Shown in pieces: positions 1 through 64,000 of a stretch of 64,000 nucleotides of DNA. This stretch comes from Octopus vulgaris (lineage: Eukaryota). Both the position numbers and the translations under genes were made by a program. Positions within the stretch are counted from its first letter, which is position 1. Each line of letters starts with the position of its first letter. Below the pieces are notes generated by a model. It saw only the letters and a program-made list of their open reading frames with translations, was not told where the DNA came from and searched no databases. The stretch lies in the NCBI GenBank assembly GCA_951406725.2, contig OX597815.1:12772001-12836000 (forward strand), given 5' to 3'.

Positions 1-249
1 AACTATTTAAGAACATTTTTTTTGTTTGCGTTTACACAACATTTATTAACATTGATCATCAAAGTATTTTCTCCAGAACAATTTATATTATACACCTTGT
101 ATCAGATACGGTGAACAAAACAAGATTCGTCCGTTTCAGCTTAAAATCAGGCTTCTTATGTTCAAATGACTAAACTGTAGTGGTGCGAAAGGGGAGTGGG
201 TATTAATAAGCGCAGAAGCACAGGGTTTGCACCATTTTATAACTTTTTA

Positions 250-304
<55 letters not shown>

Positions 305-390
305 GAATATGTGGAGATGTATATCTGTATGTAAACACACAAGCAAACACACACACAAACACACACACACTCACACATATTTATCATCAG

Positions 391-453
391 TTATTAAGAA
401 TCCCACCCATGAGGGATCGATGCTAGATGCGTCGAAACAATTGTGATTAATAA
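391..453 (+). ncRNA. Degenerate hammerhead-like motif (Penelope-type)
   Basis: Altered core ATGAGGGA, stem II GATGC/GCGTC (419-433), GAAA (434-437), palindrome CAATTG (438-443). The UH and 3' stem I strand appear deleted. A (TA)n tract follows at 492. Confidence 0.4.
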
Positions 454-489
454 AAATTGTCATAGTTTTCATCTTCCGTCTTTCATTTA

Positions 490-491
<2 letters not shown>

Positions 492-524
<33 letters not shown>

Positions 525-678
525 GATACATAGATACATAGATAGATAGATAGATAGATAGCTAGATAGATACATACATACATACATACATACATACATA
601 CATACATACATACATACATACATACATACATACATACATACATACATACATACATACATACATACATACATACATACA
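492..678. repeat. Compound microsatellite (TA)n(TAGA)n(TACA)n
   Basis: Directly visible; it explains the YVCM-repeat ORFs 371..967 and 483..671. Confidence 0.97.
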
Positions 679-1294
679 CAAATGTATGCACTACTAATTC
701 GATGGGATGCTTTTTAAAGTCCGAGGCATATGAAAAGAAAACACGCAATACACGGTGGCAATTCATTCCAGTGGTGAAGTTTTCGTCAATGACGGCAAGT
801 TCTTTGGTGTTTGGCAAACTACAAATCCAGGAGTTTCCAAAATACACAGAAACATTCAACGAGTTGTTACATAAAAATAAAAATGAAATAAGAAACAGAA
901 CGTTTATATATTTTCGCAATAATGTTTCACATGGAGATGTTATTATGACGTAACATCGTACATTCACTTACGTTAGGCATGCAGCATGTTTATGATTATA
1001 TAATCTTTCATTATGTAATAATCCTAAATTGTCATGTAGCCGTAAGTAGCTCAGTATGTGATATCTTGTTAGCGCGGCAGAGTCAACAGAACCGGTTGCC
1101 CAATGACGTGCTGCTATTGTATAATGACGTATTGCATATTCTTATGCATGTTGCATGTCTCAGATAATTGAATGTACGAGCTAACATCATAGTAAAGTCT
1201 AATGAAACATTGTAGTGAGAGCATACAACACACACGCCCGCACACGTGCACACATACACATACACACACCCGCTAAATATAAATATATATGCTA

Positions 1295-1690
1295 TCTCTC
1301 TATATATATAAAGCTGAAGTTGTCTGTGTATGGCAGGTTTGGTAGCCTTCAACTAACACTATCTCCTCTGAGACCCCGTGGCGCAAGTTGACCAAAATTG
1401 AGAGTATGATAGAAGAAGGTTTGGTCTTCCTTCCGTAGAAGAAAAACTTCAAATCGGACCATGTTAACACCAAAAATTATTTACATCAAAAAGGTGCTTT
1501 TTTTTCAATGAAAATCCCAATTTTTTAACGATTTTTTGACTGCTGTGTTGGCATTTTTCGGTGTATTTCAACCAGAAAAATGTTCACTTTAAAGAGAATA
1601 ACAAGCTACATAATGCAAAATTTTTACTTTTCAAAATTCCAATTCTAAAGGGTCGAAACAAACCCGAGCAACGCTGGGCGATACTGCTAG
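1295..1690 (+). mobile_element. Non-autonomous Helitron
   Basis: 5' A|TCTCTCTATATATATAAAG and 3' hairpin CCCGAGCAACGCTGGG followed by GATACTGCTAG|T: TC...CTAG inserted between A and T. The 3' end is shared with the 7040 and 47231 copies. Confidence 0.85.
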
Positions 1691-2014
1691 TATATCATAT
1701 AGGAACTATATATTATAGCACATCTACACATCTATGATGGAGGCATAAAGTGAGGGAAGGATGTTATAACAGCAGTAATATGAATATAAATAGAAAACTT
1801 CTTTGTAGACGAAATTTTGTGTATGGTCAACACCGATTTTCAAATTACTGGAGACCGTTACTCTACTCACAGCGATGTATGACAGGCCGCGTGTAAACAT
1901 CGGAGTGGGTAAATATACACCTACACGATCTAGAGTCTGGAGGTATGCCTGAATGTAATTGATCAGACCACATGGGTAATCGTCGCCTGTAAAGGTCTGA
2001 TTAATTATATTGAC

Positions 2015-2065
2015 AAATGTTGCTGACGAATCATAGACAATTATGTAAGTATAATCTGCATATTT
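2015..2065 (+). ncRNA. Degenerate hammerhead-like motif
   Basis: CTGACGA (2023-2029), short stem II, GTAA in place of GAAA, GTATAA (near GTATAC palindrome), TC, weak stem I. A (TA)n tract lies about 180 bp downstream. Confidence 0.35.
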
Positions 2066-3386
2066 TGTTAATGAGGAAACAATTATACAACATTAATCCA
2101 TTATTTAGTTGTATTTCAATTTCATTGCGTTGATTGTAGTGCTATTTCTATGTGGAATTATCGTTGGCGACTATACCGGTGGACCTATTTCTAGCACTAC
2201 AGTTAACATATTCAAAGTTGGCTCTCTTATATTTACGGATATATATATATATATATATATAAGTAAATTATTATTAATGAAAACAATTAGAGAATTAGAG
2301 CCGGGAGAGAAAATGTAGGGTTTAGTAACATTTACATATACATTTATACAGGGAAGTGTATAGATTTGTGTTTATGCTTTATATATACATATTTATGCAG
2401 GGAAATATATACATTTTTGTTTATAATATACATATGTATGTATATCAAATGTTTATTAAACACACAAGTGATAAACCGACAAAACTCAGAGTATATCGAA
2501 ATTTAAAACGGACATGTAGTCTATCTTCCGGTTTATATTACTATTGTGAAACAACGAAAACAGTTTTAATATGTTTCAAGATACTATCTAAGAAAGTATC
2601 TGGACTCTTCCACGTTCCAGTTGGGAGTCGAACCACTTTAGAACTACATTGGACGTTTCTGCAACAACAAAGTATACACGGCCGAGTCGGTGTTGAGTTC
2701 TTCGATATCCCCCATGAAAACTTCACCATCACTATCTTCATTTTACACGTCGGTTTCCTGTAGACGAATGAGAATTGAAAGACCATTTATGGTAGCAATA
2801 AGAACCACCGTTGTCCCTTTGGTGATCCTTTTCAAAGTCAATCGGTATTTTTGGCACGACTGGTAAGTCGCCTTGAATCACGAGTTCCAGGATATTTAAG
2901 CTCAGACATGCTTTGAATATAAGTAGGGACAGGAAGTTGACGACATCGGCGAAAACCTTTATAATATCTTGGGATATTTTCCTATGATCATTCGGATTTA
3001 ACTTCATTAAACATGCAAGTATAAAGAGATTATATTAAAAAACAGCTCAGTACCGACTCTTGTGCAGATTCTGTTCTGTATACGTATTGGTATAGATATC
3101 GAAGATTGACATTCTGGCAGACAACATGCACTAATATTGTTTATCAAATGTTAAAACCTACTCTGCAGTAAACGTAAAGCTTGGCAACGAATATTTAAAT
3201 CTGTGATAGTAAATAATAACAGACGCTTCGAAACTGCCTTTTTTTTATATATATTAACAGAAAAAAAAATTCCGGAGGGTCAAACCTATAATATAGCTGT
3301 TATGGTGGGTGTGACTAATTAACAAACGGACATCAAAGAATTTTATATGTAGATTTTTAGCTGACTCAATCGCTTATATATGCATT

Positions 3387-4560
3387 TCATGCGTCTTGAA
3401 ATGTTTGGTATACAATACCATTAAATGTCCTCAAATCCTTGAATGAACGACTGTTCTCCATTTTAGCATGATCATCTACAGCATAGTGTTTCATCCCAGT
3501 GTCGAAATCACCTTTCCTCACTTGAAAACGATAACAAGTTTGTGATTGTCTACTCTTCACAAACCTGTCTGATATCGATCCTCCCCCCGGGGAAATAGCA
3601 GTACAAATGCAACTGATGGATTCTTTGTATACTACCATCTCATCTGCCAACAATAACATCAAAGTGGCCTGCAACTTCCTCTGGCAAAATAGCAGTAATT
3701 TCTGAATCCGTTTGAAGATTCAAAGTTCGACAATGTGAATTAGAGGATTTGTTATTTCTGTCAGCGTATCGAAATCCTTTAAAGCCTCAGTTTCAATAGC
3801 TGCTCTGAAACCACATGTATGCATTGTATTGGTTCAAGTCACCCTGTATGCTTTCAAAATCTCACTGTTTAAATTTCTATACAGCTGACGATTCTCAAGT
3901 TCGTTATCTGTATCATTGAAGTGGATTCGAGCAAATTTTGGAATGTTGTCTTTAGGAAGTAGCGATGGAATCATGTGATAAAATTTTCCCTGCACCTTAA
4001 AAGTAAATCTAAATGCTGGGGCTCTGATTTCTTTGCAACCCAGAGAAGCCAATGCTAGTGCTTTGTTAAATGGACGTATATTTGCAGGAAATTGTTTCCT
4101 ATTTTTGTAACATCGAAGTATCTAAGAATATTTGGTGGAGGCGGAAGCAGAGTGACAAGTTTTACTTTCCCCTCAAAGCAACATAGAGATTTCAATTCAG
4201 CAGCCCATCTGTAAGCATCGCAATATGAACAAACACTGCCAAAGAGACTCCCTGCATTATGTGACTGTACAATAGACAGGACAGTTTGTTCTTGCAAATT
4301 ATCGAAGCTGGCATTCATTGCCAATCCTTTAAAAGAATTCTTCCTAGTTCGAAAATGCTTCCGTCTGTACTTCTGCTGTAAATATTCGGTGTCATCTTTC
4401 AGCACTCTGTTTATTGGAACTGTTGTTTCTGTTTGTATATCACTGATGTTTGGAAGGCTTCCCATTTGATACTGGTTATCAGTCGGTAGCGAAACAGTCA
4501 CAGATGGCGAAAGCTGCTTCAGTGTCTTCTTTTGAAGACCCATCACGAGATACCCTACCC
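3387..4560 (-). pseudogene. Decayed Helitron RepHel fragment
   Basis: Helitron-typical motifs in broken ORFs: CSYCDAYRW..E..LCCFEGKVKL..LPPP (zinc finger), FTFKVQGKFYHMIPSLLP..PKFARIHF.D..NELENR, and SFKDLRTFNGIVYQTFQDA. Frameshifts and a large internal deletion; interrupted upstream by a SINE array. Confidence 0.85.
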
Positions 4561-4590
4561 AGTCGGTAATGTGTAGTGGAAACAGAATCA

Positions 4591-5582
4591 TGAGCTGGCA
4601 GAAACGTTAGCACGCCGGGCGAAATGTTTAGCGGTATTTCGTCTGCCGCTCCGTTATGAGTTCAAATTTCGCCGAGGTCGAGTTTGCCTTTCATCCTTTC
4701 GGTGTCGATTAAATAAGTACCAGTTACGCACTGGGGTCGATGTAATCGACTTAATCCGTTTGTCAGTCCTTGTTTGTACTTTCTGTGTTTAGCCCCTTGT
4801 AGGTAGTAAAGAAATAGGTATTTTGTCTGCCGTTACGTTCTGAGTTCAAATTCTGTCGAGGTCGAGTTTGCCTTTCATCCTTTCGGGGTCGATTAAATAA
4901 GTACCAGTTACGCACTGGGGTCGATGTAATCGACTTAATCCTTTTTTCTGTCCTTGTTTGTCCTTTCTGTGTTTAGCACCTTGTGGGTAGTAAAGAGATA
5001 GGTATTTTGTCTGCCGCTCCGTTATGAGTTCAAATTCCGCCGAGGTCGCGTTTGCCTTTTATCCTTTCGGGGTCGATGAAATAAGTACCAGTTACGCACT
5101 GGGGTCGATGTAATCGACTTAATCCGTTTGTCTGTCCTTGTTTGTCCTCTCTGTGTTTAGCCCCTTGTGAGTAGTAAAGAAATAGGTAATGTGTAGTGGA
5201 AACAGAATCATGAGCTGGCAGAAACGTTAGCACGCCGGGCGAAATGTTTAGCGGTATTTCGTCTGCCGCTCTGTTATGAGTTCAAATTCCGCCGAGGTCG
5301 AGTTTGCCTTTCATCCTTTCAGTGTCGATTAAATAAGTACCAGTTACGCACTGGGGTCGATGTTATCGACTTAATCCGTTTGTCTGTCCTTGTTTGTCCC
5401 CTCTATGTTTAGCCCCTTGTGGGTAGTAAAGAGATAGGTATTTTGTCTGCCGTTACGTTCTGAGTTCAAATTCCGCCGAGGTCGAGTTACGCACTGGTGT
5501 CGATGTAATCGACTTAATCCTTTTTTTTCTGTCCTTGTTTGTGCTTTCTGTGTTTAGCCCTTGTGGGTAGTAAAGAAATAGG
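4591..5582 (+). mobile_element. Concatemeric array of tRNA-derived SINE family A (5 units)
   Basis: Head GAGCTGGCAGAAACGTTAGC, B-box-like GAGTTCAAATTCC, conserved GCCTTTCATCCTTTCGGGGTCGAT core, tail GTAAAGAAATAGG. Units of about 184 bp; flanking sequence is duplicated. Confidence 0.92.
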
Positions 5583-6003
5583 AAACATAATCATGTCTAC
5601 GACTCCGTGCATATTCAGATACGTGTTTCAATCACTTTGGCCTAGTTTCACCTGATTCAGTTACCCGTCTTTCACTCTGTCGACGTGCTTTTGCTGTGAT
5701 CTTTTCCGTCGCGTATATTTTTGGGACATAATTCTAATGCGATATTTGTGTAATAACGAAATCACAGCAGGTGCGTGTGTTTGTGTGGGTGGGTGTATGA
5801 CAGAGAGAGAGACAGACAGACTGAGAGTGAGAGGGTGAGAAAGAGGGGAGGGAGAACATTCCAAACAAGGAATGAAATAATCAAGAAATGAAAAATCGTA
5901 CAGGTAAAAGCTCGTTAAAAACTATATTCTTTAGCGTGCTAGAAAGAGTAGCGATCTCATAGTTATTATAGTCAGGCTTATAGAGTTCCTAGCAGCCATA
6001 CGA

Positions 6004-6390
6004 ACAAAATCACTTCTTAATAAAAAAGACAACAAAAACATAAATTGTGGCTGTATTCTTTTATTCTTTTACTTGTATCAGTCATATATGACTGCGGCCG
6101 TATTAAAAAAAATTCATCTTATCAAAAATATTCATATAAAAAACTCCGGGAAATGATAACATACTTGAAATTGTGCCTCGTATCAAAATTGTACAGCTTT
6201 TTTGTCTGATATCATGCATCCATGTAACACAAAATCACTTCTTAATTTGAAAAAAATATTATACGGGTATATTAAAAGATTTTCATTTTATTAAAACTAT
6301 TCATTTAACAAACTCCGAAAACTGATAATACTCTTTAAATTGTACTTCCTATGAAAGTTATACAGCTATTTTTGTCTAATAGCATGCATT
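6004..6390. repeat. Old local tandem duplication (about 160-220 bp, 2 copies)
   Basis: ACAAAATCACTTCTTAAT...GTATTAAAA...AACTCCG...TACAGCT...CATGCAT occurs at about 6004 and about 6229, diverged. Confidence 0.7.
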
Positions 6391-7039
6391 TATTCAATAA
6401 ATATTTGTTTTTTACATTATGTATATAGGATAAACTGAGGATTTTGCAAATTAATTAGAATAGAAGCGAGAGAGTGTGAGAGACTTGCAAATGAAACGTA
6501 AAATATCACCTGACATGAATTAATATTCTTAATTGTTAAACATTAAAATCTACACATCAGTGAATGCAACAAATATTTAAATTTGTGAAAAATTGGAGTT
6601 CAAAAATTCAATGAACTTCAGAAATCGAAATTATAGGACGTTAGTTGGAACATGACTATATAAAAAGAATTCCAGACGGTCAAGATTTTAATAATTCATT
6701 TATTTTCGTACTGTTTAATAACTGTTACATACCTAACTTAATAACTAATCAACAACTTTCTCCATCATATTATATATGTATATACATGCTATAATGAAAT
6801 CAAACCAATCAGTGATAATTTGGACTTATTTAATACATATGCATCGGGCTTTCTTAATATACTATAGGAAGTGAAGCCATTATGTACACATTGTTTAGCC
6901 TAATACAATACACAAACACACACACGCGCGTTCGCACGCACACACAAACATACTCACACACACACAAACACACATACATACATAGGAAATCACAGGCATA
7001 CACACACGCGGTTCAACTGTTCACGGTTTTTATTAAATA

Positions 7040-7434
7040 CTAGCAGTATCACCCGGCGTTGCTCGGGTTTGTAAGGGAAATAACTATATAAGCATTTTTA
7101 GAGATGTAAAGTATAATAGCCATCTCAATATGACTAACCACAAGGGGGGTGGTATTACTGTAGCTTTTTACGTTCTGAGATTTAACAATAAATTTTTAGA
7201 GATTTACTTCCCTTATATATGCCAAAAATGCATTAAAAATGGGAAAAATTGATAGTGAATTTTTTTTTTATCGTAGACTCATCGTAGACGCGCGCTAATA
7301 CCCAGAAGGGCTCGATATGAATCACGACTATAAGATACCCGGTTTTGGTTAAACTGCGCCGCAAAATGTGGGAGTAGTTAGGAATCTAAATCGTAGGACA
7401 CAGAAGTACACAACCTCTCTTTTATATATAAAGA
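7040..7434 (-). mobile_element. Non-autonomous Helitron
   Basis: Minus strand: A|TCTTTATATATAAAAG ... CCCGAGCAACGCCGGG hairpin, GATACTGCTAG|T. Paralog at 47231-47630. Confidence 0.9.
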
Positions 7435-8098
7435 TGTTACAAGAAGCACCGACTTTAATCTCCAACCGAAATCATTCTTCCGGCGTACAGCTGACAAGAA
7501 TGTGGATTCTATAAAAGACAACATGGCTTGTCCATATATTCCTGTGCTGGTGGCAACGATCATTTAACAAAAAACAAATTAGACAGGAGAAGAATGAAAC
7601 CTTTATGAAATATATTCCTGTGAAATATATACCTATGTGTTTTTGTGCGAGTGTGCGTGGTGCGGTGCGTGTTTGTCTGTGTATACAAATGGAAATAGGA
7701 ACTCGAAGAATCAAGTGGTGTAAGTTCTCACAGTTATTAAGAAGTTTAGTGTATAATTTACGCCGTGTCTTTCTGATAATCACAATTGCGGAGTGCATAA
7801 TCGTGTCAGGAAAATTAAGAAGTAAGTGAGAAATATTTCTTTCATTTGTTTACAGACGGGTCGTAATTTATATTCACTTACGTCACTGATACCAGTAATA
7901 TGTTACGTAACTAATTGCATGCATTTTATAGTACTCAGAAAACATATAGCTATAAATACAATTGTACCCACAGTTGTACTCTAACATAACGAGCAGGGAT
8001 TTCCTACGGAACATTTTATGATCATTAAATATGTTTGTCGACCGAGGCTGGGCCGTCTCAATTGATGCGTTGGATATGATAGAGAAAAATCTTCAATA

Positions 8099-8263
8099 GG
8101 CGCAGGAGTGGCTGTGTGGTAAGTAGCCTGTCTACCAACCACATGGTTCCGGGTTCAGTCCCACTGCGTGGCACCTTGGGAAAATGTCTTCTACCATAGC
8201 CTTGGGCCGACCAAAGCCTTGTGAGTGGATTTGGTAGACGGAAACTGAAAGAAGCCTGTCGTA

Positions 8264-8316
<53 letters not shown>

Positions 8317-8538
8317 ATATGTTTGTGTGTCTGTGTTTGTCCCCCCTAGCATCGCTTGACAACCGATGCTGGCGTGTTTACGTCCCCGTCACTTAGCAGT
8401 TCGGCAAAAGAGACCGATAGAATAAGTACTGGGCTTACAAAAAGAATAAGTCCCGGGGTTCGATTTGCTCGACTAAAGGCGGTGCTCCAGCATGGCCGCA
8501 GTCAAATGACTGAAACAAGTAAAAGAGTAAAAGAGTAA
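8099..8538 (+). mobile_element. tRNA-derived SINE family B (CORE-like, internal (TA)n)
   Basis: A box GTGGCTGTGTGG, B box GGTTCAGTCCC, CORE-like CCTTGGGAAAATGTCT, tail GGCGGTGCTCCAGCATGGCCGCAGTCAAATGACTGAAACAAG followed by (TAAAAGAG)2. Confidence 0.88.
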
Positions 8539-8815
8539 TTTACCGTTTAAGATTTCAGAAATGACTATTACCCAAGGAAACAGCTTCACGTGCTTTAAAA
8601 GGTGGGTTTCTCAGGCGGCTTCTTAATTACTGTTACTGTATTTATAACATTACCTTTTATTTCATTTCTATCATTTTCAAAATTCATGATGAATAACAAG
8701 AGCAATAATTTTCAATTTCCTCCTGAATAGTGCCCTTTTAAAGGTACGATTTAAATTATCCTTGGTGTGTTGAATCTCGGTTTGCAAGGAAGTCCTTTCC
8801 AGAACATAGTTCCAT

Positions 8816-8852
<37 letters not shown>

Positions 8853-9182
8853 TTGATACACATACATTTAGTCACATTCACACACACACACACAGACGTA
8901 GGCGTACACACACAAAAAAATTTTTGAGTGATCGTGCGTGTGTGTGTGTGGGGTGAATGCGTATATGTGTGCAAACAAGTCTTCTTCAGGGTTTGTTTAT
9001 CAATTTCCACTGACATGACAAGGGGTGAACTCGATGCTATTTATGTGCAACGGGTTATTTATGGTCAATTCCAGGGCAACTTCGGTTGCAAGGCGAGGTA
9101 TTAAAGCACTCAGCCTACTGACGCTAAGTATGAATACTATCATATTCTTGTTTCACTGAGTTTTAAAAGCTCATTGAAACAA

Positions 9183-9351
9183 AGCACAGGCGTGGCTGTG
9201 AGTTAGGAAGTTTGTTTCCCAGTCACATTTTTCCGAGTGTACTCCCAGTGCGCGGCACTTTGGGTAAGCGTCCACTGCTATAGTCCAGTGCCCGCCACAT
9301 TTTGAATGGATTTGGTAATCAGAAACTAGAAGAAGCCTGTCGTATATAGTG

Positions 9352-9402
<51 letters not shown>

Positions 9403-9433
9403 TATCTATATATATACATATATATATATATAC

Positions 9434-9486
<53 letters not shown>

Positions 9487-9690
9487 TATATAATATAATG
9501 TATCTGTTGAATTTGTGTTTGTCCCCTACAATCTCTTGAAGACCGGTTTATATCCCCATCATCTAGTGGCTCGGTAAAACAAACCGATATACTAAGTACG
9601 AGACTTTAAAAAATACTTCGACTTCATTAATCAGTTTGTGGCTCCAGAATGGCAGCAATCAAATGAATGAAACCAGTAAAAGATAAAAGA
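9183..9690 (+). mobile_element. Diverged SINE family B copy
   Basis: Colinear similarity to 8099-8538, including the internal TA tract and the tail. Confidence 0.8.
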
Positions 9691-10787
9691 TAATATTTTC
9701 TGTACAATGTAGTTCGGGTCCAATAAGTTTGATAGTATTCGCCCAATTTTATATAGCGGGAAAATGCTTCATTTCGTAGCAGAAATGAACACGATCTTAT
9801 AGTTTTGACTTCCACTTGTGTATGTTAGACCAGATAATTTTATAACGAATGTGGTTTAGAGGTAGACCGCAGGCTTTGTTTCAGAGGAACAACTGTTACA
9901 TACGAACATGCATTGATTAACCAGTATGTATCGCAAATCAGTTGTTGACTTTATATAGCTTCCAGCAATAACTTCCACAACTTTAAGAATGAGCGCTTTT
10001 GATGGTTTTTCTTCCCATTCTTATCAAAAGCAGTGCGTTATCCAATAGTGATTTAGAAAATTTATAGAAAAATAAGAAATTCATACATTATATGAATTAA
10101 ACCGTATTTTATCTTCATTCGCATATATATGTGTGTGTGTGTGTGAGTGCGTATATATGTTCATTCTACATTTAGCTGTAATTGATAGTAAATATACTCG
10201 GTGAACGTAATGCTATAGCTGGTGGCCCTGCTTGTGTTTATACAGTTTTATTGGTTTATAGAAGAACAGCTTTTAACTAGTTTCTAAATGAATGTTATTT
10301 GAAATCCATCGATACTTCAGCAGTTACATTAAATCAAGCACTTTTCTGAAGACGATAAATAGCTGTTTTCAAACTATATATTTGGAATGGGTTGCATCTC
10401 GAGCAGATTTCTCAAAAGCATCTAAGGTTAATAGAAGGAACATTTGCAGAAATGTAGATACTATCGTCATAAATCTTTATCCAAAGTGAAAGACTAAGTG
10501 AAGTTATTGAAATATTTACGCCGTCTTCAATACTTCACCGAAGTGATGCGGTTGGTAGTAGCTCTGTTGTTGTCAGTACCAACCAGATATTTCATAGTAT
10601 CATTTCTCCCGTGATAATTATTTCCATTTTGAATTCAATACAAATAGGCTTTGTAAATGTTGCAAGAAAATTTGAAAAAAACATATTTTTAAACAAATAT
10701 TGTTGTGGCGGTGATATCTTGGTTTCAGATTATCACTCGGAAAACAATACATACCTGAATACTTGCAGATGACCGTATATTCTCGAC

Positions 10788-11219
10788 GGCGAGCTGGCAG
10801 AAACGTAAGCACGTTCTGAGTTCAAATTCCACCGAGGTCGACTTTGCCTTTCATCCTTTCGGGGTCGATAGATTAAGTACCAGTTATGCACTGGGGTCGA
10901 TGTAATCGACTTAATCCCTTTGTTTGTCCTTGTTTGTCTCCTCTATGTTTAGCCCCTTGTGGGTAGTAAAGAAATAGGCATATTCTCGACGGTGAGCTGG
11001 CAGAAACGTTAGCACGCCGGGCGAAATGCATAGCCGTATTTCGTCTGCGTTACGTTCTGAGTTTAAAATCCGCCGAGGTCGACTTTGCCTTTCATTCTTT
11101 CGAGGTCGATAAATTAAGTACCAGTTACGCACTGTGGTCGATATACTCGACTTAATACCTTTGTCTGTCCTTCTTTGTCCACTCTGTGTTTAGCCCCTTG
11201 TGGGTAGTAAAGAAATAGG
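10788..11219 (+). mobile_element. Tandem dimer of SINE family A with triplicated target site
   Basis: Two copies; (T/C)ATATTCTCGACG occurs at 10776, 10979 and 11220. Confidence 0.9.
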
Positions 11220-12343
11220 TATATTCTCGACGATATATATTTTAGGCTAAGTGGGGTGTTACACAAAAATACTATCCTAGGGATTGTTATTTCCCCCCCA
11301 AATGCCAATAAACAGATCGGAAATGTTTTCTTTCAAGGTAAATACCGCAATCGATATCGAGAACGACATCGTTTATGCAGCGTTACAAATTATCTGTAGC
11401 GGAATAGAAGTATTAAATTTAGTTTTAGAGTAGTCTACGACAAGGGAAGGGAGTAATTAATGACAGAGTTAAGCCAAACAAGTATAAAATTTGTAACTCA
11501 GGGTACTTCTGGTACAATCATCATTTTCCGTACTGTGTATATTCTAACAAATCTCAATGGTCTGGCAGGAAATTTCAATAATCTTTATAAAAGACCTAGC
11601 AGCAATTTTGGCTATAGAGAAAATATTGCTTCTAAGGTTTACACATTATTGGTCTCAATACCGCTGAAGAAATAAATTTTCTAGGAAGACTACAAGACTT
11701 ATTCAACAAAAATATCATGCGTAACACGTTTGAATTGTTGGATGGGTGGAAAACGTTAATGATATACTGCCAAAAATGCAATGCAACAGCTATGTAATCT
11801 CGACATACACTGCCGAGTAAAGTACCTTGCTTCTGTATACAACATCGATTAAATAAAATAAGCACAACACAACGAAAGCTGTCAAAATATTCAGCAAAGA
11901 ATAAACGAGTAAAAACAACATATGGCAAAGAGATCAGTAGTGTAGCAATTTGTCATAACGAAGATTAAAAACACATCTGGATAATTCATAAGTCACAGAC
12001 AATCCATTTACAGCATTCATTTAATCAGTGTATTGCAACTTCTGATAGTTAACCGATTTAACGTCGACAACCTGACTGACATAAGCTTCAGAATAATCTC
12101 CACTTGGCTTAATAAGAGGGAAAACATAATAGTGCGGATCCTATTGCAGAGCTTACTAGATCGACATTCAAGAAAACTCAGAAAGAGTTTACTGCAGTTG
12201 CAACAGTAATTATCCCGAGAAGGGAGAAAAGTCTATGAAGACGGTTAAGGCTAAATACGTAAGGTCATTAAATTTAACCTTCTACCACCGTAATCTTATT
12301 AACAATAAATTTCAGTACTAATATGAATTTTAACTTTAGTTAC

Positions 12344-12762
12344 GGATCTTTTCGGTTTGAACGGCAGTTTTTTAAAATAATTTTCATGTAACTAAACACT
12401 TTTAAACTTCGTATACTGGTAGAATGTATTTATAAAACATCTTTTTCTCTTGGCTTTATTGAGAAAATTCTATAGGTTGTAAGATATTTGTTGTTTTTTT
12501 CTTCAATTTCTGCATTTACAACCAATCAATGTCCGTCTATTGAGGTAAAATCATTCTGTGCCGTATGAATATGTCCCTCGTTTAAGAAACAGATTGGGTT
12601 TATTTACATTTGTGGAGAAAAAAAAGATGCCCTTTCCCCCACCTCTAACCATAACGCTAAAACAGATTGAAATGCAATAGATCGATACTAGGGTCATAAT
12701 TATGGGTGACAATTTCATATGACACCGCTAGAAAAAAACTGCCGTTCAAACCGTAAAGATCC
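12344..12762. mobile_element. MITE with about 30-bp TIRs (GGATC termini)
   Basis: GGATCTTTTCGGTTTGAACGGCAGTTTTTT ... AAAAAACTGCCGTTCAAACCGTAAAGATCC; no coding capacity. Confidence 0.9.
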
Positions 12763-14012
12763 TACCAATGTAATCTTATTAACAATAAATATACATGTTA
12801 TAAATTTCAATACTAATGTCAATTCTAACTTTAGTTACTATTCAATAACAGCAAGTAAATAAGAATTGTAATAATGAAATTTTCCCCAATGAAATTCAAG
12901 TGATTGACATCCAAGTGAACTTGGGCAAATATGATTAGAAAAGTAATGCGGTACTGAAGCCAAAATAACTATTAAAGGAAATAGGAGAAAGAAAATATGG
13001 AAAAATACATTAAGCTTTAACAATTCCTACGAGTGTTCCTGTGGAGAACATTGTTATTTAATAGTCACACAATGTAATTCTGACACATATTTCTAGATTC
13101 TTATTATGCAGAAAAGGAAAACAAGAAAACATTAAACCACTTAACTTAATGTTGAGTGCAGAGAACAATACTCAATTATGACTATATTTTGTAAATATTC
13201 TAATTTCCATGACTAGAGAATCCAGACGAATTCTAATTCTCATAAAAAGTATTTTATATGATATTTACTAATGTCAGAAACAAGGACAAATTTTAACCAA
13301 GATACCGTCTAACTTTTGTCAAAACGACGCTTTCGTTATTAGTATCAATGAATAAACAGTTTGTGCCGTGAGCAAGAATTAAAACATGATACGAAACCTT
13401 GCTATCAACTGCTAGAACATAAAAATGAAATAGAAGGTCAAAAATTAGTATCAATTACAGCACATTCCGAAATAAGGTACACGATGTCTCATTTATTGAC
13501 GAAATTTTCATTTAAACAAACGTAAAGTCTAATCGAATAATAAATCCTAACTATGCGCTCTCCTTATAATACCGAGAACATATTACATCTACCAATATAT
13601 GCAGGATTCAGTCTCCGCAATTAAATAAATATCGATGTATACATATGTTCGCTTTCATATATGATTTTCAATACTCTTTTCTACAAAAAGACGAGTTCCA
13701 TATTTATCTTTTGTAAATTGTTTATTCCGAAGAAATTAGGTAAAGAACTTTTTCTTTACTAATACGTAATGTTCCTATTGTTGAGTTTAAGACATCCCAT
13801 ATTGCATATTTCTGAAACCTACTGAGGATTATTTAGGCTACGTAGAAATGGAAAGACAAGCATGGTCCACCTACAAATTTAGGTTGCAAAATCGAACGGC
13901 TTGAGGGCATTCTACATTTTTGACCATAGTAAACATATAGTATGTGCTATTTTTATATAGAGTGCCCCGTGTTCAGTTCTAGCCGCATCTGTCTTTCGAG
14001 TCGAGATATATA

Positions 14013-14824
14013 TCTATTTATATATATATATATAAAACTCAACTTGTGTGTGTCTGTGTGTTTAACTTCCCGGCACATCTCCTCCTAGCCAACAAATCGT
14101 AGAACCACCAAACATGGGTCATTTAAAGTTTAGGCGAATGAAAATTGAACTGCGCTATTTATGTTCCCAAATTCCTCTCGCAAGTGCAAAAATCGATAAT
14201 GTGTTTGTTTAGGCCTCATCCCATGCATTGAAGAGTGAACTTTACTCAGTCAGCTATTTGACGTGATCTGTGTTCACCACGCGTGCAAGTATGTGTAAAT
14301 TGCATAAAAAATAAAAAAAACAAGATATAAAAACGAATCGCCGTAAACATTGTAGAAATTCGGCAAAGAAATGAATTTTCGGGATGTAGCCTGGAGGGTT
14401 TTTTCGTATTAATCGTTTGGACTTTGTAAACACATACCAATTGTTTTCATAATATTTTTAACGCTTTGAATTAAATGTGACTATTTTGCGATGAGTCTGC
14501 AGTTTGAATCACTTTAACCAAATTTTAGCAGGCCGGATTTTTGATCATCAGGATACATCGCCAGCGACTCCCTGGAATCCACGTTGAGAAATACTGATCT
14601 AAAAGAATAATTCAACAATGCAATTATTTGATCAACAAAAATTTATGAAATGCTTCTACGTACTTCCTATTGAAGAAATGGAACACATAAGCGCAAAAAT
14701 AGAGGGCATTAAATGCTTGATTTTAAAACCAAAATAATTGAATTTTGATTGAACTTCATCCAAGTTTAGCTTAATTCGCGCGTGCATAGAACGCACGAGC
14801 GCACGAGCCGGGCAATACAGCTAG
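14013..14824 (+). mobile_element. Non-autonomous Helitron
   Basis: 5' A|TCTATTTATATATA...AAAACTCAACTTGTGTG; 3' GC-rich hairpin (CGTGC..GCACG) followed by GGGCAATACAGCTAG|T. Confidence 0.75.
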
Positions 14825-14847
14825 TATATATATATATATATATATAT

Positions 14848-15163
14848 CATGTAGAGTAACGGCTAAAGACAAGTTTCGGTCACGAATGACCATGGGATTG
14901 CACCATGTGAAAGACCAGCAGTGGTCCATGCTTATCACTCTCCCCACTGCATGCAACGCCATCGATGTTCTTCAAGGGAAGGCAGAAGCCGCTACAACTT
15001 GGCACCTGTGACACCGCAACTCTTTCCTAAATCTGAATGAATTGGAGCAAATTGAGATTGAGTCCTTCTTCAGGAACACAACATACAGACCGGTGAGGGA
15101 ATCGAACTCATAACCACAAGATTGCAATCTCGATTCTCTAACCATTGAGCCATGTGCCTTCAC
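14848..15163 (-). mobile_element. Diverged tRNA-derived SINE
   Basis: Minus-strand head GGCACATGGCTCAATGGTTAGAG...GAGTTCGATTCCC (A and B boxes). Confidence 0.7.
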
Positions 15164-15574
15164 ACAAAGGCACATACACACACATACATAAACATACGCA
15201 GAGATAGATATATGTGTGATGTATGTATACTTATATACATGTGTGTGTGCGCGTGTGTGTGTGTGTGTGTGTGATTTTAAACTGCATTTGGTTTTGGGAA
15301 CTCAGGATTCTTGGGTTTGAGGCGTATAGAAGTACCTCTGGCGATGGAAGGATAACTTCGTATCCAGATCTAGCAAGATAGAAGCGCACAATATGTTATG
15401 CACGATAATCTGCCACCTATACTTCAAACCATGGATACTTGTAACGCTAGGGAATTGTCATCTGAGAGGTAACAGACAGGAGTAAGAAGTGAGAAATGCT
15501 ATTTCTGAAACGAGGAGATACAAAGAGATGGCAATTACCTGTGATGAGGAAGCAATCGCCATCTACATACATAT

Positions 15575-15995
15575 TCTCTCTTAATCTTTTACACGTTTCA
15601 GTCATTTGACTGCGGCCATGCTGGATCACCCCCTTTAGTCGAAAAAATTGACCTCGGACTTATTCTTTGTAAGCCTAGTACTTATTCCATCGGTGTTTTT
15701 AACGAACCGCTAAGTTTCTGTGACATAAGCATACCCCGCTTCTCTCTGCATCACTGCAAAAAATTCCCGTACTTGGCGTGATCCCTTTTAAAACGCATGA
15801 TTGTAAGTTTCATCAGATTAATCTTCTTTATAGGAGCAGGCTTTGTTATGCGTTAAAGAATTTTGTTCCCAACTACATGGTTCCGAGTACAATCCCACTG
15901 TGTGACACACTGGGTAGATGACTTCTAGTAGAGCCTCATTCTGACAAAGGCTTTTGAGTGGTTTTGGTACAGAGAAACGGAAAGTAGCCCGTATT
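15575..15995. mobile_element. SINE family B fragments (tail on minus at 15575-15725, head on plus at 15830-15995)
   Basis: TTTCAGTCATTTGACTGCGGCCATGCTGGA is the reverse complement of the family B tail; a diverged head follows. Confidence 0.7.
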
Positions 15996-17234
15996 GTATG
16001 AGTGTGTGTGTGCGCGTGTGTGTAATTGTGTGTGTGTGTGAGTGCGCACACTTGTGTGTATACACGGGGAACGAGGTACTTGGGAGAGAAGTGAGTACAT
16101 GGCTAAGAATTCATGCATAGAGCATATAACATGGGAGTCGGCATTATGAACCTGCAAGGAAGCGTCTAATTGGTCGCTCCACCCACAAGATATTGACGCC
16201 ATTTTTTATAAATCTACGATATACAAAATCGCTTGTTGCTCATGCCCTAAAAGCTTTTGGTGCATGACTATTTATTATATGACATCTACGATGAAGCTGA
16301 ACAATACCAAAAACAATACAACCAAAGAGAATAAGTATACCTCAGTGAACCAACCATTTGATACAAAGTACTAAATCTTCGAATGTTAACTGATGAGAAG
16401 TGCAGAATTAAGTTGTCCGCCTTAACGAATAAGTAGTGAGGGATCAAATGTACTTTTGTTACTTTTTGTCTTAGCTTTGACTTAGGAGAATCCCATAAAA
16501 ATGACAATTCTATCAAAGATTCTCGGTAATCAATGGAATAACGTGCTGTGCAATTAACACTACTACTAGTTCATTACTTCACGAGTAATAAGTTTTTATT
16601 TTTCCGTTTTGATGCCAAATCATCAAATTGGAATGATAGGAAAATGAATACTCTGAGATGCTTCTGTGGATATTTGGATTTGTTGCAAGTCATACCCGGA
16701 AAGACATTGAGAATTGGAATGTTGCAGCTTGTTTTGTAATCTGTTACTTTTCCCTCCAACATCTTGATAAGCATTGCTCTTTCTTGTGCTGGGATGGATC
16801 CAGCAACCACACTAGAGAAATTGATCCAATAGCGGGACTAGACTATTCGTCAACAGACAGAACATGATATAGATTCTACTTACATGCATGTAAATATTTA
16901 CAGATATATGTCGTGGAAATGTATTCTCCATCGACATCAATATTTACATAATGTTCAACCAGTAATTCCACAACCATATCTACATTTAACATAGTTCAAA
17001 GCTCGAATCAGCCTAAGTGAATATGAAAATAATTGGACATTGGAATGCCTAAACAATTTAGTAATTAATGAAAATATATAAGATATATGCGTGTCTATGT
17101 ACGAGGACGTATGTGTGTATGCATATATATGGATTTATGTATATATGTATGCAGCTATATTGTTTCTCTCTCCCTCTCTCCGTATCTCTTTCTCTCTGTA
17201 ATCATTTTCCACACACATTTGCATGCATATATAT

Positions 17235-17676
17235 ATTTGTTAAAAATGGAGATGCTAAATTTTGAAAGAATCGTTTCAAACAGAGATATTAAAACATGCA
17301 AATTCATGGTCGAATAATTAAATTAATTTGATTAAATTAAATTAATCATATATCACTGTTCTCCTCAGTGCAAGAAGTATAAACAAAAAAATTATTATTA
17401 AAGAGAACTTCATACAGGAAATAGCAGAGAAGGATTTCGGATATACATATTTATCCTTATCAAAATTACAAGGATTGCTCTCCGTAATAATAATCTTTAG
17501 TTTGTACTTCTTGCACTGAGGAGAACAGTGATATATAATCAATTCCATTTAATCAAATTAATTTAATTATTCTACCATGAATTTGCATGTTTTGTTATCA
17601 CTGTTTGAAACGATCGAATGCATGTATTAAAATCCTTTCAAATTTCAACATCTTCACTTCTCCATTTTTAACAAAT
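17235..17676. mobile_element. Fold-back element (Penelope-like inverted termini) carrying a hammerhead motif
   Basis: Inverted arms of about 175-195 bp (ATTTGTTAAAAATGGAGA ... TCTCCATTTTTAACAAAT) around a spacer of about 70 bp. Confidence 0.8.
17512..17622 (+). ncRNA. Type-I hammerhead ribozyme motif with long stem II
   Basis: TGCA-CTGAGGA-GAACAGTGATA...TATCACTGTTT-GAAA-CGATCG-AA-TGCA. The only core defect is AA instead of UH. Confidence 0.75.
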
Positions 17677-17850
17677 TTGCTGTGTTCTATGGGATACCTT
17701 TCAATAAATTCCCATAACACACCTTATACAAGTATTATTTTCATATTCCCAAACTTACTCCAGTAAGTTACCAAGAAAATATGAAGAATCTTTATTAGAA
17801 ATCGTTTTTTGGAACCCTCCAAACTAAAAGGACGAAGTATAATTCAACCT

Positions 17851-17897
<47 letters not shown>

Positions 17898-18573
17898 AAC
17901 ACACACACACACAAACAAAAACACACACGCATAACTCGGGCTTCTTTTATTGATCCTAGTCACATTTCATTTATTTTTATTCAGTATCTGGAGTTCGTTA
18001 TAAACCGCCCTGTGTCAAAAAATATCATTCATATCAGACGTTCACTCGACATCGTTCACACGCGCTTGACTCGGGCTCAGAGAGAGTTACAGCCCGAGTT
18101 GTTATCTATAATCGTAAACATTAAAAGTAATCCAGATTCAATATTTTGTTGAAACAATACATTTCTATAGAGATTAGAATTTAAATTCTAATCTATGAAA
18201 AGTTTCCGTTCTACAATATTGCAGCCGATTGCAGAAAAAAATAGCCAGCAACTCCGGCTAATAAGATCGAGCCGAGTAGTTGTAACAGACTAACTGACAC
18301 ATCTTGCCAAGTCTACTGGTGACAGTCAGAACGCTGATGTTTGTAGTGCACTACGCTGTCGTTATTCTGTGCGTCTGAGTGTAAAGATCAGTTGCGTTTT
18401 TCAGGGTTGATTTATTTTTATCCTTGACTTAGAAATGGCATAGTGCTAGATATAACGAATAAGCCATTTGGGGGTAGAAATATTGCGGAGAAACGTGAAA
18501 TTCTTCGAGCTGGCTTGTGTCTTATGCAATATCTGTCATGAGCCCGAGTGATACTGATGACTTTGAATCACCT

Positions 18574-18652
<79 letters not shown>

Positions 18653-18656
<4 letters not shown>

Positions 18657-18850
18657 CTATAAATTAGGGTATCTGAGAGGTGATTTTAGGGTCAGGGTTT
18701 TTACTGGTATTTCAGCATGGTGGTATCTCTCAGATACCCTAATTTATAATTTTAAATATCTATTACCTTTGAATGGTATTCATTCCCATGCTGGCCACTT
18801 GATAAGATCGATATTTAAATATCGATATTATCCTTATTTATACATTTATA
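18653..18850. repeat. Short element with 27-bp inverted repeat between microsatellites
   Basis: AAAACTATAAATTAGGGTATCTGAGAG (18653-18679) pairs with CTCTCAGATACCCTAATTTATAATTTT (18727-18753); ends in (TA)n. Confidence 0.7.
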
Positions 18851-19045
18851 TATATATATATATATATATAATAATAAATATTAGGGAATGAATCCAAAAT
18901 TACAGGGAAAAATCAGATTTAGTATTAAATCCAATTTTATAGTAAAATATTATATAATATAATTCGAGACAAAACCACTATTTTAAAACCAAACAAGAAA
19001 AGACTTAATCAATACATAAAATTTTAATATAAATTAAATAAACCG

Positions 19046-19089
19046 CCACAACAATTGTTTCATGTCTGCTACCGACAATCTTCAGGTGG
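19046..19089 (-). ncRNA. Minimal type-I hammerhead ribozyme motif
   Basis: CCAC-CTGAAGA-T-TGTC(GGTAGCA)GACA-T-GAAA-CAATTG-TT-GTGG; core intact. Confidence 0.8.
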
Positions 19090-19144
19090 ATTTTCGATCT
19101 TCTAATCAGTATCAAATTTTGATACTGATTAGAAGATCGAAAAT

Positions 19145-19188
19145 CCATCTGAAGATTGTCGGTAGCAGACATGAAACAATTGTTGTGG
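19145..19188 (+). ncRNA. Minimal type-I hammerhead ribozyme motif
   Basis: CCAT-CTGAAGA-T-TGTC(GGTAGCA)GACA-T-GAAA-CAATTG-TT-GTGG; core intact. Confidence 0.8.
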
Positions 19189-19394
19189 CGGTTTATTTAA
19201 TTTATATTAAAATTTTATGTATTGATTAAGTCTTTTCTTGTTTGGTTTTAAAATAGTGGTTTTGTCTCGAATTATATTATATATATATATATATATATAC
19301 AAGCATGCACACACACACACATACACACATATGCATGTCTATATGTATACAGGCAATAAGAGATCAAATCATAAGAACAACAACAGTAGTACTA

Positions 19395-19610
19395 TAATAA
19401 TGATTTGAAATTATGGTAAAGGCCAGCAATTTCAGGGGTGGAGTAAATCGATTACATTGTCTCAAGTGCTTTACTGGTAGTTACTCTATAGACCCGGAAA
19501 TGATATAAGATAATGTCAACCTCGGAAGAATTTCAATTCAGAATATAGACAGACGAAATGTCACTAAGCATTTTGTCTGGCATCCTAACGATTCTGCCAC
19601 CTCACTGACT
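19395..19610 (-). mobile_element. Diverged SINE family A relative
   Basis: Reverse complement of the family A head and core (GTCAACCTCGGAAGAATTTCAATTCAGAA...TTCTGCCACCTCAC). Confidence 0.7.
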
Positions 19611-19633
19611 TAATAATAATAATAATAATATAA

Positions 19634-20490
19634 ATGAACTTGAGCAGGAACAAAATTATAATTACCAATAATTAATGAAGACAATGATATTCAGCATGGA
19701 AACATGAAAGAGAATATCAAGAAGGGGTGTTATAGGAAGGTACGAGCACGTCTGAAACTTAAGCTACATGTAATTAACAAGGTGTTAACCCATGCATATA
19801 ACAAAATATTATCTATAATATCGTTAACAGTTCCAGTTGTTACTTATAGCGTTAATGTGTTGAACTGGAATGTCAGTGAAAGAAAGAAAAGTGATAGAAA
19901 ATATGTGAACTTGTATGATGCACTATCCAAAGGAAAATGTTGTTACTTTCCCTGTGCCCAAAGATGTCGATGTTTGATCCAGGATGAACTTTCTTACAAA
20001 ACCACCACAATTGGATTGCCCAACTATCCTGTAATAACTAACAACTGTATGCTAAAACGCGTTGAAAATCACAAATCAAGTAAGAAGTTTAACTCTGTCT
20101 AGAGTGAGAACAAACATTTTGACGTTGATTTCATGCATAACACCCCCGCACAACAGTCTGAAAGAAGTGCAGCGACTGTTGTTGCTAGGAAGGTGTAATT
20201 ACTGGCAATGTAAATAGTGCATGAACTAGAGGCTTGTACGTGGGAACAGAAACCTGTGCATGACAATTATATGGCCCGTAGCAAACAAACTGATGTTGGC
20301 CTGAAGCACGCCCATCAGTGGCTAAGACGTTCAGGAGTAAAGAGAGAGCGACGGCTTTCTCTTAGCCACTCAGGATCAACGCGTATTGACCTGAACTACC
20401 TAGCCATTATGATGAAAGAGGCAATAGATTTCAATCGCGGATTCTGCAGTGATGCAATTGAAACTGTAGGCTCCTAATTCTCTGGATGAA
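19634..20490 (+). pseudogene. R4/Dong-clade non-LTR retrotransposon fragment (post-RT region)
   Basis: MKENIKKGCYRKVRARLKLKL..NKILSIISLTVPVVTYSVNVLNW..SE.KK.DRK and W.QKPVH..Y....HQWLRRSG+K are typical R4/Dong motifs. Adjoins a (TAA)n tract. Confidence 0.8.
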
Positions 20491-20499
20491 CAAAATACA

Positions 20500-21301
20500 G
20501 CTAAGCATTTTGCACGGCGTGCTAACACGTCTGCAAGCTTACCGGCTTAAAATCGAAAGGATGACAGTCAAAGTCGGCTTTCGCAGAATTTGAACTCAAA
20601 ACGTTATGTCTGACGAAATGCCGTTAACCATTTTGTCCGACGCGCTAACGCGTCTGTGAAATCGACACCATTTTAGTGATAGTAATTCTTTCAAATTTTG
20701 GTACAAGGCCAGCGGTTTTGACCCCAGTGAGCAAGTGATATATATTTTATCACCCTCGAAAGGGGTCACAGCTCAAGGAAACGGCACTAAGCTCTGCTAA
20801 TTATTCGACTAGGTGTTTCCCTTAATAATAATATTAATCCTTTGTGCTATAGGTAGAAAGCCTGAAATTTTGGGGAATGGGGCTAGTCGATTATATCCAC
20901 CTCGGTGCTTGACTCGTACATATTCTATCGATTCCGACAGGATGAAAGAAAAAGTGGACCATGGTGGATTTTGAACTCTGAACGGGTAGCCAGTCGAAAT
21001 ACCGCTAAGCACTTTGTCCAGGGTTCTAACGATTCTACCCGCTTATCGCCTTGATTGGTTTCCAATCTTGGCACAAGGCCAACAGGTACAATATAGCGGG
21101 TAGGTCGATTACATCGATCTCAGTGTCCAGCTGGTACCTATTTTATCGATCTCAGTGTCCAGCTGGTACTTATTTTATCGATCCCGAACTGATGAAAGGC
21201 GAGGCAGACTTCGGCGGAATTTGAACTCAGAACGTAAAGACGGACAAAACGCTGTTAAACATTTTCCCCGGCCTGCAAAGTGTCCTACCAGCTCACCGCC
21301 T
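20500..21301 (-). mobile_element. Cluster of old SINE family A relatives
   Basis: Repeated GGATGAAAG..AAAGT.GAC...GGA.TTTGAACTC motifs; small internal duplication at 21114-21182. Confidence 0.75.
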
Positions 21302-22449
21302 TGTATGTAACTGAAATAACAATGAATCACTTCCCACTATTGGAATAGTAATTTACCTATCGTCATACAAGGATGAAGAGATGAAATCCTAATCAGGGAA
21401 TTTGTACATGATTTGAATTCAGAGCGCAAAAACCCAGAAAGAATAATCACAAGGCTTTCTACGGATGCTCTACTCATTCTGACATTTAGTCGTCCTACAA
21501 TCGGCATATATGTGGAAATGAGACAGACACGAGCAAATCGAAATTGAAACAGGATAAAAAAAACACAATATGTGAGAAAGAGAATCGTGCGTGCAATACA
21601 TGAGTGCGTGTTATGAGACAGTAGTATTGTCATTTATTGCTGATATTTTGCTGTTGCAATAGTTTTTACAGTTCTGAAGAATGTTGTTGCAGTTTATTAT
21701 TTATTTTTTCGTTGTCGTGTAGCCTAAACTAATCTCTGTTCCTAGAGATATATGATCAATGATATTTTAGTTGTCATTACACTTACTTTTTAATCAGACG
21801 TAGTATGCTACCTCTCTACACGACCTAATATGTCTTTGTGGCAGTAGGAAGAATTATGTGTATGTTCGATTTTGTGTACGCGTGTGCGTGCATGTGTGAT
21901 TCAGAGAGTGTGTACATGGGATTCAGAGACTGTGTATGTGTGTGCGTGCATGTGGGTGTCAGAGAGATCGAAAACAAGGCAGACGGAAAGAAAGGCAACA
22001 CAAAGAAAAATCACACACAAGGCGTTTCCTGGGAAATTATAAAAACAGGAACGATATAAGATATGCGCAACTATAGTGTTGTAGTTAGTACTACTACTAC
22101 TACTACTGATAACAAGTTATTCTTATAACTGCATATATATATATATATATACTTATGCATGTACTTATGTATGAATATATGTATTTGTGCATATGTGAGT
22201 GCATGCATGTTTGCATATACGTGTGTGTACCTATACGCATATATAGTATTTTTCGAATGCTTCATCGGTTGTGCAAATGTTTCAGTTTTATTATTTTCTG
22301 TAAAAAAATTCGGAAATTATTAAAATATTCGTATGAACTGTCGGGCTTTCTTTTATATAAATTTTATTTACCTATTCACTGTGCTCCCTTCGGTATTCTG
22401 GCTAGTATTGAGTGTCAGTCCGCTCGCATATAAGCCCTGAAGAACTTCA

Positions 22450-22503
<54 letters not shown>

Positions 22504-23544
22504 TGTGTGTGTGTGTGAGTGTGTATGCATATATGTATATATGTATATATATATGCATACATACATACTTACGTATGTATGTCTGTAGGCTACGCAAGGT
22601 TGAATTCGAAATTATGTTGTGCTGTGTTTAAGCGCTTTCACTGTTTTGAGAAGGCGTGCATTGACGTATGAACTACAAGTGTTTGAGATTAGCTGTGTGG
22701 GTTCTGGTGTTTAGGCGTGTTTATATGTCAGTATATATGTCTGTGTTAGTAAGTGTGTATGTGTGTATATTAATGCATCCTTAGATGCGTTATTACCTCT
22801 GTGTATATGAGTGTGTTTACTTGTGTGCTCTATTATGGCTTTCAACGTAATGTTTATTTGCGATGATTCGAAATCTCTGCGTTATGGATGTTTCTACATC
22901 GATGCCTCTCTCTGAGCAAGCTTAGTTTTTTCTCAGCCTTGTTTGAATTTTTAAGTTTATTTTGATCAACCACCCGCTCAGTGGAAAGTTTGTAAAAACA
23001 AAACACCATTAAAGCAAAAACCTGTTGTCTTGTTCTTTTCGGAATCCTTTGCGCATTCATTCATCCTTTAAATTTTAAGTTCTTGAAGATTTTCTTTTAT
23101 TGTCGTAAATAGTGGGGGGGCCATCTGGAGCGTATCAGTTATAGAGTTACGTAAATCTTCCAAAAATGCAAGTATGCGCTCACAGAACTACATAAATGTG
23201 TATGGGTTTGTGGGTGAATGTGTGTGTATTTGTGTGCGTGTTTCTCTGTGTGTATGTGTGTGTTAGATTTGCTACGGTCGTTTCTGCATCAGTGTGTCTC
23301 TATGTCACGTTTTTTCTCTCTCTTGTTAGAATTATATTGTTTGACCAACCACCCAATCGGCTGCAAGCTTTTGAAGAAAAGTCTTTCCAATTAATATGGC
23401 GTTTTATTTTCGCAAGCATTCATCCTTTAACTTTCAAAAAAAAAGATGTTTGTAATTTGTTATTGTCGCAGATATGTTGATCATCTGGACCGCATGAAAT
23501 ATATAGCAACGTTCGTTTTCCAGGGATAAAAAGTAGAAAATAGG

Positions 23545-23925
23545 TGTGTATGAATAATTGTATGTAAGCATGTATATATGTATGTATGTATGTGTGTATG
23601 TATGTATGCGTGTGTGTATGTATGTATGTATGTATGTATGTATGTATGTAGGTATGTATGTGTGTGTGTATGTATGCATGTATGTATGTATGTATGTATG
23701 TATGTATGTATGAATGCATGTATGTATGTATGTATGTATGTATGAATGCATGCATGTATATATGCATGTATGTATGTATGTATGTATGTATGCATGTATG
23801 TATATATGCATGTATATATGCTGTATGTATATGGATATGTGGATGGATAGATTGCTGGATGGATGGCTATATGGATATATGCGTTACGTACATATACATG
23901 TATGTATAAATGTATGTATATATGT
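23545..23925. repeat. (TATG)n/(TGGA)n microsatellite
   Basis: Directly visible. Confidence 0.95.
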
Positions 23926-24256
23926 GTTACTATCTACCTACATAAATATACAAAGCAATAGTGTTTTGCTGTTGTCGATGTTGCTCTTGTTGTTGGAGTT
24001 GCTGCTGCTGATGATGGTGATTATGGTGATGATGATGATGAAGATGATGATGAATATGATGGTATGTTCCGTTGTTTCCAGTTAAAATATTCTTCCTGCC
24101 GAACCACTTCTTGCCTAAACATGGAGCATTTTATGCTTTAGATGACAGGTTCTCTGCATCGCACATTTCCCCTTATTAAAGATCATTAAAAACAATTCTT
24201 GTCAGATTTTTTCTGCTTTCAAATCACTGAGGTTTTTTATGTTATCATTTTCTCTT

Positions 24257-24509
24257 TGTCGTTGTTTTTGCTGTTGTTGTCGTCGTCGCTGTTGTTGTTG
24301 TTCTTCTCATTCTTCTTCTTCTTCTTCTTCTTCTTCTTCTTCTTCTTCTTCTTCTTCTTCTTCTTCGTCTTCTTCGTCTTCTTCGTCTTCTTCATTTCCT
24401 TCATCTTCTTCTCTTTCTTTCTTCTCTTTCTTCTTCTTCTTCTTCTTCGTCTTCTTCTTCTTCTTCTTCTTCTTCTTCTTCTTCTTCTTCTTTTTCTCCT
24501 TCTTCTTCC

Positions 24510-24589
<80 letters not shown>

Positions 24590-24619
24590 TTACTATTATT
24601 ATTATTTTTATTATTATTA

Positions 24620-24657
<38 letters not shown>
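24257..24657. repeat. Compound triplet microsatellite (GTT/GTC)n(CTT)n(ATT)n
   Basis: Directly visible; the (ATT)n part abuts the 3' end of the Dong-like element. Confidence 0.97.
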
Positions 24658-24659
24658 GT

Positions 24660-27530
24660 AAACATTTCACAGTATACAATATCATGAGGTTGTTGATTGA
24701 AGATATTGTGTCTACCGAGGGTTCGTACTATTTGTCAAGTCACAAGGACCTTAGACAGACATTAATTTATTTTCAATATGCGTGCAGTTCTAAGTAATGC
24801 CGAATTTTGAAATACATCTAGATTCTAGGGTATTTTTAAAGTTTGCAGATTTTTTTTCCAGATAGGGTTAATTGAACCCAATGCTCCGATAACAAAAGCC
24901 ATAACATTTACACTTGATTCTCGTAGCTGCCATATTTTGGCGATCTCAATTCTCAGGTCTCCATATTTATCAATCATTTCTCTTTCTTTCGTGATGATAT
25001 GTTGATCTCCGAACACTACCACGTCAATTATTAAACACATATGTTAGTCCCTCCTAAAGGTTACTATATCCGGCCTTCTTGCCTTCCACTTTTCGCCCAT
25101 TGCTTTTCCGGTGTATGTTGGTACCAAGCACCCATAACTTCATATCCATAGTTACAGCATAGAAGCCAGTGGAGGTTTTGGGTTACCTTGTCGTGTCTGC
25201 GCGTGTAATGTTTCTGCGCAAGACTTTCACAAGTACTAACAACGTGAGTCACACTTTCTACCTTCTTTCCACGCATTCTGCACTTGTGAGCTATATATTA
25301 TTTTTCATTGAGTTGGCATTCAATGCCTGGTCTGGGAAGTGATGATTAGACTTTCTGTATTCTTTTTCAGGTTACCGTTGTTGAGTCACCTACATGATGC
25401 TTCTTGGTCTTTTAATTTGTTGGTTTCACAGTGGAGCTGTCCCTGTAATTCCATACGGAGTGGGGTTTCGTCTCTCTCGTTGGCGTTTCTTGATCGGAAT
25501 TCAGGAGCACTCTCAAGCCAATTTTTGTTAAATCCTTCTGTACTAGCTGAAAACTCTAGAATTTCTTGTCTACTTTTTACCAAATATTCTATCATGTTTC
25601 TTCTTTGCATTTTTGATGCACTCCCGTACGCTAATTCACACTTTTCCCCCACTTTAAAGTAATCACCACACTTTTCGAGATACCGAATTGCATCTCTATA
25701 TTTTTGATGCACATTTGCACAGTCTCAAACAGCCTCTGCATTTCAGGCTCTGATTTTGCAAACAGTTTTAAATCATCCATAAAGAGAAGGTGGTTGAGAC
25801 GATGTTCATTTTCTCTCAGCTCATAGTGAACGTTGATTTTGCGTAGGACTACAGAAAATAACAGACATGAGCAAGATCCTCCTTGGAAGAGAGCTCTTTT
25901 GATTGTTACCTCGGCAAAGTGCTAGTTGTTACAGGAGAGACGTGTTTTCCAACCAGACATGCTGTTCTAAAACAGTGCATACATGTTCTCAGCTATTCCA
26001 AACTTGTCTTTTGTTTCCAAAGTCCACTAGAGCGGCAATATGTCGTAAGCCAGGCCATGCATCAGTTTTTTTGGAAGCGTTTACAGTTCTTCATTATAAC
26101 CTTGTATATCACAAGGTCGTACTCAGTGCCCTTGGATCTTTTTCGGCAACACTTTTGTTTTACCGGCAGTATATTGTTTCCCGGTAGGAACGTATACCTT
26201 TTCCCTGCGAGGGAAGCCGTTAATAATTTCCATAGGAGGTTAAGACAAGCAATGGGTCGGTAATTGCCAACCCCAATGCCCCCTGACCGACCTTTCAGTA
26301 ACAATGTTGTTCTACCCGCTATCATTCACTCCAAAACTTCACTGCTATGTAGGCATGTCTAATTTCTACTTGAGCCAGTAGCCTTGAATTCCGTCTGATC
26401 CAGCCACTTTTCAGTTTGACAGTTTCCATACCTGTGCAATGAATTCTTCCGTTACTATACACACATGATGCTGTCGTGGAGCCTCCGGATGATGGAGTTC
26501 TGATCACACAGAATGAATCCACTCAGCACCGTGTTTTTGGGAAACCTCTTGCCCCCCAGTTGTTATTTCAAATTTGGCAGGTTTCTCCTGCTTCAGGAGG
26601 TGTATTATCTTCTATGTTTCCTCGTAGCTCCTTAAAAATATGCTTCTGGTTATTTGTGTATAACTGAGATATACGATCAGTGTAGTGCTGCACCTTTAAC
26701 GTTTTAGCCCGTACTTGTTGTTTTAGGATTTCGGGGACAATTTTGAAACATTTCTTTTCTATTTGCTACTTCGCATCAAGATGTGCCCTTGCATTTTCGT
26801 TTCCATATTCCATTGCCCTTTGGACCACTCCTCTATGCATCTCAGATCTTTAACCAGGGTTAAAATATCACATTTAATTATCCCCTTCCACCATGGCTCC
26901 TTGAGTACCTTTACTTTCCATTCTTTGTTTCCTACCAGTTCAGCTACTAAAATTGAAGTCCCCTGTTTCCGCTAGATCTTTTGTCAGAATGTATTTTAGA
27001 ATCTCATCAACTTTTGAGTCGCGCATTTCACAATGATACAGTCGAAGCTTCTTAGATTAATGGACTTGGTGTCTTTTCCTGTAATTATTGTATCCTCGAG
27101 TCTTTTCTTGAGGTATCTGTGTTCTTCAGTCATATCCTCTCCTATTTCAGTGCTTTCTACATTATATTAATTGGCCGACCTCTCCTCGCTACAATTTCAC
27201 CTTGGCTATGCATTCGCTGATATTCAGCTGCTTTAATCTCCTCGAGGTTCACACCACTACAGAAGCTTTTACTGATTGTCTGAATCCGGATCTCATTAAG
27301 AAAGCCTCTATTTAGAATTATTCTTATCTGATTCCTAAGTCTATTTCCAGTAATCTGGAATATACTCAGCTGCCTCCAAAATTCTACTTTTTCCAACAGC
27401 TTTGCGTTTGCCATTGTTATTATCGAGTAAGGCCTTTCCATGGCACTGGACCGCCTTTTGGTTCATATCAACAGACCGCTTCCGTTTGCGAGCTAGTTGC
27501 ATATTTTGACCATTACAAAGACTGTCTTGT
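24660..27530 (-). mobile_element. Decayed R4/Dong-like non-LTR retrotransposon inserted in (TAA)n
   Basis: N-terminal W...FQIT.NRL.NQIR.I...GFL; RT motifs GRTTLLLK..NYRPIACLNLLWKLLT and LNHLLFMDDLKLFA; CCHC region ESVTHVVSTCESLAQKHYTRRHDKV; RLE region CLIIDV...EMIDKY.DL..EI..IW and IGALG. (TAA)n on both sides; many stops and deletions. Confidence 0.9.
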
Positions 27531-27532
27531 AA

Positions 27533-27598
<66 letters not shown>

Positions 27599-27599
<1 letters not shown>

Positions 27600-28146
27600 G
27601 AGTGAGAGAGCAGTGCATGCCATCAAAGAGACACTGGGGTAAATTATACGAAGCCCAGTATACCCATCATGACTATCCGTCTGATAAGGGTACACCAGGC
27701 ACATGCATCACAACCATATGTGCGCAACATGGTGATCTTATATGAAGATAAACAGCACATAACCTTGCAGGTGGGGTCCAGTTAGAATTTTCTTCTGGTC
27801 GAGTAACCCATCCCGCTCAAAAGGTCCTTGAATAAGGGTTGCTTACGGATATTGAATGAAACACCTATGTTTCCAGAGGTGAATTATTCAAACCCCAAAG
27901 AATCCCCCTCAACACATGGCTATGATGCTCCCCCACTACTTCCGCTCGTGATCAGAGATGCACATATTGTCAGCCACTAAGGGACATGCTCAACTGGTTA
28001 AGGTCAAACAACTGACAAGCAAATCTGTGGTATTGAGCAGAATATTTGCTGTAGCCCATCTTTTATACCAAACAAAACAATGAACATGATAACACTGCCA
28101 ATCACTTAAGATCAGAAGCCATGAGAACCACTGCCTGGTATTGCAT
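27599..28146 (-). mobile_element. Probable non-coding retroposon of about 550 bp nested in (TAA)n
   Basis: GC-richer unique block bounded by (TAA)n tracts on both sides, with TGCATATTATTATTATT duplicated at the right edge. Family and strand are inferred. Confidence 0.5.
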
Positions 28147-28769
28147 ATTATTATTATTATTGCATATTATTATTATTTCCCAGAACCCTGGGAAACGCCA
28201 GATTTGAATGAGATTGGAACAGAAAGGAGGACCGCCAATACATGCAGGTATGGTACGATCTGAAGGAAAGCTGCTGACTCAGGAGATAAGACGTGTTCAC
28301 AGTTTTGCATGTCGGAAGAGACAACAGAATTGTTGCCGCCTAGAGCAGTGACATAACAGTGATCATTACAGTGAAAAGAGGAGAAAGAAACACAGAGAGA
28401 ATTAAATAAGTTGGTGGAAAACGTTGAAGATGTTGTATGGGAGAGCAATATAGGGACGTTTCACTGAGTGCGATAAGTTTACTTTCTTTGGAATGGAACA
28501 CGCTAATGTATATTTTTACACGTATCGTGTTAGGCAATTCTGGAGTGGGAGAGATTTTTAAACAATGTGGTGTAAAGGAAGAAGATCTGCCTGTAATGTT
28601 TAAATATAAAGGTGAATTTTCAAAACTAGAGATTTTGATTTTTAGAAACAGCTGCAGATATCTCCAATGTAAATCTTTTTTGTAAGTGTTGTGGAGCGTA
28701 TAGGGATGAAGGAGAGGATTTGGTGGGACTTAGCCAAGGGTACTCAGTGTTGAGCTGATGTAAAACGGA

Positions 28770-29047
28770 GTGTAAAGCGGACAGCGGAGTGTAAAGCGGG
28801 CAGAGAGGTGTAAAGCGGACAGCGAAGTGTAAAGCAGACAGCGAAGTGTAAAGCAGACAGCGGAGTGTAAAATGGACAGCGGAGTGTAAAGCGGACAGAG
28901 AAGTGTAAAGCGGACGGCGGAGTGTAAAATGGGACGGCGGAGTGTAAAATGGACAGAGAAGTGTAAAGCGGACAGTGTAGTGTAAAGCGGACAGCGAGGT
29001 GTAAAGCGGAGAGTTGAGTGTAAAGCGGACAGCGGAGTGTAAAGTGG
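28770..29047. repeat. 19-bp minisatellite GTGTAAAGCGGACAGCGGA, about 14-15 copies
   Basis: Directly visible tandem units without unique spacers. Confidence 0.95.
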
Positions 29048-32000
29048 GCATTGAAAGGTGAGAACATTCTGCGTGGGGGTACGGAGGAAAGACGACTCTA
29101 GAAGGTTGATTGAGAACCTTTTAGAAAACTAAAAAATGATCGACAGGGAAAAGATAACGGATCGACACCTGACTATCTGGGTAATACAATGTGAAGGTGG
29201 AGACCACACAGACACACACACACACACACACATACATATTGCATTTAGTTACAATTTGTATCCTTTTATTGAAAATACTAGTGTTTTTATTTTCTAAATT
29301 TAAACATCATTGAAGGTATACCAAGGTAAGGTTTCTGTTCTCCATATATGATTTTTAATAATATATACCTATCACAAACTTTTCATAACCGTTGGTTGTG
29401 CATAGTTCATTTTAGATCAGTTTGCCCGAAGCACTCATGGAAATTGTTTAGCTCATATATACTGCTGTCAGATTATAATTCTTTCTACATACAACGTAAA
29501 ATCACTCCCTGAAGACACAACAGATATTTGAACTAAAGAAAAAAAAACAAAACAAATAACTGTGTTGCAGTAAATCAGTTTTGCGTTTTGGTGAAACTAG
29601 AGAGAGACTGAGTAAAAATCACGAACCAATGAGCACCAACACAAGTAGAAGTGGTGAGTGACCAGATAGGAAAGAGAAAATATTACTAGAATGATAACGT
29701 AATTCGTGGAAATATAAAATGTGTCTCCATGAACTAATCCAAAATTTACGTAAGAAGGAATTTAATAATATTGGAAGACAAATACTGGTTGCTGTACTGG
29801 TTTAATGAGTAGATACGAGTGAGTCGAAAGAAACATAATAATATTGCACAAAACAGCCATAACAACTCGATTTGACCGCAGATGCGTTGGTAAACCTGAG
29901 CAGGTATATTCAGTATGTTGGCAGAGAGAGAAGGCTAGACCAGTACTTCACTGGTTATCATTTCATTGATACTTTCCTGAAAGATAAAACATATAGCTTG
30001 GTCCAAGATTTGAACAAAAACTATATGACAATGGACCCAATATTTTAAGCACTTATTCATGCTCCATCACAACAGTGAAATAGCGTGTTAATATTCACAG
30101 TGTGCATGGAGTTCTGAAGCGTAAAATAACCAATGTAATATTAACAAGATCGAATTAGCGCTTTTTCTTTTCCATTTTATCGAATAAATGCATTTCGATG
30201 CAACGAACTACACAGAAATTTGTAGTATAAGTGTATATATGTATATAGCATTCACATAACAATCGACATCATAATTTTAACCTTACACAATTGCTTTTAC
30301 AAGTCTTCATTTATTTCTGTTAATGCTTTTCATGTTGTATGATTGTTAAATGAACCGAATTTGTGATCTATTGAAGTACATTGAATAGCATTTTGCTTGT
30401 GCCTATATTCAAGTGTACAAGTAGTTTATGATTGATATTTTCTTCCTTATTTCCCCAGTTAAATTGTTATTAGTGTCATATTATTTACTTCGTCACGTAT
30501 ATATTTAGAATGTTCTATATATCCTTATATTCTACTGTGATTTATTTATTTACGGTTGCGTTCATATATTTTTTAATTCACTGCATTTATCTTCGAAATC
30601 ACAACTATCATTGCCCTTCACTCTCGTTTTTGTCATTCAAACGCGATAGTTTGGTTGTCATGTTTATTATTATATTACACCATTCTTTGAATTCATTTGA
30701 CATGATATGATTAGCAGCATCAACTCTTTGAATCTTATTTCTATAAGCCATCTGATAAATGTTACCCAATGAAACGAACCTGTCCTATTGTTACAATACA
30801 ATTACATAGCGGTATTGTCACTAACATTCATATATACATACACCGTCGTATAAGCTTTCATTTCTTTATTAATATGTTTTTGATATTCATTAGGCAGTAT
30901 CTTATGTAATCGTATATCCTCATAACTCATGGAAGATGGGATTCAATATAAGTCAAATTATAGAAATAAAACCTTGGCATCACATCTCACAGTGTGATGA
31001 AATTATGCTCCATAGATTTGACATATCAAACCTACAATAATATGTCCAGTTACAGTGAGCAAGAATATCAGTGACAATGTCAGGCTTATGACGAGGACAT
31101 AAAACATTTCTCGTAAAATACACTTTTTATATATGACGAAATTAAAGGCAAATACATCATTATGAGTGCGTTCCTGTATGTGTGCGTGGGCTTGCACGCG
31201 CATGCTATTATTGTAGCTTTAAAAGCTTTTCTAAAAGGGTGTATAATGATAACTTATGTTATTTCATTCTGCCACATATCACTTATCTAAAAACAGCAAT
31301 ATAAGTAAAAAGTGAATCATGACAGTAATTTAATATGGAAATAAGTAAGGGTTCCTGGGGAATAGATTGAACACGTTAATCTGGTTGCAGATCAGTTCAA
31401 TATTTGTTGGATATTGTTCATTCTGAGCACCTATCTATGATAGCATAACTGACGTAACACACAATGAGGTGAAATAAAAACAGCCGAAATAAACATGTTT
31501 TTTTTTTTATAGTGTAACTCACAAATAGTGATAGATGCATCGCATGAGCCTAGGAGATGCTAGAATGTCATTTTGAGTTAATCAACTGACCTTTATACAT
31601 ATGACGTTAACGGTTTTTAAAACCACTCGGATTCAGCATTCGTTATGAAACCTCATGTTGTCGTAGTCAACTAGTCGTATACTCTCTATCATAGTTGTTG
31701 TTTTCCTTGTGGATTTACAAGTTGAAAGTTATGCAACTGTTGTTTTACTCTCGAGAAACCCGCGGAACTCATACGCGAGAAGATCTGGTTTGCTGTACCT
31801 ACAGTATGAGGAAATTGACGTTTTTCATTATTTAGTGTGCGGTTAGAAGTGCTAGATATTTTCGGTTGTTAACAGTTTACTCTGTTCAGGTGAAATAAGA
31901 AGTAATCAGAATTTAGTTATTAAAATATTTATAGAACGTTAAGCAAAGTACAAAACCATTTATAATTTAAAAGAAATTTCATTCATATGCATTGTATGAA

Positions 32001-32999
32001 TGCTTATTATGTTAGAACTTACATCCGTTGAGCAATCGTTTAAATACGTTACCATCTTATTGTGGTGTGTAATATATATTGGAGTGTGGTTAGAAACTTT
32101 AGGTATGCACGCTATATGCAAAACAAAGATACGGCTTTCCCATTATATAATTGTGCATATAGCTATCAAATATACAATCTGTATAGATAAAGCCATTTCT
32201 GAAATTGCAAAAACGATCTCGAAAGTAGATCTTGAAAGAGTGAAGAATGTGTTAAACATGCGTGACACGTGCGTTGCTAAATTATCAGAAATGTGATATT
32301 TACTGCATGGAGTTTTATGGCTTCAGCGAATATAGATCTGATGAGAAGGAAGAATAAAACCAAGAAGTTATTGGAAAAATCATAAATAATAATGCAAATT
32401 AACCATGCTCTACATACCGCGGGAAATTTCCGAATAGATTACGTAGGTAAGCGACATATTAGATAAAGTGTATCCCTGGCACGATAACAAATTCATAATG
32501 TGTATTAAAGCCATGTCTATAAGTAAATTAGCTAATATGTATAGTGAGACTAAGTTGTAGATTAAGATAGTACAGAAAACTAGTCAATATATAAGATTTA
32601 TCAGTAGTAAGCTGTACCCGTGTGCTGGAGAAGTGTATGAATGACAGCGGAACTTGAGAAAGCAATGCATATTACAATTGCAAAGTTAGGAACTTAGTCT
32701 ACTGTATAAAGTGTCTAAAGAAGCGATGTAAATAACTTGGCATAGCATATGGTATCATAATAATATATAATACATAATTATGCCAAACCTGCAGCAAAGT
32801 ACAAACTTAAAACCTGAGATACCAATGAAGCCTTTACATTGATGTTCAACCGAAAAGAAATAGCAGCCATAATAGAGTCTTCTCCTGCATCTTTGAAAAG
32901 AAAGGGCGATAGTAGTTTAATCCTAAATACGTGCTGGTATCCAGGAACCCAGCAGTATTGTAATGGTTGGAACACTTTTGATTAGAGGTCTGCTTCACC

Positions 33000-33333
33000 A
33001 TGGTTGACCTTGGAGGGGCTAAATAACAGGGTTTGTATGGAAGTAATTAACGCAGTTGATCTGGAGCTAATTGGCAGTGTTGATATCATTCTAATTGAAA
33101 CTAGCCAATTAAAATGCAACTTCTGAAACTAATTAAGTGGATAAATATGAAGTTTGCTAACAGAATAGATGTCGAGGTAATAAACATGAGTAATACGAAC
33201 ATATCTAACAGTGCAGGTGTGGAGCTAATTGGCAGTGTCGATTAGAGAGTTAATTACTAAGGTAGACATAACACTAGTAATTAAGATTGATCTTAAATTA
33301 ATTATGAGGGTTGATAAAGATCTAATTAACAGC
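33000..33333. repeat. Highly diverged 24-bp tandem array (consensus near AGGGTTGATMTGGAGCTAATTAAC)
   Basis: Example units: AGGGTTTGTATGGAAGTAATTAAC, GCAGTTGATCTGGAGCTAATTGGC, AGAATAGATGTCGAGGTAATAAAC, AGGGTTGATAAAGATCTAATTAAC. Confidence 0.7.
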
Positions 33334-34689
33334 AACAAAGAGTACACTGTATATCGAAAATAAACAGACCTCGTGAGCCAAGGCTAAAAGATCTTCGTTA
33401 ACATGTACAGTCGGTGAAATTCTGCATCTTCCTCTGTTACAACAATCTCACACGATGTTCTGATTATTTAATAATTTTCTCCAAATACGTCCATATAATT
33501 AGTCCCAAACCAATTGATGGCTTGTCGTTCTAAACCAAGTTTGACATTAACCTAGATTTGTTTACTGATGTAGTTCAAATCTAACTGATGGGCAAGGTTT
33601 TGTTTATTAAATTAGGTGAAGCACATCCAATGTTCAGCCCTTTTTATATTTGGTATAAATCAACCAAATAGCGTGGTTTTCTTTATCAAGTTTATCCATG
33701 TCTACTACAAGATCCTGTCTTTCTGTAATGTCTTAATCCACTTCATTTTAATTGTCCGGTAACTGTTTACCAATAAATATTCCAAATTCTTAGAAAGCCG
33801 AGATATTTCCTTAATCCATTGGTTCAATTCCATCTGCTAGACAAGTCTTTGCTTACAATCTAATTATAATTCTAGATGATGGGCTGGTGTTCATTAAAAA
33901 TCATAGTTTCAACCTCTCCATACTGACAGAGTGATATTTGTTTAGTTTCAAACTCAAAGCCTATCAGGACAGTAGGTTTTGCAGTATAATTTTAGTCGAA
34001 GATAAATTGTGGATCCTATATTCGAATAGTATTTTGTTTCACACCGCCGATACTTTGACCCATAATTCCCTCTGACACGACCCATCAGACACGATCTTAA
34101 AATCTCCATTCCTAAAAGTACGAACAGCCTCACCGTTTGCGATGTTACTATCACTGCGGCTGCCGTTTAACTTGAAGTTGTTCACATGCAGAACTCCTGG
34201 AACAACATCAGTGGTCGATCTATTTCTTCTAAAGGTTCTTAGTTCAAATGCCGTCTGTATCCTTATATCCTTTCGGTTAAATAAAATAAGCTCCGGGTGA
34301 GAACTAGAGTCGATTACAACAACTCATACCTTTCCTTCCCCGAAATTGCTAACCTTGGGTTCAAATTCGATACCAGTTTTAAATAATGCCCCAGGAAGGT
34401 TGGTGAGATGAATACAGATTTGTAAATGAAGAATACAAAATTGAAATTCCACTGTTGTATGAAATACGGAAGTGCGTTGGTAATCGATGAAGAGAAAACA
34501 CTCTTTAAATGGAATGGCCATTTCCAGAATGAACTTGGGTCAATATTTTTCCGAATAATTTGAATCTAAGGATAAGAAATACCAAGATGGTGGAAATGGG
34601 CACAGTTGCATAAGGGAAATCATAAATGCATTTACTCAGTGCAGGAACTTAAGGGTAAATGAATATAGATACAGTAAATGAACATAAAG

Positions 34690-35032
34690 TCAGAGAGAGA
34701 TAGGGGGGGACAGACAGAGACAGGGAGTAGCAGCGAGAGTGAGGGACAGAGAGAGAGAGAAAGTGGCACATAGTGAGAGAGAGAGGGACAGAGAGGGACA
34801 GAGAGTGGCAGAGAGAGGGACAGAGAGGGACAGAGAGTAGCAGCGAGAGGGGGACAGAGAGAGAGAGAGAAAGTGGCAAAGAGAGAGATAGAGGGACAGA
34901 GAGTGGCAGAGAGATGGATGGGCGACAAACAGAGACAGACAGTGTCAGAGAGAGAGAGAGAGAGAGAGAGGGGGACAGAGAGGGACAGAGAGTGGCAGAG
35001 AGAGGGATGGGCGACAAACAGAGACAGACAGT

Positions 35033-35068
<36 letters not shown>

Positions 35069-35185
35069 CAGAGAGGGACAGAGAGTAGCAGCGAGAGAGG
35101 GGCAGAGTTAGAGAGACAGAGAAAAAGTGGCAGAGAGAGAGAGACAGAGAGAAAGTGGCAGAGAGAGAGAGAGAGGGAGAGAGAT
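34690..35185. repeat. Purine-rich (GA)n-derived compound repeat
   Basis: GAGAGGGACA, GAGAGTGGCA and (GA)n units. Confidence 0.92.
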
Positions 35186-36575
35186 AGTTTTGATGAAATG
35201 CCCGCAATGAGTGGGATTTGATGAAGATATACAGATTATTAATCAGCATTCCGTCTCTCTGGTGCAGAGTAATAGCAAACGGATGAGAGGAGCAAACACA
35301 TTTTTTGTAGCATTCGAAAGGTAAGAGAGTACGTGATGAAGAAAATTCTAGGATAATTCATGTGCAAATCGACAGCTTTATACTGCATAACCGAAGAATG
35401 ATCCAATAGCGTTAATACTCTTTTGTACAACAATATTAGAGCTTTTAGAATCTTACTCGTTCAAAGACGGACGTGGTAGTCGTTAGAAACAATTTTATTA
35501 ATATCTTATACGTCAAAATTTTATGAGAAGTCGAAAACAATTTAATAACTTGTTTTGGCAGTAAGTTTGACAGAGCATATTGAAGATAAAATACAAAGCT
35601 GTTTCAAATTATGTGTAATACTTGTAGTCGGTCGTATTTTAAAATTATCTTTTCGCTGCTTTATGTCAGGCTGTGGTCATTGTGTACGGATGCAGTTTGG
35701 ATCTCTTATCTATGGATAACACCTGTGGGGATAGTGAGGATGTGTCTGCTCTACAATGCTATGTTTATTTTTCAGAAAATGTTTATGTAATTTCCAGAAA
35801 TAGAGTAAAAGAAACACAAACGAGAGGACAAATAAGTAATAGATGCTGTGTGCTGCGCAAAGTTTTGGAAGAACAATTTATTAGTGGGTATTCTAATACG
35901 AAATTGATAATCTAAAATTTGGGTAACACCTCTAATTGATTTTTATAAGAGACATTAAAAGGTTTTGCTTTCTGTTAATGAATAAGCATCGCATTCTAAG
36001 AATTTATGATCAAGCGATTATCCCCTCCATCGAGGATTACATGTTGGGTCCACATGTGAACATTCAGAAGAATGTAAAACGATGCCAATTACATCTCTGC
36101 ATATTGTTGATCTTTTCTTTTACACTTAGATGGATAAATAATAACTGAGAAGTTATCTATATTTGTAAAGTATCATTTATCCAGAGAAACTGTACGTATG
36201 AGGTTCAGATGAATAGTTAAAGGTGTAATCTATGGTTGACTAATGTAAAGTTTCAAGATTATCGCACAGTTTGTTGTGACCAGATTTTCCATTGTACGCA
36301 ACTTTCCAAAATAATGTTCAACAGGTGTGTAGAAACAAGTCATTTACTATTACGTTTATTATATTCCAGTTATCAGTAACTGAATATTAATTAAACAACG
36401 ATTTCAAATCTTTCACTCAGGTACATCTTCAAATTCAAGACAGGTGAGACATAATATTTTCTTTCATACTAAAGCTACTCCAGTGCTTCATCCGATGGAA
36501 TTCTCAGATTAAGATAAATAGTGCTAAGTATTTTTATTCTCACCTAATATATATATGTATGTGTATGTGTTTGTG

Positions 36576-36646
<71 letters not shown>

Positions 36647-36678
36647 TTATACGCACACATACATGCATCAATACATAC

Positions 36679-36718
<40 letters not shown>

Positions 36719-36847
36719 ATACACACATATATATATATGTATGTATATATGCATACAGGAGGCTCTTAGTAATAACAGTGTAGCACAAAATGGCGGTGCA
36801 TCACCATAGTCGCAGCTCTGAGCTGAAACTAAATATATATATATACA

Positions 36848-36949
<102 letters not shown>

Positions 36950-36964
36950 CATGTATGTATATAT

Positions 36965-37810
36965 TTAGGTTGCATTGAGGAAAGTGTCACCCTTTTATAT
37001 TATTAATTTTGGTAATTCACATTGCTGGTTTTAAAAAATTGTTCTCGACTACACAGCATAGTAGGGTCAGTTGGGTGGAGTTTGTGAGAAGAACAGCACC
37101 TTGAGGCTGTTAACACTGTCAGAAATTTGGAAGCGACATGGTGTACTGCCTGGCATTCGCGCCGGAAGCTGCAATACGAACATTGCTGAGAGTTTGGGTG
37201 TCAATTTGAGAACTTGTACCAAGAGTGATAAAAATCAAAGATGCAGCCAATATCATGGTCTTTGCAGTGACCACTAGTGATGGCGATGTTATGCCTCGAT
37301 TCATCTTCCCACACAGCCTCAGACTTAACTCGAAAGCCTACACCAAGTGTCTGGAGGAGGTACTGCTGCCCTGTGTGAAGACACAATGTCTGGATACAGG
37401 ATTCTGCACCATGGAGCAGAAGCAGGAGACCCAGTTCACCGCTTTCAGGCCGTTACTCCGACCACTCCACTCCTGAAATCTGGCCACCTAACTCCCCAGA
37501 CTGCAAACACCTTGATTAGTAAGTGTGGTGCGCAGTTGAGCAGGAGACCAAAAGAAGTGCTTGTAACACCAAAGATGAACTGAAGGCAAGGATTATAGCA
37601 ACGTTCAGCAAGTTAAACAGGGTGAGCGTCTAGAGCAGTTGCCGGGGATTCCAAAGTCGACTGGAGATACCGAGTAAACTGAAGACAACGGTGATTTTAT
37701 TTCAACATATTTTTATGTAAATTTGGTAAATATAGCTGTTAAAATGGGATGTCAGTACTATTTTCAATTTTGCGTATATTAGACGATAGCTTATTCACTT
37801 CACATTGCAT
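36965..37810 (+). mobile_element. Internally deleted Tc1/mariner-superfamily DNA transposon
   Basis: Transposase remnants IMVFAVTTSDGDVMP.FIFP..LRLN..AY.K.LEEV.LP and WPPNSPD; degenerate TIRs; sits in TA repeats. Confidence 0.8.
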
Positions 37811-37873
37811 ATATATGTATGCGTACATATGTCTGTATAGTTAATCACATATATGTACAAATATTTATATATA

Positions 37874-37926
<53 letters not shown>

Positions 37927-37956
37927 ATGTGTGCGTGTGTGTATGTATAGGCGTAC

Positions 37957-38009
<53 letters not shown>

Positions 38010-38072
38010 ATATATATATGAATATATACTTATATGTATATAATATATATATATGTGTGTGTGTGTATAAAA

Positions 38073-39203
38073 TTCTAAGAAAACCGAGAATACCTACATA
38101 ATGTAATCAATTTATTACCCTAGTCCAACCAAATTAATAATTTCATTGCATTTATTCAATATTTGCACATTTAAAGTGCATTATGAAGTTGATAGAGTAA
38201 AAATAAAACTGTCGAGGAAAATCTACTAGCATTGGGAAGAGAATGTTTGACTTTCGCATGGAAGGAATTTACCAGATTAGTACATCGAAACGCAAATTAG
38301 TTACGAGCAAGAGGGAAAGAGGATCCTGGGGTGTTCATAAAGTTAAATAGACTTTCAATAATTTTAATGTAGAGATGTTAAGAAATTCAGTGTAAATGAT
38401 ACCTATGAATAGTTTTCAAAGTTCAATATACATTAATAAATTTAAATGAATATGATTAAAATAAACACCGTGTAAATAATACCAATGAATCGTGTACGAA
38501 AATGTATATATGTGTGAAACCAAACTATCACATAATATATTTGAATAAATATTTATATGTACCAGTAAGAAATATAAATTTTACAAAAATAAATAAAAAA
38601 TAGTGTTGATATAAAATAAATAAATAAAAGAAACTATCAGAACATAGCTAGAATTATTTTATCAGTAATTAGGGCGTAGATGAATACGTTATGGAGTCGC
38701 TGAATAGAATGAGAAGTAGTGACAGGCTGTAACCATAAATAGTAAATCAATTTGGCCAAATGTGTTGAATTAGGACGTAGATGAATTAGCTTTATACATG
38801 CTGGATAGAATGAAAAGTAGTGACAGGCTTGTAAATTGCTAATCGGCACTACCAAATGAGTGGAGGAGTACCATGACCTAGTTCTTGTGAACTACGCTTT
38901 TCCCTTGTTCACTTAGGTCAAAACGTTAATCTTTAAGCTATTTCTAGAATAGAGTCCTGGAAGAACATGTTACAGTTGAATCGGAATAAAATCTTCATCC
39001 GTTAGGATTTGACAAATATCAGTGAATTATGCCCTGAGGAGGCCTGTTGCTTTCTCAACTTCATAATGCACTTTCAAAGTGCAAATATTGAATAAGAGCA
39101 AGCAGCAGAAACACAGCAAAGGCAATATTAATGAACATATAAATTTGGCTGGACTATTGTAATAAATGGTTTACTACTTGTATGTACATCTGTTTTCTTT
39201 GAA
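38073..39203. mobile_element. Old fold-back element with inverted termini and a hammerhead motif
   Basis: 38073-38200 is the diverged reverse complement of about 39045-39203 (for example TTATTCAATATTTGCACATTTAAAGTGCATTATGAAGTTGA vs TCAACTTCATAATGCACTTTCAAAGTGCAAATATTGAATAA). Confidence 0.75.
39030..39124 (+). ncRNA. Degenerate hammerhead motif with long stem II
   Basis: TGCC-CTGAGGA-(GGCC)TGTTGCTT...TGCACTTT-C-AAAGTGCA...AAGCAGCA-GAAA-CACAGCAAA-GGCA. Stem III and UH are decayed. Confidence 0.55.
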
Positions 39204-39481
39204 ACATTAAATATTTTCTACTATATCGAAAATGATGGACATAACCATTGCGAGAAGTGGCGTTTCAGATGCGTAAAGTACAAGTATTAAAGAAGAACCA
39301 ACGGTAAGCACTAGTACATATTCGCATGAAGAATCTCCAGTATCGATACTCGATGTTAGTGCAAAATTGGTGTACGCTTGAATATTGAATAGTATTTCCC
39401 TCGAAACAACTTCTTTCTATACAGACTCATATATATATATATATCTATATATCTCTATCTCTCTCTCTCTCTCTCTCACTC

Positions 39482-39526
<45 letters not shown>

Positions 39527-39573
39527 TTGTATGTGTGTGTGTGTGTGTGTACATAGATACATACGTATGTATG

Positions 39574-39618
<45 letters not shown>

Positions 39619-39685
39619 ATACATAGATTGATAGGTATATATATAGATGGATAGATATACATATATATATGCATATATATAGGTA

Positions 39686-39723
<38 letters not shown>

Positions 39724-40030
39724 TATAAATGTGTATATACATATATGTACATACCTACGTGTATATGTATATATACATGCATATATGAGTACAGGACATA
39801 AAAAACAACGTTGAACAAAATGAGAAACGAAGACATAAAAACAAAAGCATAGAAAACTAACTTTTTTTTTGAACAACGAAAACCACAAACAGAGAAAAGC
39901 GACATGCAACATAAATAAAATTCCCCTTCATCAGTTGTCCCCGTTTCATCCACTCCGCATTCGAAGTCAAGGACAAATTATAAATATATTCATATTATTA
40001 TATGATCGAACGCCACGCTTTCATTCCCAA

Positions 40031-40066
<36 letters not shown>

Positions 40067-40529
40067 ACGTGTGTGTGTTCAGGTGTATACATATATGTTC
40101 GCGCAGTAGTTTATGTGAACGCGCAAGTGTTCAGATGGGAAGATAGAGGCATAGAAAGTGAAACCGATACCAAAGTAATTGGGACGGTGTGATCGTGTGT
40201 AAAAGAAAGGCGAACAGATTGAGAGTGGCAGACACACAGCCATTCAGACTTAAATTCTATGAAAGGGAGAATATACGGTTTCTTTATTTAATACAGGATT
40301 TTCTCAAGTAATCAATAGTTGACGCTAAGTAAATACGTGTAAATCGATAATGTTGACACCAATACTGAATATGTGATAAGTCTATTACATTGAATGTCAA
40401 TTAGGTATACAACTGATCAATGGTATTCTATTATTGCAGATGTGTTGATTTGCCAATATTACTGAGAGTTACATATTATGTGACTCTGCATCACACTTGC
40501 GTAATATGTACACGCACACAAATGTAAAG

Positions 40530-40567
<38 letters not shown>

Positions 40568-41612
40568 ATGTGTGTGTGTACACACACACGAAAATACAGA
40601 CGTATACTTACTCAAGTTTTCACATGTTTCCACGCACATATCGATACGAACGAGAAAATGTATACATATATGTGTATGTTTGCAAGCGCATGTGTGCATG
40701 TCTGCATGTATGCGTGCACATGTACAGCGAATGTTATAGAGGTTACATATCACCTGGCATTTTTGTATGTGTATGATATGGCATACAAACACACATAGAT
40801 ACACACACACACACATATATATGATACTTTCGCACATTTGGGATACGTATTTCGACAAATACATTGATTTGGCGTTGTCTTCTAATTCTTCTGAACATAA
40901 TTTCTTTACTCCATCGCAATTCATACCTATGTTCCTTACGATCTTCATCACCTTATCGCTATGCTTTCCGACTAGCTGCATGTCAAATGAGACTTCTATC
41001 TGGTTTATACATATCTCCCAACCATTTCTATCCCAACGATTTTTCAAATAATTATTTGGAGTTACATTGTCTATCGCTCACTTTGGGCACCAGTTTTGAG
41101 ATATATTACGTAAGGTTTTATGTTCTACAGCAATAAACGCAGCATCAGATATTGTGGTATTTTGCCAAGATCGAAGTAAAGAAAGTGCTATTGATTTTAC
41201 CAAGGATAATAAATCTTGTATCTTTGTTTGTCAAGAGACAATTGGATTCTGTACAGATTGTAACGCGCCCATTGTTTGTTCTTTTTAAATTGTCTTCCAA
41301 AATTCGAAATGAAGTGAGTGTGTACTTGTAACGACGTTCCCCAAGTACTTGTAATCATTGAGAATCTTTATTATTTCTCATTTTGTATTGCAATTATACA
41401 GATTAGCATAAAATATATTGAGTAGTCCTCTATTCGAACTGTTTATTCCAATATCAAACCTACATATATTTCTTATTAAACAACCCAAGAATATTTACAT
41501 TTATTCTCTTCTTCAAATTAAACAACTTTATCGGTTAAAGATAAACTATCGTCTTCTTATTTGTTAATTGTATGAAATAAACAATTCTTATAAAACATTT
41601 TCCTGCAAATAA

Positions 41613-44020
41613 CATTGGACAACACGACTTTTGGTGCCAAGAAACAAAACATATTTTTTACCTAATTTGATGGTGCTGATTCCGAAAATGACATTAGTTT
41701 TTCATGGTTAGCTACTGTTTTTGCTGTAGTGAAATTTTTTTTATTTTTGAAAAGAAAAGATCAATTCATGACCTTGGCTAATCGCGTAATTTAGTTAAAA
41801 AAGGTAGTAGAAACCCACGAATTTCCAGATAGGCCGGGCAGTTTATGTCAGCCACCTGAAATAAACTATTTTTATAAGAAAAAATGTATTTTTGAGTGAA
41901 AACTTTAAAAATAGAAGTGCCGAACTTTTCCAACTTATTGCCAAAATTCGAATTAGCTGATAAACTTTATAAGTAATACACTTTAGTAAACCTGATAATT
42001 AAGGTGAAATCGAAAAAATGATACCTTAAAATATTCTGTTTGATATTCATGGATTTATCCCATCACTTTTGTCCCTTCAATACGGAATGGAACTAAGCAC
42101 ATTAAGAGCTTTTGTTTTCACAGTTGAAAACAAACAAAAGAAAACTAAAGGCATGCCAATTGAATGCACCTATCTCCATTGTACATGATGGACATTGTGA
42201 AAATGGTTTCACCATAACATCTTCCCTCCACGCAGTATTGCGAAGATACGAAATATAATCAGCGTTTCGATTCATTCCATCTTTTCTTATTGACAGTTTT
42301 AAGAGTCGTTCCGTAGGACATTAGGCAAGATCAACTTACCTAAATGTGCACACGCAAAGTATAATGTAAATGCTCAACCAGCTCATGCTCTTTCTTAGTG
42401 ATAGAGATAGATATCAAATGACATGGATTTAACGGATGCAAAAATTATCCCAACTTATTTTGGTATACATGCTGCGACTTCACACCGAAAGCCAACAGGA
42501 AATCGATATCTGAATTTTACAAGAATGCCTATCGTGCTTACTTTCACGTCGAGCTTGATCAGGACAAAACATGGGCCCCTCACACTCTTTGCAAGAAATG
42601 TTTGGAACACAGGAGACACTGACGACATGTTTGGAACACATGAGACAGTGGACTTCAGGTACCCGAAAATCGCTGAGATTCGCTATTCCTATGATCTGGA
42701 AGAGACAATGAACCACTCAGACGAATGTTACTTTAGCTCAGTCAGTGTTGCGAGACTGAACCAAAAGAAACGCAGATCTATCGACTTTCCCCGTCTTCAT
42801 TCCGCTGTTCAACCATTGTCGCATTCAGATGATTTGCCAATCCCAGTTTTTCACGAAAATTAGTTCAAACTTGTTGAAAGTGACGAGTGTAATACTGATG
42901 TAAAAGAGCTCCTTACTATGTTCCTGAAACCGTGCCAAAGCTGAATCATTTGGTTCGAGACTTAAATCTAAGCAAAGCATCAGCAGAACCTTTGACCTCT
43001 ACGCTCAACGAAAAACACGTGTTACAAAAAGGCACAAAGGTAACATTCTATCGAAATAGAGAAGCCGAAAACAAAAAATAACATCTTCCCTCCCCTTGTA
43101 TATGAAATTGGGATGGATAAAACAGTATGTAAAATCACTCGACAAAGAGGATAAATGTTTTGAGTATACATGTAAATCGTTTCCAGGACTTAGCCCTGAA
43201 AAACTCAGATGTTTGATGGTCCCGATCTCAGGAAACTGATTAAGGATGATAAGTTTGTTAATTCAATGAATGATTTGGAATTACTCGCTTTGGCATCGTT
43301 TGTGGACGTAGTGAAAACCTCCATAGGCAATCGTCGGGCGAAAATTACAAGGAGTTAGGGGAAAAGCTTTTGAAAAGTCTACAGTACATAGGCGTTAACA
43401 TGAGTATTATGGTTCATTTTTTACATAGCTATCTAGATAAAGTTCCTGATAATCGCGGCGATGTGAGTGATGAATAAGGAGAACGATTCCATGAGGATAT
43501 CAAAACAATGGAAGAACGATACCAGGGACGGTGAGACAAACGAATGATGGCTGACAACTGCTGGTGTATCAAAAGGGATTTAAAAAACATTGAACGTGAC
43601 AGACAATCAAGAAAGAGAAAATTTTTACCATAGTTCTTATGTTCACGAAGTTTTTCTTTCTGCTGTTAGTTTATTTAATGATTTGATGAAAATATTTGAT
43701 GGTTTGGTATTTTCAATCGTGTTATTTTTAAAGACTTAAGGTTTGATTGTTATTGCAAAAATAGTATTTCTCAATAAAAAGACCAATATTTGTTGGTTTA
43801 AATACGAATTGAGACATTTCTACGATTTGAGAAATATTGTCATCGATCAATACCAAATATACAGAGAACAAGTGAAAAAATGCTTTTTGTTTTCCAAAAA
43901 TGAGCCATTTCGTTCAGCAACCAAGAAAGAGTAAGGCCATTTGCAGATTCAGTGCCCTCAAAGCTACAAAATGTTTGGTGCGACAACACCATTTCAAAAA
44001 TTATTTTTTGTTAACCAGTG
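41613..44020 (+). mobile_element. Chapaev3-like (CMC superfamily) DNA transposon with internally deleted transposase
   Basis: Termini CATTGGACAACA / TGTTAACCAGTG, flanks TAA/TAT, subterminal GGTGCTGATTCCGAAAATGAC motif. Protein relics CKNYPNLF.Y.C, DQDKTWAPHTLCKKC, NHSDECYF, TFYRNRE, MSIMVHFLHS.LD, GDVSDE*GERFHEDIKTMEERYQGR*DKRMMAD.CW. Confidence 0.85.
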
Positions 44021-44740
44021 TATTCAGCTTTCAACAAGAGGGATAAAGATTAATCGCCTCTGAATCAGAGCAGATTTGATGGGAGTTTTGCTGGGAGTAC
44101 AATTCAAATAGTTGTATCTATAATCGTTTCATTTATGTTTCTTATTAAGGTAGCATTTTTATTTTGGAGGTATATTATATCTTTGTCAAAAGTTCCCGTA
44201 AAATATACACTAAAATCCATCAGGACACAAACAAATCACATCCAATTTCAATTGCCTGTAATACATTTAATTGAACAGACTTGATTCTCTTGATTATATG
44301 CCACTCCTGGAACCTTCCCGCTTCTAATTTATAATATTATCATATCGCGTTCACTACTACTTTAAATAACTCTGTTGAGCCCAATTAAGACCATTGTAGA
44401 CACAAGAACACCCACCGCACGCCAATTACTATAAATCCGCAAACAAAGTTTCCATTTTAGGTGTTTTCTCTATAATTACTTTCATTTTGTGGGAACGTCA
44501 CACCTTTTCCATTCTTGATTTTATGAAATCGTGCAGTGCATGTATTTCTTATCTAAATGTGTAATTGAAAGGTAGCATGTGCGTTTTTGGCTGCTGTGAT
44601 TTCTCCCCATTTCCTTTCCCGGATCCAACACAGCTGTTATAAGGATTTCTCGATATAATTTTTAAATTGCTTCAAAGTGTTCTTACTTTCTACTTCTTTG
44701 TTTTTATTCATTTGAATCAACTGAATAAAAATATATATAG

Positions 44741-45505
<765 letters not shown>

Positions 45506-47230
45506 TAGATAGATACACACAAATATATATATACATATAAATACATGAAAACACTACGCTTATTATTGTATTAGAATATTATTAATCTTTTTTTCTTTCC
45601 TATGCTTCTTCTTTTACCATGAAAAACTTATTGATCCTATGTGATATCTTTTAAATAATGTCATCTACACAGATAAACTTAAAATCCACTTGGCACTAGA
45701 CATGGGAGTCAAACTGAATATAGATGCAAATATTGAACTCTACAGGAATCCACTATGGGTTTTAAAGAATAAGTCGGCATTGAGAAAGCTGGTAGTAGAG
45801 GCGCCATCGATTACAATTATTAAAATTCCTGAATTGTATTGGGAAAATGAGAACTAATAAATTTATTAGAGATGGGTTCATGCGCTAAGTTAGTGATAGA
45901 TTTCTTATTCTACAGGTATTAATGGATGAGGAGAAGCAAAAGACGGGCGTTCATTATAAACTGGAATTTATTGAAGGGTTTCAATACCAAACAACAATCG
46001 TAATAAGGGAAAGCGTAGGAAAACTTGAATTTAAAATGAAAAAAAATATTTTCATACAAATAACAAAACCATAGATACACTAAAATCGGAAATCACGTGC
46101 AATAAAATATTTATTTTAAGTAGAGAATAACTAAGTTTATATAAAATAGCGAACTAAGATGATATACTGAGAGTGATAAGAATTTCTGAAAGATGTTCAT
46201 TGCAGATAAACGGGAAGCTCGAATTAGAGGACAAAAAAAAATCTATAAACAACACAGATACACATATATTTTTTAATCATATAATATGAGCAGTTGTACG
46301 TATATATATATATATATATATCATATATGTTCGAATATATAGATATGATGCAATGTTTTCGTTCATAGCCCGATATGGCGTAAAATTTACATTATACAAT
46401 TTGTTTTTACAAGACTGAAGCAAAGAAATATTTTTTTACCTAAATATCCGTTACAAATTTTAAAGTGCTAAAGAAAAAAAATGACTACTTCTCAGAAGTA
46501 TGAAATTGCAGTCAAACCAGTAAATAGATAAGTTATGCGTTAACTATATGAATATGTCGCTGGTTGTATATGTAGCCTACTTATTTGTTACGCGATATTC
46601 GCTTATTTACGTCTAAACTTTCTTAAAACCATAGATATGTATCCTCATGCTTATAGTTACATGCATAGCTGTATGTATGTAAGTAACCTCATTTTTTACT
46701 TTGTTTCTAGTAGTTTCAGTTAGTATATTGTTTTTAGTTTCCCGGACATAAACACATAAATAAGTTTAAGATAACCGATTTTTTTCTTTATTTGTTCGAC
46801 TAAGTGGTTATTAGCACAAATCTGCCCAACATCCTATGCCTTAAGATCAGTCTCCAAATCATGTAGATACGAAATGAGTTTTAATCATACAACTAAAACC
46901 ATATTATGTAAGAGAAGATAAAATAATACGAATTTAATCACCACATGAACGTTAACTAACAACTTTGGCTACGACAACATGAATATCAACGCATATGGTG
47001 AGTAAGTAGGTGTCTTTAATTCTACTAACATTACACTCCTTTCCGTACACCAAGATTTTGAAAGTTGCACTTACATAAGACACCAAAAAGAGATAAATAT
47101 AAAAGCAATAAAAATATGTAAACCTAAAAAGCTTTAGCGGTGAATATATTTACAATTGCACACCTAGTGCCAGAAACACCAACACCTATATATACCAGGA
47201 TATATGAAATCTGGGTATAATTTTAATAAA

Positions 47231-47630
47231 CTAGCAGTATCACCCGGCGTTGCTCGGGTTTGTGAAGGGAAATAACTATATAAGCATTTTTAGAGAGTTA
47301 TAGCCAAAAAATAGCAAAAAAATGCATTAAAAATGGAAAAAGAAATGATGGCAATTTTCTTTAAATCGTTGACTCATCGTAGACATTTTTAAAGAGATAC
47401 TTCCTTTATATAATAGCGAAAAAAATGCATTAAAATTGAAAAAAAATTATGGTAAATTGTTTTTAAATTCGTAGACTCATCGTAGACGCGTGCTAATACC
47501 CAGAATGGGCTCGATATGAATCACGACTATAAGATACCCGGTTTTGGTTAAACTGCACCGCAAAATGTGGGAGTAGTTAGGAATCTAAATCGTAGGAGAC
47601 AGACACACAACCTATCTTTTATATATAAAG
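47231..47630 (-). mobile_element. Non-autonomous Helitron (same family as 7040-7434)
   Basis: Nearly identical termini; carries an internal duplication of about 115 bp instead of the 7110-7190 segment. Confidence 0.9.
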
Positions 47631-48037
47631 TTTAAAGCCGAAAAGAACAACTATAGTAATATCATATACATGGATTTCTCGCTTAAACCAATTTTCAAAC
47701 TTGCAATGGTACTATCAACATATTAATCTTCTCTTCCAATGATATTATGGATTTGGACCAATGCACACAATCAACACACTACTCCATAGCTTTATACATG
47801 CAGGACATTGTGAATTCAGGAAAGAAAATGATTTCGTGTCTATCATTCTAACAAACTCTCGGCATCAGCATCGCTTTTGATCCTTTTCTTCGTTAACTTC
47901 CCATAGAAAGCAAACTCAACATCGCCTTCAGAAACAGCGACCCACAACGCTAGCTCACTCCTGTCAGACAACCAAGCGTGTGTAATCCAGAAGGAAAAAA
48001 ACAAGTGTGCAAAATCTGTAATTATCTTTATGGTATA

Positions 48038-48270
48038 CCTATTTCTTTACTACCCACAAAGGGCTAAACGCAGAGGGGACAAACAAGGACAGACAGAGGG
48101 ACTAAGTCGATTATACCGACCCCAGTACGTAACTGGTACTTAATTTATCGACCCCGAAAGGATGAAAGGCAAAGTCGACCTCGGCGGAAATTAAACTCAG
48201 AACGTAACGGCAGACGAAATACCGCTAAGCATTTCGCCCGGGTGCTAACGTTTCTGCCAGTTCACCGCCT
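48038..48270 (-). mobile_element. Full-length SINE family A monomer
   Basis: Reverse complement of the consensus; TSD TAT(C/A)TTTATGGTATAC at 48023 and 48271. Confidence 0.92.
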
Positions 48271-48273
48271 TAT

Positions 48274-48481
48274 ATTTATGGTATACCACAAGGACATACA
48301 TTAGATTCATTTATGGTATACATTAGATACATTTATGGTATACCACAAGGACATACATTAGATCCATTTATGGTATACATTAGATAAATTTATGGTATAC
48401 CACAAGGACATACATTAGATCCATTTATGGTATACATTAGATAAATTTATGGTATACCACAAGGACATACATTAGATCCAT
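48274..48481. repeat. 57-bp composite tandem repeat (35+22 bp subunits), about 3.6 copies
   Basis: ATTTATGGTATACCACAAGGACATACATTAGATYC followed by ATTTATGGTATACATTAGATAM. Confidence 0.93.
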
Positions 48482-48937
48482 CTCTTTCACACACTTCTTA
48501 AGTGGTTTTATTTCTTCTAGGCTATATTTTCCGGTTCGGGATATCTGGCATCACCATTCACTCTGGCTTACGCTCATTTTTCGATCCTCATACACTGTAT
48601 TAATATTCCTTGCGCTTTTCCTTCCCTTGTTGCCTGTTTTGAACTCATAAAGCAAATTATGCTGAAGATGCTCAGTTGTCACCACTTCCATTATAGTTTT
48701 GAAAAATCTCTTAAAATCGAACAGCACACTTCAAAAATTTACACTGAGAATAAGTACACCATAGAATTACTATCTGCTTTTATAGCAAGTTGATGCAGGT
48801 AGTTTATTCCGCCCCACCCCCTTCGACTTTTAGTTCATGCAGTTGAAAGAAACAGCATTATTTATGGGATGAGCAAATGTATATATATATATATAGAGAG
48901 AGAGAGAGATAGATAGATATCGATATATATATATAAA

Positions 48938-49004
<67 letters not shown>

Positions 49005-49007
<3 letters not shown>

Positions 49008-49131
49008 GGTGTCCCAAAAAATGTATACACACCTTAAATAATTGTAAATTTGTTATTCTTTGTAAGCCTAGTACTTATTCTATCGTTCTCGTTTGCCGAA
49101 CCACTATGTGTATACATTTTTTGGGGACACC

Positions 49132-49134
<3 letters not shown>
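49005..49134. mobile_element. 130-bp Tc1/mariner-type MITE
   Basis: TIRs CAGGGTGTCCCAAAAAATGTATACACA / TGTGTATACATTTTTTGGGGACACCCTG, within (TA)n. Confidence 0.88.
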
Positions 49135-49187
<53 letters not shown>

Positions 49188-49439
49188 GTGTATGTGGGTA
49201 TGTATGCATGCATTGCATAAAACTAGCAACATGTCTCAGAAACCTACTTCATGGGAATACATGGACCGATTTTACATAAAAGAGAGGACAGACCACGGTT
49301 TACCACCAGAAATGTATTTGATGCATTATCGCATATCCCAACCATATTTACCCCAGCAATCTTAAAGGAACCAAACTAAGCGATAAAAGGATACAAAACT
49401 GAGCCAGACCTCATAAGTTGTTATATTCACACTACAATA

Positions 49440-50060
49440 CATCGAATAACAATAGTAATTGGGAATCATAACTTGATGGATTTTGAGCCTCTGTACGAAA
49501 AAGAATAAAAGACATTCAACCACCCAAACTATATACAATAATCATATTACTTTTACAAAACTTCTCCAAGGATTGATATTCTCACTCCAGAAAAATCAAA
49601 TGCATACATACAGTATGGTGGTTGGTATACCGATTCATAATAAAAAAGAAGTACTTGTTGAATGTCCCAGTGAAACACAATAGTGTAAACACAATAGACC
49701 TGATATAACGATTTTCTAGAGAAGAAAAGATGTATACAGATGTGGAAATCAGCTGCCCGGAGTATGTTAACATAAAACTGAAGATCTGTGAAAAAGAAAA
49801 AAATTTTCGCTGAACTATTGAAAAATCTGCAGTTACTCTATCCAGATTACACGTTCAGGGTATTATTGGAAGACTGAAATATGTAACACACTGCCTACTT
49901 ATACACTAATCTTGAGAAATTAGGCTTCTCAAAAACTAAAAGGAGAAAGTTGATTCAAAGTCCACAGATCCAATCCATCACTGGATCTGTAAAAAATCTG
50001 TAGAGCTGTGCAGATTTACAGATTTATCATTTTAAACATATATGAGCATGTCTAGATATG
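49440..50060 (+). pseudogene. 3' fragment of an RLE-type (R4-group-like) non-LTR retrotransposon
   Basis: Relic CKHNRPDI....EEKM..DVEISCP..VNIKLKI.EKE...ELLKNLQLLYPDY, a PD-(D/E)xK-type endonuclease region; followed by (TACA)n. Confidence 0.7.
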
Positions 50061-50611
50061 TCTAGATATGCATGAGACGACATAGATGAAAAAACAGAGA
50101 TCTGCGTGTATACATACATTCATACATACATACATACATACATACATACATACATACATACATGCATACATACATACATACATACATACATATAGACATA
50201 CATACATACATACATACATTCATATATACATACATACATACATACATACATACATACATGCGTTCATGCATACATACATGCATGTATACATACATACATA
50301 TAGACAGGCTCTACTTAAGCAAGGATAAAGGAGGTAGAGGCTCGAGATCAGTGCAGAGTGACTTCGAATGTCACTCTGTCTCAGACAACACTTGGTAATC
50401 AACACAAACAGAAATACATTAATTTAGAGCTGAACAGGGAAAAAAAAATCAATATCCTACATGTCAGAAGGGAGTTTCTCAACAAGCGCCCTCTTTCTGT
50501 TGATTTCCCATAGAACGCCAAATCAGCCGGACTAGCATACCTCAGAGAACACCTGGAGGTCAAACGCTCATCGTACCAAAAGAAAAAGACCATGCTACGA
50601 ATATTTCCTGA

Positions 50612-50733
50612 AGAGCTGGCAGAATTATTAGCGCGCCGGGCGAAATGCTTAGCGGTATTTTGTCTGCCGTTACGTTGTGAGTTCAAATTCCACCGAGGTC
50701 GACTTTACCTTTCATCCTTTCGGAGTCGATAAT
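50612..50733 (+). mobile_element. 3'-truncated SINE family A
   Basis: Head and core to GTCGATAA, flanked by a TTCCTGAA duplication. Confidence 0.85.
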
Positions 50734-51615
50734 TCCTGAAAACAGTTGCACTGACATGAAGCGAAGCCTTCCTTCGACTCGTGAGCAATGGTAATGGATA
50801 ATAACTAGCATCAAATTCTTTGACCAACATCAGTGAAACATACACTCCGATCTTCTTAAGTAAATAAAAAAAAATAGTTAATTTGTAAGAGATTGTTTTA
50901 AAGATGGTAATACCTGATCTTCAAAATAACGTACTGGTTACTCTTATGTTTGATAACTAATTTGAAAGCTTGTATTTTGCTGAAGTCATCATAAGGTATA
51001 TAAAGTGTCAAGTATTATGTTAACGGAACGGATTAAAAACATAGCCTATTGAGGAAGCTATCAAACTGGCTTCTGCTCAAAATCCAACAAGATTTCACTT
51101 AGAATGATTAGCGTAGCATTGATTAATGTAAAAGTCACTGTCGAAAATATTTGCTCTCTTCCACTGAAACTCTTAGGAAATCATTGAAAAAAGAGACTCT
51201 CAATATAAATATAAATATAAATGTGAACTTATACTCGATGAGATCTAATGAGTTACCACACTTTCATTTGTTACAGTTATGCAGTAGATATAAGTCCGAA
51301 TGATTATCTGAGCACCTCCTTAACAGAACCAAACCCGAATGGAGTGGAATATATACATTCCAGCATGAAGACACTCTTTCTCCGCTCACATGAATATATA
51401 TACATATATGAGTGTGTGTATGTATATATACTTCCATGCTTGTATGCATGTATTTTCGCTTGTGTATAGATTCATATGTGCGTGTGTGGGTTTGTGTGTG
51501 TATAAGAATATATAGTTATATACGTATATGGATATATGCATGTAGGTATATGGAATGCTTTTGTGATTGTATACTTGCTTCTATTTACGGTTATATTATA
51601 GGTACACACATATGC

Positions 51616-51677
<62 letters not shown>

Positions 51678-52835
51678 GTATATATGTATGTATGTATTTG
51701 TGTCTGTTTGTGTATATGCGCGTGTGTGCGCATATATATATATATATATATATATGCATGTATGTACATATACTTACATGTCAACGAAAAACGATCAATT
51801 ATTTATATATTTATATTTATGCAGACAAGGTTTCTTGCTCTAATGGTTATTCCATGGTTATAGCGTATAATATCGCTTTCTATGCTATGTCTTTATGATT
51901 CCTATAAAATATTGTAATATGCGCAAAAACTTGAAAAAAAAACCTATTTTATGAATATTTTAACAAATGGTTCTTTAAACTCTCTATCACACTCTCTCTC
52001 TTTCTATATTTGTTTCATTCCTTTTTCATATATGTACGTGAACGTTTATATATACACATATATTCACATGTGAATGTGTATGTGTATATGTGTGTACGCA
52101 AGCGCGAGTATATGTGTATCTATTTTCATTTTCTGTCTCTTTATTATATTATAAATATAAGCTTATATACTGCAAAACGTACGATGTACACATTTTTATG
52201 CGTTATTGTAGCTCTGGCTATGCGTTTGTGATAATTTAGCTAATTGAAATAATGCCTTGAATATTTGTGTCCAGTGTAAATTATAAAATATAGTTACACC
52301 CATGGCTGGTGCCAAGCTATTTTGCTTTCTATGGTCGATCACCAACTCTTATCTCGCTAAAAATATAATTGCTAACTTCGTTTTTATCAAAGTAGTGTTT
52401 TCTTAAAAGAAAGAAAGAACATAACGAGATGAAACTATTCAATATATTTGAACTTACAATACTGAATAATATTTCAATATCTTTTCTTTTTCAAACAATA
52501 AAAGAATATATTCTGGCACTATAAGCAACACAACATTAAAACTATTGCTCACTCAACTTCGTCTACAATCATTGCACGGTTACTTTCATACACGTCTTGT
52601 AACGACAATACTTTGCTTGCAATCATACTGGAAACTTAACAAAAATCCTTCAAACAGTTTAAAACAGATTCAGCTTCTAAGAGTTGCTAATCATATACAT
52701 CTAAGAGTTACAAATCTTATAGATTATGTAATTAGAGTTTACGTCATATGAAATTTTCAAATTCAGAATTTTCCAATGAAAGAATTGTCATTACGTCAAT
52801 ATGAAGCGCTATGTGTGGGCATATTCAGCTGATAT

Positions 52836-53433
52836 GGCGGCGAGCTGGCAGAATCGTTAGCGCGCCGGAAGAAATGCTTAGCGGTATTTTGTCTGCCGCT
52901 ACGTTGTGAGTTCAAATTCCGCTGAGGTCGACTTTACCTTTCATCCTTTCGGGGTCGATAAATTAAGAACCAGTTACGCACTGGGGTCGATGTAATCGAC
53001 TTAATACCTATGTCTGTCCTTGTTTGTCCTCTCTGTGTTTAGCCCCTTGTGGGTAATACAGAAATAGGTATTTCGTCTGCCGCTACGTTGTGAGTTCAAA
53101 TTCCGCTGAGGTCGACTTTACCTTTCATCCTTTCGGGGTCGATAAATTAAGTACCAGTTTCGCACTGGGGTTGATGTAATCGACTTAATCCGTGTGTCTG
53201 TCCTTGTTTGTCCCTTCTGTGTTTAGCCCCTTGTGGGTAATAAAGAAATAGGTATTTCGTCTGTCCTTACGTTCTGAGTTCAAATTCCGCCGAGGTCGAC
53301 TTTGCCTTTCATCCTTTCGGTGTCGATAAATAAAGTACCAGTTACGCACTTGGTTCGATGTAATCGATTTAATCCCTTTGTCTGTCCTTGTTTGTCCTCT
53401 CTGTGTTTAGCCCCTTGTGGGCAGTAAAAAAAT
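52836..53433 (+). mobile_element. SINE family A trimer inside a single TSD
   Basis: One full unit plus two head-less 184-bp units; TSD ATATTCAGCTG(A/G)TAT at 52821-52835 and 53434-53448. Confidence 0.93.
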
Positions 53434-56400
53434 ATATTCAGCTGGTATAGCCGTCAATCTACGTAGTCAGTTATGCAAATGTTTTATTGTAAGCACGATT
53501 TTATAGTCTCAGTTTTGAGATTCTCACCGCTTGCCTTTGTTTCTGTTCATTCACAAATTTGGTAGCTTACTTCGGAATTTTGTTGAAATATGAAGAGACG
53601 CATTCTTTTGTGTTTCAGTTTCGGACGCTTTCTCACTATTACTATATCTTTGTAACATATTTTCAACAGTAAAATCTTTGTTTTCCTTATTCATCAGTTA
53701 TGTTATCCAAATTCCTGCAAGCCTGAATTTAAATCCTATTTGAGTTGCGTTTTCTGCGTACTCAATCAGGAGAGGAATGTGTCAAGAACGGAATCATATT
53801 TCGTAATTCTTTCAACATCTCTTTGATAGCTAGCATGTAACATACAAAGTTGCTTAAATTTATGATTTGGATGATGTGGAGGCTATTCTTGGACCTCATA
53901 TCTAAGCTGTTTCATTCCCTAGTTTCGAAATAATTTTTCTTGAAAGTCTGAAAATATCTCAGGTTCTTTTATACTTTCAGTAGCATTTGTCAAAGGATAA
54001 TTCTTAATAACTTGCAACTGTCATACACCTGAATATAAATCAGGTTACGTATGTTCGGAAGATTGACTTGAAGAATGATGTCCCGTTGCATCTCAAAAAG
54101 ACTCATCCTTAGTTCGGAGAATATTTCTACATCAAATTGAAATATTCATTGTTTTATCGCACATCTATTTCTATATAACCATTGTTTGAAGTAAAATACC
54201 CATCAAGGTAATTTACCCGAAATAGAAACTACAGGAGCTACCCAGAGATATTGGAAGTTATTTTCCTGATTCCATCACAATGTCTGAAATTCCTGCTTTT
54301 CATAAATGCGTATCTAGCGGTCACAAATGTTTTGTCTTATTAAGGACTGAATTAGTCTTTTACAGCCATCGTCTCTTATCAACCTCAAACACCTGGAGCT
54401 GTTTTCAACCGCTGTACCTATATCCTTCATGGTGTTCTGGACCAATCTTTCAAACCTATTACCCAGACCAATCTTCAGCAGAAAATATCACACCATTTGA
54501 GCTGGAAAACTTTGGCAATCGGCATGATATCGCCTGTCAAATGTCTCGCGAACGAAATTTTAACATTTGCTGTTCTTTAACTGCTAAGAAATTTCACGTT
54601 TGTCCTACCCGGCCACTATAAATTCAAACAAGACGGTAGATTTTGAATTGTAGAAGAACAGGAAGATATTTGTTCCGAGTGATATTACAGCTTACCTCCT
54701 CCGAGAGGCTCACTTGAATCAAGCAATCCGTGACTGGATCAAAAACGAAAAGTGTACCATACCGTTGCTTTCTTCGTTGGAAACTTGTTACCTATTAAAA
54801 TACAATCTGGTGGTGATGTCTTAGGTTTATTGACCTTTTCAAAGAGCTAATGCCATATTTTTCCCAGGTGGTATATCCTAAGAAACTCTATTAACTTGTA
54901 TTACATAACAACTTCGAAGTAATGTAGCAGTGCGTTACATGATCAATATAATTTTACAATGCTAAATAGATGCGCATAGATAACCATAAATATTTTACAC
55001 AAAGCTGAAAGCACTAGTTGCTTCCTTAATTTATCAGTGTCACTGAGAACCAAATTTAAAGTATCTTCTTTGCAGAACACACACACAAACAAACAACTAT
55101 TTGTCTGACAAAGACACTTGGCTCGTCTACATTTTCTTCACTTTTTTTTTATATTAAGAACACCACTTGAGAATCTAGTTACGAAGATTCGCAAATAGTT
55201 TTCCTATTTACTCAAGCTGTCAAAGCAGATTAATTTCTAAAATATCCGTACAGTTTCTTCAGGGAAGCAAGTTTCCACAAATGTTCTATGGTGAACTAAT
55301 GCTTAATTATACAATGGTTTTATAATATTGCATGGACAATACATACTGTTCTTTTTTCAGTATGACTAACAACAGGTGTGCATTGCAGAATAATGGAATG
55401 TAATTTGACTTCTTTAGTGTTATCATTTGCGGCGTTATAGCACCAGCTCACCAGCTACGATCTTTAAGTAGTAATTTTGAATATCTTTTACCAAGTAGTG
55501 AACAATTACTTTAACATCATTAAACGATAAGATCTATTCATAAATGACAAAATTTTAAGAAAGTTTAGATACTAATTAAACTATAAAGAAAATTTAATTG
55601 CTATCAGAAGAACTTTTCATTTGCACAGTAGAATGACAAGTTACTTTTGCATGGCAAGAACTGTAACCAAAGCCATCAAAAGTTGCATGATTGGTCACTA
55701 ACACTGTTCTATTTGACTAGTTTTCAGCTCATTATAATCAGTTGTTTCATAAGCTGCAACTCAATAGGAATATTAAATAAAACATGAGAACACACACATC
55801 CAAATTAAATTCAACTCAATAGTACTGTCAGTGCCAAAAACACTGATCTACCAATAATTAATGAATTTCCATAAGCATTAAAATAATGCATCTTTTCATT
55901 AGTCTACTTTTCTTACAGCAAGTAGTTAGTATAAAGCCTTGAATTTCAAGTTAGGTAGTTCGCGAATAACTTTCAAGTTATTGTTGATACTCTTTCTGGC
56001 GATGGATAGCCAAAGTTTGTTTGAAGCTTAGTTGCAGCTTGGCACTGCTCTCTTCATTATATGCATCGGAGATTATGCACACTTAGAATTTAAGAGAATT
56101 TTTTTTAACAAAGTAGAAGCCAACATATTTGAAAACAAAGTTCCCTTCAGTGGATAGCGTATCTGTGACCAATACATAAAAATTCAATAAAGTGGTAACT
56201 TTCACTAATGAATAACGCCCACAACTCAACAAGAACACACAACTTATTACAGGACAATACTGACCTTACCAATTCCAGTAATCCCATTAATTTCGATACA
56301 TCCCATACACCATTCATATTCCAGCTATTTACATCTAACTTAATTGCATCACTTCTAGAACTGCTTACCTCCCTCGCATATAATCTTTTCACTTAGGCAC

Positions 56401-56680
56401 TGTTAGACCCAACACCGTTTGGAAATCGGTGTGCACTCAAAGTCAGTGACGATACCGGTATGGCTTTAATTCTCTATAATGATTCATAAAAATTATTTTT
56501 ATGCGTCATAAGTCCACCACAGATCATCTAATTGTATGTATATATCTTTGCTTTTCTTTAAAAATCCTTTATTCTTTATATCTGATGTGCATTTTCTTGG
56601 TTCCCTTTTTACTTTTCCTCTATTTATACCACGTGTAGTCTCTTTACCACCTTAGAGGGAGGAAAAGTAATTACATAGAA

Positions 56681-57368
56681 ATAGTTTCATATTTATAAAT
56701 ATTATATACTTAAATATTAACTTATTAGATGTTATCTATGGAGGTTGATCAAATGCCAATTGATCGATCTCCATAGATACCATCTACCAGTGGATTAACA
56801 CTAATAACTTTAAAAACCTATAATATACCTTTTAGTTTATAATTAGTAAAAACAATTAGCATGTCCTATAACATCATTATTACTTTAGCTAATACCAGGT
56901 AACAGCATTTATTGATACCAGCTAAATAAGTACATAAATAATTTTTAATTTATATTACTTAAATCATTATACATTATCTATAAATCTACTCGATTGATGT
57001 TAATAAGGTATGTATACTTTATCATGATTTTAGTGATTAAGCTATTTTATTCTTCCTCTATGGTGTTCTACCGTAACCTGATCATTTTATTATTTTATAA
57101 TAACCTTTTGATAAATCTAATTTTTGTACTCCTCTAAATTCATAATTATAAAATTCATATTTATAAATTCATACTTATAAAACAATCCAGGTATCTTCAC
57201 AACGTAAAATAAACTAATTAGATTATAATTTAATTAATATAGAGTTAACATGTTCTTTCGCTTCAGTACTCCCGTTTTAAATACCAGTAAAATCTAATTA
57301 ATCAATATCCATAGATACCATCGAATAAGTTAAAAACTAAGTATATAATATGTATAAATATAAACTAT
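56681..57368. repeat. AT-rich fold-back element with about 70-bp diverged inverted ends
   Basis: ATAGTTTCATATTTATAAATATTATATACTTAAATATTAACTTATTAGATGTTATCTATGGA pairs with TCCATAGATACCATCGAATAAGTTAAAAACTAAGTATATAATATGTATAAATATAAACTAT; extra local hairpin at about 56727-56787. Confidence 0.7.
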
Positions 57369-57841
57369 CTTCTTAATAATCATGTGAAAATCCTTAAATT
57401 TCAGCTTTATACAATATGGCAATATTGTTTCAAATATTTAACTATAGTACACCCTGATAAAATTTGCCCCTGTATCATTATCAATGGTGAAGTAATGGCC
57501 TGCCCCATTAAATGTCCGATTTAAGATTTCCTTCACAAAATATTTATAGTGTTTCATATTAATTTTGATAATTTTAGGACCGTACCCACTATGATTTCTG
57601 TCGACTCCCTCAACCCCCTCCCTTACATTCACTGCTCTTTATTGTTTGGCCATAGATTTTGATTTACAAATATTTGATAAACAAGTCTATAAATTAAAAC
57701 GGTCCGCAAAAAAAACAGTGACAAGCTGAATTTCTAACATGCCTTTCTTCCCGATACTTTAGTAGCTTCTAAGCAAAAGTGAAGACAGCATGTTCTGTTT
57801 TAATTTAATGTAATTCTGTCTCTATGCGGCTTATGTTGCTC

Positions 57842-57909
57842 TGCATATGAACTGATGTAATGATTGCATTGTTCAATTAAATGGAGTTGCTTGAAACGAT
57901 CGTACTGCA
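57842..57909 (+). ncRNA. Degenerate hammerhead motif
   Basis: TGCA..CTGATGT..wobble stem II..GAAA-CGATCG-TA-CTGCA; the 3' half resembles the 17512 motif. Confidence 0.55.
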
Positions 57910-58033
57910 TTAACCCTGGATATCATTGTTCCTTATTTTCATTTCATTCACCTTATTTTGAAATTGTATGGATAGTACCGTACTAAACTCTGAACTTAAG
58001 TACCCAATTCATCTGAGTTGAAATTTTTACTTT

Positions 58034-58071
<38 letters not shown>

Positions 58072-58218
58072 TTTGCAATTTAAATATGGCTAACATCTAA
58101 GGGTGGATGCTACTACTGTAGTTTGTAGCTCCAGGAGGACACCTCCTCCAGCTGACTATTCTGTGCCCAATCAGTATTTGCAAAGGGAAGTCATCCTTCC
58201 CGTCTTCAACTTATGATA

Positions 58219-58263
58219 CACACGTACTTGAGTTTCTTGGTAATGACCCGTCATCGGCATGTG
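58219..58263 (-). ncRNA. Minimal hammerhead motif
   Basis: CACATG-CCGATGA-CGGGTCATTACCAA-GAAA-CTCAAG-TA-CGTGTG; 6-bp stem I, and CTCAAG is one change from the CTCGAG palindrome. Confidence 0.65.
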
Positions 58264-58374
58264 ACAATCACAGTTGTCGATGAGAAATATATATATATAT
58301 ATTAAACAAAATACGATACAAATGTCAGGGATGTGCGTAGTTGTCAGTACATTTATAAGGAAAAAGATATAGAT

Positions 58375-58432
58375 ATACTCTTACAGATCTTTCTGGGATA
58401 TATTATGGATTTCCTTTCATAAGAAAAAATAT
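58375..58432 (-). ncRNA. Degenerate hammerhead motif
   Basis: ATATTTTTT-CTTATGA-AAGGAAAT..ATATCCCA-GAAA-GATCTG-TA-AGAGTAT. Confidence 0.5.
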
Positions 58433-58643
58433 GTGTGATTGTTTAAATGGGTATGTAGGGTATCATTGGACTTCAAAAGTCTGTCCATACTCTATCATCA
58501 GTCAACTTAGATTATTTGATTAGGAAGATTTACAAACTCACTTTCTCAGTGAAACTCAATATACCCACCATTATAAACAATACAAAATGTACATTTTCGT
58601 TTTGTTTCATAATGTGATGGAATTCTTTGATATAGCAATTGCA

Positions 58644-58737
58644 TGCGGCTGAAGAGAGATTTAAACCATCTGTTATGTCGATTATACATTGATGTAAGAA
58701 TAGGTTGTTATATAAAGCTTGAGGCACGTGTACCGCG
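58644..58737 (+). ncRNA. Hammerhead motif with very long stem II
   Basis: TGCGG-CTGAAGA-[65-nt imperfect hairpin GAGATTTA/TAAAGCTT, AACCATCTGTT/AATAGGTTGTT, ATGTCGAT/ATTGATGT]-GAGG-CACGTG-TA-CCGCG; GAAA is changed to GAGG. Confidence 0.7.
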
Positions 58738-58856
58738 ACATCCTTTGTGTTCTGTTCTTTATTTCATTTGTTACATATATCCTCTCACCTCTGCTACTAG
58801 CTGGCATATACAGGTGCTTACACTTATCAAGTATTCACCCTGGATGTATTGTATGT

Positions 58857-58936
<80 letters not shown>

Positions 58937-59091
58937 AATTAGAAAAGAACCACCGTTTAGCAATTCAACAATGAAATAACAATGATATAATCAAATTATA
59001 CCATATTGAAAAAAAATTAAATATTCGATAAAACATATACCGATAATTTGGTAAAATACAAAATAATAAAGTAAAAGAATATAATTGGGTA

Positions 59092-59176
59092 TTAGACAAC
59101 ACATGTTTCGTGGCTATTTTTTCTAACTGATAGCGTTAATCAATTCAATTTAAATATAGTTGCTCTTAACGTCTAA
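59092..59176 (-). ncRNA. Degenerate hammerhead motif
   Basis: TTAGAC-GTTAAGA-GCAACTAT...ATAGCCAC-GAAA-CATGTG-TT-GTCTAA; perfect 6-bp stem I. Confidence 0.55.
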
Positions 59177-60044
59177 GATAAAAAACAATAACATAATTAA
59201 ATAAATATATATACATATATAATCTTGTAAGAAAATATAAATATATATAAACGTACGTAATTGTACAATAAAATTCGAATAAAATTAAATAATATATCAT
59301 AAATTACAAACACGAAATATCTTAACAAATATATTCTGTTATCTAAATCGTTAAACCTGATACATAAGACTTATTATTTATAAAATTTATTTCGTTAAAA
59401 ACGTGGTTTAAATAAAACTAGAATAAATAGATATAAATATTTATTATACCTATAAAAATAATTTTAAAGTTATATAAGAAAGAATAACAAAGTATAATAT
59501 ATCATTACTAGAAAATTCAAATACAAGTAATTAAAAGAAATCATTTTAAACGAAACATATATATATATATATATACAAAGTATACATTAAGTGAAACTAA
59601 AATACTATAATTTAATCTATATATATTTATTAAGTTAAATTATTTATTTATGTAATATACATCTAAGTTAAATCTTATTCTAATTTAATAATATATACTA
59701 AAAAAAACTTCATGCTAACTTATATGCATAATGCTACTACAAACTATGACTACAATATATACTGCGAAGATGATATATTATGGAGATGTACTTGCATAGC
59801 AAGTGATTTCATCTGAGTCCGTATGCTGAAACTAAAACTATTGAAGCTGTTGCTTAGCTGTTTGGGACCAAATTGTGACTGGGAACGAGAAACAGGTTTT
59901 GTATATAATGTCATGCGCCGAGGACAGTTGGTAACGAACAGAGAAACACCGGAACACCAGGCCCCCACGTAAGTTTTTCTTTGTTTGGTCGCATGTGAAA
60001 ATATTATTTCCTTGTGAACTTTTAAACCGAAATCAAACAATAAC

Positions 60045-60600
60045 AAAAGAAAGTTGTAAATCTAGTCGAGTTCATGGTTCCTCATGAAGATAACATGGAC
60101 GCCGCTCGGTCTCGAAAGATTGATCGTTATGTAAACCTCCTCGAAGAATGTGAAGATGCAGGTTGGAAAGCGGAGTATTTTCCAATCGAAGTCGGATGTA
60201 GAGGGTTTGTTGAACACAGTGTTAGACACCTGTTGTTATCTTTAGGCCTAACTAATCGTAAAGTCAATACCACCATGACCGATATCCACACTACAGCGGA
60301 GATGGCTAGCCACTGGATTTGGTTAAAAAAGGGACGATGAGCGATGGCTTGAGAAATATTGATCTATATTTAATAACCAGTTGATCTAGCAAGTGGGACC
60401 TAATATCATGACGTGGGCTGGTGTGAATTGATGCCATCGCGAGGTAGGCCACGAAACGGGGCGCATTCTCTCCTGATGAACCATACATTTTCTGGCTTCC
60501 GTTATGCCTAGTTCTCGACTGGTAGCACTTGCATGTGCAAGTTGTTTGCAAGACATCTTGTGTGTTAGTAATGCAGTTTTTGGGACGCTGCACGCGACTA
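60045..60600 (+). mobile_element. 5'-truncated Hero/NeSL-like non-LTR retrotransposon (RLE C-terminus plus 3' UTR)
   Basis: LVEFMVPHEDNMDAARSRKIDRY..L...C...GWK....PIEVGCRGF...AEMASHWIWLK matches the restriction-like endonuclease C-terminus of Hero-type elements. Confidence 0.85.
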
Positions 60601-61146
60601 ACTCTCTCCCTTCCAAAATATTTGTCTTGTGCCTAAACCAGAGAGAACAATTTTAGGAAACGGAGGGGGATAAAATTACAGGAGAGAAGAGGAAAGAACA
60701 GGGGATGAAAGACACGAAGCGAGAAAGTAATATGAAGTAAAGCGTGCAAACGTGTGCGAAAACAGTTGTGGTAAACAACAGAGATGAAAATCTGGGAAAT
60801 AAAAAGTTATTGAAGGAAGACTTGGGAAAAATTAATGGAAGAAAAGCGTAAGACATTAGAAAGAGATAGATAAAAAAAATAAGCAAATAACAACAAAGGG
60901 TACGGGGGGAACTGGGAAATAGAATGGGGTAAGAGAGGGAAATAGAAAGAAAGCAGAGAAGAAAATAAAAGTAAAATATACGAAAAAATGTGCTGTACAA
61001 TATAACAAGTGCAATTTCACAAAAGGAAACAGAATATAGGTGTGTGAAAATAATACATTATGATGTTTCAATTAGTTAAAAAACATGTTTATCAATAGAG
61101 GTTGGTAAATGCATGTGTGTGTAGAAAAATGAAGTAAATATCACGT

Positions 61147-61377
61147 GGAGGCGCAATGGCCCAGTGGTTAGGGCAGCGGACTTGCGGTCGGAGGATCGCG
61201 GTTTCGATTCCCAGACCGGGCGTTGTGTGTGTTTATTGAGCGAAAACACCTAAAAGCTCCACGAGGCTCCGGCAGGGGTTGGTGGTGATCCCTGCTGTAC
61301 TCTTTCACCACTCTAAAGGCGGTGCTCCAGCATGGCCGCAGTAAAATGACTGAAACAAGTACAAAAAAAAAAAAAAA
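61147..61377 (+). mobile_element. tRNA-derived SINE family C, ending in the family B tail and poly(A)
   Basis: A box TGGCCCAGTGG, B box GGTTTCGATTCCC; tail AAAGGCGGTGCTCCAGCATGGCCGCAGT as at 8475-8520. Confidence 0.85.
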
Positions 61378-61946
61378 CGCAAAGAGAATAGAAATATATA
61401 CAGATACACCAGAATAAAGTGAAAACGGAAAGAAATTGGTCAACATACAGTCTTTTCAAAATTGAAACACACACACACAAACATCACTCTTTTTATTCTG
61501 CTGTTAATTAATTAGTGTTTTCTTTTTCTCTTTCGATTTCTTTCTCTTCTTTCTTTTGAAGCGTTTCTCTCTCTTCCCACTTATCTCTGTTCCTGTTTTC
61601 TTCGCTTATGTTTACCCTCTTCTTTTTCTCCCACCAGTCCCATTCTTTTTGCTCATTCTTCTCCATTTCTCTAGGTTGATCCTTCCATTTTTTATTCACT
61701 GATACCTTCTTCTATTTTATCCCTTTTCAACTCGTTTTCCTCTGTCCCATCGTCATTCTTTTGTTCAGTCACCGCGTCTGACATATTCACACAGAAATCC
61801 GTTTCTTTCATACTCTTTATTCTTCTTTTGTTTCTCATTTTGTTTCCGTTCAACTTCTGTTCCACCCATTATTATTTCTAACTTAAGCTCAAACAAGACC
61901 ACACGTTTTCCCGAAGGGTATTAACTGATTCAATTCACTGCAGTTC

Positions 61947-62460
61947 TTTGCACTGTACTTTATTGACGAAGATCGGCTTTGATTTGTACTGTACTTTATT
62001 GACGAAGATCGGCTTTGATTTGTACTGTACTTTATTGACGAAGATCGGCTTTGATTTGTACTGTACTTTATTGACGAAGATCGGCTTTGATTTGTACTGT
62101 ACTTTATTGACGAAGATCGGCTTTGATTTGTACTGTACTTTATTGACGAAGATCGGCTTTGATTTGTACTGTACTTTATTGACGAAGATCGGCTTTGATT
62201 TGTACTGTACTTTATTGACGAAGATCGGCTTTGATTTGTACTGTAATTTATTGACGAAGATCGGCTTTGATTTGTACTGTACTTTATTGACGAAGATCGG
62301 CTTTGATTTGTACTGTACTTTATTGACGGAGATCGGCTTTGATTTGTACTGTACTTTATTGACGAAGATCGGTTTTGATTTGTACTGTACTTTATTGACG
62401 AAGATCGGCTTTGATTTGTACTGTTCTTTATCGACGAAATTCGGCTTTGATTTGCACTGT
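61947..62460. repeat. 36-bp tandem repeat TTTGTACTGTACTTTATTGACGAAGATCGGCTTTGA, about 14 copies
   Basis: Near-identical head-to-tail units with no spacers; it explains ORFs 61889..62581, 61935..62477 and 61948..62469. Confidence 0.97.
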
Positions 62461-64000
62461 ATTTTATAAAAACCCACGGTCGGACGGGATTTGAACTCAA
62501 AACGTAAAGAGCCAGAAGAAATATTCCAAGGTTTTTTAAACGACGCTTTAATAATTCCGCCAAGCCACCGCTATTAAACAAATAGCTGTTTCATAGATCG
62601 AAGCTAGGTGAATACACCAGATGATTAGATTGACTATAGCACGTGCTTTAATCATAAAAAATGAAAACGAATTTGCATTAAGTGTGATTTGAACTCATCC
62701 ACAACATACATTGTCTAATCATTAATAACAAAATGTCTTTTCGCCGACGTTCTTCATATTCTAACAGTATTTTATTTCCTAATAATGATATATACATAGT
62801 TATTACATAATAGCTTTTCTTGAAGAATTGAAAGTTGTCACATCTAAGCGAGATTCTTAGTAACCTGACAAATGAAATATACCAACTCTGTTTTTAACAT
62901 TCAGTTTTCTCCTCCAGAAATGTATCATGGCATATGCACACTCACACTCATTTAACTACATATAATAATATATATATATATATACATTCTCATACATGTG
63001 CACACATTCTAACACACATACACATACTTTCACCTGTTGAACTAAGTGCAATTTTATTGGCGAGAATTTTTCTATCTGTTCATCTGTATGCTTGCTTTGA
63101 TTGGTGTCAAATAAACACCCTTTCGGATATTCAATCATCTCACTTTAAATACAACGCAGTTTTCGACCCGTGCCAATTTAAGCATTACATATTCACGGTC
63201 CGACCGAGCATAGTGTGTACATTATTACCAAGAGAAGTCTTGATGAAACGCTTACAGCTGCTATTATCTTTGTTTACACGTTTCCGCTAGATATCTTATT
63301 ACACTCTGTTGATGTTACTTTCATTATTCGTGCACATATTGTTTTACTCTAGAAAAATACAATCACTTAAATGTATGTACAATACTCAGGCATCCATTAA
63401 CTTTGCAATAACAGAAGGTACAAAACGCATGAATGTTCTAAATCATGAATAACATTTAATTACACACATTTGATAGGAGAGTTGACTGAACAATCACCGT
63501 AGTTACAAATATATACATTTCTTTAACCTTATTGAACACAGCAGGAACCATTGCTACATATGTAGTTCAATAAATGGCTAGCTGATGTTTCATGCAGAAT
63601 ACTCAGATTACCGCTATATCTCAAAATATTTTTCTACCAAGTATGTATAACAGTGAAGAACTCCACTTACAATACATGTCAGTAGAGGAGCATTTATAAG
63701 GAAGCCTGAAATACAATATATACGAACCACACAACAAATCATGCAACGGAGAACAAGAAGAACACACTAAAGCATGGAGCCTCCCATAGGCTAGTTATTC
63801 GAATAAAATAACAGCACTTCGGAAAGTAACACATAAAACAAAATTGTGGGAACTCAGGTCATTTGTGGCTCAGATACGATTTATTTGCAGCTACAAAAGG
63901 AATAACAACAAAGGAATTGTGAACAAACAAAACATATATTTCTATAATAGCTAATAACACTTTGTTACAATGCTCAATAAATAGAAAGGCTCCACATAGT

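Follow-up and report, generated by a model that had tools for sequence, protein, structure and literature searches.

Decayed hammerhead-bearing repeats around (TA)n tracts in Octopus vulgaris: a probable nest of Penelope-like element 3' ends

Introduction

The link between type-I hammerhead ribozymes with a palindromic stem III and Penelope-like elements (PLEs) is published (PMC4209133, PMC8557442). Cervera and de la Pena (2014) found mostly single motifs, which they ascribed to truncated PLEs, and reported many unrelated hammerhead families per genome together with opposite-strand pairs 100-700 bp apart (PMC4209133). Within the Hydra clade of PLEs, almost all families prefer (TA)n and carry a canonical hammerhead at the 3' end, and what the ribozyme does in endonuclease-positive PLEs is, by the authors' account, not clear (PMC8557442). 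For example, Hydra-1_Obim from Octopus bimaculoides has a hammerhead motif listed at 2403 of 2507 nt, and the list of Craig et al. 2021 includes hammerheads with U.U or C.A as the basal pair of helix II (PMC8557442). Hammerhead-bearing, (TA)n-targeting PLE 3' ends are already described, including in octopus. Other reports on PLEs give pLTR lengths of 181-218 bp and describe inverted junctions in head-to-head orientation (Arkhipova et al. 2013, PMC3846280), and new insertions tend to land in or beside existing copies (PMC6765202). Coral retrozyme monomers measure 220-245 nt (Cervera and de la Pena 2020, PMC7229834). The repeat annotation of O. vulgaris reports Penelope-like families, and the word "ribozyme" is absent from the accessible main text (PMC13282606). 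Among the mostly open-access papers listed for hammerheads with Penelope and Octopus, or with cephalopods, none points to the families described below or to forms with a long helix II.

Here we analyse a cluster of hammerhead-like motifs in a 64-kb stretch of O. vulgaris DNA (64,000 nt, the window), in which the original prediction had placed five hammerheads arranged around (TA)n tracts.

Results

Hammerhead motifs in the nest

The focal motifs were named M1 to M5 from left to right. The nest comprises the following features.

57824 to 57910, forward strand: M1, decayed type-I hammerhead, with a 3' trailer to about 58033
58034 to 58072: (TA)n tract, bordered by M1 (forward strand) and M2 (reverse strand) at their 3' ends
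58073 to 58285, reverse strand: M2 element, about 210 nt, with its hammerhead at 58263-58219
58288 to 58302: short (TA)7 tract between the M2 5' end and the M3 3' trailer
58304 to 58429, reverse strand: M3, doubtful hammerhead relic
58440 to 58625: moderately repeated segment or segments, seen in aligned contigs
58626 to 58860, forward strand: M4 element, about 235 nt, with its hammerhead at 58644-58737
58861 to 58936: (TA)38 tract, bordered by M4 (forward strand) and M5 (reverse strand) at their 3' ends
58937 to 59205, reverse strand: M5 element, with a decayed hammerhead at 59176-59092

The 3' half-motifs were found at all five positions originally given. Four motifs (M1, M2, M4 and M5) fit the type-I descriptor, while M3 fails it and is not palindromic, which leaves the claim of five hammerheads standing for four, possibly five. 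The predicted presence of a core mutation in every copy was confirmed, as none of the five genomic copies has an intact core (CUGANGA, GAAA, UH). A core enclosed by stems I, II and III is obtained for M2 and M4 with the letters of their families (see below), and for M1 in the register with C3 at 57830. The tail-to-tail arrangement of two pairs around TA was likewise right in its geometry, with the tracts at 58034-58072 and 58861-58936.

We scanned the region 57801-59220 under six descriptor settings with 150 dinucleotide shuffles each. When stem I had to adjoin the core and reach 4 bp, the scan gave four motifs (M1, M2, M4, M5) against a shuffle mean of 0.29, a count matched by 0/150 shuffles and by none of 45 window tiles, among which the maximum was two; under this requirement the excess over dinucleotide shuffles that the original prediction called for is present. 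The two loosest settings showed no significant excess (6 motifs vs 2.83, P=0.127; 4 vs 1.43, P=0.087), and the remaining four yielded P of 0.020, 0.007, 0.007 and 0/150. A stricter descriptor, under which helix II must close at the core, was run on 57001-60000; it retained M1, M2 and M4 (3 vs a mean of 0.20, with 0/200 shuffles reaching 3) and lost M3 and M5. Across the whole window there are three intact-core motifs, compared with none in 25 shuffles, and a loose scan returned 15 matches where 7.4 per window are expected by chance. For the class to which M1, M4 and M5 belong (perfectly pairing stem III, stem I of at least 5 bp), four matches were seen vs 0.60 expected per window, three of them within the nest.

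The Rfam models gave no match in the 64 kb at the gathering score, and the five matches at E<=10 in 56500-60500 include no hammerhead model. The same is true of the 30 matches at a pair of hammerheads with intact cores (19085/19149, described below), and because Rfam also misses this intact pair, its blank result at the nest is uninformative.

Large dispersed families of M2 and M4

In M2 (C3 at 58257, reverse strand), the core is altered once (U4C) and directly adjoins a stem I of 6 bp; two of the three pairs of its stem III form, and C.A stands at the base of helix II. In M4 (C3 at 58649, forward strand), GAGG replaces GAAA, stem I has 5 bp, the palindrome is perfect and the helix II insert measures 65 nt.

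Contigs from four of 24 listed runs, bearing three organism labels, were aligned at 80% likeness to 58076-58848 (773 nt), a span that covers M2, M3 and M4. The four runs contributed 3334, 1566, 2334 and 374 aligned contigs. No run in the list is recorded as RNA. In run X1 there was one identical contig, with a depth of 48, and the summed depth, which differs from copy number and is read here only as "many copies", ranged over 5e4-1e6 across M2 and 9e4-3.5e5 across M4. M2 and M4 are thus members of large dispersed repeat families. For M3, repetition was confined to about 58336-58390. Of the three motifs in the aligned span, M2 and M4 bear out the predicted multi-copy state.

The M4 family carries G>A at 58723 and 58724 in ~99-100% of the depth in all four runs (57, 41-43, 70 and 13 contigs per run), which restores GAAA, and, with its A>C at 58659, helix II is closed on the core side; relative to the family, the core changes of M4 are private to the window copy. 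With the letters of the M2 family, the palindrome becomes perfect, the cleavage site reads UC and helix II has 4 bp, with a predicted change from -1.6 to -10.7 kcal/mol for the dimer helix III and from -1.3 to -4.7 kcal/mol for helix II. The window copies differ from the family majority at no fewer than 7/202 positions in M2 and 9/223 in M4. The U4C position, 58256, is not among the listed variants in any of the four runs, even though depth persists in the adjoining bin; U4C thus appears to be common to the aligned M2 copies, with a possible contribution of reference bias. Of the intact family cores that had been expected, that of M4 is therefore recovered, whereas U4C persists in the aligned copies of M2. 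Natural hammerheads with U4C are known and are less active (PMC3088659). The listed stem changes among the aligned contigs are one-sided repairs rather than two-sided covariation, apart from one contig, from run X15, whose core is intact and whose helix II differs. Possibly, a U4C subfamily of M2 has been amplified.

At the 3' side, 19 contigs of run X5 exit the M4 body at 58780 into (AT)n. Beyond the 3' terminus of M2, the listed loose ends of contigs vary and are rich in AT without being plain (TA)n; contigs tend to break at microsatellites. No M2 head-to-tail joint is among the joints listed, from which the repeat at 58278-58313 was skipped. A 21-mer of M2 had 0 loci in a metagenome scan, the six metagenome loci matching a 19-mer of M4 were set aside as chance (GC-rich, 57-71%, lacking hammerhead context), and viral contigs gave 0 matches.

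M1, M3, M5 and the segment between M3 and M4

The best register of M1 has C3 at 57830, two core changes, a 6-bp stem I, a perfect 6-nt palindrome and a helix II of 56 nt (predicted -12.3 kcal/mol). The register originally proposed (core at 57852, stem at 57842) was rejected, having only one stem I pair adjoining the core; the core half at 57852 is a hairpin arm within the 56-nt helix II. M5 has C3 at 59170 on the reverse strand, two core changes and a 6-bp stem I, and its 54-nt helix II is weak (-4.1 kcal/mol) and open at the core. An alternative M5 register (59143) has no adjacent stem I and was discarded.

M3 (58423, reverse strand) passes no descriptor: one of three pairs of its palindrome forms, and its stem I is merely the pairing of T-runs. 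The bin that contains its supposed 5' core half (58423-58417) has the depth of a single copy, and M3 is thus either too decayed to align there or no hammerhead. One idea, by analogy, is that its stem III might be a Hydra-type 10-nt palindrome that has lost two bases. The segment at 58440-58625 contains an intact 5' core half (C at 58501, reverse strand) followed by a hairpin and no matching GAAA; joining this core half to the GAAA of M3 as one ribozyme was rejected, since no stem I forms. Joints seen in single contigs connect 58506-58513 with several points of the M4 body, on either strand.

Other hammerheads in the window and their (TA)n neighbours

Three further loci carry hammerhead motifs.

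2016 to 2094, forward strand: type-I hammerhead whose core is intact, with 7 bp in stem I and 46 nt in helix II; a TA tract follows 151 nt downstream
17512 to 17625, forward strand: hammerhead-like motif with an 84-nt helix II and U16 changed to A
18948 to 19286: near-perfect head-to-head palindrome with arms of ~165 nt and one mismatch

Each arm of the palindrome at 18948-19286 bears an intact-core hammerhead (C3 at 19085 on the reverse and 19149 on the forward strand), with TA at the outer ends and U.U at the helix II base of the 19149 hammerhead. It looks like a young PLE inverted insertion, belongs to a different family from the nest elements, and provides better candidates for active ribozymes than the five focal motifs. 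The motif at 17516 has a 6-nt palindrome identical to that of M1 and no (TA)5+ tract within 957 nt.

M1, M2, M4 and M5 each lie 128-161 nt upstream of a (TA)n tract. Among the 15 loose matches, the three intact-core motifs (2023 forward, 19085 reverse, 19149 forward) and the four focal ones have (TA)5+ 93-179 nt downstream, while in the other eight the nearest such tract is 364-4469 nt away. A (TA)5+ tract within 200 nt downstream is thus found in 7/7 good vs 0/8 poor matches, against a background of 10.3% of positions, a comparison whose unbiased part comes down to two intact loci because the focal motifs were partly chosen for their TA neighbours and the 19085/19149 pair represents one event.

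A self-BLAST revealed no second copy of the focal elements inside the window. The best local alignment among them, between M2 and M5 (z=3.4), consists of 32 AT-rich columns. Homology was rejected for M1 and M4, whose global alignment score is reached by 15/300 shuffles; for M5 and the motif at 2023, where the local alignment (z=5.1) is out of register and AT-rich; for M1 and the motif at 2023 (1/300 shuffles, yet 15 pairs tested); and for M1 and 17516 (62/300 shuffles). The claim that the focal motifs come from unrelated families is weakly supported in that no focal pair aligns convincingly.

Sequence setting of the nest

The window is AT-rich (GC 27-43% per 2 kb) and abundant in microsatellites, with 69 tandem-repeat rows. 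A 184-bp SINE-like repeat, presumably resembling an octopus SINE, occurs in many copies, some of them tandem. Other repeats are as follows.

4633-5582, 10811-11232, 48035-48273, 50613-50732 and 52842-53434: copies of the 184-bp SINE-like repeat
19440-21309: older copies of the 184-bp repeat
28766-29044: minisatellite, 19 bp x 14.6
61947-62467: minisatellite, 36 bp x 14.5, 97% matches

None of the 173 ORF pieces of the window represents a host gene with Pfam support. The linkage to PLE RT and GIY-YIG ORFs raised in the original prediction was not found: a Pfam search of these pieces detected neither in or near the nest, with GIY-YIG matches being zero in the window. The absence of a PLE ORF is expected if the units are short 3' ends. 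The sole RT match in the window (Pfam RVT_1, E=2.3e-9, 25634-25921, reverse strand) is located 32 kb from the nest, and we take it to be a fragment of R4/Dong LINE type. Two other stretches drew attention and have no Pfam match. A 98-aa frame at 60044-60340 (forward strand) is, we assume, like the C-terminal restriction-like endonuclease of Hero/NeSL-type non-LTR elements, and broken frames at 3387-4606 (reverse strand) presumably resemble pieces of a Helitron Rep/helicase.

Discussion

Origin of the nest

We propose, with a probability of about 0.72, that the nest consists of mutated 3' ends of Hydra/Neptune-type Penelope-like retroelements that were stacked by repeated insertion into (TA)n. 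The units are near-uniform in length (~210-240 nt, pseudo-LTR-sized), and helix II inserts of unusual length, 46-84 nt, occur in five motifs of the window. Membership in the PLEs is likely and at the same time unproven, because the parent ORF is not seen. By analogy with PLE biology, a GIY-YIG endonuclease would nick a (TA)n tract and the RT would copy the element RNA starting at the RNA 3' end. Integration of only the terminal 200-odd nt could reflect either 5' truncation or a short non-autonomous RNA unit. The TA tract would outlive the insertion and be hit again; elements would pile up because the (TA)n target survives each insertion, and a hit on the opposite strand of a surviving tract would produce the tail-to-tail pairs. 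M2 is flanked by TA on either side and has the look of an element that landed in a tract already bordered by M1 or M3. Processing of the source element's transcript would fall to the hammerhead, which would likely act as a dimer held together by the palindromic stem III. The genomic copies in the nest are predicted to be inactive, since each has core changes and the palindromes of same-strand neighbours differ. As for the predicted hotspot of ribozyme-bearing retroelements, hammerhead repeats are indeed gathered here, but a pile-up of PLEs at (TA)n is a known tendency.

The rival that survives best differs only in the template and otherwise overlaps with this explanation. It holds that the nest is built of dedicated non-autonomous units, retrozyme-like monomers or SINE-like solo pLTRs, unit-length and possibly circular as RNA, which borrow the enzyme of a PLE. 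The 5' boundaries of M2, M4, M5 and the 19149 arm are alike, only ~15-30 nt upstream of stem I, which hints at a short non-autonomous template, although the drop of depth at the 5' edge marks just where this copy ends. The sizes fit the coral retrozyme monomers (PMC7229834), dispersed monomers are described for PLE-derived retrozymes (Li et al., bioRxiv 10.64898/2026.07.22.740005), and a U4C core common to a large subfamily would suit an element carried in trans. The absence of any tandem arrangement in the window and of an M2 head-to-tail joint among those listed (with the 58278-58313 repeat skipped) argues the other way, and we consider such units unlikely. A more far-reaching suggestion, which is somewhat less doubtful in our judgement and is offered as tentative, is that the octopus harbours very large families of ~210-240-nt non-autonomous hammerhead units, starting at a fixed point shortly before the ribozyme and bearing a helix II of 46-84 nt, which are missed by Rfam and by short-spacer descriptors, are put into (TA)n by PLE enzymes, and include one family that spread despite a weakened U4C core.

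Considerably less probable is the view that the elements themselves produce the TA tracts as tails, as in microsatellite-tailed LINEs and SINEs, and do not target them, the nest arising from general repeat density. It accords with M1 and M4, where TA is found on the 3' side only, and with the commonness of (TA)n, given that a tract begins within the next 200 nt downstream for 10.3% of positions. It does not account for the TA that flanks M2 on both sides, the TA-rich remnant on the 5' side of M5 (~59206-59221) or the two tracts that are each common to two opposite elements, and the published rule for Hydra and Naiad PLEs is a preference for (TA)n.

That the motifs as a whole are chance matches in AT-rich DNA appears very improbable. 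The restoration of GAAA in nearly 100% of the M4 family and of the palindrome in the M2 family, and the excess of the M1/M4/M5 class with its concentration in the nest, outweigh the lack of a significant excess with loose descriptors, the 7.4 loose matches expected per window and the failure of M3 in the palindrome test. Taken motif by motif, chance is untenable for M2 and M4, has about even odds for M3, and is a minor possibility for M1 and M5. Finally, a functional host element, for example convergent transcript-processing ribozymes, would explain the clustering and convergent geometry only and is the least credible reading of all, given core changes in all copies (those of M4 being private relative to its family), palindromes so different that neighbours are unable to form a dimer helix, and no coding context by Pfam.

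If the nest is read as stacked PLE 3' ends, it enlarges a known class by repeat families that bear ribozymes and lack annotation. Families with a long helix II, together with a large U4C subfamily, would offer useful natural material on the need for cleavage in transposition, and the spread of a U4C family would, if true, show that self-cleavage is dispensable for spreading. The length of helix II also suggests that counts made with short-spacer descriptors are too low.

Comparison with known systems

Cephalopod Naiad PLEs share the (TA)n preference with the nest, and some Naiads are flagged "HHR_half_core"; they are said to lack canonical hammerheads and to have been long inactive in cephalopods. 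By eye, the 3' ends of Naiad_Obim and Naiad_Ovul are unlike the nest elements. As a separate observation on these 3' ends in the supplement of PMC8557442, both core halves and the pairing partners of three stems seem by eye to be present, but in an order that is nested and permuted. Of six short motifs compared with the accessible Craig supplement, five had no match and the sixth matched an unrelated nematode Naiad.

The non-LTR retrozymes resemble the nest elements in being non-coding, 200-400 nt long and PLE-related, with a type-I hammerhead and dispersed monomers. They are defined by tandem repeats and circular RNAs; tandem head-to-tail units, the retrozyme hallmark, are absent from the region.

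The nest motifs are close to the minimal PLE hammerheads in their type-I form, their stem I of 4-6 bp, the extra base after A9 and the palindromic 15.2-16.2 region, but they have a 6-nt palindrome instead of none and a far longer helix II, and all five are mutated copies. The head-to-head junctions of PMC3846280 have their counterpart in the pair at 18948-19286, outside the nest.

Among the closest systems are the Hydra-clade PLEs. The nest elements differ from these in lacking an ORF, and no sequence match to Hydra-1_Obim was seen by eye or by motif search in the accessible material. Helix II loops in the Hydra list measure 3-10 nt, whereas four window motifs have inserts of 46-65 nt and one of 84 nt. 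The unusual helix II bases of the 19149 hammerhead (U.U) and M2 (C.A), by comparison, have counterparts in that list (PMC8557442). A sense-strand type-I hammerhead ~90-210 nt from the 3' end, a palindromic stem III, a non-standard pair at the helix II base and the preference for (TA)n are features that the window elements share with the Hydra clade, whose occasional inverted 5' copy has a possible counterpart in the pair at 18948-19286.
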